From assembly GCF_018977255.1 (NCBI RefSeq), contig NW_024704752.1:16988001-17052000 (forward strand): a stretch of DNA of 64,000 nt. The letters are read 5' to 3'. Each line of letters begins with the position of its first letter. Within the stretch, counting starts at the first letter, position 1. The translations under genes and the position numbers were made by a program. This document shows positions 1 through 64,000 of the stretch, one piece after another. The notes beneath the pieces were generated by a model. The model ran no database searches and was not told where the DNA came from. It saw only the letters and a program-made list of their open reading frames with translations. This stretch comes from Callorhinchus milii (Eukaryota).

Positions 1-774
1 CCCTCCATTTCTGGGCAAATCTGGGGGCACTGCAGATGGGGAAAAGCCACTTGCATTCCAGAATGTCTCTATTTAGTTTAGTGGAGTCGTAAATTTGGAC
101 CAGCCTACAAGCCATGTCAAAGCTGCGTGACCAAGCAATACTGCCTGGGTAATCCTTTGAATTAGCTGATTCAACAAGTGAAATTCTCAAAACATAATGT
201 AATATGTAGCACGGAAAACATCAAGACCAAAGGTCCTTTACCTTTACAGCAAGTATTCTGAGAGTGGGGTTGATGTGATTGCGTGCTTTTTTGCAGCTCT
301 AAAGCATCCAGATCATTATTGACATTTTTTAAAAAAAAACATAAGGAGAGCTCTAAATGTATTGCCCTTGACGTCTATTTTGTAGAATTCTAAATAAGTA
401 GGGAGAAATTCCACTTAGATCTAGATTTACTCTTTTAACATAACATTTCAGAGTGATCAGAATTTGTCAAACGCTTAAACACAGTCATCAAATTTGAAGC
501 CTTTTTAAGAACTACAAAAAATGGGCTTCAGATTTAAAATTGATTTTAATAATTTTGTCAAAATCAGCCCATGACTGCTTTGTTAATAGCGTAAATTGAG
601 ACCCAGGAGGAATATTACAACAACAACTTGCATTTATATAGTACGCTTCATGCAGAGTAGCGTCCCGGAGCGCTTACCCTAAAGATATGTGATAAATATT
701 TTGCGGGATATGTTGAGCTTAGTACGCATCTTTGGGTTGATGAAAAGGAATTGGAATTGGGTTTTCTTTTGCAG

Positions 775-1731
775 ATAAGAGAGATAAGGAAAGCAGTCAA
801 AGACTCTGACACCGGAGAAGAGAAAATTACAATTGGTCATCACATTCATGATCGCGGTCATGTTATTGAAAGATCCAAAAATGAAAAATCAGGGGTTTCG
901 GAAGTGAATCAGGAATTTGTCAACGTAGATGAAAGTAAGGTTTATTTGAAATAGACATTTTAAGTCCATTTTGAAAGATACAGCAGCATGTATGCCAGAG
1001 AAAAATAGTTTTTAATCTTTTACCAGGAGGAAAAAAAAGTCCTGTTTGTTTCTCTACTCATTGTAGTCAGTGTTACAGGACTGGTATTTCTTGTGCAAAT
1101 ATCTTCCATTGGACAGTATTTGTTTGGTGATAAACTAGTACAGGGCAGATACCTGAATGCTACCGTCAATTACTTGCTTTGGTGAATGTTTATGACTGTT
1201 ATGTGGAAGATCTCTATTTAAGATTGAGATTTTGCCTGCATTTTGTCAGTAACATTATTTTTGCGATTAAAAGATGAAGCAGATGCCTTTGATCAAGAAT
1301 GGGAAAGTGGGGTGGCAAATTGGAGGAGCAGTGGACTATTTGCACAACCTTCTCGCACTCGTGTAAATAAGGGCCTTGAACCTGGAGCAAAAAGGTAGAT
1401 TTTTTTACAAATTATTTTTCTCCTAAGCAAACCTGAATAATAATTTCATTAGAAATGCAAGAGTTCTATCGGCTACATGTGTCTCGACTCACTAACATTT
1501 GCCAATTAAAATTGTGATTTGTAAGAAATAAGACTGACACACGATGATTCATTTTTCAGGGAGAAGTCTCTTCCCCGAAGATCCCTTCAAGGGTTGAATA
1601 ATAACACGCGTGGGAATATGAGTGAGATGGTTCAGGGAAGCGCATGTGAACTGCAAAACAGAAACACGTGTGGGAAGCCACAGAGGAGCCAATGTGAGAG
1701 GGAACGTGGGAACACGCGGCCATCTTGCTAG
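775..1731 (+). CDS. MLF1: Myeloid leukemia factor 1, last three coding exons (5' part lies outside the window)
   Basis: Exons 775-934 (IREIRKAVKDSDTGEEKITIGHHIHDRGHVIERSKNEKSGVSEVNQEFVNVDE), 1274-1394 (EADAFDQEWES...) and 1560-1731 (stop TAG 1729-1731). AG/GT boundaries and phases are consistent. The IGHHIHDR.H and NQEF.N..E..A.AFD.EW motifs are MLF-family, and the gene lies upstream of GFM1 as in human. Confidence 0.9.
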
Positions 1732-2021
1732 AGAAAACTCGCGCCACTAGTTTTTCGTCACTGTTGAGTTCTTTTGTGCTTTCACGTTCTCGTTCCCGAT
1801 CCTGCAGAACTGTTTCTGCGTCCTGTATAACCTCTGGCTTTCGCTTCGCAATGAGAGCGCCTCTCCGTCACTAGGAGCCCGCTAACAAATGGTGGGAGAT
1901 ACTCGGTCATCGGCAAAGGCATTTCAAACGAGCACATTGTGTAGTGTGCGCGTGTGTTTTTTTTTATCGGTTACGGTGACGAGACTTGCTGTATGACTCA
2001 CAAGCCCACAAGAAGCCAGTG

Positions 2022-2027
2022 AATAAA
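2022..2027 (+). terminator. Candidate MLF1 polyadenylation signal
   Basis: AATAAA about 290 nt after the MLF1 stop, followed by GT-rich sequence. Confidence 0.5.
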
Positions 2028-2239
2028 ATCTTACCATTAACTGTGGTGATTGTGAATACCTTACCCTGACACAGCCCAACCCGCTGTGACTTACTGTCGT
2101 GCTCCGCAGATCACTCATCGGGAGCACTGATATTCTATATCAAATGCAAAGATTATATTATTATTATTATTATTATTATTTGTAAACACACCTGGGACAT
2201 TGACAAGGGAAGAGGATGGTGATGTCAGTGGTAGTGAGG

Positions 2240-2570
2240 GACAAATGAGGCCAGGGTCGAGTTATCCGGAGTTTGCGGTAAGTTGCCCTCCGGCCTGCGG
2301 GGGGCGGTGTGCGCGGAGTCCGGCAGATGCTGGTGATCGTCTTGCCGGCGGCCGGAAGTGCGTGGCCCTGACCTTCCCCGAGTCTCCTGGCGACGGAACC
2401 GGCGCGAGTCTGAGCCCCGGAGCCGCGGCCGTCAGCGTGTCACGGTCTGCGGGAACATGCACCTCTTCAAAGGGGCCGCGCTGCTGACCGGCAACCCAGC
2501 CGCTCCCTTCAGCATCAGGCAGGTAAGGGACACCCCCCCCCCGGCCCGCGGGCCAACCAACCGTTAGCCG
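2240..2570 (+). promoter_or_regulatory. GFM1 CpG-island promoter with ETS/GABP site and GC box
   Basis: CpG-rich segment around exon 1, CCGGAAGTG at 2352-2360 and GGGGCGG near 2302. This is typical of nuclear-encoded mitochondrial housekeeping genes. Confidence 0.7.
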
Positions 2571-5500
2571 CAGAGCCCAGGCCTACACTGGGGGAGAGGG
2601 GAGAGAGAGGGAGAGCCTGTGTGTGTGTGTGTGTGTTACTGTGTGTGTGTGACTGTCTGTGTGTGACTGTGTGTGTGTGTGTGTGTGTTACTGTGTGTGT
2701 GTGTGACTGTCTGTGTGNNNNNNNNNNNNNNNNNNNNNNNNNNNNNNNNNNNNNNNNNNNNNNNNNNNNNNNNNNNNNNNNNNNNNNNNNNNNNNNNNNN
2801 NNNNNNNNNNNNNNNNNNNNNNNNNNNNNNNNNNNNNNNNNNNNNNNNNNNNNNNNNNNNNNNNNNNNNNNNNNNNNNNNNNNNNNNNNNNNNNNNNNNN
2901 NNNNNNNNNNNNNNNNAAGCTCTGCTCGTGCTGTTGCTGCCACGAAATAAAAGAAAACTCTCTGGCTCTCAGCAACTCCAGGTAAGGAGCAGGAGGAGGC
3001 CATTCAGACCATCCATCCTGGGTGAGATGAGATGGGGGGAGGGGGGGAGCTGGCTGAGGGGCTCTGGTTGGCGGGGTGTGGGGTGGGGGGAGCTGGCTGG
3101 GGCACACTGGTTGGTGGGGGGAGCTGGCTGGGGGGCGCTGGTTGGCGGGGGTGTGGGGAGCTGGCTGGGGGGGTTGTGGGGTGGGGGGAGCTGGCTGGGT
3201 GGCTCTGGTTGGCGGGGGTGTGGGGTGGGGGGAGCTGGCTGGGTGGCTCTGGTTGGTGGGGGTGGGGGTGGGGGAGCTGGCTGGGTGGCTCTGGTTGGCG
3301 GGGGTGTGGGGTGGGGGGAGCTGGCTGGGGGCTCTGGTTGGCGGGGGTGTGGGTGGGGGAGCTGGCTGAGGGGCTCTGGTTGGCGGGGTGTGGGGTGGGG
3401 GAGCTGGCTGAGGGGCTCTGGTTGGTGGGGGTGTGGGGTGGGGGAGCTGGCTGAGGGGCTCTGGTTGGCGGGGGTGTGGGGTGGGGGAGCTGGCTGAGGG
3501 GCTCTGGTTGGCGGGGATAGGGTTGTGGGGGGAGCTGGCGGTGGGAGGGGGGTTGCAGAGTTGAGCTGAATTTACTGTTTCAGGTCTTAAATCCTTATAA
3601 CCAGCAAGTCATGTGGTTCAGAGCAGATGTGAAATAACTGCGAGGAACATCTTATAAAGGCAAAATGTCTGTCTGTCCACCAAGAACACAATAACCAATT
3701 GACGTAGAGACATGATTTATAATCTAATATAAATTATAATAACACTGAAATCTACATTCCATGTTGGAGAAACTGAATGCAATTTCTTCAATATTTTCTT
3801 ACAGATCCTGATAAACGGCTGTCGACGATGTTCTTCTGGAATATTACCTAATGAGAGGATTCGGAATATAGGAATCTCTGCACATATAGACTCTGGGAAA
3901 ACCACGCTTACAGAAAGAATATTGTACTATACTGGAAGAATAACACAAATGCACGAGGTTCGTTGTGTATGGGGGTGTGGGAGGGGAGACAGCGAAAGTT
4001 TGTTATGTATAAAGTGAATTTGATGGATATCCAGAAAGGTTAATCAACACAACATTATCTCTTGAAAAGTTGATCCCTGTACGTTGTCTTCTGTTCTTGA
4101 AGTTTTATTTCCAATCGACAGGTGAAAGGAAAAGATGGAGTGGGTGCCATTATGGACTCAATGGAACTAGAACGACAGAGAGGCATCACTATCCAGTCTG
4201 CAGCCACGTACACTGAATGGAAGGAAAACAATATTAATATCATTGACACCCCAGGTAATGATCGAAACCAGGTTTAAGACTCACAAAATGCCTGAGATGA
4301 ACTAATAGCATCATTTGAACTGACCTGAAGGCAGCAGCTCATATTGAGGGCGATAACTTTCCCAAAAAGCCATTCTTGTGTGAATTCGTTGGTTGTTGCT
4401 GAAACTGATTTAGTTGTCTCTCAGCAGAAATTTGTTTTGGTATTTACAGAAGTAACAACGTGTATCTGTCATTAATATTTTCCTGCTTGTGTTTTTGTTT
4501 GCTTATTGGAACATCAACTATATCTTGCATGTCTCCCTCCCTGTTGCTTGAATTATGTTCATTGAAAGTTAGACATGTTTGTGAATCTATGTGTTTACTA
4601 TTTATCCAGGTCATGTGGATTTCACAATAGAAGTCGAGCGTTCCCTGAGAGTCTTAGATGGAGCTGTTTTGGTTTTGTGCTCAGTTGGCGGAGTTCAGTG
4701 TCAGACAATGACAGTGACCAGACAGATGAAGCGCTACAATGTGCCATTTCTTACATTCATAAACAAACTAGACAGGCTGGGAGCTAACCCTAACCGAGCT
4801 CTTCAACAATTAAGGTTTGTGGTGACTTCTGGACTTACTTGGTTAAGAATTCTGTACGCATATCTTTGACAAATGGTGCTTCAATCTATATTTACTGCGA
4901 TGAGGTATTTATGTCCCTCGTGTTTTTCCTCCGTACCCTCTGTTCCACCATTGGTGGCCGCGCTTTCAGCCACCACGCCCCAAAACTCTGGAACACTCTT
5001 CCTCTATCTCTCTGCCTTGCCCCTCCGTTCCCCATCTTCAGGCCGCATCTGAAGACTTCCTCTTCCACCGTGCCTACAGTCACCTCCCCCAACCCTTCCG
5101 GCTCAGTATCGTGTTCCACCACTGTCAAGTGCTCTGGGAGGTTACCCTGCGTGAGGGGCGCTATATAAATGCAAGTTGTTGTTATGTGAATGCTGATAAA
5201 ATCCATGTTTCAGGAATCAGACTGAACTGTGTTGGCACTTACCCTTCTATGACAATAGCCATCACATCACCATCACAAAGCGCCTGGAAGATGTGATAAG
5301 GCGATATATCAAATGCAAGGATTATTATGAATTTGGGCAGTCAAAATGTAGCTTTGGGGGACATAAGATTAACCTTAATACAGGATTAATTTGACAGACC
5401 TACCCACTCAAAACAGAACCTGTCACACAGGCAGGAGGGAATGGACAAAGTGGTGTAGTTGAGTGCAGTTGCTGAAACTTTTTTCTGTGGGTAGGAAGGG

Positions 5501-8500
5501 ACGCTCAGTGTGAGTGATGATGAGTTAAAAGGTCGAATCATGTCCAATACAAAGTGTGTTTGGCTTGACAGAAAGTTCTCCAAGTAATGAAAATATCTAG
5601 TGGTCCAATATAACTATTCTGGTACAGTATGTAATCTGTGTAGACTGCTGGATTTGAAGCTGAAATTTTAGCTTTGTTTTTGAAATTGAATTCAGTATGT
5701 AAAATGTACGGCTGCATTATGCAGCAACTTTGTAAATGCTTGTGCACATCTTAGTTTCTGCCATTGGAGGGCAGACTAAGACCTGCATAGTGTATTATGA
5801 AAAAATGCAACTGCACAACAAGGGAGTGATTCTAAGTACAAGATGATAAACGATTTGAATTTTATTTAAAAATGCTTTTGATCGATTTTCTCAGAATCAA
5901 ATGTTCTATGCCTTTATTGCTGCAGATCAAAGCTGAACCACAACACGGCTTACATTCAAATTCCAATTGGTTTGGAAGGAAATGTTAAAGGAATTGTTGA
6001 TCTCATTGAGGAGCGGGCTATTTATTTTGAAGGCCAGTTTGGGTAAGCAGCATTATTCAAACGTGTCAAGGATCTTCCTGCTGATCTCCATACACAGACT
6101 TTGAGCACCTTTGGACGTCCTCCTGACGTGAAAGGCGCTATGCAAATGTAATTTGTTGTTGCTGTTTGAAGAGTTGAGAAATCTAGCACAGGATAAATGC
6201 AAGAACATTCCAAGCTGTAATATTTATTATGAGAATGAAAACTCCCAATTCGTAGACCAGATTAATAACGTGTATCTTACCAATTCTTTTTACATCTGTT
6301 ATGAGTATTCAACAAATTCCCCTTTTCTGGTTTCCATTTCTAAACTTTATTGTACAAATTAGAAGGTTTGATTTTTAATTCAATAACAGTTGAGATAAAA
6401 CAACAGAGATAAAATAATGTGAACAACCTCTTTAATTGCTTGAGATCATATTAAGACCTTTAACGCACTATTTTAGGTTTTAATGTGGAATTTTCTCCAT
6501 GGCTGTGTTACATTAGTCATTGGGGTTTAGAAACCCTTTCTGAATTCTACTTGAGTCAAATTATTTACCCTTCTGGATTATAGCACTGATGTAATACTTT
6601 ACCTGCTCTTATCTTGAAGACGTCAATGTAAAATAAAACTGAGTGAGAAAGAATTTAATTTGTTATCACGGAATTGAGAGAATATTCTTCAGCTGGTTTG
6701 TTTCTTCAATTCAAAATATATTGTGTAATTGGAAATATTTAGAAAATAAATGATCTCCTTCAGTCAGGATGTGAAGTATGACGATATTCCTGCTGAGCTT
6801 CGGGCAGAGGCTGCAGAACGACGCCAGGAGCTGGTAGAATGTGTTGCAAATGTGGATGAACGGCTGGGGGAGCTGTTTCTGGAAGAGAAAATCCCTACAG
6901 TAGCTGACCTGAAGGTGTGTGTTTATTCCAAGAGTTCTGTTCCACCAATAGGATTTAATTTCTATGGTACTCCAGTTTGCTGTTCTGAAGATGTAAATAG
7001 GATAACTATTAATGTTAGTGACTCCAAGTCTCTGACGTATAATATGATTTACATACAGTAACTTTGTGACTGGATAGTTTAAAGCTGGACCTAACTTCTT
7101 TTTTTATGTTGGATTCTGTATATTTTCCATTCTTCCAAGTGAAGCAAAATTGATGGGTGGGTTATCTTCTTTGTCGTGTATTGTTTTGACTGAAACAGAT
7201 TTTTCCACTAGAAAGCTGTTTTGTTAAGATAAATCGACTGTATGAGTTGATTTTAAGGTAATTATTTTTCTTCTAGACTGCTATAAGGAGAACAACTATC
7301 AGCAGGTTGTTCTCACCTGTATTAGTAGGAAGTGCACTGAAAAACAAAGGAGTACAGCCGTTGCTCGATGCTGTTTTGGACTATTTACCAAACCCAAGTG
7401 AAGTCTCAAATTATGCTCTAAGTAATCACGAGTAAGTGTTTTATTTCTATCATTATTACTCCGAATTAGACTATTGAGGCAGTAAGTTAATGTAATTAAC
7501 TGAACGTTGTCTTTTTGAGCACATCCTTTCTGTTTTGGCTCTCAGTGGTATAAAGGAATACATTTTAAAAAATCTCAAAACTTTCACAATTAAATATTGG
7601 CTGGGATACTCATTCAAGAAACGTCTACCAGATGGTGAGAATATGATGTGGTTTGATATTGTAAGAATGTGATCAAATAAGTCAAAAGACATTCAAGTTT
7701 GCAAGTTTAGAGAATTATTTGTGAAATTCTTTTTTGTGCCGTTCTGTACAAGTGTCCCATCATCCTTGATTTATTTTATTTGTTAAAAAAAACCTCTCAG
7801 TAAAATGAGGAGCTTGTGGATTTTTTTTGTGATTGCCAGTCTAATATCTAAAGTCTAATGAGATTTTTCTTGTAATAACTGAGCATAGTAAGCGTTTTGC
7901 AGTTTAAAAAAACATTTGGGTTTATGTTTTACATGAATCGTCTTTATAATAATAATAATAATCCTTGCATTTAATATTGCTTCACAGAATATACTGTAAG
8001 TGAATTGACTGTATATTTTGGATCTAGAACCCACCAAAATGTGTTCTTTGTGTTATTTATCTTAGGAGTTCTGAAGGTGTAAACAGACTTGTTATGGACT
8101 CCACAAGAGGTGGCTCTCAACCCTTTGTTGGCCTAGCCTTTAAACTGGAGGTACTTCTGTATTTGTGCAAATATAATCGACTTGTGCATAGATTTTACAC
8201 GTGAAAATCCAGGAAGCATCTTAAGGATGGCTTGTTGAATTATAATGCTGAGTTGACCTCTCCCCATCCACTCCTAAATGTGCTATGCATCTCTCAAAGA
8301 CCTGGCTTTGTCTGACAATGTTGTTGTGTTAATGTAGAATAAGCTGTTCTTTTAAGCTGAGTGGTTGGGTGTTCAGCCGACAGTGGGCTGGCAACTCCAG
8401 TGGAAAAGCACCGTCCGTTGGTTATTGTGGGAGTGATCTAACACTTTGAATTGCAGTTGTTTTTTTTTGCATGTTAGGGCACGATGCCAGCATTTGAGTG

Positions 8501-11500
8501 GGTTGCGACATCTGAATGTCCTGAGATTTCCGATGTAATCTGTCTTAAATTTTTAAAAAACAAGGGCAGCATTTCTTTGCAGCTCAGCTGACTCTGTGAA
8601 GTTATTTGTTAATTTGCACTTACTATAATACCACATTAAGAATAGAATGCACACCACTGTGTCCTTCTATGACTTATTAATAAATATTTGATCAGCAGTA
8701 TTTTGAAATCAGTGAGAATAGTGGTAAAAGGATGTGCCCTTTGCTCATTGTTCTTCCTTTGATTTGCTCAGGCTGGCCGATTTGGACAGTTAACGTACAT
8801 TCGAGTGTATCAGGGTATGCTTAAAAAGAGTGAATATATCTACAACACACGAACTGCAAAGAGGATCAGAGTCCAGCGTTTAGTCCGAATGCATGCTGAT
8901 CAGATGGAGGTACAGCTTCTAGCTGATCGCACTTCATATTTTTCTTCCCCCTCCCGCCCGCTGCCCACATTTTGGTAGATGGGATCTTTTTGTCTTATAA
9001 TCAGTCCGTCCAACTCCAAATGTACATTTGTTTTATGATTGAGTCATTTCTGGACGAAATGCGAACCCGACATAAAAGAGGCAAAAAAGCAAAATGAATT
9101 GTGTTGTTGTTTTGCCAAACAGCTTTGCTTCGTGTGTAAAGGTGATCCTAAACATTCCGTTCTTGCTCTCCTTGGCCTTATTTTGAATGAAGTCTCTCCA
9201 CAGACTTCTCTTCCCTGCTCTCCTCACTCAACCTTTCCCTACACATAAACTCCCCCACTCACAGTCACGGCCACCCACTCGATTTGGTGATCACCCGGGG
9301 CCTCAGTGTCTCGGATGTCACTATTACCGACAAGGCCATCTCCGACCACTACTTCATCTCCTTCACCACCTCCACCCCCCTCCCCACCTCCACCAGACCC
9401 ACCACCATCTTCTACCGCCCTTGGAAGAAGTTACCCCCACAATCCCTAACCGATGCCTTGGAGTCCTCTGAACTCCTCTCCCTCTGGCCTTCAACCCTCA
9501 CCGACCCCTCTTCTCCTCTCTCCCTCCTCCACAATATCCTCTCCTCCACACTCAATACTCTTGCCCCCATCACTTCCCGCACTGTCTCCTACTCCCGCTC
9601 CTCCCCCTGGTACACCACCCACCTCCGCTCACTGAAATGCCAGGTGCGGGCTGCTGAGCGCACCTTTGTCAAATCCGGCTTAACGGTCCACCGACAAATC
9701 TGGCTGGACCTCCTCAAAATTTACCGCTCCACTCTAGCCTCGGCCAAGTCGTCCTTCTACTCCAGGATAATCCTGGAGGCGAAGAACAACCCCAGGCTAC
9801 TGTTTTCCACCACATCCCGACTCCTCCGTCCCCCCCGCCACCCCGCGCAGGTCATCTCCTCCAACCTTCACTGCGAGGAGATGCTGGATTTCCTTGAATC
9901 CAAGATCAAGGGAATCCGCTCCGCGGTCACTTCCCCTCCAACTTCCACCCACCACCCACCCCTTCCCTCCCACACTCCGACTCCTACCCATCCTCCCCTA
10001 CACACCTTCGTACCCGTTTCCCCACCCTCTGTCACTGAACTCATCCTATCCCTAAAACCAACCACCTGCTCCCTTGACCCCATCCCCACTCCACTCCTTA
10101 TCTCCCAGCTCCATTTTCTTGCCCCACACATCACTGACATCATAAACCTGTCCCTCTCCTCTGGCTCTGTCCCCATTCCATTAAAAACTGCCATCATCAC
10201 GCCCACCCTGAAAAAACCCTCCCTTGATGCGTCGCAGCTATCAAGCTACCGGCCCATCTCCAACCTCCCCTTTCTCTCCAAGGTCTTGGAAAGAGTTGTC
10301 GCCTCCCAACTGCGCTCTTTCCTCTCCACCCATTCTCTTTTTGAACCCCTTCAGTCAGGTTTCCGTGCTGCTCATAGCACAGAAACTGCCCTGGTCAAGG
10401 TCACCAATGATATCCTGACCATCTGTGACCAGGGCTCCCTCTGTCTCCTCGTCCTCCTCGACCTATCGGCAGCATTCGATACGGTCGACCACACTATCCT
10501 ACTCCACCGCTTGTCCTCCCACCTCAACCTTCAAGGCACTGTCCTTGAATGGTTTAGGTCGTACCTTTCTCACCGTCTTCACTTCGTCTCAACGAATGGC
10601 TTCTCCTCCACCCCCCGTACTGTCTCATGTGGTGTCCCTCAGGGCTCTGTCCTCGGTCCCCTCCTCTTCACCCTCTATATGCTCCCCCTTGGTGACATCA
10701 TCCGCAAACATGGGGTTAACTTCCACATGTATGCGGATGACACCCAACTCTACCTTTCCTCCTCTACTCTCAACTCCACGACCACCGATGTCCTGACAGC
10801 CTGCCTGTCCGACATCGAGTCCTGGACGAGAGACAACTTTCTTCAGCTCAACGTGCAAAAAACCGAGGCCCTCCTGATTGGCTCACGTCAGCGCCTCCGC
10901 ACCTCAGGCGCTGACACCATCAGCATCCAAGGCTGCACTCTCCACCTCTCAAAGCCAGTCAGGAACCTCGGCGTTTTGTTCGACCCTGAGCTGTCCTTTC
11001 TCCCTCACATCCGCACCACAACTGGCACCGCCTTCCATCACCTCCGGAATATCGCCAGATTACGGCACTACCTCACCCCTCACGCTGCTGAAACCCTGGT
11101 TCACGCCTTTGTCACCTCAAGGCTGGACTATGGGAACTCTCTCCTCGCCGGCCTTCCCGGCACCTCCCTCCACAAGCTGCAGGTCATTCAGAACTCTGCA
11201 GCTCGTGTACTGTCCCGCACCAGGCTTCGGGACCACATCACTCCCACCCTCGCTCGCCTCCACTGGCTCCCCATCCCCCAGAGGATTGATTTCAAGATCC
11301 TCATCCTCACCTACAAGGCCATTCACGGCCTTGCTCCCTCCTACCTCTCCAACCTACTATCCCCCTACCTACCTGCCCGTACCCTCCGTTCCTCTGGCTC
11401 CGGTCTGCTCCACGTCCCCCGCCCCAACCGCCCTACTATCGGTGGTCGGGCCTTCAGCCTCTCAGCCCCGAGGCTCTGGAACTCCATCCCCCAGTGCCTT

Positions 11501-14500
11501 CGCCTTGCTTCCTCCCTTTCCTCCTTCAAGGCCGGTCTCAAAACCTTTCTCTTTGACCGTGCCTTCAGCTCCCCTCTCGACTCTCTTCCTCCTCCTCGCT
11601 CCCTCCCTTCCCTCCCCTCACCCTGACCATTTCCCCCCTCCTCTCTCCCTCCCTTCCCTCCCCTCACCCTGACCATTTCCCCCTCCTCTCTCCCTCCCTT
11701 CCCTCCCCTCACCCTGACCATTTCCCCCCTGCTCGGGTCATGACCCAACTGTGCAGCGCCTTGGGACGTCCTCCTGACGTGAAAGGCGCTCTATAAATGG
11801 AATCTTGTTGTTGTTGTTGTTGTTGTTGAAGCCCAAAGCAAATTTTGGAATCACTATTTTATCTCTTCAGCCTTTTGGATTTGATGTCGGCTCGACTTTC
11901 ATTTTTTTTTAATCCACTCTGTCGCTTTTTTTCTGAGCCTGAGTGAAATTTCACCCCCTCCCCATCCCATTGCCAGTCCTTGTTTTATTCTTACTGTTTA
12001 TTTCCACCCTCTCTGAACAAGAGCTCTGCTTTCTCTTTGGGATGCTGATTGGCTTACTGTGGACTTCCAGCATTTCTGTTTTGCATTTCTGGTGCCAGAC
12101 ATTTTCTTTGATTTTATAAAATATTCAAAAGAATGAATACAAAGTTGATGACTCTAGTGTAGCCTACCTTAATAATATATAATAATAATGTTTACATTTA
12201 ATTATAGTGCTTTATCATGTACTCGAGACATTTCAAAGGACTTCACAGGATTTTACTGTGAAGTGCGATGATTTTGTAACTATAGATATAATTGTGCATT
12301 TACAATTCTGTTTTTTTTAAAATTAAATATTGAATTGACTTCCTCACATTTACAACTACATTTGAGGTAATTCGGCTGTGTCATAATATAGGTATAACAT
12401 TAAAATTGTATCAAAGGGAAGCCTCATATATGAAAGTGTAACACTGTAGATGTAGATGTTATTTAGTTTTCTAACTCATAAATGCTTATAAATACTTGAG
12501 AGTTTGACTTGTTAATCATTTGGTTTATTTATAACTTTGTATTTGCTGTATTTTATTAATCCACGAGTGTTTGTGAGATATTACTGCGCGCAATTGACTG
12601 CCGCGTTTCACCCACAGAATATACAGTCAATTCAGTTTACAGTATATTCTGTGAAGTGCTTTGAGATGTCTCAAAGATGTAATAAGGCCCTATATCAAAT
12701 GTAAGGATTATTATTATTATTTCCATAAACAGCATTTTATTTTGAATTGACATATAGTTTGATTTGCTGCACATGGCATGTCAATTTTGGAAACAACGAT
12801 TAAATAATTAATTAGAATCATTTGGCTTTTCAGTCTGTTCCCAGTGTGTTCATCAAAAGCATTTTTTGAGGGAGAAGATAGGTTTGAAAGGGGTTAAGTC
12901 TATTAACTTTGTTTATATAAAAGCTTACTTTTCTTGTATTTTTTCCATGTAGGATGTTGAGGAAGTGTATACTGGCGATATCTGTGCCTTGTTTGGGATT
13001 GATTGTGCTAGTGGTGACACATTTACTGCTAAAGCCCTCACCCACCTATCAATGGTAAGAAAAAGAACATTGCATAACAACATTTATAATAATAAAAATA
13101 ACAAAAAGACTGCTTTTTTAAAAAAAAAGATATTGGCTGTTATGAGGACTTCATTCCTAATCAAGCAAGAATAATAAACTGGTACAGCTGGTTTTGAGGC
13201 AGGAGAAAGTAAAGACATGTAAAAGCATATAGCAAGAATTTCACAGGCATGTAAAACTTCAAAACATAAAATGATTCCACTAAGAAAAGGGTACAGCAGC
13301 AGACCATTGCAAAATAACGTTGCAGTCTATCTGGCAAGATGATAACATAAAAAGTCTGATTCCACTGCCTCCCCCGGTTAGTCTGTTCCACATACTCATC
13401 TCCCCGGTAAAATAATGAAATCCGAACTGTCCCTTCACCTTCCCCCTCCTCTGCCTGACTCCATGTGCTTGTTCCCGCACAAAATTGACAGAAAAAACTG
13501 CAATCCTTAGCCTGTCCAAGAGGTGGGGTGGGCCATTTTGGGGGGGAAAAATGTATGTGAAAGTTATATACTATTCAGCAGATTATTAGAGCTACATTGG
13601 AGAGGTGAGGATTACAGGAGCTTATGTGCAAATTACCAGTGGAGCTGTAAAATGTGGAGAGAAGAAATCTCTTGTTCATCATAGTTGACTCCAGTTGATT
13701 AGAAATCTGTGCTTCTTTAACGTTTGTTCATAATGAAAATGCCCCGAAGCGGTTGTAAACGATAAAGGTAATTTTAGTAAAAGCAGGAACTTTATGTGTG
13801 GAAATTTGTAACAGCAACTGGAGCAGAGAAAAATAGGTGCTGTGTAGCAACAGCTTTCATGAGGATCAACTATGTGCCCAGGTGACTTTGCTGCTAAAAT
13901 ATCCAGACATTTTCTGAGATAAAGAATAATAAATGGGGCAATATGGTTCATATTTTCTAACTCCTATGCCCTTAGTTGCTGCCTCAGCCTCTGCATTTCA
14001 CTGCGAAAAATAGTATTTAATTTCAACAGAGTAAGAATGAGTATTAGTGGGCTGCCTAGAAGGCTGAATGGATTCATTTAATGCATGATTTAATCATGGG
14101 AATGTCCCACTTTCATCATAGGTCAGCTTCACCTTAGCAAGGATCCCGATGGCCCATTGCTGTTCTTCTTGTGTGTTAAAATGAACTTGATTGGATTGGG
14201 TGGCCTTTTGTAATTCACTGTATAATCTCCCAAAGTAAGAGTCGCTGTTCGGATGATGTACCTGAAAACTGTCTGCAGTCTGCAGAACTGTGGGGGGTGG
14301 GGGAATTCAGGAGGTCCTATAGTTTTATGAAAGAACACTGCAGCTATAAAAATACCTTCAATTCCTAAATTTAACTCTTAACTGGAGTTGTCGTTGTGTT
14401 GAAGTCCTATGGCTGTGAACCCTTGTTTGTGAGTGATTCTGTAACCACTGCACCTTTTCATTAAAAAGCTAAAGGTGCATTGCTGCTAAAGTCTATTTAG

Positions 14501-17500
14501 CTGCAAATATTGCATCACTGAACATCTGGACAGCACTTTTCAATAGTGATAACTAGGTTGACATTGGGCTGCAAAATTAAGCAAGTATTTTCTCCTGCAC
14601 TTGTTGCTTGCAACCGTCTAGCAACATTCTAGCTTGCTGAACACAGAACAAAGATCAAACCTTGCACCTTTGTGACTCATTTTCCTTTGGACTGCTTATT
14701 TTGGTCAATTTATATATTTTTAAAAAATCAATTGTATTGCATTTCGAGGGGGCAAATATGCCATGTCACCAGTGGATGCTGATTAAGAATATTGACAGTT
14801 TAACGCCCTCCTCGCCGGTCTCCCATCCACTACCATCCGTAAAATCCAAATCATTCAAAACTCTGCCGCCCGCATTCTCACCCGCACCAAACTCCGCTCC
14901 CCGATCACCCCAGTCCTGGCCAGACTGCACTGGCTGCCTATCCCAGAGAGGAACAATTTTAAGATCCTCACCCTTGTATACAAGTCCCTACACTCCTCTG
15001 CACCCCCGACCTCTCTGACCTCCTCTCTCCTCAAAACAGTACCCGTTGCCTTCGTTCCTCCGGGTCTGGCCTCCTCCTCGTCCCCCGTGTCCTCCGCTCC
15101 ACCCTTGGCGGCCGTGCCTTCAGCCACTGCGCCCCGAGGCTCTGGAACTGCCTTCCTCACTCCCTTCCCCTCGCCCCCTCTCTTCCTATTTTCAGGTCTC
15201 TGCTGAAGACTTTTTTTTCGACCGCGCCTTTGGTCACCTTCCTCCCCCTCCCCTTGGCTCGGCCCCGGGATCCGTTACTGTAAAGTGCTCTGAGATGCTG
15301 TCCGACGTGGAGGGCACTCTATATATCCAAGTTGTTGTTAATCAGTTGTTACACTTTATCATGTCTACGCTCTCGAAGACTCGATAAAGCGCTATATCAA
15401 ATGCACAGTATATTATTATTAGGCATTGCACATGAGGAAATTAATTTCCATTTTGTCTCTGTGTGGTACCTCTGTCAGATAGCCTCAGAAATTTGATCTT
15501 GGTAGGAATCATAGACATTAACTGTGTCCTGATATTGCAAAGCAACACATCACTGCAATGGTAAACAGTAACTATCATCCACCTTTATCATTTAATTTTC
15601 CATTGGAAGCCAGAAAAGTTAAATATATTACTGAATTAATTTTTTTTGTTAAGGTAGGAATTTTTAAATCAAAGTCAAATTGATTTGTGCAAATCAGTAT
15701 TTAATTAAAATTAAATTGAATAGTTACACCTCTTATCAGCAACAACATAACCAGATGGAAAATTGCTCGCATTTGAAAAGTGATTAAAAATTGGTAACTC
15801 TTAGAGAATTGCTAACTTTTATTGACTTCACAGCTGTTTCATCTCCTGTTAAACTGACACTGCGAAAGAGTGTTAAACTTACTCTACGAATGTGAACAGG
15901 GTTCACTGTGATTGACAGGAGAACCCCACATGGAAAGCGTAACAAATGTACTTTAGATTGATTTGATTGTTTTAAGTTACTGTATTTTAAAATGTTAGTT
16001 ACTGTGACAGATCGGCAGTAAACTGGTGAGAGCCTCATTTCTGTGCTTCTGAGGTGCAATTAAGTAAAAGAAAAACTTACAATATTTGCCGGTTTTTGAA
16101 TATTATCTCGAACGTATTATATGGATATTTAAACTATCTGCTTTTCCTTTTTTCCTGCCATCCAGGAATCTATTCATGTCCCTGAGCCTGTGATATCAGT
16201 ATCAATAAAACCTACCAATAAGGTAAGTCGAGGCCAGATCCTTTCTAAAAGGTGTCTTCTTCCCCCAACATTGAATGTTACTGTTTTCGCCCACAAACAT
16301 GCTGCACTTCGCTACACCTCAGTATATCCCGTGAAGAGCTTTGAGACATCTCAACGACGTGATAAATGCGAGTATTATCTGGTTTACAGGGATTAAATAA
16401 AAAAAAAGAGAAAGCTTTGTTGTTGCATGATGACCTTTTGATCGCAAAGCCAAAGTCAGTACCAAAAAGTGATTTGAGATAAGACAGGTAACAAGTGTCC
16501 AAAGATAGATATTCCGACTGTGTGCGTGGGCTCACGTTTGGTCTGACCCAGCGGGAGGAATAGTGAGAGAAGTGCTGTCTGTTAATCACTTTCAAACCAA
16601 TAACAGGACGGATAGAGAGAGATACAAACAGAGAGAGGTACAACAACAACGAGATTACATTTGTATAGCTCCTTTCACGTCGGGAGGACGTCCCAAGGCG
16701 CTGGACAGTGACAGCATTTGTGGTTTAGAAATCGAGAAAATGTAAATGTGTATTCTATTCTGTTTCAGAATGATTTGGATAAATTTTCCAAAGGAATTGG
16801 TAGATTTACACGTGAGGATCCCACGTTTAGAATATTTTACGACCCCGAGAGCAGAGAGACGATTGTATCTGGAATGGGAGAATTACACTTGGAAATTTAT
16901 GCACAGGTACCACATTCAGTCTTTTATTCTTTTACTCTTTATATTCTGAATTTGTGCAGTTTGATTACTGAACTCTTTATGTGTTAACTATATCAGTGTT
17001 TCAGAAGTTTAAAATACCTTTTAATTTGAGATATCTAGGGCTTACATAATATGACTTCAGAACAGTGACGTGATAGCAACCATTTATTTCATTTTAAGTG
17101 ATCAGTTTAAGGAAAACTGCTTTGTACGTTTCATGCACAGAAATGCTATCAAACTTGTAGTACTAATTTATTTTAATTTCCAAGTTGGGGAAAGAAAAGT
17201 TTTTCTCGAGTGTCTGATGTTGAATCACCATGATTGAGTACAACATTTGATTTTAATGTTCCTCATATACATTCTTTGTAGCAACCCACTTTGTTGTTTA
17301 GGGCTGCGATGGTGTAAATTGACACGGTTTCCTTTAACCTGATTTGAATAAATGGTTTGCTGCCACTATCTTGGTTAGTTCAAATCAAACCATTTTTGTA
17401 GAACTTGCAAGGGTGAAAAAATGATAGTCCTGCCTCTCCCCAATAAAGATTTGTGTGTTTCACTAAGAGTAGATTCTTGAAGCAGCAGTTTATCTTGTGT

Positions 17501-20500
17501 TGTTTAGACCAGACGATTCCTGACTTCATCTCTAAAGGAAATGATGAGTATGAAATATATTTGATGTAAAGTACCATTTTGTGTCTCCCGTGAGCTATTT
17601 GCTTATCATCAACTCCAGGCAGTAAAAAGTGAGAGCGTTAGGTTATGCTGAATGGGCCAATCTTTCACAAAAGTTTATGACTGATGAGCCATGTTATTGA
17701 GAAAAGCTACCAAATCAAACTTTTTTTGATTTGAATGGTAACTGAAAATTTACATTGGTTTCTAAACAAATAGACAAATGTTGCTGTGATTATCTATGGA
17801 TACTTATTGACAACAAAAGTCACTAAGTTCTGGTACAGGACACCAACTTTGAATCCTGCTCAGTGTTCAGCTGTCTTTTCCTCAAGGATATGCTTTATCT
17901 TGACCAATTGGTATTGGCTGAGCACATCTTCATTTATTTGTTCGATGTTATGAAAGTATCTGTTGTAAACTTTCCTTGACGGGTTTGAAGAAAGCAGACC
18001 TGTGCGCACCTAATTTGTGTTTAAAAATTATGTAATTTATATAACATTCAGAGACTCGAGAAAGAATACAATTGCCCGTGTATAATGGGAAAACCGAAAG
18101 TTGCCTTCAGAGAAACAATATCCGTACCTGTCCCGTAAGTATAGTTTTATTCCTATAAATTAAGTTAAATTGTTATTTTTTTAAATGTACTAAAGTACAT
18201 TTCAGTACTAAAAACAATTGTTGTAAGAAGAATGGAAATACACATTTTTTTTAGATGAAGGAGTTTCTTTTTAAAAGTATTTATTGGCCTAATCGTTTCC
18301 TCCAGGCCTCCAAACAGCTCGGCTATTCTGTCACCTACTTATTTTAAGATGCTATCTAGTGACACGTCTTTGTTTCCAAATGTTCTGGTTTGCGGTTTAG
18401 ATTGCGGTGCACTGGGGCTGCAAAATTGTAGCTGATGTTGAGTGAAATACATCTTTAGCAAAAACATTACCTAAAGCATATGCTTGTCTAATCATATTCT
18501 GGATGACTTTGCATGAATGATTCTTTGTATTGCCCTTGAACAGGACAGTTCTAAAGAATTGTTCAGTTACATAGTTCTTTTGCCAAAACATGAATCGCAA
18601 TTCAGTGTGGGTAATGGAATATATATCTTTTGTGCTTTACTTTCATTTGATCATGTACTGTACTGTACTGCAGGCCAAGCAAGGCAAAGATCATTCTACG
18701 GCCACGTCATGGGCCAAATTTTAGTGAGTTTTGTTGACATTATTTGCAGAAAAAAATGTATGGATTAATCTGCTTTTTAGTAAACGATGCAATCTTGAAT
18801 GACTGAAGCATTCATTGATTATGATTGATCCTCCACCTGCACGGATTAGTGAAAAATTAATGGAGATGGGCAACTCAAACTTCTGTTTTTGAGAACATTT
18901 ATAGAATTGTGCTTACAATAAAAATAAGGGTATTTTGAATGCATTTCTTTATTGATGGTTAGCAATAAAACAATTAGCAATAATAGTACAGCATGTGTGT
19001 TGAGAATATTCGTAGTTTTAGTAATGTGACATTGCTGTAGTTCACTGACTAATCTACTGTTGCATACCATTTGGCTATTTATTTTATGATGATACTCTGC
19101 AACCTTTACACACCACATTTGAAGCCGCGAGTGTTAGCTGGAAGTTTGCATTCAGTTATATCATTGTAGTAAAGTTCTTTTTGAGAGGTTGAGTTATTTT
19201 TATATCCTACAATTGTAATATACATTCTGAGTAACTGACGTTTTATGGGTTGTTGCCGCTCAGATCATAGCAGATCCTTCTTCCATAGCTGACCCTTCGA
19301 CCTTTTCGACTCCAGACCCTTCAACGAGATTTTCATGTTCAGGCACACAATGGTAATTCAGATTCAGTGGTAGATTTGGATACCAGATCACTTCGACAAA
19401 GCAAGTGACTATTTCCTATTCAGAGAAAATGTATTACTGGCATGTAATTGATGCTGGTAAAGTAACTGATTACCTTTAAAGGAAATTCTGTGGCCGCTAG
19501 AAATGGATTAACAATACCTGTGTCGGTATCTCGTGCAGAAGAACGACAAAGATGAAATCGAGGTATTTATCATTCCTTATCTGAGGGATTGGAAAGCCAT
19601 TGTTTAATTAATTATATTAATGATATGAAAGAATTGGCAAGCAAAAGTACAAAAGTAATATTTTAAATGTTGCTCACCTGTTGGTTCATTTTCTGTAAAC
19701 GGGCCATGTTATAGACTAGGCGTTCAGTGGACTTTTCCCACATGATATAACTCGCACCAATCGTAGCCAAGTGCCAGAAAGGCATCATTTCGGAATCTAT
19801 CAATCCAAATTTACCTGAGCAGGGACGAAGAAAAGACGATAAAGAAAATCAAACTCGGAAATTATCTTACACTTCAAATAATTTAGTTTCACAAAAATAC
19901 TCCTATTATTGTAACTTTAAATCATGCTGAACGGTTATCGTTGCTTACTGCTACGTGGCGCAGTAAACTTGAAGCTTCATACCAGGAATATTTGTCGCAA
20001 ATGCAGGAATCTCCTGCTTCATTATCTTCAGGTAAAACTGAAGATCTTTCCTCGCCAGGTCTTTCTGGTATTGTTTACTTGTGTCGCAGTTTACATTTGT
20101 GTATGGTCTTGAGTTCTTTTTGTTGAAGATTACAATAGCTGTACAGTTGCCAATAACCTAGTGCAAGAAATAATTATTATAATTTTACAATTAGTCCATC
20201 CAGTTTTAGCTTTAGCCTTTATATCATTGAGTGGTTATCCCTTTATATCACTCTCATGTTTTTAGCATGTTTAATCATGTTTGGCAGAACAGTGAATGAT
20301 TAACTTTTTTCTACCAAAAATGTGTTATCAAAGAAGAGAATGTACAACAACTTGAGTTTATATGGCACCTATCACACAGGACAGCATCTCAGACGTCTTC
20401 GTAATGATTGAACTCGACGCTCATTATAATATAATGTAAAATAAAAAAGGCTTCTTCTTTGACATAAAATTTGGTACAAACACTTGTAGGTACCATGGTA

Positions 20501-23500
20501 TTGATGTGGCTATTTGATTTTCATACTTACATTTGTAGAGCTGTCTTTATTATCCACTTCAAATTGCAGATGGTGCTTGACTCCTAAATCTGGAATCACC
20601 TGTTGAAAAGAACATTCAACATCATCCGGCAAAAAGTATAATAATAATAATCCTTGCATTTGATTTAGTGTTTTTCACATCTTCTAGACATCTCAAAGCA
20701 TTTCACAGAATATACTGGAAAGTGAATTGACGATATTTGTGGGTGAAACGCGGCAGCCAATTGCGCACAGCAGCGTCCCACAAACAGTCATGGATTGAAG
20801 TGACCAATTTATTATTGGGTTTTTTCTTGAGGGATTTTTATCAGGCGTGTGGAGTAAGGAAACTTGCCCAAGGTTTCACCCTGCTGGGAATCGAACCCAG
20901 GATTCTCGCTTGTTAGGCAAATGTTAGTAATTATTCAAATTATGTTCATTATTCAGTAATTATTCAAATTATGGTTTTAAATTATTGCATTCAACTTATT
21001 TCAAATTGTTATATTCAACAATTATAGCAAATTATTGTTTTTTGATGATTATTTTAATCCTAAAAATTGTATTTACAATTTACGGTGCATTATGTTCGCG
21101 ATTGAGGAAACAAATATCAGGTTCGTTTTAGCAGTAAGTTCATTACAGTTTCAAAACAGTGATACAATAATCCTTGTATAATTTTATAACATGAACACAT
21201 CGTTATAACATTGAGGTCTAATTTCTAATACTTTCTAATACATTTGTGCATTAAGTGTGAGGATAATTGGATCTCCTACAAATACACAGAAACTGCATTT
21301 TCAAGTAAATTCTAAGAAGCTCTTTGAGACATTTCGTCAGCGTGATAAAACTACAGCAAATGACTATTAGTTTATTATTGTTATAACCTCATGTTTGTGA
21401 AACTTCACGTCCAGCTAATCACTAATCCCGAGATCAAAAAAGGCCAGCAAACAAAAAAAATGGCTGTTTCCTGCTTGTTTTTTTTTGAGATATTCATTTC
21501 ACGTAGCACCCTTACAATCTGCAAATTACGGCTACTTCCATACCATCACTTCAGACTATATTTGAACATATTTCCAAAAGATGAAAGTCAGTGTGCTTAA
21601 CCCACTGTTCCAATGATTCTCTAACACTGAAATGTTTTTATGAAAGAAAGATTTTTGTGAAATTGTGCGGTGGAAAATGTTTGAACTGATAACTGATTCA
21701 TTCAGTAACATTTGGTTTCATTCTTAAGATGTTGTTTGAAACTGAAATTTTTAATGCTTAAGGTTTGAAACAATGTAGAAAGTTCTTCGATGTCAAGTGG
21801 CGTGGATTAGAATTATAAAATGGGTTTTGTACTGGATATACAATTTAACCCATGTGGAAATCAAAGCATTTGGACTTTTTTCCAATTCTTCAACTCTTAG
21901 TAAAACTAAGGTGGATCAAGTGCAGATATCCAGTTTAACTGACTTTGAACTGAATAGCTGTAAGCTTTAAATATTTGTAACCAATAGTTTTCCATATTTG
22001 CTATCAATCTTTCATTAAGTTAAAAACAAGAAACTACTGTTGAATTACTGACTGCGTAGGCTAAAACAGAAACCAGAAAATACAATGTAAACTTCTTTCG
22101 TTAAAGTATGATTATCGATGTTAAAAAAAAAAATTGTTTCTAACCCACTATGTTGAAGTATAACAAGCTTTTATGTGTTCAGGTTCCAATTCAGTGAGGT
22201 TCTAATAAACAAAAGCGTTGGCATCTCCCTGTTTATGTGACACGCATTTTAATTCTGTGGTGCAACAATTCTGCTTGCTTTTTGAAATGTTCAACATAAA
22301 TTGTGTTTTTCAACTTGGTAATCTTATTGTAAAGAGGGCGAAGAGCAACAGTGAATTTTCTATTTTAACTGTGCACAGTGTATGAAATAGTGTGTATTAG
22401 TTAGAACACAATTAAGTCGGTCATAATCGATACATTGTTAGGATACGAACGTTTAAGTTTTGCTCACTTTTTAAGTGTTCCTCTTTGGGGTTTTTTTTAA
22501 AAAAAAGGTTCTTACCTCGATGTAATATTTCGTCAGTTCATGTAGTGAGTAAACTGCATTGGGAGATCCATCTTGATAGTTCAGATAATGTACAGCCACT
22601 TTTGCAGCTAGTTCAGCATTGCGAAATGCCAGCTTTGATTTTGAGACACTGGAATAGTTCATAATTTTTGTTTCTCCATGTAATAATGGTAGGAAACAAG
22701 CAACAAAGCACAAAGCCACGTAGTACATGTTTGAGTGTACAAGTCCAGTTGAAGGGGGAATTTTTCAAGTAATCTTTGCTTATGAGGACAGAGTCGTTTG
22801 AGTAGTTGGGTAAGGACTGCCGCTCCCTCCCAGTCTTAATGATTTTGTTTCCAGGCAATAGATGCTGAGATTGTGATGTTTTATGGACTTTATCTTTAGA
22901 ATTGAACCACACACACTATCAGACTTCTGCTTTTGCTCTGTCTCAGCTGCCAGTGATATTGCTAGGCTCTGAATGGAAGGTTGGCTTCATCTGATAATCT
23001 TGTTGTTTTGCTTCCTAAAAAGAGGTGGTTTCCTTTAACTTCTGAACTTGAGCCAAAGTTCATGTTTATAGGCTAAATTCTCAAGTGAATTTTCCATTTA
23101 TTTTATATGTTGATGTCTCACCAGTGAAAAGGACGGAAATTCACTGCACTTTCCTGTGAATTTTTACAAACTTTGCCTTTTATTAATTATATGCATTTAA
23201 TTATAAATATCTTGATGAAATATTTTGTAGTATTGTCCTTTTATTATGTAGGATAAGATTTACATAATGTTGAGTCAAGAAAGTCATTCAACCTATTAAA
23301 GATTTGTGGTTATTCCAGATATTCAAACTTTTACTTGACTGAAATGGTTTTATGTGCACATCAGATTATTTCAACTTTTTGAGAGCGGATTAATTTCAAA
23401 ATTAGTAACAAAAGGATGGAATTATTAGTCGTACTAAGTTCTCATGCTGCAGTAGAAAGCATGCAAAATTAGTATAAGAAATAAGGACATCCTAACCAAT

Positions 23501-26500
23501 TACTTCACCATGTTTATAACTGGTTTTGCTCTTTCAAACTACCCAAAACTAGTTGCGTACTGTGGCAATTTTGCAAAACATCCGTCTGTAAATGGTAAGC
23601 AATTGTTATTTTTTTTAAAAAAGTGAAGTACATTAGATAGGGCTGAACACATTTTGTTTCATTTGAGGGTCTTGAATGGATGAATTAATTGGAGGAGATA
23701 AATTTTGACAAATACAATAGGCCAAGTTGGCTCTTTACTAGATTTCTCTTGTCCTTTGTTGATTCTGGTTTACAAAGAGAAGTAGGAGATAGCTTCCAGT
23801 GCGTGATGATGTGGTTTCATCAATATATTTTGCCCCAATCTCCAAACAACAATCCCATTCCTATAATTCTTTTTATTGTTTATAACTGACTTCCGTAAAA
23901 CTTGCCCAAAATATTCAGTGCATAACAGGAAGTTCAGCTGTTCCCTTTTTTTCTCTGTACAACTGAGAAAAACAAAGAGTTTGGTTTTGAACTTCTTGGA
24001 TTTGACACACTTTGATGTGTGTTCATTTATTAGTATAAAAACTAATTTTTGATTCTGAAGAAGCGAGTAAGTTTATTTGCATTCCTCTCATGGTGAATTA
24101 GTTGGATACCGACTAATTCATATTCAACGTGCTGATACATACCATTCCCGGCCTAATGTGATTCACATTCCTTTTATAATGGATTCAGTTGGTGAGGTGG
24201 GTACCAGCAGCAGTAAACTTGCTGATGCGTAGCCCGTTCACAGCTTAATTTAATCTGCATTCCTTTTATAATGGAATCTATTGAGGAGGTGGGTACCGGC
24301 AGCATTAATAGATACTGTAGTTAAGTCACAATTGAACAGAAGTTTTAACCCTACAGTATTCTGGGCTCTGGCTCTTGTTGGTCTGCCATTTTCATTGCAA
24401 GGAGAGTTCAGCAGCTGAGAACTAACTGTTCATGAGATTGCAGAAGGGTAAATCTTTGAAAAATCATGTTTGAGAGCTCCAGTTCTGTCTGCCAAATCTT
24501 CCTCAAAGTTTGGGGCTGCACAGCACAAATAAGCAATTTAATAAAAATCACTGGCTTGTCTGTTACTTAGCTGTTGTTGCTATTGAGCTCTCAGGACGAT
24601 TCCAAGTATATTCATTTTTATAAGGATAGGTCATTTATCTGTAGCCGCCTAGCAATTGCTTGACCCACATCATGCTAATTTTTTTAAAAACTCAAAGGTA
24701 TTTGTATATTATGGGTTAGATAAAGAACTGAAGTGTAATAATTGTAATTAACTTGTCTGCCGTTTCCTTTTGCCATTTTTTTCCAGCTTTGAATTTACCC
24801 ACAAGAAGCAGTCTGGTGGTGCAGGCCAGTATGGCAAGGTTATTGGTGTGCTGGAGCCTCTGGAGCCGGAAGACTGCACAAAGCTGGAATTTGTTGATCA
24901 AACTGTAGGAACAAATGTACCAAAGCAGTTTGTGCCAGCCATTGAGAAGGTAAAGGAGCTAAACAATACAGCTTTTGCCTCCTAAGCCTCAGATGTGAAA
25001 GAACAATGCGATATATAATGCGCTGCCCAGGTCCACACCATATCTATCCTGACACGAGAACAAAAAGTCAACACTTTTTATGTTGCTCAACAATGGCATC
25101 TCATTGTAATGAGCTTATGCTGTAGACCTTGCAATTGGTGGTGTTCCCCCCCACTCCACCCCCCCAAAAAAAAACGTTTGGCTGAAATTATAAGCAAGAC
25201 ATCTATGTAGTCTCAAAGAAAAACAGTTGTTTTGCATTGCTTCCAATTGCTTTAACTTACCTTGATGAGCCATCTGTGCTCTTCAGTCAGGATGTCATTG
25301 AATTGAAATAAGGAGTGTGTGTGAACTTATATTTGTTTTTAAAATGTTTTGGTCTACATTACTTTCACAGGGTTTCCTTGAGGCTTGTGAAAAAGGCCCT
25401 CTTACAGGTCATAAGATCTCTGGTGTACGTTTTGTATTGCAAGATGGTGCCAATCATATGGTGGACTCCAATGAAATTTCCTTCATCAGAGCTGGGGAAG
25501 GTGCTGTTAAACAAGGTTTGTAAACTCGTTGTAGATTAGAATTGCAAACAATGTTCACAGTTCTTCCCATCTGGCCAAGAAAAGAAACGTACAAAATTTC
25601 CGCACAAAACCTCGCTAAATGTAATACAAACTATACAGACAATGCGAATGTTTAAAACTACAAATCTTCTTGCAGACATACTAGAAGCACTTGAATTTGT
25701 GCATTTTTGCGTGTCGCAAAAGTTATTGAAAATAATTTCCCTTGAAAATATTTAAAATAAATGTTATTATACTTTAAAAAATTTCACATTATGTTGCAGA
25801 GACTAGGCGCCTTGGGACGTCCTCTCAACGTGAAAGGCGCTATACAAATGTAATGTTTTTTAGGAAAAATCAATTATGTTAAATGAATGTCGTAAAATAT
25901 TTTCCAGTCTATTAAACTCTAGCTATGAAAAATGAGAGTGGATCAATCCAGGTAGTATTGTCACCATTACAGTGTTTTGGTGTAAATCTATCAAAGCAGT
26001 AGTTACTTATTGATTTGTTTTGCATCCCTCAGTTATGGAAAAGGCCCATGTGGTTATTCTGGAGCCAGTCATGTCAGTAGAGGTCGTAGCACCGATTGAG
26101 TTTCAGGGAACAGTCATTGCTGGAATCAATCGTCGTCAAGGTATCATCACTGGTCAGGATGGAACAGATGAATACTTTACACTTTACTCTGATGTATGTA
26201 TTAAGTTTGTTCAGTTTTATATCATTGAAAGTGTCCCCGTACTATCACAACTTTGCTTATAATTGAAGTTTCATCCACAAAATATGGTGTACGGTCAATC
26301 TTTACAGGATATTCTGTGAAGCGCTTTGAGATATCTCAACGGCGCGATAAGGCGCTATAATAATAATAATCCTTGCATTTGATACCTAACCCTAAGTGCT
26401 GTTCTATACCAAATGCAAAGATTATTATTATAAATTATGCAAAATATTGTTTTTGTTTGAGATGTGTTTGCTTCCGGTATAACTGACTCTTTCTACCATC

Positions 26501-26963
26501 TCATTTTCTTTAAAGAAAGACTAATTTTCAAGATAAAGGACAGGGTAAAGTGGTGTGGGAGACAAGTGAATCTGTCAAGAGTGGTAAAATGTTTTTTTTG
26601 TTTTTCAGGTTCCATTGAACAACATGTTTGGATATGCTTCTGAACTTCGTTCTTGCACAGAGGTATATTTGACTGCATATGGCTTCTTTAAATACTTACC
26701 CAGTAAATGTATTTAAAAAAATGAAAAGCTAGAAATTGATGTGAAATCTTTGAAATGATCAAGTCTGCAGAACAAAGGAAAACCTTTTCAAGCTTTGTAA
26801 CTTTAAATGAGTTTGTAATGATGTTTTCCAGGGTAAAGGTGAATACACCATGGAATACAGCAGGAATCAGCCCTGTTTGCCCAGTGCACAGGATGAATTG
26901 GTCAATAAATACCTGGAAGCCACAGGTCAACTTCCAGTCAAAAGGGGCAAAGCCAAGAACTAA
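2457..26963 (+). CDS. GFM1: Mitochondrial elongation factor G1 (EF-G1mt), 18 coding exons, 745 aa
   Basis: Exons 2457-2522, 3805-3957, 4122-4254, 4610-4814, 5926-6042, 6764-6914, 7277-7431, 8066-8150, 8772-8909, 12953-13054, 16166-16222, 16769-16906, 18052-18134, 24787-24949, 25371-25515, 26033-26193, 26609-26662, 26832-26963 (sum 2238 nt, open frame, TAA stop). GTPase motifs [27 protein letters not shown] and the EF-G motifs GMGELHLE and [10 protein letters not shown] are present. Confidence 0.97.
2618..2717. repeat. Imperfect (TG)n microsatellite abutting an assembly gap
   Basis: TG runs interrupted by TTAC/GAC units, running into Ns at 2718. Confidence 0.9.
2718..2916. other. Assembly gap (N run) in GFM1 intron 1
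   Basis: Continuous Ns. Confidence 0.99.
3032..3553 (+). repeat. G-rich minisatellite, unit about 40-45 bp
   Basis: About 12 copies of GGGGAGCTGGCTGAGGGGCTCTGGTTGGCGGGGTGTGGGGTG-like units. Confidence 0.9.
4925..5183 (+). mobile_element. L2 LINE 3' fragment
   Basis: Translates as [20 protein letters not shown]...LKT, matching the C-terminus of the 9.2-11.8 kb ORF2. Ends in GGCGCTATATAAATGCAAG(TTG)n. Confidence 0.85.
9193..11828 (+). mobile_element. Young 5'-truncated L2-clade LINE in GFM1 intron 9 (end of endonuclease plus reverse transcriptase)
   Basis: Uninterrupted ORF (track 9284-11626, frame open from about 9200). Motifs: PTH..GHPLDL and SDH (APE end), [50 protein letters not shown] and the L2-type LHWLPI..RI.FK C-terminus. 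3' hairpin and (TTG)n tail; possible TGAAG target duplication at 9188-9192 and 11827-11831. Confidence 0.95.
11600..11730 (+). repeat. Three tandem ~44-bp pyrimidine-rich units at the L2 ORF2 end / 3' UTR
   Basis: CCCTCCCTTCCCTCCCCTCACCCTGACCATTTCCCCC repeated three times. Confidence 0.85.
12558..12722 (+). mobile_element. SINE 3' half, diverged
   Basis: CTGCGCGCAATTGACTGCCGCG core, tail hairpin and (TTA)n. Confidence 0.8.
14845..15338 (+). mobile_element. Degenerate L2 LINE 3' fragment
   Basis: [12 protein letters not shown]...[13 protein letters not shown]-like translation with frameshifts, ending in a TTG-type tail. Confidence 0.85.
19260..22728 (-). CDS. RARRES1: Latexin-family protein (RARRES1/LXN/ovocalyxin-32 family), RARRES1-like with signal peptide, nested antisense in GFM1 intron 13; 6 exons, 270 aa
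   Basis: Minus-strand exons 22728-22516 ([18 protein letters not shown]...[20 protein letters not shown]), 20599-20531, 20157-19983 (GNCTAIVIF...RPYTNVNC...NIP), 19814-19678 ([22 protein letters not shown]), 19580-19518 ([20 protein letters not shown]), 19415-19260 ([23 protein letters not shown]...EEGSAMI*). Sum 813 nt, all GT-AG, frame open. Family assignment is firm; RARRES1 versus LXN naming is less so (position is that of LXN). Confidence 0.88.
20639..20925 (-). mobile_element. tRNA-derived SINE, near full length, diverged
   Basis: B box GGTTCGATTCC on minus, CCTTGGGCAAGTTTCCTTACTCCAC body, core and (TTA)n tail. Confidence 0.85.
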
Positions 26964-27864
26964 AGATCATTCCTTACTCGGCTGCTTTTGGGGACTTTCA
27001 GTACCACATTAGACAAATGGATGATCGTATTCAGCATACATGTGTGACTGCAAAAAATAAATTGGTTGGGCAGCACAAACAGACCACTCTGCAGTTATGT
27101 CCAATTTTATCAAAGAAAAACTATGTCAGAAATAGCAAACTCGTGCAAAATCTGCAATCAGAAACTGAAAGACATCACCTTGCACTCAGCAAATCATTGG
27201 GGGCTAGTCCAGATGCAGACCATTGAACATCATCAGGAAGACTGATGTTTATTCATCTGAGCACTTTGGCCTCAAAGCAACTTGATTTCATTTTATCACA
27301 CCCAATGTCTGTTGAAAAGTCATTAAGGAATAACAGAAAATCCACAGCATTTTCAGGAATTCGTCTACAAATGTTAATGTCAACTTCAAGTAACCTCATA
27401 CTTGATTTAGCTATTAGCTTAATGTGCCCCTAATCTTCTCATTTATCAGCATTGTACAGAATTCTTGATCCAAGCAAAGTCTATTTATATATGAAATCTT
27501 GATCCAGACACGAACTATACCGTAGATGTTCTGTACTTTTTAATGTTCTTTTTATGCACTGAAACATCAATTACAACGGTGTACTTCCTTCTTTTTTGAA
27601 CAGAGTTTTATTTCCACTAACCATATGATTCACTGTATCATTACAATTGCCCTTATATTTATTGTAAATTCTAAAAATAAGATTTGTATTTTTAAAATCA
27701 TTTAAGATAATTTTCTGTGTTTCAAATGCGATACTGTCAATTTTATCAGATCATGTAATTTGTTGCTTTTCGCCCAGTCAGTTCAGTATATTCTGTGAAG
27801 AGGTTTGAGACATCTCAACGACGTGAAAAGGCACTATATCAAATGCAAGGATTATGATTTTCAG

Positions 27865-28075
27865 TTCTGGTTTCCAGTGTAATGATGTCTGCTGTTGTCA
27901 GTTAAGGCATTAAACCAAGGCCCCATCTGCATATTCAGGTGAATGTTAAAAATCTGGTGACATTATTCAAAAAGAGAAGGGAGTAATTCCTGGTCTGGCC
28001 AACATTCTCTGAAATAAATTGCTCATCACTTCATGACTGTGTATGCCCAGTTTGGCTGCTGTGTAGCCTTTAAAT
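27865..28075 (+). mobile_element. Ancient Deu-domain SINE relic (SacSINE1/AmnSINE1-like)
   Basis: TTAAACCAAGGCCCCATCTGC...TCAGGTGAATGTTAAAAATC...GGGAGTAATTCCTGGTCTGGCCAACATT resembles the recalled Deu-domain consensus. Confidence 0.6.
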
Positions 28076-29762
28076 ACACGATCACTTCACTTTACAGCAG
28101 TTACCTTTGTGACCTTTCAACATTATAGATGATATATCCAATGTAACTATTATTAGGACTTGATTTGTATGCCCTACTTACTCATATTATCTTGCTCCAA
28201 ATGGAAGAAAAGATCAAGTTATTTCTTTACCCTGTATGTAAGATAATAAGCATGACTTTGGGTACAGCAGTCAGCACTTTGTCCTTTCCTTTCAGCACTT
28301 GGGTCTCAATTAAGTTCAAAATGATGGCAAACTCCACGGGATTTCGAGAGGTATGTCCCATTGATCTTCATGAGTTTGTGATTTTCATGATTTGTTTTCA
28401 TGGAAGAACTGTCATATCTGAGGATGTTATATTCAAGAACTAAATACTTATGTAATGGTAAATTAACAGTATAGTAGCTGTTGCTAATTTTGTTTCTACA
28501 CTTTGACGAAGGACAGCCTGAAGATTAAAAAACTGATGAAATTTATCGCTCTTGCTAAATATCTGAAGTTGACAAAAACTGTACCTTTTAAAATGGGGAA
28601 AGAGAGTAATACAGAAGTTTTACAATATCCTTTCTAAAAAAGAAAGTTTAGAGCAATTCAAGCTTTTTGAACCACAAGATTTGAGAGACCAGTGACTCAT
28701 TTTGCTGAGTTTTTACACAAAGGAAAAGGCAGACAAAAGGACAGGAAGGTATTTTTCCATGACGCCCATCCTTGTGGATTGTAGGTTAGATTTTTTTTAA
28801 TTTCGGTGCCAAGTTATGAATAATTTTAGGCTGTTAACTTGCACTGTTTGGAAACTAATTGAAAACACCACAGTTTTGCATGCAAAGAGTATAGAGCGAT
28901 GCAAGCTTGTTTTATGTTGGAATCCAAGTCACCAGAAAACAAAGTCTTCCATCCTTGTTGGAATCAGCATTCTGAGTATATTCATCTTAAAATTTTAAAT
29001 TATCTTAAAAAAATATTTATCTTTAAATTTTAAGATTTTAAAATCTTAAACTGGAAAATTTAATTCTATTCATCTCTAGAATCCTATGTAAGTTTCTTGC
29101 TTAGTTTTGTTGAAAAATTAACTTGGGGTTCTCTTTTTGGATGTTAAATCAATCGACACCAGGGATTTTCTCTTATTGTTTATAGCAAAATAAATAATAC
29201 AATTGCACTTTTCCACTTTGCAAAGACGTGCTGTAATTCAGCACAGCGAAAAAATATAAAAAGCTGCACACGGTGCACGGATACGTTTGGGCCGAAGCCC
29301 AAATCTGGTAGCTCTGTCCTTTTTTTTTATGACCACGGCCTGTGACTGATGCTGTTCTGGTACTTTCTGTTCTTTGTAACCTGTTAAAAGATGTTGGCTT
29401 TCACAGTAGAGGGCACGCAAAGCCGGTCGGTGATCACAGAGTTCTTTCACTCAATAGCATTATACGCAACACGATTCAGTGCGTGCGCAAAGATCGCCAC
29501 ACCCCAGGCAGTAAATACTGCGGTGGTGTTGTCGATGACACCGCCTGTGAGAATGAAGTTTAATGGAACTGAGGATTCAGTTATTCCACACGGAGCACGT
29601 GGACGTCCAGAAGAGGTGAAAAGCGCTGCGTCAAAGGCAAGGAATATTATAATATGGAGGACGACGAAAGCTCCGCACGGGGAATAATATGGGACCCGGG
29701 TGGGCTTCCGCACGGAGTCATTCTCAAAGAACACAATCTCGAGAGATAATGTAACAGAAACC

Positions 29763-30454
29763 GAGGGGGAGTGAGGGGGGGTTGTGAGGAAGAGAGGGGT
29801 TGGGGGTGAGGGGGGGGTATTTGGGGAGTCAGAAGGAGGGCAGTTGGAGGTGGGGTTGGGGGAGGGAGGGGGGTTGGGGGTGAGGATGGTTGGGGGGGAG
29901 AGGGGGTTGGGGGGGAAAGGATGGTTGGGGGGGGAGAGGGGGTTGGGGGAGAGGGGGTTGGGGGGGAGAGGATGGTTGGGGGGAGAGGGGGTTGGGGGAG
30001 AGGGGGTTGGGGGGGAGAGGATGGTTGGGGGGGAGAGGGGGTTGGGGGAGAGGGGGTTGGGGGAGGGGGTTGGGGGGGAGAGGATGGTTGGGGGGGAGAG
30101 GGGGTTGGGGGGGAGAGGGTTGGGGAGAGGGGTTGGGGGGAGAGGATGGTTGGGGGAGAGGATGGTTGGGGGGAGGGGGGTTGGGGGGGAGGAGTTGGGG
30201 GGAGGGGGTTGGGGAGGGAGGGGGTTGGGGGAGGGGGTTGGGGGGAGAGGATGGTTGGGGGGGAGAGGGGGTTGGGGGGAGAGGGTTGGGGGAGAGGGGG
30301 TTGGGGGGAGAGGATGGTTGGGGGAGAGGATGGTTGGGGGAGAGGATGGTTGGGGGGAGGGGGTTGGGGGGAGGAGTTGGGGGGAGGGGGGTTGGGGGAG
30401 AGGATGGTTGGGGGGGAGGGGGTTGGGGGGGAGGAGTTGGGGGGAGAGGAGGGG
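29763..30454 (+). repeat. Almost C-free G-rich minisatellite upstream of MFSD1
   Basis: Alternating GGGGTTGGGGGAGA and GGATGGTTGGGGGGGAGA units over about 690 bp. Confidence 0.92.
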
Positions 30455-30519
30455 TTTGTTCCAGTGAAGAACAACACGATCTCACACCCAATACGACAAC
30501 ACTACAACAACACCGAGGG

Positions 30520-30729
30520 ATCAGTGGGCGCTTCACCTGCTGACGCCCCCGTCCCCGCCCGCGTCTCCAGGAAGTGGCTCTGCCGTCTCCAGGAAGTGAC
30601 GCGAGGCCGGGAGGCGGGGCCGCGGGGGGCGGGGGTGGGAGGGAGGGAGGGAGGGAGGGAGCGGCCCTCCCTCAACGGGCGGGTCATCACGTGAGTCAGT
30701 CACAGGACCCGGGAGGAGCGGAGCGAGCG
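30520..30729 (+). promoter_or_regulatory. MFSD1 CpG-island promoter with tandem ETS sites and CLEAR-like E-box
   Basis: GTCTCCAGGAAGTG twice (30563-30576, 30585-30598), GC boxes, and TCACGTGA at 30687-30694, about 35 nt before the ATG. Confidence 0.7.
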
Positions 30730-31025
30730 ATGGAGGAGACGGAGACCGACACCGACACCGAGAGGGAGAGCGGCGGCTCCGGGAGTCTGACCGGCGGCGG
30801 CGGCGGCTCCTCCTCCTCCACTCCGCTCTGTGACCCGACCCGAGGCCTCCACCGCCTCCTGGTGCTCGTCCTCATGTGTTTCCTGGGCTTCGGTGAGACT
30901 CTGACTGACTGACTGACTGACTGACACCGTGTGGCCCTCATCACAGCGCCGGGAAAGCCTCACAATAACAGCGACCACAGAACAGCTGTCAGAGTAACGA
31001 TATAACTGTAGTAAACTATATCATC

Positions 31026-31058
<33 letters not shown>

Positions 31059-34000
31059 TCACGGCGGGTTTCCTTTTGTGATAACGCCAGTTAAAAAAAA
31101 AAATCCTTGTGTTTGCCATAATCATAATAATAATATAATAATAGTAATAATCAGTGCATTTGATACAATAGTAATAATAATCAGTGCGTTTGATATTATA
31201 ATAATAACAACAACAACAATAATCATTGCGTTTGCTACCGCGCCTCACCGCGTCGTCGAGACGCCTCAAAGCGCTTCGCGGGGTACACTGTGGAGTGGAG
31301 TGACTGTGTATTTTGTGGGCAAAACGCGGCAGCCAATTGCACACGGCAGCGTCCCCCGTCGTCCCCCCCCCCCGTCCCCCCCACACACACACACACACGC
31401 ACAGTCGTGGATTGAAGTTATTATTTGTCTATATTTTTCGGGAGCCATTATTACTGCCCTCACCCCCCCCCCCCCACCCACCACCACACTGAGAGCGATC
31501 CTATATTTATTTGGGGTTTCGTTGTCCGTTGTAACTGCTTCTGTTCCACGTACTTACGGCGACGACAACAGCTATAATATAATAATAATAATCCTTGCAT
31601 TTGATATAGCGCTTTTCACGTCGGGAGGACGTCCCAAAGCGCTTCACAGAACACACTGTAAAGTGAATTGACTGTAAATTTGTGGGCGAACGCGGCAGCC
31701 AATTGCGCACAGCAATGTCCCACAAACAGTCGTAGATTGAAAATGACCAATTAATTATTGTGTTTGGTTTTGGAGGATTATTATTAGGCTCTGTGTGGAG
31801 TAAGGAAACTTGCCCAAGGTTTCGCCCTCTGCCTGGAATTGAACTCAGGTCTCTCACTTGCAAAGCGAGTGCCTAACCACTGAGCTACAGGACTGCCGTC
31901 TACATCGCGCCCCCCCCCCCCGCGCAGGGTGGCAGCTCGGGGCGCTTGACAGTAACGGAGCGCGCGGAGGTGGACGTTGGCACGGTCAAAGGGGAAGGTC
32001 TTCCGGTGTGATCCGATCTGATAATGGGGAAGGACAACACCTCGGTGAGAATGGCTGGTTTCGTGCTGTGTGCAAGGCAGAGGGACGGAGGGGGCAAGTT
32101 TCGGGAAGCGCGGCCAACCACGGCGGAAGGGAGGGCACGAGGGTCAAGCAGGAGGCCGTCCTCTTTACTGACCCTTGTTTCCTTCCCCCCACACCCCCCC
32201 CCCCACACACCCCCGACTGGCCCCAACTTTGAGCTCACGGTCCAGGTTGACACTCCAGTGCAGTGCTGGGGGTGTAGTGTATTGTCCGAGATGCCGTCCT
32301 TCGCGTGAGATGTTAAATTGAGGTCCATCTGCCTGTTCAGATGGTCAGTAAACGCTTCGTTAGGTCCTCCCACTGTACAACTGTAAACTGGAATGTAAAT
32401 TGTATTGGATGTTAGAGATTCTATGGCATCTTGAGTGTAGTGTTAAATAATAATATAATAATCCTTGCATTTGATATAGCACTTATCATATCCCCGAAAC
32501 GACTCAAAATGCCTTACAGGGTTTACCATAAAGTGCAGTGACTTTTTTTTGTAGACAAACCCAGCAGCTGATTTACACACAGCACGAAATCAGCCATTTC
32601 ACTTAGTTGTTGATTTCTATATTCTCATTTAGTTGAATCTTAAAATCAGTCTGTCAATGTTTCTTTCAATTCTGTTAATGAAATCATATCAGCTATCGTT
32701 TAAAGATCATTCCATTAATATGTCTTAAGAATATGAAGGTTCTGTTGAAAACCTGGTTTCTGAGCAGTTCACTTATCATCAGAAAAATCAAATCTAAACA
32801 ATTTGTAAATCTATTGAACAATTGTAAGTCCCGCTGAACAATTGATTAGACTTTTGTTTGCGATAATGATTGATACAGCCTATGTTTCATGAAAATATTT
32901 ACATGAGCACTTAGTTAAATACAAAATGGCAACTCAAATTTACAATAAAAATTGTAGCATTGTTTATTTGTAATTCTGGATGAATTGGTGAAATAAACTT
33001 ACTTCCCCTTGTTTGCTCAAATGATTTATTCAGTGACTATATAGCCATTGAAACACTGGGTTTGATCCCTCACCTGTGTAGAGGATCTTGCTAACCTCAG
33101 TGCACAAGGTTTAAGTAGAGGAACATCATTCAGCTCCTGATAGATATCCAGCAAACTATTAGATGTGTGTTTATGTTGAGTGAGTTCGGGGTGAGGATTG
33201 CCTCCATCATCCTTTTGCGTTTGAAGAAATCAGGGCCAACAATCAGCGTTAATAATTGCGTATGAATAATGCCATCTTGATGAGGTGCCGGACCAGCCTC
33301 AGTACAAATATACTTCAGCAGAAGAGGAAAGGAGTCTGTGAGAAAGTGTTATTGGGTGAAATATTTTTCTTTGTTTAACTACACCATGCAAATCTGAAAG
33401 TAGAGGCAACTGACTTGGCCAGCGGGACCCAACAAGCCGCCAGGAAGAATGAGCAAATGTGTTTGTGCGCGCGCTGGAATTGTTCGAAGTGTGGGAGATT
33501 GTGTCTCACCCTGTGGCACAAAGTGCGGAGTATCGAGACTTAATTGGCTTTGTTGGTTTGGGTAAACTCATTTTTTTTTTATTTTCCTCCCTTCAGGTAG
33601 CTATTTCTGTTATGATAATCCAGCTGCACTACAGACTCAAATTCAGGGGGTAAGTATGGAAATGTTGAAGTATTGAAAAATCATAGCAATCATTAAAACA
33701 AAGATTCATCAAGACTGGGAAGGTTGATATAGTTTGTTGTGTCTGTAACATTAATATACGATGTTATTATTATTATATGATATTTGATTTAATGAATAAA
33801 AATCAATCAGGTTCGCCAGGAGAATTTGATCTTTCTCCAAATGGATACCAAGCTTTTTTTTTTCATGTCATCTTGATTTTTGTATTTTATAATTCGCCAG
33901 AACATCAGTGAGAGTAATCAAACGTTTATCTTAACAGGTTATGAAAGTTAATACTGTTACATTCATGCAGCTATATGCATGGTATTCATGGCCCAATGTT

Positions 34001-37000
34001 ATCCTCTGCTTCTTTGGAGGATTTTTACTGGACAGAGTGTTTGGCATACGGTAAGTCTCATTTTAAACCGTTTTCCACCTGTAGCATTCATACTCAACAA
34101 CTAGAACAGGTTATCAGGAAGTGTGTTTGGAACTGGACTTTTAGAAATGGATCAATGTAGGATGACGTTTCTGGTGGTAGATATCTAATACAAAGTCATT
34201 TTATTATTCTGTGCATTTATGATTGACTGCTTCCTCTTTAATATTTAAACATCAAAGTTTGCTGTTTAGTTCTTTGCTGGTCGAAGAAAGAGACAAAGCA
34301 ACTTTCTGCCTGACATGTTGGTTTCTGTCTTCAAAGAGTTGGAAAAGGAATGTCAAAATTGTCTGAGTAAAAACGAAAGGGGAAGCTTTCACGCAATAAC
34401 AACAGTTAGTTTCTGTTCGTCTCTGCAACTTGTTTGATTTGTAACTTAATTAAAGATTAGTATCAAGTTGCAACTGAGACTTCATTAAAAATGATGAAGA
34501 AGCCATTGAAACCCAAATTGTTTGCAATGGTTTTTTTATATATGGAACATTTACAGAAACTATTTGAAAAGCAGCAGAAAGAACTTCTCTATCTTAAATG
34601 AGAACTCAGAATCAAATGTTCAACAAAGTGCTGATGATATACCAATAAATGAAGTATTTTTTAAAAAAAATAAACTTAATAACCTGCTTCAGATCATGTG
34701 TTTTGAATCCAAGAATAAAATCTTTGTCTCCAGACGTGGAGGGTTTCTATTGAACAGAGAGTGAAGAGTACTGCGACCATCATTTTATGTAATATATTGG
34801 ATTATTGTAAAATCCAGTCTATGGTTTGCTTCAGGGAATCAATTGAGTCTGAATTATTTTGCCTGAGCTGAGGCATAGCCCCTATTCCATTTTGTAAGGT
34901 CAACCTGTATGTCATTCATATGGTGTGCGTGTTTTTATGCAACATGTGCCCCCTCGGTGAATATTGCTATATCTCAGTACAAACCCAGAGCTGCTGACCT
35001 TTTCTGGATTGTTTGTGTTCTGCCAACAATTGTCAAAATCAACCATTTGTTGTTTGAAGTTATTTTGCTGCAAACCGAAGCTGGTGCAGAACACGTTACT
35101 TCTGTCTTCAGTACCTGCTCGCAATGATCTTCCTACGTTTGCCATTTGTGTAATGAAGTTTCTAAAAAGCGATTCATTTTAACGCCTACCTTTTTATCTC
35201 GCACAGTTTAGGAACAATAATATTCAGCTTGTTCGTCGTTTTGGGGCAAGTGAGTAGAAATTAAAATTTCCCAAACTATTATTCATGATGCGCGTGCTGT
35301 AATTGGAGGTGTTTACCCTGGGTTATAATTAACTTGAATTTGAGTAAGCAGTGCTGTTCAGAAATGATACATTTTTAACAACTTGTCAGTGCATTTATAT
35401 CTCAGGATTACTGGACTGTGCATTCCTAAGCTGCTATATTTTCTGTTGCAGTAACACTTGTTCGTGCACATCTGTAGTGTAACTTCCTAAGCTAGAGGGA
35501 GAGAAGTTCCAGTCCGCTTTGCGGCAGACATCGTGGAATAGCAATAAAATGCCGTTGTTTCTGTTGCAAACGCTCGCAAGGCACGATTGTAAAAATGGTT
35601 TGAAAGCTGGTTGAAACCATAACAGTTGCATGAAACATAGTGCATGTACAGGGGGAGATGTGTAACACTGAGTACTTTTTATTCCGATAGTAATAATTTT
35701 AAATCTCGCATTTTGGAGCTTATATTGGTGTTGTCATGAGCATTTCAGGAGAGTATCATGGTGGGTATGTTTAAACTCTACATTATTCGGAAGTACTCCG
35801 CTGGACAGTTGTTGGTGTGGCGCTAAACCAATGTCCCCGTTCTTTTGAACTGTGACTATGGGGTGAAGAAGTCTACTTCAGCATAGTGCAGGCTGCTGAG
35901 TAACGGCACAGAGTGTAGGAACCAAAAGAAGCAGATGAGTGTGTGTAAAACATTTATAAAACGTTTAATTTTGTTTTGCTTTAAGGTTATTTTTGCTGCT
36001 GGAGCCTTGCTGAATATCTTTTGGTTAATGGAAGCTGGGCGATTTGTGTTTGGGTGAGTTATGCTTTCCGTCTTAATTTGTTTTATTGTGTTATCTACAT
36101 TTACTAATATATTACAACTGCATTTTAGGAGCTCGCATAAGATTGTCAACTTGGTTTATTTGAAGGAAGTGTCAAAACTGAGGCCGTGCATGAAATGAGT
36201 AGACTGTATGCGGTTGAGATTGTTTTGATTGGGAATATCCTTGAGTAACCCAAATATTTTTTTTATTCAACTTTCCCACAAATACTAAAAACGGATCATG
36301 TTTTTACAAGGTCTGATGTCCATCAGCCCCTTGTTGCTGTAAATTGCTGCATCTCTGAAACAGATAGTTTATGCAGAGCACTCTTGTGACATCAAGTTAC
36401 ATTCCAGTGATGCCATGAATTGTAATGGTCGGCTGATTCGTGATGTTTCCTCAAGGGATTCTATCGCTTCGATCTATTCTATCTAAAGTATCTGTTCCCA
36501 GGCGATCAGCAACGAATGACCAAGACGCTAGTTCTGTAGCTTTTTCGTACGAAGAATTTATTAACATTTACACAGAGGAAATCTATCCCAGCCCAAAAGT
36601 CTGGTATACAAACCAAACGCTTTGCTTTATGCTTTTAAATCGGGATTTGTGCGAGCAGGTGTGGTTATACTCCAGCGCGGGCAGCCCCTTGATGTTCGAA
36701 AGGCATTAAGATCTCAAGCAAAATGGTTTCGTGTTTGAAAGCAAGTGTTGAGGGGAAACCGAGGAATTGCTCCTCGAAATAAGATGTTTTGAACGGATGG
36801 AACGGCATCACAGTGGCTTCATTTGATTAGTTTAATACAAGCTGTGGTTACAATCGAGAATAAAATATGGTCATGCATTTGTTACTTAATCACAGTTTTT
36901 GTTTACTTGCACAGGATTGGAGGGGAGTCTCTCGCAGTGGCACAAAACTCATATGCCGTCAGTTGGTTCAAAGGCAAAGAGCTAAATCTTGTCTTTGGTT

Positions 37001-40000
37001 TACAACTGAGCATGGCCAGACTGGTAAGAATGGTAGCATTTTGTTGGACCTGCAGGATGTGAATGGGTCACAAGATTCAGACAATTGGTTCCACATTATT
37101 TAAACAATTGGAACTAACCCAAACCTTCCAACATTTTACCCGAAATCATTTCTAGAAATCGTTCTTGGATTTCTTTTTGAAGGGGTGCGCGACAGTAAAG
37201 CATTAACCTTTGAGTTGTAATTTACTCGTATATTAAGTACTGAGAATAGTTTCATCAAATAAACCCAGTAGTGGTCATTTGACACGAGTTTCACTCTGTT
37301 TCTGCTCAATCTGTAATCTGTTAAGCATTCAGCTCGTATGAAAGCAGTGATTTGTCTCAAAGGAGAAGGAATGAATTTTTTCATGCGAGTTGGGGGAAGA
37401 ACAAAATCAGTTCCAGTATTAACGTGTAGTTGGTAATACAAAATGGATAGTTCCACTTAATGATGTCTATTGAGGAGTGAAGCAGATACAAGGAGGAATT
37501 ACCTTGATCAATCTGCTACATGGTCGGTTTTCATCGTCTCTAAAAAAATGGTAAAATATTCTGTTCTCATTCAATAGTTTGGAGCTCAATTCTAATATTT
37601 GCTTTATCTCAATTTCCTTCATTGTTTGAGTCCAGCCAATTCTGCTTCACTGCTAAATATATCACTTTGTGGTAGACTGAATACTTGTGTTTTTGTCCTT
37701 TAAGCCTGATTTTGCTGCTGTAAAAATAGCAGTTGTGAAAAACTTAAACTGTGTCGAATTAAATGTCGTGCTTGAAATAAATTGAAATAGATGCGTTTTT
37801 TTTTGGCAGGGCAGCACTGTAAACATGAATATAATGGGATGGATTTTCTCCAGAATATCGCAAATGGTGGGCTCTGAGAGTCCCACAGCACTTGGCATCA
37901 GTCTCATGATAGGTTTGTTCGTGTTCATTTGAGGTCCAGTGACCGGAATCATTCTTTGTAACTACTTATCAAGCTTATTTAACAGTTTAAAAGACGACCA
38001 GAGAGTCTCAGATTCGCTTAAAGGTTTTTTGAGTCGTCCCTTTCTCTACCTGTAAAGGTGTTTTGGATCAAACTCGTGTGGCCGACATTAATATAAATTC
38101 AAACAGGCAAATGTTAGTGGTTTCTCCTGGAACCCAATGGAGTTGCTGCACCCCCCAGTACTTTCCCCAGTAATTTCTCCCATTTGTGAACCTGGGCAGT
38201 GATTGCCAGCAATTCATTCAAGTCCGACTCCTTTTGTTGCACTGTGCCTGCATGTGCAGTGGGTATTGGGTCACTGATTTTCTGGAGGCTTCAGTCTTTC
38301 GGTGCTGAGAATGATCCCTATTGGATATTGTGGAACATTCTTCTTTAACAGGAGGTTGCTCGAATATTACATTCTTTTCTCTCTGTGCAGGTACTGCAAC
38401 CTGTATCTTTTCCTTGCTGTGTGCATTATTTCTTGGTTACTTAGACAGAAGAGCTGCAAAGATATTAAACAAAGAACAAGAAAAGACAGGTGAGATTTTT
38501 CCTCCTTCCTCTCCCAAATACACACAACACAGTCGCATTGTGTACATATATTTCCTTTAAATTGATTTCACTGAGTCACTCGAAACTTCTGTTTAAAGAT
38601 TGAATTTATTCTGTTAAACTATTAAAAAATGGAATCACCCTTTGCACAGGTTTTGCTTTGCACAGTTTGCTCAAATCATTTGTCGTCTGATTTTCTATTT
38701 TATGTACTTGAAGCATATATCTTCAAAGCTAATAAGGTTAGCCTTGCATGTATTTTAATTGGATAAAGTGCAAACCATGCTACTGAACTAACAATAGAAC
38801 TGTGTGCAGTTGTGATTTCGCCCACAAAATATACAGTCAATTCACTTTACAGTATACTCTGTAAAGCGCTTTGAGACGTCTTGGAAACGTGATAATGCGC
38901 ATATAAAATGCAAGAATTATTATTTTTATTGTCAAAACTTGGCTGGGCTGTTTGAATATTCTGTGTCGTAAATCTTTTGCAGGTGCAATAGATTTCGTTT
39001 TTNAAAAAAACATTTTGCCTGTGAAGATTTTGGCCAGTGTCTTAATTTTAAATGTCTAGTAGCGTTTTTCCAAATACTTGCTGTTGCCAGAACCCTGAAA
39101 TATCCACATAACTGATGTTCTCTTCTGGTAGTGTTTGTCTGGTTATTTTATCTCTTAACTGCTAATGCTTGACACAGAGAATTTTGGCCATCTTATGCCA
39201 TTTATTTTATTTTGTGCGTGTCGGAAAATTGGAACAACATTAATAATAATAATAATCCTTGCATTTGATATAGCGCTTTTCACGTCGGGAGGACGTCCCA
39301 AAGCGCTTCACAGAATATACTGTAAAGTGAATTGACTGTATATTTGTAGGCGAACGCGGCAGCCAATTGCACACAGCAATGTCCCGCAAACAGTCATGGA
39401 TTCAAAGTAACCAATTTTTTATTATTGTTTTTTTTGGAGGGATTATTATTAGGCTCTGTGTGGAGTAAGGAAACTTGCCCAAGGTTTCGCCCTCTGCCTG
39501 GGATTGAACTCAGGTCTCTCGCTTGCAAAGCGAGTGCTCTAACCACTGAGCTACAGGACTCCACAGTGGCAACTACCTACAATCATATTGCACACTGACA
39601 AAATATATGTGGAGAGCTGATGCCTGGGCAATCCACAACGCAATTTACATTTATATAGCGTCTTTCACGTCAGGAGGACGTCTCAAGGCGCTTCACTTAA
39701 AAGAGTTTAAGAGATAACAGTAATGGGTAACTGGTTATGGCAATTTCTGACGCTACAATAAAATGCTTGAGGCAGTCTTGTAAAACCGGCTGCCGGCCTT
39801 GACATTCTGTTCAATACGCAATCCACAAGCTTGTGAATTTTCCCAGGTGCACGGCAATTCATCAGCATTTCAAAATGGAATGCAAATGGTGAAATCTAAT
39901 ATTGGCTCCTTTTAAATCTTTCTAGGTGAAGTCATTAAATTGACAGATGTGAAACATTTTCCAGCATCCCTCTGGTTGATATTTTTTATCTGTGTTGGCT

Positions 40001-43000
40001 ATTATGTAGCTGTTTTCCCATTTATTGGGCTTGGAAAGTAAGTACCTGTATTTCATTCAACCTAAACTCCTAATCTAGTGTTGATTAATTCTTGCACGGG
40101 CATTGGAAAGTAGTAGTTTGACTAAGACTTGATACTTAACTGCGCCGTACTCAGTTATTTTTAAATGTACTCCTACGTCAAGGAGTATGTTCTGTATTTG
40201 GTATGTTAATCTCTGAGAAATTCCAGTGTATATAAAAAAATTGCTGCGCAAGTAAACATCCCAACTGAACGAATTGTTCAGCGTGTCTTAAGACTAACGC
40301 CTGTGTAAGTTTTCTGTGTAAATCAACAAGCATCAAAGCCACATAGGGGAAGGGCAGTCCAGGGGAGCATCACTTCTTAGAAAAATATTCCCTCAGGTCT
40401 ATGAAGCCAAAAATTTATGAAAGGATATTTAACTTCGAGCTCAGTATTGTTGCAGTTAGAAGAGTGACCTGTCACCTCAGTTGTCAGACTCACTCCAGTG
40501 AGCTTTGTTGGGAGCGGGAATAATGAGCAAATAGCAACTCGTGTAAAATACAGAGATTTGCCGTGCGAACACAACACAGGCACATCTCCTGTTTTGTTTC
40601 ACATAAAAGAGCGACCACAATATATTTTTTCTCCGTCTTAGGGTTTTCTTCATTGAAAAGTTCAACTTCTCTCCTGCAGAAGCCAGTGCCGTCAACAGGT
40701 AACTGCTACCAGCAGGATTATAGACAAAAAAAAATCCAGGTGTAGCAATTGCACGTAAATCCCGTAAATTGCATATTTTTAAAGGTCAGTGCTTTGTATT
40801 GCTTTCACACACAGTGCTTTTAAAGATCAAGCACTCCGGGACGCTACCCTACGTGAAGGCCGCGATGTAAATGCAAGTTGTTGTTTATGTGAGCTATTCG
40901 TATGATAATACAGTTGAATATTCCACTCATTCTGATTTCTCTTTTCCAGTATTGTGTATATAATTTCGGCTCCAGCTTCGCCTGTCCTAGGATTTCTGGT
41001 GGACAAAGTGGGAAAGAATATCTTTTGGGTTATGTGCGCTGTGATAATCACTCTGATTGCTCACATGATGTTGGCATTCACCTTCTGGAACCCTTGGATT
41101 GCAATGGTAAAGCAACTGTCCTTTATGCACTGTTTGCCTGAAATATCTATGTGACCATCTCTGAAAACAGCTATGTGAAAGAGACTTTAGATGTGCATTG
41201 ACAGTAAATTGCCTGTGGTGTATTTAAAGGGGAAAGGAAGGGTTTAGGAGAATAAGGTGCACAGGGTAGGACAACTCCGTGCTCTCTGAGTGTGAACCAT
41301 TCAATCTTCCCACATCAACCATCTTTGTTGCCTTTTTTTACAAACAGCTGACGCAATTAATATATATGTTCCAAATTGTCACTCATTAGGAACTACAGGA
41401 AGATTTCTTCCTTTTGCTCTCAGACCAGATCTTGCCCTGGGCTGGAATCCGACCCAAGTCCCATAGGTGAAAGGACAGGCGTGGTTTTCGTTCAACCGGT
41501 TTGTGTTTTTTTAAAAAAAAGAATGATTCCTGAAGATTTACTGGATGGTAATATTTTATAAATCACCTTATTGTGTTGAAATATTTGAAGGTACAGTGGC
41601 AATTGTGAAGCTTCACTGTGCTATGCAACATTACTTACCAAATGAGTTGGTTTGATCCGAGTGCAGTTCTGTACATCGCGGGGAGGTAAGGGAAAAGGAG
41701 CAAATGTGTGTTTAAGAGAGGAGAAAATTGACAAAAACTTCAACTTTAAATGTTTCTATGTCCCTTGGTTTGGCTTATTTTAAGGCCGGATGCTTTCAAA
41801 AGAATAATTGGGATCAAGAATAGAGATTTATTTTTGATGTCTAATTTGCTCTAATTTCAGAGTCTGTTGGGAATTTCGTATTCTTTGCTTGCCTGTGCGT
41901 TGTGGCCCATGGTGGCTTTTGTGGTTCCTGAACATCAGATCGGAACAGCATATGGCTTGTGAGTAATAATTAATAATAATCCTTGCATTTGATATAGCAC
42001 TTTTCACGTCTTCTAGTATTCTGAAGTCCCTTGGTCAGAGGAGATTCTTGGTTTTCCTTTAGTGCGCATGTTTAGCGTGTTTAGTTAAGACTGTTTTCTT
42101 GACAATTTGTGTCTTTTTTTTCAAAATGTTTTTTTGAACATTTCTTTCCAGCATGCAGTCCATACAGAACTTGGGCCTTGCAGTGATTGCAATTGCTGCT
42201 GGTGCTATACTGGATTCCAGAGGATATTTACTACTTGAAGTATTTTTCTGTGCTTGTGTCTGTTGTGAGTACCGTATGTTTGAAGTATTCTTCTATTTTC
42301 CGTGTCACTTGCTGAGATAATGCTGTTCAGTTGAATGAAAACAAATTATACTGAACATTGAATGAATTAGCAGATATGTCTCTCATGTGAATATACAAAG
42401 AAATATTTTGATAACCGCATAAACACGACAATGGCACTGGAATTCACATTTGTGTTGAAGATATTAAATAATTCTTATGTTTATCACATTGTCAAACGTC
42501 TCCAAACATTTTGGAGTCGTGGAGTCCTGTAGCTCAGTGGTTAGAGCACTCGCTTTGCAAGCGAGAGACCTGAGTTCAATTCCAGGCAGAGGGCGAAACC
42601 TTGGGCAAGTTTCCTTACTCCACACGCCTAATAATAATCCTCAAAAACAAAAACAATAATAAATTGGTCATTTTCAATCTACGACTGTTTGTGGGACATT
42701 GCTGTGCACAATTGGCTGCCGCGTTCGCCACAAATATACAGTCAATTCACTTTACAGTGTGTTCTGTGAAGCGCTTTGGGACGTCCTCCCGACGTGAAAA
42801 GCGCTATATCAAATGCAAGGATTATTATTATTATTATTATTATTATTATTTAACAGGATTCACTGTAAAGTGTAGTGAGTGTGTGTTTGAAGCTGAACCA
42901 ATTGTTCAACTATTGTTCAACCAATTTGTGAAACACTGCACCCAGCAGTGTTCCACAAACAGCCATGACGTGAATCACCAATTGTAGGATTGTTGACCAG

Positions 43001-46000
43001 GATCCTGGGAGAGAAACTGTCCGCTTTCCAAATAATGCCATTGGATCTTTAACATCCACCTAAACGGTAGACGGGATATTGGTTTAACATCTTACTGAAG
43101 GACAGCAGTGCAGCTCTCTCGCAGCACCTCATTGGAGTATCAGCCTCGACTATGAGCTCAAAGTCCCAACGTGGGGCGTAAACTCAGTCTCTTCTGACTC
43201 TGGCTCTATTTACATGTTTTATATTCAGAAATGGAAAATAAATGACACTGTTACCATATTTAAACACCCTTTAGTCTGGATCCAAAAGCAAAATCTGTTG
43301 AACTGCAATCCAAAAGCCAGGAGAAGGTTTTATTTACTGGTAGCAACCAATTTGTGGGTTTCCTGTACCATTGTTTCCTTACAGTGCTGACGAAAACAAC
43401 CTTATACATTCCAAACCTGCGCCACTCTTCCTGTTCTTAATAATACGTGAATTTTTGCTGTGGTTTCTCTTATTGGGGATGCGGGTTCAGTGCTTTACAG
43501 AAAGCTGTAATTTGTGTTGTTACAATTCGTTTAACAATTCTGAGTTCGTTTTACAGATTCTGATAGTATCCCTTCTAAAGTCTGAGTTTAGCTGACTCGG
43601 ATCATGTTTCACTTTTCAAATAATTGTTGTGTTTTTACATTTGTTCTGTTGAATTATGCTTGAGCTCAGTGTCTGAATTTGTGACAGTGATTTTCTTCTT
43701 TTTTTTGTCTTCCAGTGGCACTGATGGGTGTGGTATTGCTATATTTTGTGGATCTGTTGGCAGGTATGAATTTCTCTGAAATTGTTTTCTTTGAGACAGC
43801 GTTTATTTCAGAGTGTGACAAAAGGTGTTGATAATGATGTTTGTTTGTAAACCTGTCAGGAAGTGGACTCAATATGGCAGCCTGGAAACGTTCAAAATTA
43901 CAGAATATTACAGCAGAAGAGTAAGTGTTAAGTGTTCTTTTCAATTGGGGGAGGAGGGAAGCAAGGGTTGGAAATAAATTACTCTTTATGGTAAATGGTT
44001 GAGTTCAACCTGACTAATTGAAGACATCTTCAGGTTGGGATCGAGTAACAAGTGGAAGGAACAATAGTTGAACAATGGCATTTTGTAAACTATAAACTCT
44101 TTTCTAGGAAGTATTGACATTGTCCAGAAATTCTAGACATCCTTGGGACATCCTCCCGACATGAAAGGCACTCTATAAATGCATTTTGTTGTTTCTTTAT
44201 TCAAAATGTTTTCATCTTCGTAAAATCAGTGGTACACACTAACTATTAATTTCACCTCCTGCCGATTCATCTGAATGATACTGACTATTATCCTTGAGAT
44301 CTATTGTACAAACAATTTCTCTCTATTTCGCCCTTCCCTAACTGGATGAGGGTTTATGGCTAAGAAATAGTATTGCTGGGAAGAAAATTAGAATTACACT
44401 GGAGAGGAGTTGTATCATCGTAGCATTGCAGAAGAGTTCTGTGCAATACATACAATGCTCTGCAGATTGGTCAGTGAAAACTGTTACATACAGGAAAATA
44501 CTATTTTGAACTGTGAAACAAGCATGAATTATTTTAAACAGCTTGCCTGATGGTCTTTAATCCAGGATTTCAATACAATCTTAATTAAGTTCATTGTGGA
44601 AACATAATGTTTTTGTTAAATCTGCTTAATTCCAAATGATAGGATTTGTTTTTGGATGAGAAATTGTTCTGGAATTAACCCGTTCAAAACCTGCAGTCTA
44701 TTATATTATCCTTCACTTTGCTACTTAACTTCAGTCGTGTGGGAGTGAAATAAGTCACGGATATGGATGGAAACTACTTTGCTCTTTGGAAGTAAATGCC
44801 TTTTTTCAGTCACTTGGCTGTAGAACAACAAAGCACAAACCTGCTTAAATGTTTCCATAAAACCTGAAATGCAGAGACCAGTTGTGTGTATTTGAATATT
44901 CTTTGAACTTCTTACCTTCCTGCTGTTGTTTGCTTTGTGTGTGCGTGTGTGTGTGCATGGAGCTCTAGATTTGCAAACAAAAACTGATTTGGATTCATGT
45001 CAAAAGATGATACGACAACCTACCCTTTTTTGTACTTCTGGAATGAAGTGTTGTAATTTACTCCAGCATAGTCCCACAATGCACTTAATTGTTCCCTGTT
45101 ACTTCTGCATTGCCTATTTCAGATGAGGTGATAAGTAAGTAATCCACGATTGGCAACAGTGCAGATGTCTCCAAAGGTTGTGAAATCTACCACATAGTAT
45201 TGGTATCTGTTTGTGACTCCAAAGCAAGGCTGCCATCTGTCAATATAAATGGAAAATAAGTAGTGAAGTCGTGGAATTGGGTGTCTTTTTTGACTCTTTT
45301 TACCAGGATCCTTTCTTTTTACTCTTCTTGCTCACGACTTATAGATTATGGGATACCTTCCTGGGCTCATTGGCTCTATGTCTTGTGTTTCACTTACCTT
45401 GTTGCAGGTATTAATAGATGAGTATTAAAAGGCGCTGCTTAATTTCTTCAGTCATAAGCAAGCACTGTGTATAAGCAAGACATTAAATAGCTATAAATCA
45501 ACTCTGAATGATCCGGACAGGTGCTATTACTTCATTTCGGACAACCTTTAATTGGTCCACCCAGAAACACTTTCCAAGTTGGTTACTTTGGGGGTAACTT
45601 GCAATGCAGGTTAAATCATGAGCTGGAATTCAAAAGTTGCAGGTGGTCTGCTTAGCATTGTTAAATAGTTCTGTGTGGGCATTGGCATGACATTAACTTT
45701 CAACACAATTTCTTACAGGTGAGAATTGTCAGTAGCAGCCTTCGACCAGAAGTGTACAACCCTTTGAGCATCAAAACATCAACATGAAGAATATACTGTA
45801 TTTAATACTTTCAGTGTGTAATGGGGGAGAACAACACCTCACCCATAAATTGTAATCCAGCAATGCCTTGCTTGCAGTGCTTGACATCCCATAGTCATTT
45901 TATATTCCAATTTTAATAGCCTACGGACACTCAAGGCTGCAATATTAAAATAACATTTATAAATTGTGCTTTTAGTTGACTTTACCCCCAAATCATTGTG

Positions 46001-47489
46001 CTGTGACAATTTCTCTTATTCAATGGGACATCGAGTTAATCAATGCATATAATTTCAATATCCTTTCTGTAAAATGATATATTTTTGAACCAATTTTGTA
46101 CTACCTAGTTTTGTCGTCTACATTTGAGTGTGCCATGAATGGGAAAGTTTTAAATAGAGCTTATATTTTTCATGTGTTTCAGAGCACTTATGTTCATGTT
46201 TACGCAGATTCAGATTTTTAAAAACTATAGACCAGATATTGTACAAAATTGTATACAAATTTTGCACTAGAAAATTAACTTTAAAAATGTATTTGCAACT
46301 GCTGGAACTGTGCATGGATGCCTTCCCCGAACAAGCTAACTTCAGTAAACTTCAAAATGGTGAATAATGTGGCTGTGTTAATGCATTTCAAGACTGTTGG
46401 AATGGCGTTGTTAATGGAATGGCTGTGGTAATGCATTTGCAAAACCACTCAATTATTTGCACTTATTGTGTGTGTCTGTGTTTGATTTATGTATTGCAAT
46501 TCGCTTATTCAATGCAAGGCTGGTGGCTGGTCCATTCTGTACTTGTGCCGTAAACTGTTCTTTGTTAGGTAAGATGCATTGAAAAGTTATCTTTGGCGAT
46601 ACTAACTTTGAACTGAAATGAAACCTGTTCAAATTTGTTCTGTAATGTCTTAACCGCTCCATATTTCAGAAAGATTTATATACTGCGTTTAACAACCTAA
46701 TAAAAAAAATGAATTTTACTAATGTCTTATTTAAATCTGCACAACTTGGTAACACTTAATACATGCAATGCTCCTCAGGCTGATTTTTGTGTTTACTAAA
46801 CTTATCAGTGACAATAAAACTTTAATAATTAAATATCTCCAGATCAAGATGATCATATTTTCCCTGGTTCGTTGGAAATTTAATTTCTGGGTATGATGCC
46901 TCGGGTAGCTGAAATTCATCATCATTTTGGCTTATTTGTTTCGCAGAGCTGAGAATGCTGAGCGTATTCGGCAATGGGAAGAAGAAGACTTAGCCAAGAT
47001 TCAACCCATGAGCGCCTTTGCAGTGAGAAACCGATACCTTTCCAGACTCGGCGCACAAGTAAGAACAACTGTACATTTTACAACTTTCTTCTGTTAAAAT
47101 CTCTCAGTTTAAAGGATGATAGAAGTCACACTCCAATGGGCTATAGTTTGTTTATATGCGGTCGTTGTCCAGATTCGTTTTCAAGAGCTTTATTGTGCTG
47201 TAATCATGTCGAATCTATGATTCAACCAGTGATAAGCGCTCTCTGGATCTTTTGCTTCAGTTTTGTGGCTTTTCTATTATTCTTGTGGGTCTTTTCCACG
47301 TAAAGGCCTGCTACTGATGGAATCATCTATGTTAGCAGCTTTGTAAATTCATTTTGTTTTTAAGAGCTTTAAATATCAGTGAAATTTTGCTGTGTAAGTC
47401 GCGTCTGATTTTTGCTTGTTTTCTTGCAGTTACCAGAACACTATTGCATTCATATATCTGCACTGAAGTACAGAAGTATGCTCACATAA
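30730..47489 (+). CDS. MFSD1: Major facilitator superfamily domain-containing protein 1 (lysosomal dipeptide transporter), 17 coding exons, 522 aa
   Basis: Exons 30730-30892, 33597-33649, 33938-34050, 35207-35249, 35986-36053, 36915-37023, 37810-37912, 38391-38489, 39926-40037, 40642-40698, 40950-41106, 41861-41958, 42152-42264, 43716-43763, 43860-43920, 46947-47058, 47430-47489 (sum 1569 nt, open). Motifs [62 protein letters not shown]. The last two exons are less certain than the first 15. Confidence 0.94.
30897..31058. repeat. (ACTG)n and (ATA)n microsatellites in MFSD1 intron 1
   Basis: CTGA repeats at about 30897-30924 and ATA repeats at about 31024-31058. Confidence 0.85.
31580..31894 (-). 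mobile_element. Full-length tRNA-derived SINE with L2-type tail
   Basis: Near-identical reverse complement of the 42521-42850 copy. Confidence 0.92.
32225..32352 (+). mobile_element. Deu-domain SINE relic
   Basis: GACACTCCAGTGCAGTGCTGGGGG...GATGCCGTCCTT...GAGATGTTAAATTGAGGTCCATCTGCCTGTTCAGATGG matches the recalled Deu-domain 5' portion. Confidence 0.7.
39241..39562 (-). mobile_element. Full-length tRNA-derived SINE in MFSD1 intron 8
   Basis: Head GGAGTCCTGTAGCTCAGTGGTTAGAGC on minus, core, hairpin and (TTA)n tail. Confidence 0.93.
42521..42850 (+). mobile_element. Full-length tRNA(Ala)-like SINE in MFSD1 intron 13
   Basis: A box TAGCTCAGTGG, TGC anticodon-like loop, B box GAGTTCAATTCC, core GGGACATTGCTGTGCACAATTGGCTGCCGCG, tail GCGCTTTGGGACGTCCTCCCGACGTGAAAAGCGCTATATCAAATGCAAGGA(TTA)n. 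Confidence 0.95.
42852..43200 (-). mobile_element. Old Deu-domain SINE interrupted by the young SINE
   Basis: ATAATGCCATTGGATCTTTAACATCCACCT...GGTTTAACATCTTACTGAAGGACAGCA is the reverse complement of the Deu domain. Its tail resumes at about 42478-42513. Confidence 0.65.
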
Positions 47490-47581
47490 ATAGACACTGG
47501 CAGAAGAAGGTCACGTCTGTCATTTATAAGGACAGTGAAAGTGGTGTCACAGAAGTCTTGCAAATTTTTTAAGTATTCGTG

Positions 47582-47587
47582 AATAAA
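47582..47587 (+). terminator. Candidate proximal MFSD1 polyadenylation signal (distal candidate 48231-48236)
   Basis: AATAAA 92 nt after the TAA of exon 17. Confidence 0.4.
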
Positions 47588-48674
47588 CAATAAGAAAGTT
47601 TATTAAATGAAGTTTCACTACAAGATAAGTTTCAACAACAAACCTAAGATCAAAATAGATTTTATTTGTATTTGCATCGTTTTATCTGAATTGCTGCACT
47701 GGAGAATTCAACATAAACTAGTTTTTTAGTAGAAATGTGAACAATGTTTTAAGTCTGCCTGACAATATCCCTTCAAGATTTATACGGCTCTAGAAAATTT
47801 CAAACCATGTCTGTGCTTGAATAATGTAAATTTTTAATATTTTTCACAATAATTATTATTGAAATCATCTTAAAAGTTCAGAATTTTGTGAGCCGAGTGG
47901 CAAAATGTGTTCAGTCTTCCTACACTTTTTATATAAACTTTAGAATCCCAAGAATTGCACATACATTGTAAATGATGGTTTTGTATTTAAGAAACTTTTG
48001 TAAATGTGTTGTATTGCTATTTTGGATTGAAGTTTAATTACCAGTCACATGCTAACACACTGGATTGAAAACTTGAGTAGCTCTAAATAACTTGTCGTTA
48101 ACTACTGTGATTAAGACTTCGCAGCAAAAACAAGGTAACAAATATTAAACTAGATTAGCTGTAAGCTATTTTAAATCCAATCGGTATGAGGATGGGATTT
48201 TAATACTCTCCTTGGTCGTCTGTGGAAGATAATAAATGCCTTCTCTCCACATTTTCAATGTTTGCATTGCATGTTTTTATAAAAAAAATTCAGTGCGATA
48301 TCAGCACAAAAAGAAATGTGTATTTCTCTTTTCAACCTTCTTTCCTCAGTTCCTACCCCACCCCCCAACCAAAAAGGTTCAAGAACATGAAATAATGGGG
48401 AAAAGAGCAGTCCTGACTGTGTGAGTATATCTGAAATGCAATGTGTGACATTGAGGTAATGAGTACTCACTCACAACTTTCTGTCTAACAGCTGTGGCTG
48501 ATTACCAAACTCATTGTATTCTCGCTGCTTCTGAAAATGCCCATTGCAAAGGCCCATCCTCTCTAACTCGCTAAATGATCTGTTAAACAGGATTACTCAG
48601 ACCATTTTGGGGGATTAAGATCCATCCAGAGTTGAATTCTTTGCACCCTGCAGACTGACTCCTAACCATTGAAC

Positions 48675-49648
48675 CTATCTGGCTCTGAGTCTCAGCCCTA
48701 GTCTGGTGCTGTAGTTGTCTCCAGAGAGGAAATACAGAAGAGGATTGATGCAGCTGTTGAAGCTGATGACCGGTCTCCAGATTTTGTACGCCAAGCTGAC
48801 CGTCTGCAAGATATTGCAGTCTTGTGCCAGATACGCCCGGACAAAGAGGTAAATTGTGCGGGTGATGTGAAAGGGAACAAAACAAACAGCCAGCAAGCCA
48901 CACACCAACACGATGGTGCGGATCGATTTGGTTCGCACTGGTTTCTGCAATTGTGTACTGTCTCCCGACACGATCAATGTCTTTATAATACAGCAATAAG
49001 ACAGTATGATGATCACGAAGGGGATAACAAACCCAGTCACAGTTAATACAGTGCCATAGGGTAAATAGTTGTGGAAATTATCAGGACTGGTCAGGTCATA
49101 GCACACCGTCTTGTTGGCCAGGCTGCCTGTATGTGCGTAAAGGTAAGTGGGTACAACTTGCAAACCTACCATAATCCAGGCAACGACGCAAGTCTCCACT
49201 GCCAGCCGACGTGTTCTCCACTCGATGGACTTCATGGGGAAGCAAAGCCCCAGGTAGCGATGGACGCTGATGCAGGTTAGGAATAAGATGCTCCCGTAAA
49301 GGTTAGCGTAGAAGAGAAAGCGCACAAGCCTGCACAGGAAGTCGCCAAAAGGCCACCTGTCCCTCCAAATATAGTTCAAGATGAGCAAAGGAAGAGAGCA
49401 GACGTAAAGTAAGTCCGCAACAGCGAGGTTCACCAGGTAGATAGTGCTGCAACTCCACTTGCGAGTGAGACGCCAGGATAAGCAAAGGACTGCTCCATTG
49501 AGGTCAAACCCAGGAGAAACACCAAGCTGTAGGTGACGGGTAGTAGTGTGTGTTTGTAGTCTTCATACAGAGGACAGATCGGTGAATCCAAGTCGGTGGT
49601 GAATGTGGTGGAGGCATTGAGGCTATCAGTTGTTGTATTCTCATCCAT
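48675..49648 (-). pseudogene. P2Y-like nucleotide receptor (P2Y3/P2RY6/P2RY4-related; probable GPR79 orthologue) with a single 1-nt frameshift; pseudogene or assembly error
   Basis: ATG at 49648 gives MDENTTTDSLNASTT...CPLYEDYKHTLLPVTYSLVFLLGLT. The frame shifts at 49502-49503 (ACC[C]TC AAT GGA). It then continues LNGAVL...NLAVADLLY...WPFGDFLCRLVRFLFYANLYGSILFLTCISVHRY...CFVPFHITRT...YKIWRP...NPLLYF to TAG at 48675-48677. It would be 324 aa if repaired. Confidence 0.85.
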
Positions 49649-50436
49649 TTGTTCCCTGCCTTGGTTTGGATCTTTAGGATATCTTCGCAATGCTAATGTG
49701 GGAGTTGAGTCTTCTTCAGGGTTGAGGAATAAACGTGAAGCACAGGGGGAAAAAAAGTCAAACAGAACTTAAGTCATGGTTTGTCCCATCTTGTAACGTT
49801 TGAAGATATTTGAAACAAAATAAAATCCACTTACTTTCGGTGATTCTGTCTGCAGCAAATAGTTGTGCGTTTTCCACCAAATATTAATCGATGAGCTTGT
49901 GTGAGAAGCAAGTATTGTTCAACTGCTGTTAAAGTCTTTTGCTCTGCAATGAGTTAGGGAGTTGCTATTTGTGAATGTTCCTGCGTCGGATTCTTCTGTT
50001 TATTATTCAGATTGTTGGCCATGGTCCAGACAGATATCCTATTTCAAACTGTCAATCCTAATTTCTTGACTCCAATTATAGAAATTCTTGTTTTTTACAT
50101 TCCACCTCCCCACCCCCCCCCCCCCCCCCCCCCACCCCCAAAGCTCTTCGTTTCCATTTTTGCTTGATTTCAAATGTATTTTGAAAGCTCGGTGGAGGGT
50201 TAGGGAAATCAGTGAATAAACGCTGCAGTCGCCTATTCTCAACTCAGAATGGTAATGTGACCTAGTTTATTGACAACAGTATGAGGATATCTCAAATGCC
50301 TTCACAGAGTTCACTGTAAACTGCAGTGACTATGCTTTTAGGTTTTTGTAATACGTTTCTCTTAATAGCAAACCAAAATACATTTGCGACCATTATCCGT
50401 ACTGCTGGGAAAGAGTTCTGTTTAGGCCAATGGACA

Positions 50437-50758
50437 TAATAATAATAATAATACTTGCATTTGATATAGCGCTTTTCACGTCGGGAGGACGTCCCAAAGC
50501 GCTTCACAGAACACACTGTAAAGTGAATTGACTGTATATTTGTGGGCGAACGCGGCAGCCAATTGCGCACAGCAATGTCCCACAAACAGTCGTAGATTGA
50601 AAATGACCAATTTATTATTGTTTTTGGTTTTGGAGGGATTATTATTAGGCTCTGTGTGGAGTAAGGAAACTTGCCCAAGGTTTCGCCCTCTGCCTGGAAT
50701 TGAACTCAGGTCTCTCGCTTGCAAAGCGAGTGCTCTAACCACTGAGCTACAGGACTCC
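50437..50758 (-). mobile_element. Full-length tRNA-derived SINE
   Basis: Near-identical to the copies at 31.6, 39.2 and 42.5 kb. Confidence 0.93.
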
Positions 50759-51619
50759 ACATATGCAGTAGTTCCCACAGACTGCTAATGAAAGTGAACA
50801 TCCACTGGGGAAAACTGAAAAAAAAACTGTTCTCTCCCCCGATCCCATCCTCTTCTCAAGCCAACCAGCACACATTTCCTGTTAAGCGAACAAGCTTAAA
50901 ACTGGATCTAAAAGAGTACAGCAAATGTTCTTCAATTGAATCTATTAAGATGTGCATTGGTACTATTTAATAATGACAGTGATGAATATTTCGGCATGTC
51001 CAGGCTAGAAAAGGCTTTTAAGCTAATGACACTTCTCTTTCAGCACAAAAATGCTTTCAGTCACAATGGGAAAAATCTGAATTTACCCATGGACCTAATA
51101 AATGCCTACATTAAGTTTTCCAAACGTATTTGGGGTGAAATGAGCAGCGATGGAGAAGGAATTCATTCAAGATCCCAAGTTAAAATTGAACAGATTTAGT
51201 TGTGCAGATATACAGAAAGAAAATGACATGAGATATATCTTAGCAAGCAATAGAAAAAGAAAGCCCCATTCAGCACTGTCATCCTTATGTAGGTTTTACA
51301 AAATATCTTGCTTAATTAAGCTCCATCCAGCAAATCTATCTTCTTTCTTCATGTCCTTGTACTTTTGTTCAATGTGTTTTTTTGTTCATTGTCATTGACT
51401 TCTCTGAGTATTAAGAACTGCTTAGTGGATAGAAAAACTGAGAACCATTAATCATCTCTCGTTCTCTCTCTTCGTGGCTTATACTTGACCTAAGTGTGTA
51501 ACTGATAATTGGAAACCCATGGAAACATTTCAAATTACTACTCGGATACAACCCAAATCTACTGTGTTTCGTTTTGTGGTTCATCGGGTTTGTGAAAGGT
51601 CTTTAAAAAGAGATTTTGA

Positions 51620-51920
51620 TGGGCATACACATGGGCGATAACCGGCGAATGAAAATCAATACAGATAAATGCAAGGTGCTACAAATAGGAAGTAAGAATA
51701 GTAAACACATGTACTCCATGAATAGGGAAGCTGAAAGAGATCTAAGGATATTAGTTGACAATTCCGCTCAGCATAAATAAAGGGGAGCTCTCCAGGATCT
51801 AAAGGCAGTGCATCGGAAGGCAGTGAGGATGATCCTTGATGGTAGAGGAATGAGCTATGAGAAACAATTAGATAAACGAGGACTCTTCAGTTTTGAAAGA
51901 AGACATCTCACAAGGGACCG
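51620..51920 (+). mobile_element. Degenerate CR1 LINE fragment
   Basis: NTDKCKVLQIG, ERDLRILVD and MSYEKQLDKRGLFSFERRHL-like translations. Confidence 0.7.
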
Positions 51921-51949
51921 CTTGATACCGTGACAGGAAGATGTGGAAT

Positions 51950-52215
51950 GCTGTAGCTTAGTGGTTAGAGCACTTGTCTCACAAGCGAGAGGACCTGGTT
52001 TCGATTCCCTGACAGAGCGAAACATTGGTCAAGATTCCTTAATCTGCACGCCTCCACTCGCCAAGCAGTAGGTTGGAACCAGGCTGTTAGTCGATTGGCG
52101 GATTGCTTTTCCGAGGGTAATGATGCCTTCAAACAAAAATAAATTTAAAAGGCTAAATGGTGATTTGGTCACTAAATCAACGACTGTTTGTGGACGACTG
52201 CTGTGCGCAATTGGC
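51950..52215 (+). mobile_element. Older tRNA-derived SINE subfamily copy, tail missing
   Basis: CTGTAGCTTAGTGGTTAGAGCAC head, GTTTCGATTCC B box, longer middle region shared with 63455-63712, then GCTGTGCGCAATTGGCT core. Confidence 0.8.
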
Positions 52216-54293
52216 TCAAGCTTCTCAGTTGCCTTAATTCCAAATTGAAGTGAGCACAAGCTTCCCTCTGAGTCCTTAATGCTGGTGCTGTGCAACTGAA
52301 GGTCTGTGAATGACAGTGAGTAATACTGGATAGCACGGGTGTGATAATAAAAGGTTTCTTAGCTCTCCCGTACCTAGAAACATTATTTTTATAGCTTGTT
52401 GCGTTTCAGTGGTACCTCAATAAGTGTACACGTGCTGACACTGAGCACTTGAAATGTAGAAATGGTCCACTGCCCCACTGTTGATGTCTTCCACTTTGAA
52501 CAGCACCCCCAAAAAAAAGTTAACTTACATTTAACAAGGACTTGATTGGATTAGTCACACTACCACAGAATACAAAAGAGATGAAAATTGCCTTAGGGAA
52601 TCTATAGTGAGAGAGTTAGACTTCTCTGCCTGGCAGCGAGGTTTAGCAGTGCATCCAATAAAAGCCCATTGTAGAATTCACACATACATCATAACAGCAG
52701 CCGGTTTAACAAAGGGGGAGGTTTATATTTCTGTGCGTAATTGGCTGCCGCATTTCACGCACAAAACATACCGTCGGTTCACTTCATAGCATATGCTGTG
52801 AAGCGCTTTGAGGCATCTCGAGGACGTGATAAGGCGCTGTATCAAAAGCAAAAGAACTGCAAGGGTTATTTAAGCTTTTCGTGGTGTTTTCTTTTGAGAA
52901 CAGCAATCAACATAAACGTTTGAAGGAAGAAAGCTGCGCATTGTTTGTGCATGTTTAATTTTACACAGTTATGATCATTTTAGTTTCTAAGTTCAAACCT
53001 CAGTATCGAGACATAACGTTCCAAAGGAAATCCTGATCAATACAGCAAAGGTAATCCGTTACCCCCTTCCCTCCCCCCTCTACAGTAAGATTACTCAGCC
53101 AAATGTAATTGTGAGTAATTATGGTAACAAGTGAGAGCAGAATTAATGAACTATTCGATATCTTTACTGGTGTTTGTCACTAATATGGCCACTGAGAGTT
53201 TAACGTTGAATAAACAGCCCTTTGGCAGGTTCTCTAAAGAAAGTGCTCCTGTTACTGTAAATCCTAGAGGGCTGCAAATGCAAATTTATCACTGCATATT
53301 AACATAGACACCGTCTGCCTCACACCTCTGTCTGGCACTCATTCAAGTGTTTTTTTTGCGTGATTTATCTGGGAAGTGGCGCCTCTTACTGTGTCGCGGG
53401 GAATAAAAAGCGATGTACGTGCCAAAATGTGTGTGTTGGTTCACCCAGTAATTTTTCCAGTCCTTTTTTTCGTTTAACGGCAAGAGAAGTCACTTTCCAG
53501 ATGGGTTATGAGAAGCACCACTGGGAAAGGATTCCAGATGATCCCTGCGTGCAGAGACAGTGAGAACAGATGTAATCTATTTATAAACTCTTACTGAATG
53601 GACAAGTATAAAAACTGCTGCATTTTTTCCCCTGTTTCCTTCTGTTGCTGGTATTCAGAACCATTGCATTGCTGCTTAAAAAGTTTGAATGGCAAACTTT
53701 TATACCTTTGACCTACACTCTGCGTTGAAAGAACAAAATCAATGTGTTTCTAGTGAAAAAACATTCAAGTCCAATTGTGGGTTTATAAGCTTTTCACGAA
53801 ATTGAGTTCTTATTCGGTGCAAGAGACTTTAATGTGACAGACAAAGGGACCATCTCTTTGGAGAATGCATTAGTAAGTTGTTGCTGAGCTTGTTGGAGTG
53901 AACAGTCAATACTTTTTGAACTTAAATGTGTGATTGTGGTAAGCGTGACTTCTTTTACGATGTGACTTTCACATTAAAGACGCATTTTGCTTAATGTGAA
54001 CTTGCTGAGAAAGCATTGATGACAGACCTGAAGCTTAGATTGAAAAGGTAAAAAGCTTTCTTGTGTTAATGTGGTTGATTGAGTAAAAGCACATTAAAAA
54101 CTAATTGGATTTCTTTGGTCGATGGAACCATAAAGCAAGCCATAAATAACACTCTAGGTAGCTTGCTGATGAGTGCAATCATTTTTTGTAGTTAGAAAAG
54201 CTTGTAATACACATGTTGATCTTATTTTGACAAAGTCACTGTAGTTCCTAATGTTTAACCTAATACTTTATAGCAATTCAGCACCTGAAACTA

Positions 54294-54850
54294 ATCATAG
54301 AATCATAGAATCGTACAGCACAAAAAGAAGCCATTCGGCCCATCGAGTCTGTGCCGGCTCTTTGAATATAGCAATGTAATGTCAGTCCCACTCCCCGGCC
54401 CTTTCCCCATAACCTGTAAACCCGTCCTCCTCAAATACCCGTCCACCGCGCTTTTAAAAGTAGTTATCAAATCGGCCTCGACCGCCCTTTCAGGCAATGC
54501 GTTCCAGATTCCAACAACTCGCTGCGTGAAAACATTTCTTCTCACCTCCCCTCGGCTTCTTTTAGAGACTATTTTGAATCTGTGACCTCGAGTCACCGAC
54601 ACACCCACCAGTGGGAACAGCTTTTCCCTTTCGGATCTATCAAATCCCCTTATGATTTTGAAGACCTCTATTAGGTCTCCTCGTAACCTTCTCTGCTCCA
54701 ATGGGAATAACCCTAACCTCTCCAGCCTTTCCTCATCATCAAGATCCCTCATTCCTGGTACCATCCTCGTAAATCTCCTCTGCGCCCTTTCCAATGATCT
54801 TAACATCCTTCCTATAGTGCGGTGCCCAGAACTGGGCGCAGTACTCTAAT
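54294..54850 (-). mobile_element. CR1 LINE 3' end
   Basis: LERAQRRFTRMVPG...LERLGLFPLEQRRLRGDLIEVFKI...TRGH...FTQRVVGIWNALP with an (ATTCTATG)n tail. Confidence 0.93.
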
Positions 54851-56840
54851 GATGGACACTGCCTAGAATGCTCCAGGTCAGTGTTATAAATGGAAATGCA
54901 ATCGTTTTTTATAGCCCATAGTTTAACTTCAATTTTTGTTTCAATTTTGGCTGAAACCTACTTTTAATTGAAAAATAGTTTCACTTATTATTTCACCTAT
55001 GTTTTGCCATGTCAGGCATAGTTTGTTTTTCACTATCCACTGACCTCACTCGCTGAAGACCAATGTTTCCTTGATTCCACTGTCATTCAATTTTTGTGAA
55101 AGTATTTTTGTGATAACAATGGCTATCCTACACTTTGATTTCATTTCATGGACATGCAATTATGTTGGTTCTGTCCATAGAACAAAATTATCATAATAAT
55201 AATCTTTGTATTTGATAGAGCACCTTTCATGTCCAGAGGACTTCACCAAGTGCTTCATATGATTTACTGTAAAGTATAGTGACTGTGAAGCTTTTAATTG
55301 TTTAATAGCAACAGATCATTACCACCTCCACCCTCCTGCCATCTCCAACAGAATAAGATAATTGAAGTTAATAAGAGGTAATTTTACATTAAAAGCAGAA
55401 AAAATTCATTCCAGAATTTGAGGGAGAAAAGTTATTTTTTTTTTTGGTTAATGAAATTACATTTTGCAGGAAAGCATTGAAATTCATTTTGAGAGTTATA
55501 TTTGGAGGCTAATGCTTGATCTGTGTAATGATTGTTTGCAAAGAATGGCATCTACTGTATTACAATATGCAAAGCATTGAATTACAAGTTACCATTTAGT
55601 TCAGAAAACTAAGTCTTTTAAATTTAACCAAATAACTGTTAAGGGCAGATTTTCAACTGTATTTTAATGAGCCTTATATGAGCTCTGCAAAAGTAATTTA
55701 AAGAATTAGAACGTAAAAGCTTCTTTCAACAAAAATTCTCTGCATCGGGAGGTTTATCCCATGCAGGGAGGTGGTAAGGAATATAATCTGTTATCTCAAG
55801 CATTTTAATAACTCAAATTATCTTTGTGTCTGAATAGCATAATAATCGGAATTACTCGTTTTCTCCTCGAAACATTGATTTGTGTCTAAAGCTTGAATGT
55901 TTGTGAAACTCAAATAGGAAATTCTAGTTTGTTAGCAAAAATAGACAATTGCTGCATTGCAAACCTCACTAGGTTCTATGGCATAGAGATTTTGTCGTGG
56001 CTCAACCGGACTGTTTTCATGTGTTTGCATGTGAGATCCACATACTGAGTACAATGCGGGGATGGGGTAGAATTTCACTGGTTGGTAAAATTTAACGACT
56101 TGCTATTACAAGCTTTAAAGGGGACTCTAATGATGAACACACCAAAGGCAATCGATAACTTTACCAATCCGTGGAACTTCAGGATTGCTACACAGCATCA
56201 TAGAACATTTATAGCATAGAAATAAGGCTTTCGCCCATCCATGTATGTTCTGGTGCCACCCTCGCCCACTAAAACTACTTATTCCATTCTGTTGCTAGGC
56301 TTTTCTCCCATATTCTTCAGTATTTACTTCAAGTGTTTAGTCAATAATGTTATGGACAAAACTTCAACAGCTGTTTGTTATAAAGCCATTATATGTTTTA
56401 ACTCTGTGTGAAACAAGTAGCCTTCCTTTCTTCTGTTTCCTCAATTTACATTCTCTTTTTACTGACTCCCTGATCGGTGGAAGTAATACTGCACTATGTT
56501 ATCCTATCAATGGTGATTGCACAGCATTTTGCTTTTCTTGATTAACCAGCACATCTTAGTGCCGTGTTAGTGCTGTTCTGATTACCACCTGTAATTACCT
56601 TTGACAGTAATGAACTACAAGAAGTTATGTGACGCTAAAATAGCTTTTGTGAAATGAATAATGTATGATTTCTTAGCAATAATTAAGAACTCATTTTGTG
56701 TAAGTACACACAGGAAGCTAAATGTAATTTTTCCAACAAAATGTAATCGGGTTGTGAATTTTTTTGGAAAAAATATGTACAACTTCGAAACCTTTCAGCG
56801 GATGCAACACTGGCGGATGTAAGCGGCTACAAGAAGAGAA

Positions 56841-56973
56841 TAATAATAACAATCCTTGCATTTGATATAGCGCTTTTCACGTCGGGAGGACGTCCCAAAG
56901 TGCTTCACAGAACACACTGTAAAATGAATTGACTGTATATCTGTGGGCGAACGCGGCAGCCAATTGCGCGCAC
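56841..56973 (-). mobile_element. 5'-truncated SINE
   Basis: Core plus tail hairpin only. Confidence 0.85.
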
Positions 56974-58602
56974 AGAAACTGAATTCTTGCAGCAATGAAC
57001 GTTCTGAGTGTCGATACCTAATAACTGAATTATTCATCTACCTGGATAAATCTTTATGTGCGCCTTGGTGAGGGATGGAGAATAATGCCCTTTGCACCAG
57101 TTTTATATCAAGTGCTTCCAAATGTGGAATAGACGTACAATAAAGCTGCATGTTCGTGGCCCTATGGTATGATGACACTTTCCCCATAATACCCATCCAT
57201 TTTGAGTGAGACTTTCAAATTTGATTGCGAATGATGACTTTTTTGTTATTACGCATTGTGCCCAGCAGCAGCTAAATCAAACCTGGCTGACGTGCTTCAC
57301 ATCAGAGATTTGTAGCCACCACAGAGAAGAGACTGTTGTATACACTGTACTGCTGCTCACTGATGCTATTTGTTCCAGATTTTGGTTTAGGTAAAGCAAG
57401 GAGTTTCTGATCTTGTCCAAGCCAAAAATTGTCCATCTAAATTGATTATTCACTACATGGGGCTGTTTGTGTGACATTGCTATGTGCACAAATTGGCTGT
57501 GGTTCGTTTTCTTTCAAATACGTAGACACTTGGCAGCAATTACCTGTGAAGTGCTTTGAGACATTTTGATATTATAGGTATTCTATCAAATGCAAAGATC
57601 ATTATTAAGTGTAATTGGGATTTCAGAATGGTGTGCACGGATTTAAAGCACATGATTTGAATGATTCATAGTTAAACCACATCAAAATGTTGGTTACCAA
57701 TAGCAGCATGTTTAAACAATAAGAGCTAATCTAACAGTTTCAGCTTTGGTAAGAATTGGCAATCATTCAGAGTCATTCAAAGTTGGGTGGACCAACTCCT
57801 ACCACAAAGGCAGCGTCAAATAAAAAAAAAAGCCAAAAATACACCAAAAAGCAGATAAGAACAGTGAAAGTGATCAATGGAAACAAAAGGAGGCTGTTTA
57901 TTGCAGATTTTAGAAATGTCAAGTTCTAATATGTACAGAACTAATAAAGCAATACCAGACAAAACATGACTAAAACATGTTCCTGTATTATTAGTTTACA
58001 TAAATATGAATGATCCAAATATGAATGATCTAACTTATGGCCATGTTGCCTGATAAAGACTCCATCGCTTGCTTTTAATTGAACCGCTTGCTTTTAATTG
58101 TAAGAAGAACATTACTGTAACTGTCATAATTTTGCTTGTCAGCAAATTTTAATTGCTAGGGATCTCTAAATCCCCAGCCTTAGAATAGCAGTGTTGGAAA
58201 ACTGAATATAAGGTTTGCTAATGTCCTTTGTAAGTTATCTATCACAAATGCAACAAGAAGGGCTCAGAGCAAGATGCATTACAATCGAAAAATCTAGTTA
58301 TAGCGATCGGGTAAATTGGGAATGGGTAAGGTTTCCTTCAATACATCAACTCCTATAGATGTTACGTAATACGTTTAAGAGACGATCTGCACTTGTGGTT
58401 CTGGAAGAACTAGTTTTCCCAACTAATGAAGCTAAATATTTTTCTGTTACCAATTATCTTCTCGCTATGATTCTCATCAGAAAACAATTATTGGCAAAAT
58501 GACACCAAGAAGTGGCTGTGTTCAGCCTTCCAGTATAGGGGAAATGTTAATTGTTTTTAAGGGATGTTGCATGCAGCAAACATGTTTGCTGAAGTTCTTA
58601 TT

Positions 58603-58855
58603 ACAACAACAACTTGCATTTATATAGCGCCCTTCACACAGGGTGGGGGAACTGGAACCCTTTCCTGTTTGGGGGCGCATGTAGACAGTCAACGTGGTGC
58701 CTGAAGACCTTCATTGGCTGTGCCTTCGGTCACCTCACACCCCCACCCACCCCTGCCTCAGTGCCGTGCTGCACCACTGCCCTCCGGGACGCCATCCTGC
58801 ATGAGGGGGGGGGGGGGGGGGCGGGGGCCAGATAAACACAAGTTGTTGTTGTTGA
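58603..58855. mobile_element. Two divergently oriented L2 tail remnants
   Basis: ACAACAACAACTTGCATTTATATAGCGCC (minus tail) followed by CTGAAGACCTTC...GCCTTC...(TTG)n (plus tail). Confidence 0.6.
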
Positions 58856-60267
58856 AACTGCATGATGTGTTGACGTCCACAGGATGTGGTGAAGTTTACA
58901 AAGAAAAACGTTGCTCAAACCAGTTTGTTTTTGTACTATTGCTAGAGCCTTAACCTGAATACTCACTCAGCTGGTGAGATATCCAGATTGATTACCTGGC
59001 AGGAAATGTTGGGTACTTTGTGCAAATAACACTCGAGTGAATTCGCAGCACTGTGCAAGTTGGCTGCAAGTTAACGCATCACTTAAATCTGCGCTATTGG
59101 GGCTTTCTTAATTCGCCCTCTGGAGAAGCGGTCAGAGACTGCTAAGCCAGCACTGCGGAGTAATGATTGATGTTGATTCCCAGATTAAAATGACTCCATT
59201 CTGAGCGATCAGTGGCATGAATCACAAGAACAGCAACTTCCATGTTGCCTGATAAAGAGCCAGGATGTGTGCTTGAGGACTGCCGACACCTTCAGTATTT
59301 ATGGATCAAACTAACGAGCTCAGGGATTACTTTAGTATTTATTTTCCAAAGGGTGTTGCAATCCGACACTAGTTAGCAGACATGAATGCAATCGAACATT
59401 TCACAGATTGATTTTAAGAACCTTAATGATTTTTTTTTGCTTACGACGTCTCAGTTGTTTTTTTATTCATTCCTCAGTTAGAGCGAACATGCTTTGTGCT
59501 GTGTAGGAATTGCTGTGGCCATGATCTGTTACTGAAATAGCTGCACTGAAATTATCTTAAGTAGAAATTCGGACATAGCCAGAGACAAGCTATTTGTTGT
59601 GCTTTCCTCCACGAACATATACAAGTTTACTGTGCGTGTGTAGACTGTTGTATAGAATAAGACTGCATTGATCAAGACTTCTAATTTGTTCCTGCAGGTT
59701 TATCAGGTAATATAACCTTTATTCTTGCAATTGTCCAAAGTGTTTAAAGACTACTACAAACTGCATGTGCATGTGTTGTTTCCCATAGAGAAAATCTGTA
59801 TTGTTTGATAATAACCTGGTATAGTTCATGAGATGCTCTCTTCCAAATCAAACTTGGAGTTTAAATTAATGCAGAAATTCATTAATGTTTGATTGGACTG
59901 TTTTATATTTATTGCTATTTGTTTGTTTAAGAGGATACAGTGCATTAACCTTAAACACCCCCCCTTTTCATTTATTTGCGTTTGACTGAAAGAGCACATT
60001 TTATTCACTATAATGCCAGTGGGTCATCAGGTCTGTCAGATTGAGCTGGGATGTGGGGTATCATTTCAGGATGAGCACATTTTCAATGATGGTCGGCGGG
60101 GTAGAGGGGAGAAGAGGACAATTTTGCTGCAGATAGTTTATTGTGACAAGAGGAAAACTGTATGTAATTGAGAGGTCAGTTTGCAGTCGCTGTTATTGAA
60201 CTGCTCAGTCCCATTTATTATGCAATTAAATTGAGTTTGTCCCCCCACTCCATCACAATATGCTAAA

Positions 60268-60419
60268 TGACTGTTTGTGGAACGCTGCTGTGCGTAATTG
60301 GCTGCCGCGTTTTGCCCACAAATATAGTCAATTCACTTTACAGTATATCCTGTGAAGTGCTTTAAGACGTCTCATGCATGATAAAACACTGTACCAAATG
60401 CAAGGATTATTATTATTAT
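60268..60419 (+). mobile_element. 5'-truncated SINE
   Basis: GACTGTTTGTGG...GCTGTGCGTAATTGGCTGCCGCG core with (TTA)n tail. Confidence 0.85.
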
Positions 60420-60754
60420 CCATTTTGTATTCAACCATTTTCATAGATATAAAGTGTTGAAAGCAAATTTGACATTAGATGTATCTGAAGTCCAATTATC
60501 AAAGCCACTGTTTGAGTTAAACACCCTCTGCTTGTCTTCATCTGAGCATAACTGTAGTTTTTCATCAAAACATCATTAGCAACTCTATTCCAATGTTTCT
60601 ATTTATGTCAAGGGAAGCCGCTCAAACAGCAACGATGCATTCACCAATAGGACAGACTAATGTGCTAAACAGGATTCCATTAAAACTACAATCACTGTAC
60701 TGATAGAGATGATGCATTCCTCGACAAGATCCTGACCTGGTTTGTATCGAAGAA

Positions 60755-60870
60755 GAAAAGGCAAAATACTACAGATGCTGAAAATCTGAAATAAAAACAG
60801 AAGTCACTGGGAGCACTCAGCAGGTCAGGCAGCATCTATGGAGAGAGGAAAATGAGTTAACTTTTCAGGT
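60755..60870 (+). repeat. Interspersed repeat fragment common in cartilaginous fish, class uncertain
   Basis: AAAATACTACAGATGCTGAAAATCTGAAATAAAAACAGAA...CTCAGCAGGTCAGGCAGCATCT; a degenerate reverse-complement copy lies at about 12030-12095. Confidence 0.55.
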
Positions 60871-61109
60871 TGTAGCACTTTCTGGCAAGCTTTCCCACTG
60901 CTTGTCCAGCTAGGACCACCCTACCTATTAGGGCTTGCAGCGTTAACCAGGAGACGAGTGGGATGACTCCAGTGACTGGTTTGTCTTTCCGAGTGTCTCC
61001 AATGAGCCAGGCTGTGCTGTGCTGTCATCAGCAATGCCCTGGAATACTGGAGCCAGTTCAGCTTCAAGGAGACCCTGCTTTACCCCCACCCCCCATGAGG
61101 ATTGTCACT

Positions 61110-61830
61110 AGTTGGTCATTCGATGTCCGACAAGCGCAGGTTTGACCCTCACGAGGTGGATGGTGGGTACCAGGCACTCCCTGCGAGCTTTCTGGTGGGC
61201 AGCACAGTTCAGCATGAAATGCGTGAGAGTATTGCCACCATCTTCCTGCCCGCAGCTCAAGCACACTTCCCTTCCCATTGAGCGATGGTTCCACCAATCG
61301 GAGGAGCAAAGTTTAAGCAGCAGCTGCTTACCTCTGTGCAAGTCGATCGAGATACTACGCAGTTCCCATCGCTCTTCCAAGACACTTACACCTTTTGGGC
61401 CAATATCCTTCAAACTGGGAATAATCTGATCTGTGTAATAAGTGTGAAGCAATGGTGAAGTCATTGAGTACAGCAAATTTAAGCATTCATGCTTAAACCT
61501 GGTAAGTTTGTATTCCAAGGAATGTTTGCTAACTTAATTACTAAAGGCTGCTGCACGAAAGGACTCTCACAGCCCTGCTGGGAGCTGAAAAGCCTCTTGA
61601 TATTGGCTGCGATTGCCATGATCAACAATAGTTGGCTCCATGTCAACTGTAATAAATCTGCAAAGATGAGTCTGCAGACCCCCCGATAAATGTACAAACC
61701 TTCAAAAATGAAGGGCCAATTTTCGCGAACCTGTGGGAGAATAACCTGACGTTGAATAAAGATTTGCTTGGCAATCTTATCGAGAGAGCCAACTGGGAAT
61801 GTTTCCAAGAGCCGAGTGTGGAAATTCACG
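61110..61830 (-). mobile_element. Very old non-LTR retrotransposon ORF2 C-terminal relic with CCHC knuckle
   Basis: GREVCLSCGQEDGGNTLTHFMLNCAAHQKARR fits C-x2-C...H-x4-C of LINE C-termini; two overlapping frames. The upstream extent is uncertain. Confidence 0.45.
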
Positions 61831-63454
61831 AGGCTGCTTATGTATATCTTTGGCCTCGCTCAACAAAAACAAATCTAGATATCCTGCCAGGGCTGTGTGT
61901 TCGGTTTCAATGGTAGCACCACACAATCCCTTTGTACGTTAAAAAGAAATTCCTGGACTTTTACATCTATCGACGGCTAATTTCAAACATTAAGCTCCTC
62001 TTCCAATGTTGGAATCGGTTCTCTTTCACTAACGCCAACAGAAAAATCAGCCACGATCCGAACGGAAAGCCTGGCCAGCCCTCGAGTGCATATACACGAT
62101 ACAAATACAAGCAGACACAAACATGATGTAGCATTTAGTCACAGTTGTTACCTGACTGGTTGACCCAGCCTCAAGATTGATACTTTAATTAAGAAATGCT
62201 CAGACGTAGCAAGAAATGCGCAGGAAAGTGCAGTTGTTTCGTCTTTTGGGACGACCTTAATCTGTGTGCAATTCACCTATGAATGTGTAGAGCGTCCAGG
62301 CCATTATATCTGGGAAACAAAACCATTAGGAAGTCGGTAGAATGACCCACATAGACATGCCAAACTATACTTTGTGCAAAACATTTCTCCAAGCTGTGTT
62401 TTTTTAAAATAATGCTTTTCTGTCAGCAGCCTGAGCGGTAATAGGATAGATATATGTCTTGCTCTATTTGTTATATGTCCCAATTTGGTACTGTGACTCG
62501 ATGGTTAATGGTTCTGGAGCCAGGTGAATGCGATACTGAAAGGAAGTGATGCCTGACCCTCTGAGTTATGATACATGTCTCAGTGGTGATTAAGTCAAGT
62601 CACACTGGACCAAGTGAAGAATGATGCGTGACCCGGGATTGCTAATGGAGTGACCCGCATCTGAATGAAGAGTGATGCGCAACCCATTGAGGTTGAAGTC
62701 AAATAAACCCGGCCAAGCGAAAAGTAACTTGTGTCCCCAACGATCCTGAAAAAGTGCTGCCTGATCTACTTACTCGGCGGGGTGTGTAAAACCCAGTGAT
62801 GCTCGAGTGAATCGTGCTGGATTGAATACGACCTGAAACCGACAGTGTGTTCGCAGGATTCTTGTGAGTATCAAAGACAATAACAGTCCGAAGAATATTG
62901 GCATCAGGTTTAAAAGAAACAAAGGGGCACGTCATTAAGTTGCATAAATCGAATCTGTCAGAACCCAACACGAGAAAAGAGTTTGGAGCGAGTTAATTCG
63001 AAAGAGCAATTTTCTAAGGAATCAATATGTGAGAGTGAATTAAGCAATTAGATGGTGATGTAGAGATTTGCAACACAGGAGAAAACCATTCTGTCCATCG
63101 TGCCCGAGTACTAGAATGGTGTAAAGTTTTTTCTTTCAGGATGAAGGTGGTTCAGTGCAAGCAAAAAGTTATGAGATCTAATTTGAGTTTAAACTGACTC
63201 ATGAGAGGATGGAGCAGGTATCTAAAGGCAAAAGGCCTTCGTCGCTTTTGTTGTTGCATGTATGCAGCATTATTATTATTATTAATGTGCTTGACAGTCA
63301 CCTTTTTCTTTAAATGTTACAGTATTTTCAAGCTGTAACATTTGTGAACAATGCCCAATGTGTTTCTGGTATTCTTGCAGAAGAAAGTGAGATGCATAGA
63401 AATGCGCACATAATCAACCCTCAACGTGTTGGAAGTACAGTACAGTTATTCTAT

Positions 63455-63712
63455 CAGTAAGTAGGAACCCAGGTGTTAGTCGATTGGCGGATCACTTTTC
63501 CGGTGGTAATAATCCCTTCAATACAAAAAAATGCGGTCACTTAATCCACGACAGTTTGTGGGACGCTGCTGTGCGCAATTGGCTGCCCCTTTCGCCCACA
63601 AAATATACAGACAATTCACTTTACAGTATATTCTGTGAAGCACTTTTTTGATATAGCGCCTTATCACTTAAGACGTGATAAGGCGCGATATCAAATGCAA
63701 GGATTAATATTA
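63455..63712 (+). mobile_element. 5'-truncated SINE of the older subfamily
   Basis: GTTAGTCGATTGGCGGAT middle region as at 52085, then core and tail. Confidence 0.8.
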
Positions 63713-64000
63713 TCACAGTATATGGCTGTGATTTCACTCAATGAAACCCCAACTGCTGGACTTTGGCAACTCTCTTTCTTACGGAGCTGTTATTTCAGCA
63801 CCACAGGTTCTCTTGATGTTAACGGATACCTTGCTTTCTTACCTGGGGTACCCTTTTCGGAACGACAATCAAAATCACTTAACGGTTGATATATTTGCTT
63901 GACATGTATGTAATACACATCGGGTTTCTTATTTTTTTGCTTCCCCCAAATCGGGGCTTTTTTGATCTCCGTCACACCTCTTAGAAACGCACGCCTTTCA

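What the first reader, a model, noticed from the sequence alone, without database searches (positions are those of the whole stretch)
19260..22728. Single nested latexin-family gene: LXN position, RARRES1 sequence, secretory signal
Seen: a six-exon antisense gene in GFM1 intron 13 with an N-terminal hydrophobic signal ([19 protein letters not shown]), N-glycosylation sequons (NYS, NCT), paired cysteines and an EEGSA tail. No second family member is recognisable in the 3.7 kb between GFM1 and MFSD1. Knowledge: in human, cytosolic signal-less LXN is nested in this GFM1 intron and membrane-anchored RARRES1 lies between GFM1 and MFSD1. The RP..NV.C, WYP..PL...YHC and EEGSA motifs are RARRES1-type. 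Inference: this may be the pre-duplication ancestor, a secreted RARRES1-like carboxypeptidase-inhibitor-fold protein, with the nested copy later becoming cytosolic latexin in bony vertebrates.
Basis: partly seen in the sequence, partly recalled or inferred. Interest (0 to 1): 0.75.

Follow-up and report, generated by a model that had tools for sequence, protein, structure and literature searches.

The report
Secreted ancestral-type latexin in elephant shark
The elephant shark has one spliced latexin-family gene, lying inside an intron of GFM1, whose protein is predicted to be secreted and likely represents the unduplicated form that gave rise to latexin and RARRES1 in bony vertebrates; the gene is already annotated, so this is a modest correction to a family history.

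Summary
A six-exon antisense gene (22728-19260) lies in GFM1 intron 13. Its 270-aa product equals the Callorhinchus milii latexin entry; a one-residue variant is named 'latexin precursor' in RefSeq. Contigs of 4 of 4 runs join all five introns. Three genome searches found no credible second copy, and the 3.77 kb GFM1-MFSD1 gap holds no remnant. Nine sharks and rays each returned one gene. With hagfish as root, the best tree puts the cartilaginous-fish gene outside bony LXN+RARRES1 (93/92), but AU tests do not reject orthology to RARRES1 (p=0.07) or LXN (p=0.09). Pro-orthologue is the best reading (about 0.65). Corrections: the duplication predates the ray-finned/lobe-finned split. Several 'RARRES1-type' residues are also in hagfish, so they are ancestral. 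The acidic EGSG tail fits a glycosaminoglycan attachment motif, repeated 5-18 times in four sharks (untested). One latexin and no TIG1 in Chondrichthyes was tabulated in 2009; the reversed polarity was not found in print. Modest interest.

The parts
22516..22728 (-). Coding part of exon 1: ATG, predicted signal peptide (residues 1-18), helix 1 and first strand of cystatin-like domain 1
22729..22959 (-). 5' untranslated part of exon 1 (contigs reach 22936-22959; no ATG inside)
   Evidence: contigs cannot show the true start
20531..20599 (-). Exon 2 (69 nt)
19983..20157 (-). Exon 3 (175 nt): C99/C118 hairpin, linker helix, Ile151-Pro152
19678..19814 (-). Exon 4 (137 nt): helix of cystatin-like domain 2
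19518..19580 (-). Exon 5 (63 nt): ends in the hairpin with His214 and Gln219, aligned to latexin His185 and Gln190
19260..19415 (-). Coding part of exon 6: C224/C242 hairpin and disordered acidic tail with one EGSG; stop at 19260
18726..19259 (-). 3' untranslated region (AATAAA at 19083 and 18953; contigs end at 18726-18944)
18135..24786 (+). Host intron: GFM1 intron 13
   Evidence: human LXN is in GFM1 intron 13 (bioRxiv 10.1101/212191)
26964..30729 (.). GFM1-MFSD1 gap without a second family member; partly GFM1 3' UTR and a G-rich simple repeat

Best explanation
This is the only latexin-family gene found in the elephant shark genome, spliced from GFM1 intron 13; its protein is predicted to be secreted and to inhibit extracellular zinc carboxypeptidases, and it is likely the pro-orthologue of both LXN and RARRES1. 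Shown: gene structure, splicing, position, no second copy in three searches, and a predicted double-cystatin latexin fold. Inferred mechanism: the 18-residue signal takes the chain into the secretory pathway, where two hairpin disulfides (C99-C118, C224-C242) would form and N24 and possibly N98 would be glycosylated. The folded core would cover the active-site funnel of an A/B-type metallocarboxypeptidase as human latexin does on CPA4, and the disordered acidic tail may carry a glycosaminoglycan chain or phosphate. Inferred history: the jawed-vertebrate ancestor had one secreted gene in this intron, and a local duplication on the bony-vertebrate stem put a copy between GFM1 and MFSD1. That copy (RARRES1/OCX-32) kept the ancestral features. 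The nested copy (LXN) changed fast and lost the second disulfide and the tail; it lost the signal only later, in lobe-finned or tetrapod lines. Ray-finned fishes appear to have lost the RARRES1 copy.
For: Single locus in the genome with PF06907, a caecilian RARRES1 and a sturgeon latexin as queries; empty gap. Nine elasmobranch species each returned one gene named latexin and no second paralogue appeared. Coelacanth has both types (P0051, P0194). 43-row tree (LG+C20+F+G4): bony LXN+RARRES1 form one side against chondrichthyans and hagfish at 93/92. The same arrangement is best under LG, JTT and WAG on 31 rows, c-ELW 0.76, 0.55, 0.78. Ray-finned latexins fall with lobe-finned LXN at 100/100, and a duplication after the ray-finned split is rejected, p=0.0006. 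The same short signal ending in LPL-x-x-G occurs in this protein, sharks, coelacanth RARRES1 and gar, sturgeon and reedfish LXN, so the common ancestor had it whichever way the tree is rooted. LXN stem 0.38 against RARRES1 stem 0.002 in the constrained tree. AF2 model pLDDT 82, Foldseek to human latexin 2bo9_B E 1.9e-19, TM 0.89 by target. Latexin and recombinant OCX-32 are both reported carboxypeptidase inhibitors (PMC8144736).
Against: The key branch is not starred (93/92) and neither rival is rejected in any AU test (p 0.07-0.37). The hagfish root is very long (about 2.1 changes per column, 26% identity). For the window's own protein, quartet patterns for pre-duplication and for RARRES1 orthology are level (6:6, 3:3, 4:5). 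With hagfish as outgroup, faster LXN evolution is significant in only 1 of 4 pairs. The free tree leaves RARRES1 paraphyletic (monophyly not rejected, p=0.165). None of 3 hagfish models shows a signal or EGS tail. No lamprey and no mammalian LXN row was available. Gene position is known only for this genome and human; other sharks could not be examined. Protein searches are word- or cluster-limited, so a missed shark paralogue is possible. Secretion, disulfides and inhibition are untested.
Confidence: 0.65

Rival explanations
1. The duplication is older than jawed vertebrates and this gene is the RARRES1 orthologue; cartilaginous fishes lost LXN, and the RARRES1 sequence came to lie in the intron by conversion or replacement.
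For: The window's protein matches the RARRES1 state at 7 of 8 diagnostic columns and the LXN state at none. Identity is 44% to coelacanth RARRES1 and 34% to coelacanth LXN. Not rejected by AU (p=0.070; 0.18-0.25). Quartet counts tie for the window's protein.
Against: It sits at the LXN position, so a conversion or move plus a loss is needed. Four of the 8 diagnostic states are also in hagfish. Shark quartets favour the outside position in 5 of 6 and tie in 1. Lower likelihood under every model.
Confidence: 0.17
2. The duplication is older than jawed vertebrates and this gene is the strict LXN orthologue that simply kept ancestral features; RARRES1 was lost in cartilaginous fishes, as it appears to have been in ray-finned fishes.
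For: Same intron and strand relation as human LXN. Databases name the shark genes latexin. PMC2784779 counts Chondrichthyes as having latexin. Not rejected (p=0.092; 0.08-0.37). Loss of the outer copy has a likely precedent in ray-finned fishes.
Against: Fewest supporting quartet patterns (0-3 per quartet). No LXN-clade diagnostic residue is shared (0 of 8). Needs one more loss.
Confidence: 0.15
3. The N-terminal segment is an uncleaved membrane anchor, as predicted for human RARRES1, so the protein works at the cell surface and not as a soluble inhibitor.
For: Human RARRES1 was predicted to be a type II membrane protein (PMC3430302) and axolotl Tig1 is discussed as a cell-surface factor (PMC8894484).
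Against: The hydrophobic run is short: the best 19-residue average is 1.53, and it ends in a small-residue site conserved across fishes. RefSeq names the protein a precursor. Chicken OCX-32 is a uterine-fluid and eggshell protein, and a released human RARRES1 form exists.
Confidence: 0.1

Closest known systems
C. milii 'latexin precursor' (NP_001279868.1, AFK11131.1; UniProt A0A4W3JYA7, K4G0E6)
   Same: This very gene: P0001 is identical to the spliced window product and P0123 differs at one residue.
   Different: The entries give two different names (latexin; retinoic acid receptor responder) and make no statement on ancestry.
Human and mouse latexin (LXN; PF06907; PDB 2BO9, 1WNH)
   Same: Nested in GFM1 intron 13; same fold; Ile-Pro loop and His185/Gln190/Glu191 positions kept.
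   Different: Human LXN has no predicted signal peptide and is cytosolic with some leaderless secretion (PMC6435711), and has no disulfide (PMC2212644). LXN-clade rows have Trp at the C224 position and no EGS tail.
RARRES1/TIG1 and avian ovocalyxin-32
   Same: N-terminal hydrophobic segment (14 of 14 rows), four core cysteines, acidic Gly-Ser tail, 39-44% identity to coelacanth, lungfish, caecilian and bird rows such as Nyctibius and Rhea.
   Different: Lies outside GFM1 in tetrapods (flanked by GFM1 and MFSD1 per PMC8144736; the exact human order is recalled). The best tree does not place this gene in the clade.
Ray-finned fish 'latexin' (sturgeon, paddlefish, gar, reedfish, teleosts)
   Same: Homologous short signal; no RARRES1-type partner retrieved.
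   Different: Belongs to the derived LXN clade (100/100), lacks the C224 cysteine and tail, and has a longer N-terminal spacer.

Membership tests
Latexin family (PF06907, MEROPS I47) | Profile match above the curated cut-off | tested here: met
   3 of 6 single exons pass the 24.1-bit cut-off, 5 of 6 match
Latexin family (PF06907, MEROPS I47) | Two cystatin-like domains packed through helices with a linker helix | tested here: met
   AF2 model pTM 0.77; Foldseek TM 0.89 by target, rmsd 2.2-2.3 to 2bo9_B and 1wnh; predicted, not solved
Latexin family (PF06907, MEROPS I47) | Conserved Ile-Pro loop and the His...Gln-Glu hairpin | tested here: met
   I151, P152, Q219, E220 invariant in 10 of 10 rows and H214 in at least 90%, aligned to human latexin. 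That the hairpin contacts the enzyme is recalled; the structure paper was not held.
Latexin family (PF06907, MEROPS I47) | Inhibits A/B-type metallocarboxypeptidases | not testable with these tools
   Needs a recombinant assay
LXN orthologues of bony vertebrates | Antisense position in GFM1 intron 13 | tested here: met
LXN orthologues of bony vertebrates | Clade-diagnostic residues (Trp at 224, Ser at 218, Gly at 235 and others) | tested here: not met
   0 of 8 columns
LXN orthologues of bony vertebrates | Placement inside or sister to the LXN clade | tested here: inconclusive
   Best tree excludes it; AU p=0.092, 0.08-0.37
RARRES1/OCX-32 orthologues | N-terminal signal or anchor, four core cysteines, acidic Gly-Ser tail | tested here: met
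   hydropathy and alignment only, SignalP was not available
RARRES1/OCX-32 orthologues | Position between GFM1 and MFSD1 | tested here: not met
   Gene is intronic and the gap is empty
RARRES1/OCX-32 orthologues | Placement inside or sister to the RARRES1 clade | tested here: inconclusive
   Chondrichthyans+RARRES1 p=0.070; window protein alone with RARRES1 rejected, p=9e-5
Proteoglycan core proteins | Ser-Gly with nearby acidic residues in a disordered region (E/D-G/A-S-G) | tested here: met
   1 motif here, 5-18 in four sharks, 0 in 5 batoids; tail pLDDT under 50; motif from PMC8418075
Proteoglycan core proteins | A glycosaminoglycan chain is actually attached | not testable with these tools
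   The cited review warns that motifs alone are ambiguous

The most novel reading that the evidence does not exclude
The latexin family began as a secreted, disulfide-bonded carboxypeptidase inhibitor with a glycosaminoglycan-bearing tail, encoded inside GFM1 intron 13. Cartilaginous fishes still have that undivided gene, and sharks expanded the tail into a proteoglycan-like array. Cytosolic latexin is the derived form, built in steps (disulfide and tail lost on the bony stem, signal lost after the ray-finned split), and RARRES1/OCX-32 is the conservative copy that left the intron. This reverses the published order, in which latexin is old and TIG1 is a tetrapod novelty, and would explain why a cytosolic protein inhibits secreted enzymes.
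Probability: 0.3. Interest if true: 0.45.

Novelty: new member of a known kind. Interest (0 to 1): 0.3.

Why it matters
Mammalian latexin lacks a signal peptide although CPA4, the enzyme it binds, has one (PMC6435711), and RARRES1's topology is disputed. A secreted ancestor would explain the mismatch and gives one undivided protein with which to test which activities are old. It also corrects two published statements: TIG1 as a tetrapod novelty (PMC2784779; coelacanth and lungfish have RARRES1-type proteins and hagfish has a family member), and zebrafish Gene ID 494053, written 'ltx', used as the fish RARRES1 (PMC8144736 supplement; the ray-finned rows tested here are LXN-clade, zebrafish itself was not in the tree). 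This is ordinary duplication and divergence in a small family, of use to specialists only.

Tried and rejected
Second copy in the genome: a contig-8 match to the sturgeon query (E 0.26, two stops) was judged chance and not cut out. Window hits outside the gene had tblastn E of 0.17 or more and HMM E of 0.14 or more. An alignment query against the own genome was not run, so no chondrichthyan-tuned profile search exists. No run is on record as RNA; the spliced joints are the evidence, not depth. The 29781-30448 G-rich part of the gap was not bridged by the listed DNA contig pieces. Earlier findings of this scan: 0 by place, 0 by words. The atlas search gave only latexin and cystatin-type clusters, no new outgroup. 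Rows left out of the trees: P0066 (chimeric model), P0053 (mispredicted), Leucoraja (near Amblyraja, model without signal), Erinaceus, Aotus and most near-identical bird rows. Three aberrant tails were trimmed, the first 40 columns of four rows were masked, and 12 further rows were dropped. The latexin-CPA4 structure paper was not held, so interface residues are recalled. No complex prediction was made: no carboxypeptidase of this species was available as a single stored protein, and a textbook pair would pass by likeness. Mis-annotation or pseudogene: rejected by the open frame, spliced contigs and conservation.
Full report
Observation. Six minus-strand exons with GT-AG borders give an 813-nt open frame of 270 aa from 22728 to 19260. 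Five of 6 exons match Pfam LXN on their own. Exon 3 retrieved a 100% identical protein, P0001, named latexin of Callorhinchus milii, and the spliced product equals it. Its cluster holds NP_001279868.1 'latexin precursor', also named retinoic acid receptor responder in UniProt, which differs at one residue. Contigs of 4 of 4 runs from 2 studies (RNA guessed by the tool) join all five introns and reach 22936-22959 at the 5' end. No ATG precedes 22728 in that span and an in-frame stop lies upstream. The host intron 18135-24786 is spliced in one contig and is intron 13 of GFM1 by exon count (exon 1 inferred from its donor site). Human LXN lies in GFM1 intron 13 (bioRxiv 10.1101/212191, passages). 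The window order is MLF1, GFM1, an MFS transporter read as MFSD1, then a P2Y-like receptor.

Copy number. PF06907 over the 991.5 Mb genome gave 5 matches at E up to 10, all exons of this gene. A caecilian RARRES1 gave 3 of 3 here; a sturgeon latexin gave 2 of 3 here and one chance-level match with two stops. Three profiles and tblastn with 43 proteins found nothing credible in the 3,766-bp GFM1-MFSD1 gap or elsewhere in the window. Independent contigs cover most of the gap; a G-rich repeat of about 0.7 kb is not bridged by listed pieces. Nine elasmobranch species each returned one gene named latexin. These searches are word- or cluster-limited, and no other chondrichthyan genome could be read.

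Protein. The AlphaFold2 model (10-row alignment; pLDDT 82, pTM 0.77) has two cystatin-like domains and a disordered tail from residue 247. It matches human and mouse latexin at TM 0.89 by target. C99/C118 and C224/C242 lie on successive strands, which fits two disulfides (inference; distances were not measured). I151-P152, H214, Q219 and E220 align with latexin I122-P123, H185, Q190 and E191. The role of the hairpin residues in binding carboxypeptidase is recalled; a critical cis-proline is mentioned in PMC8894484 (passages). The signal was judged by hydropathy and alignment only. A hydrophobic 9-mer of 2.0 or more in the first 40 residues marks 9 of 10 chondrichthyan, 9 of 11 ray-finned, 14 of 14 RARRES1, 1 of 7 lobe-finned LXN rows (a gecko model) and 0 of 3 hagfish models. 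An older coelacanth LXN model scores 1.90 and the current one starts at an internal Met. The signals of this protein, two sharks, coelacanth RARRES1 and gar, sturgeon and reedfish LXN all end in LPL-x-x-G at residue 17-18, so both paralogue lines inherited one signal.

Phylogeny. In 43 rows and 210 columns (LG+C20+F+G4, hagfish root), chondrichthyans form a group (81/64) outside all bony rows (93/92, not starred), and ray-finned and lobe-finned LXN group at 100/100. A clade of lobe-finned LXN plus RARRES1 is rejected (p=0.0006), so the duplication predates the split of bony vertebrates. No ray-finned RARRES1-type row was retrieved. Chondrichthyans+RARRES1 (p=0.070) and chondrichthyans+LXN (p=0.092) are not rejected; the window protein alone with RARRES1 is (p=9e-5). 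On 31 rows the outside position is best under LG, JTT and WAG and the rivals again survive. Of 8 columns that separate the two bony clades, the window protein has the RARRES1 state in 7; hagfish has it in 4 and the LXN state in 1. Quartet counts tie between the outside position and RARRES1 orthology for the window protein and favour the outside position in 5 of 6 shark quartets. The LXN stem is long (0.38) and the RARRES1 stem near zero, but with hagfish as outgroup the rate difference is significant in 1 of 4 pairs only. No mammalian LXN or lamprey row was available. Sequence weighs most against strict LXN orthology and position weighs against RARRES1 orthology; the pro-orthologue reading needs the fewest events. 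I give it 0.65.

Tail. The motif E/D-G/A-S-G, described as a chondroitin attachment motif in nematode glycoproteomics (PMC8418075, passages), occurs once here, 5, 7, 10 and 18 times in four sharks, in 0 of 5 batoids, 9 of 14 RARRES1 rows and 0 of 18 LXN-clade rows. Human RARRES1 is a reported chondroitin sulfate proteoglycan, but at residue 40, not in the tail, and is released as an 80-160 kDa form (PMC3430302, passages). Chicken OCX-32 is phosphorylated at serines 261 and 268 (PMC9363672, passages), a rival fate for tail serines. This is a lead, not a result.

Literature. Eight searches were run. PMC2784779 (passages) lists latexin present and TIG1 absent in Chondrichthyes, dates latexin to jawed vertebrates and TIG1 to tetrapods, and finds neither in cyclostomes. 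PMC8144736 (passages and supplement 2) treats RARRES1/OCX32 as conserved from fishes to mammals, with zebrafish 'ltx' as the fish gene and no Callorhinchus entry. PMC6435711, PMC2212644, PMC12876459, PMC10424144 and PMC9526814 were seen as passages only. None of these states that the secreted RARRES1-like form is ancestral or that the chondrichthyan gene predates the duplication. In one search none of the 25 listed papers (of 2,716) held the word latexin. The library lacks most subscription journals, the 2005 structure paper was not held, and curated gene trees could not be consulted, so novelty is not established.

Verdict. A real, already annotated gene of a known family. Interest 0.3.

Noticed in passing
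window 49648-48675, minus strand: Single-exon P2Y-like receptor (best solved match P2Y4, E 1.5e-65) whose frame switches near 49504, after the N-terminal segment: an assembly indel or a broken gene. It may be the orthologue of the human GPR79 pseudogene, which I recall lies near this locus (not checked).
   Followed up: partly
window 9191-11626, plus strand (GFM1 intron 9): 811-aa open frame with a reverse transcriptase domain (RVT_1, E 4.7e-37), LINE-like by context; similar-looking fragments near 4794-5300 and 14796-15400.
   Followed up: no
P0189, P0046, P0191, P0002, P0190: Shark proteins carry tandem repeats of about 8 residues in the tail, with up to 18 EGSG-type motifs; the sawfish has EGTG repeats instead.
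   Followed up: partly
P0069, P0177 (gecko), P0165 (coelacanth): Some lobe-finned LXN models have an upstream signal-like extension before the usual start Met; it may be real retention or a model error.
   Followed up: no
P0073, P0166 (reedfish): Two LXN-clade paralogues, one model with and one without a signal, grouping together at 100/100: a lineage-specific duplication.
   Followed up: partly
P0171, P0097, P0197 (hagfish): Hagfish have a latexin-family protein, which moves the family's origin before jawed vertebrates, against PMC2784779.
   Followed up: partly
P0066: A frog protein named RARRES1 looks by eye like a chimera of a RARRES1-type N-terminal half and an LXN-type C-terminal half, probably a fused gene model.
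   Followed up: no
window 661-951, plus strand: An MLF1 exon (PF10248, E 1.2e-21), so the MLF1-GFM1-MFSD1 order is conserved.
   Followed up: yes
window about 3000-3520 and 29775-30500: G-rich simple repeats, one in GFM1 intron 1 and one just upstream of the MFSD1 start.
   Followed up: no
window about 20640-20910: High-copy interspersed repeat in intron 1 of the latexin gene (very deep contig pile-up).
   Followed up: no
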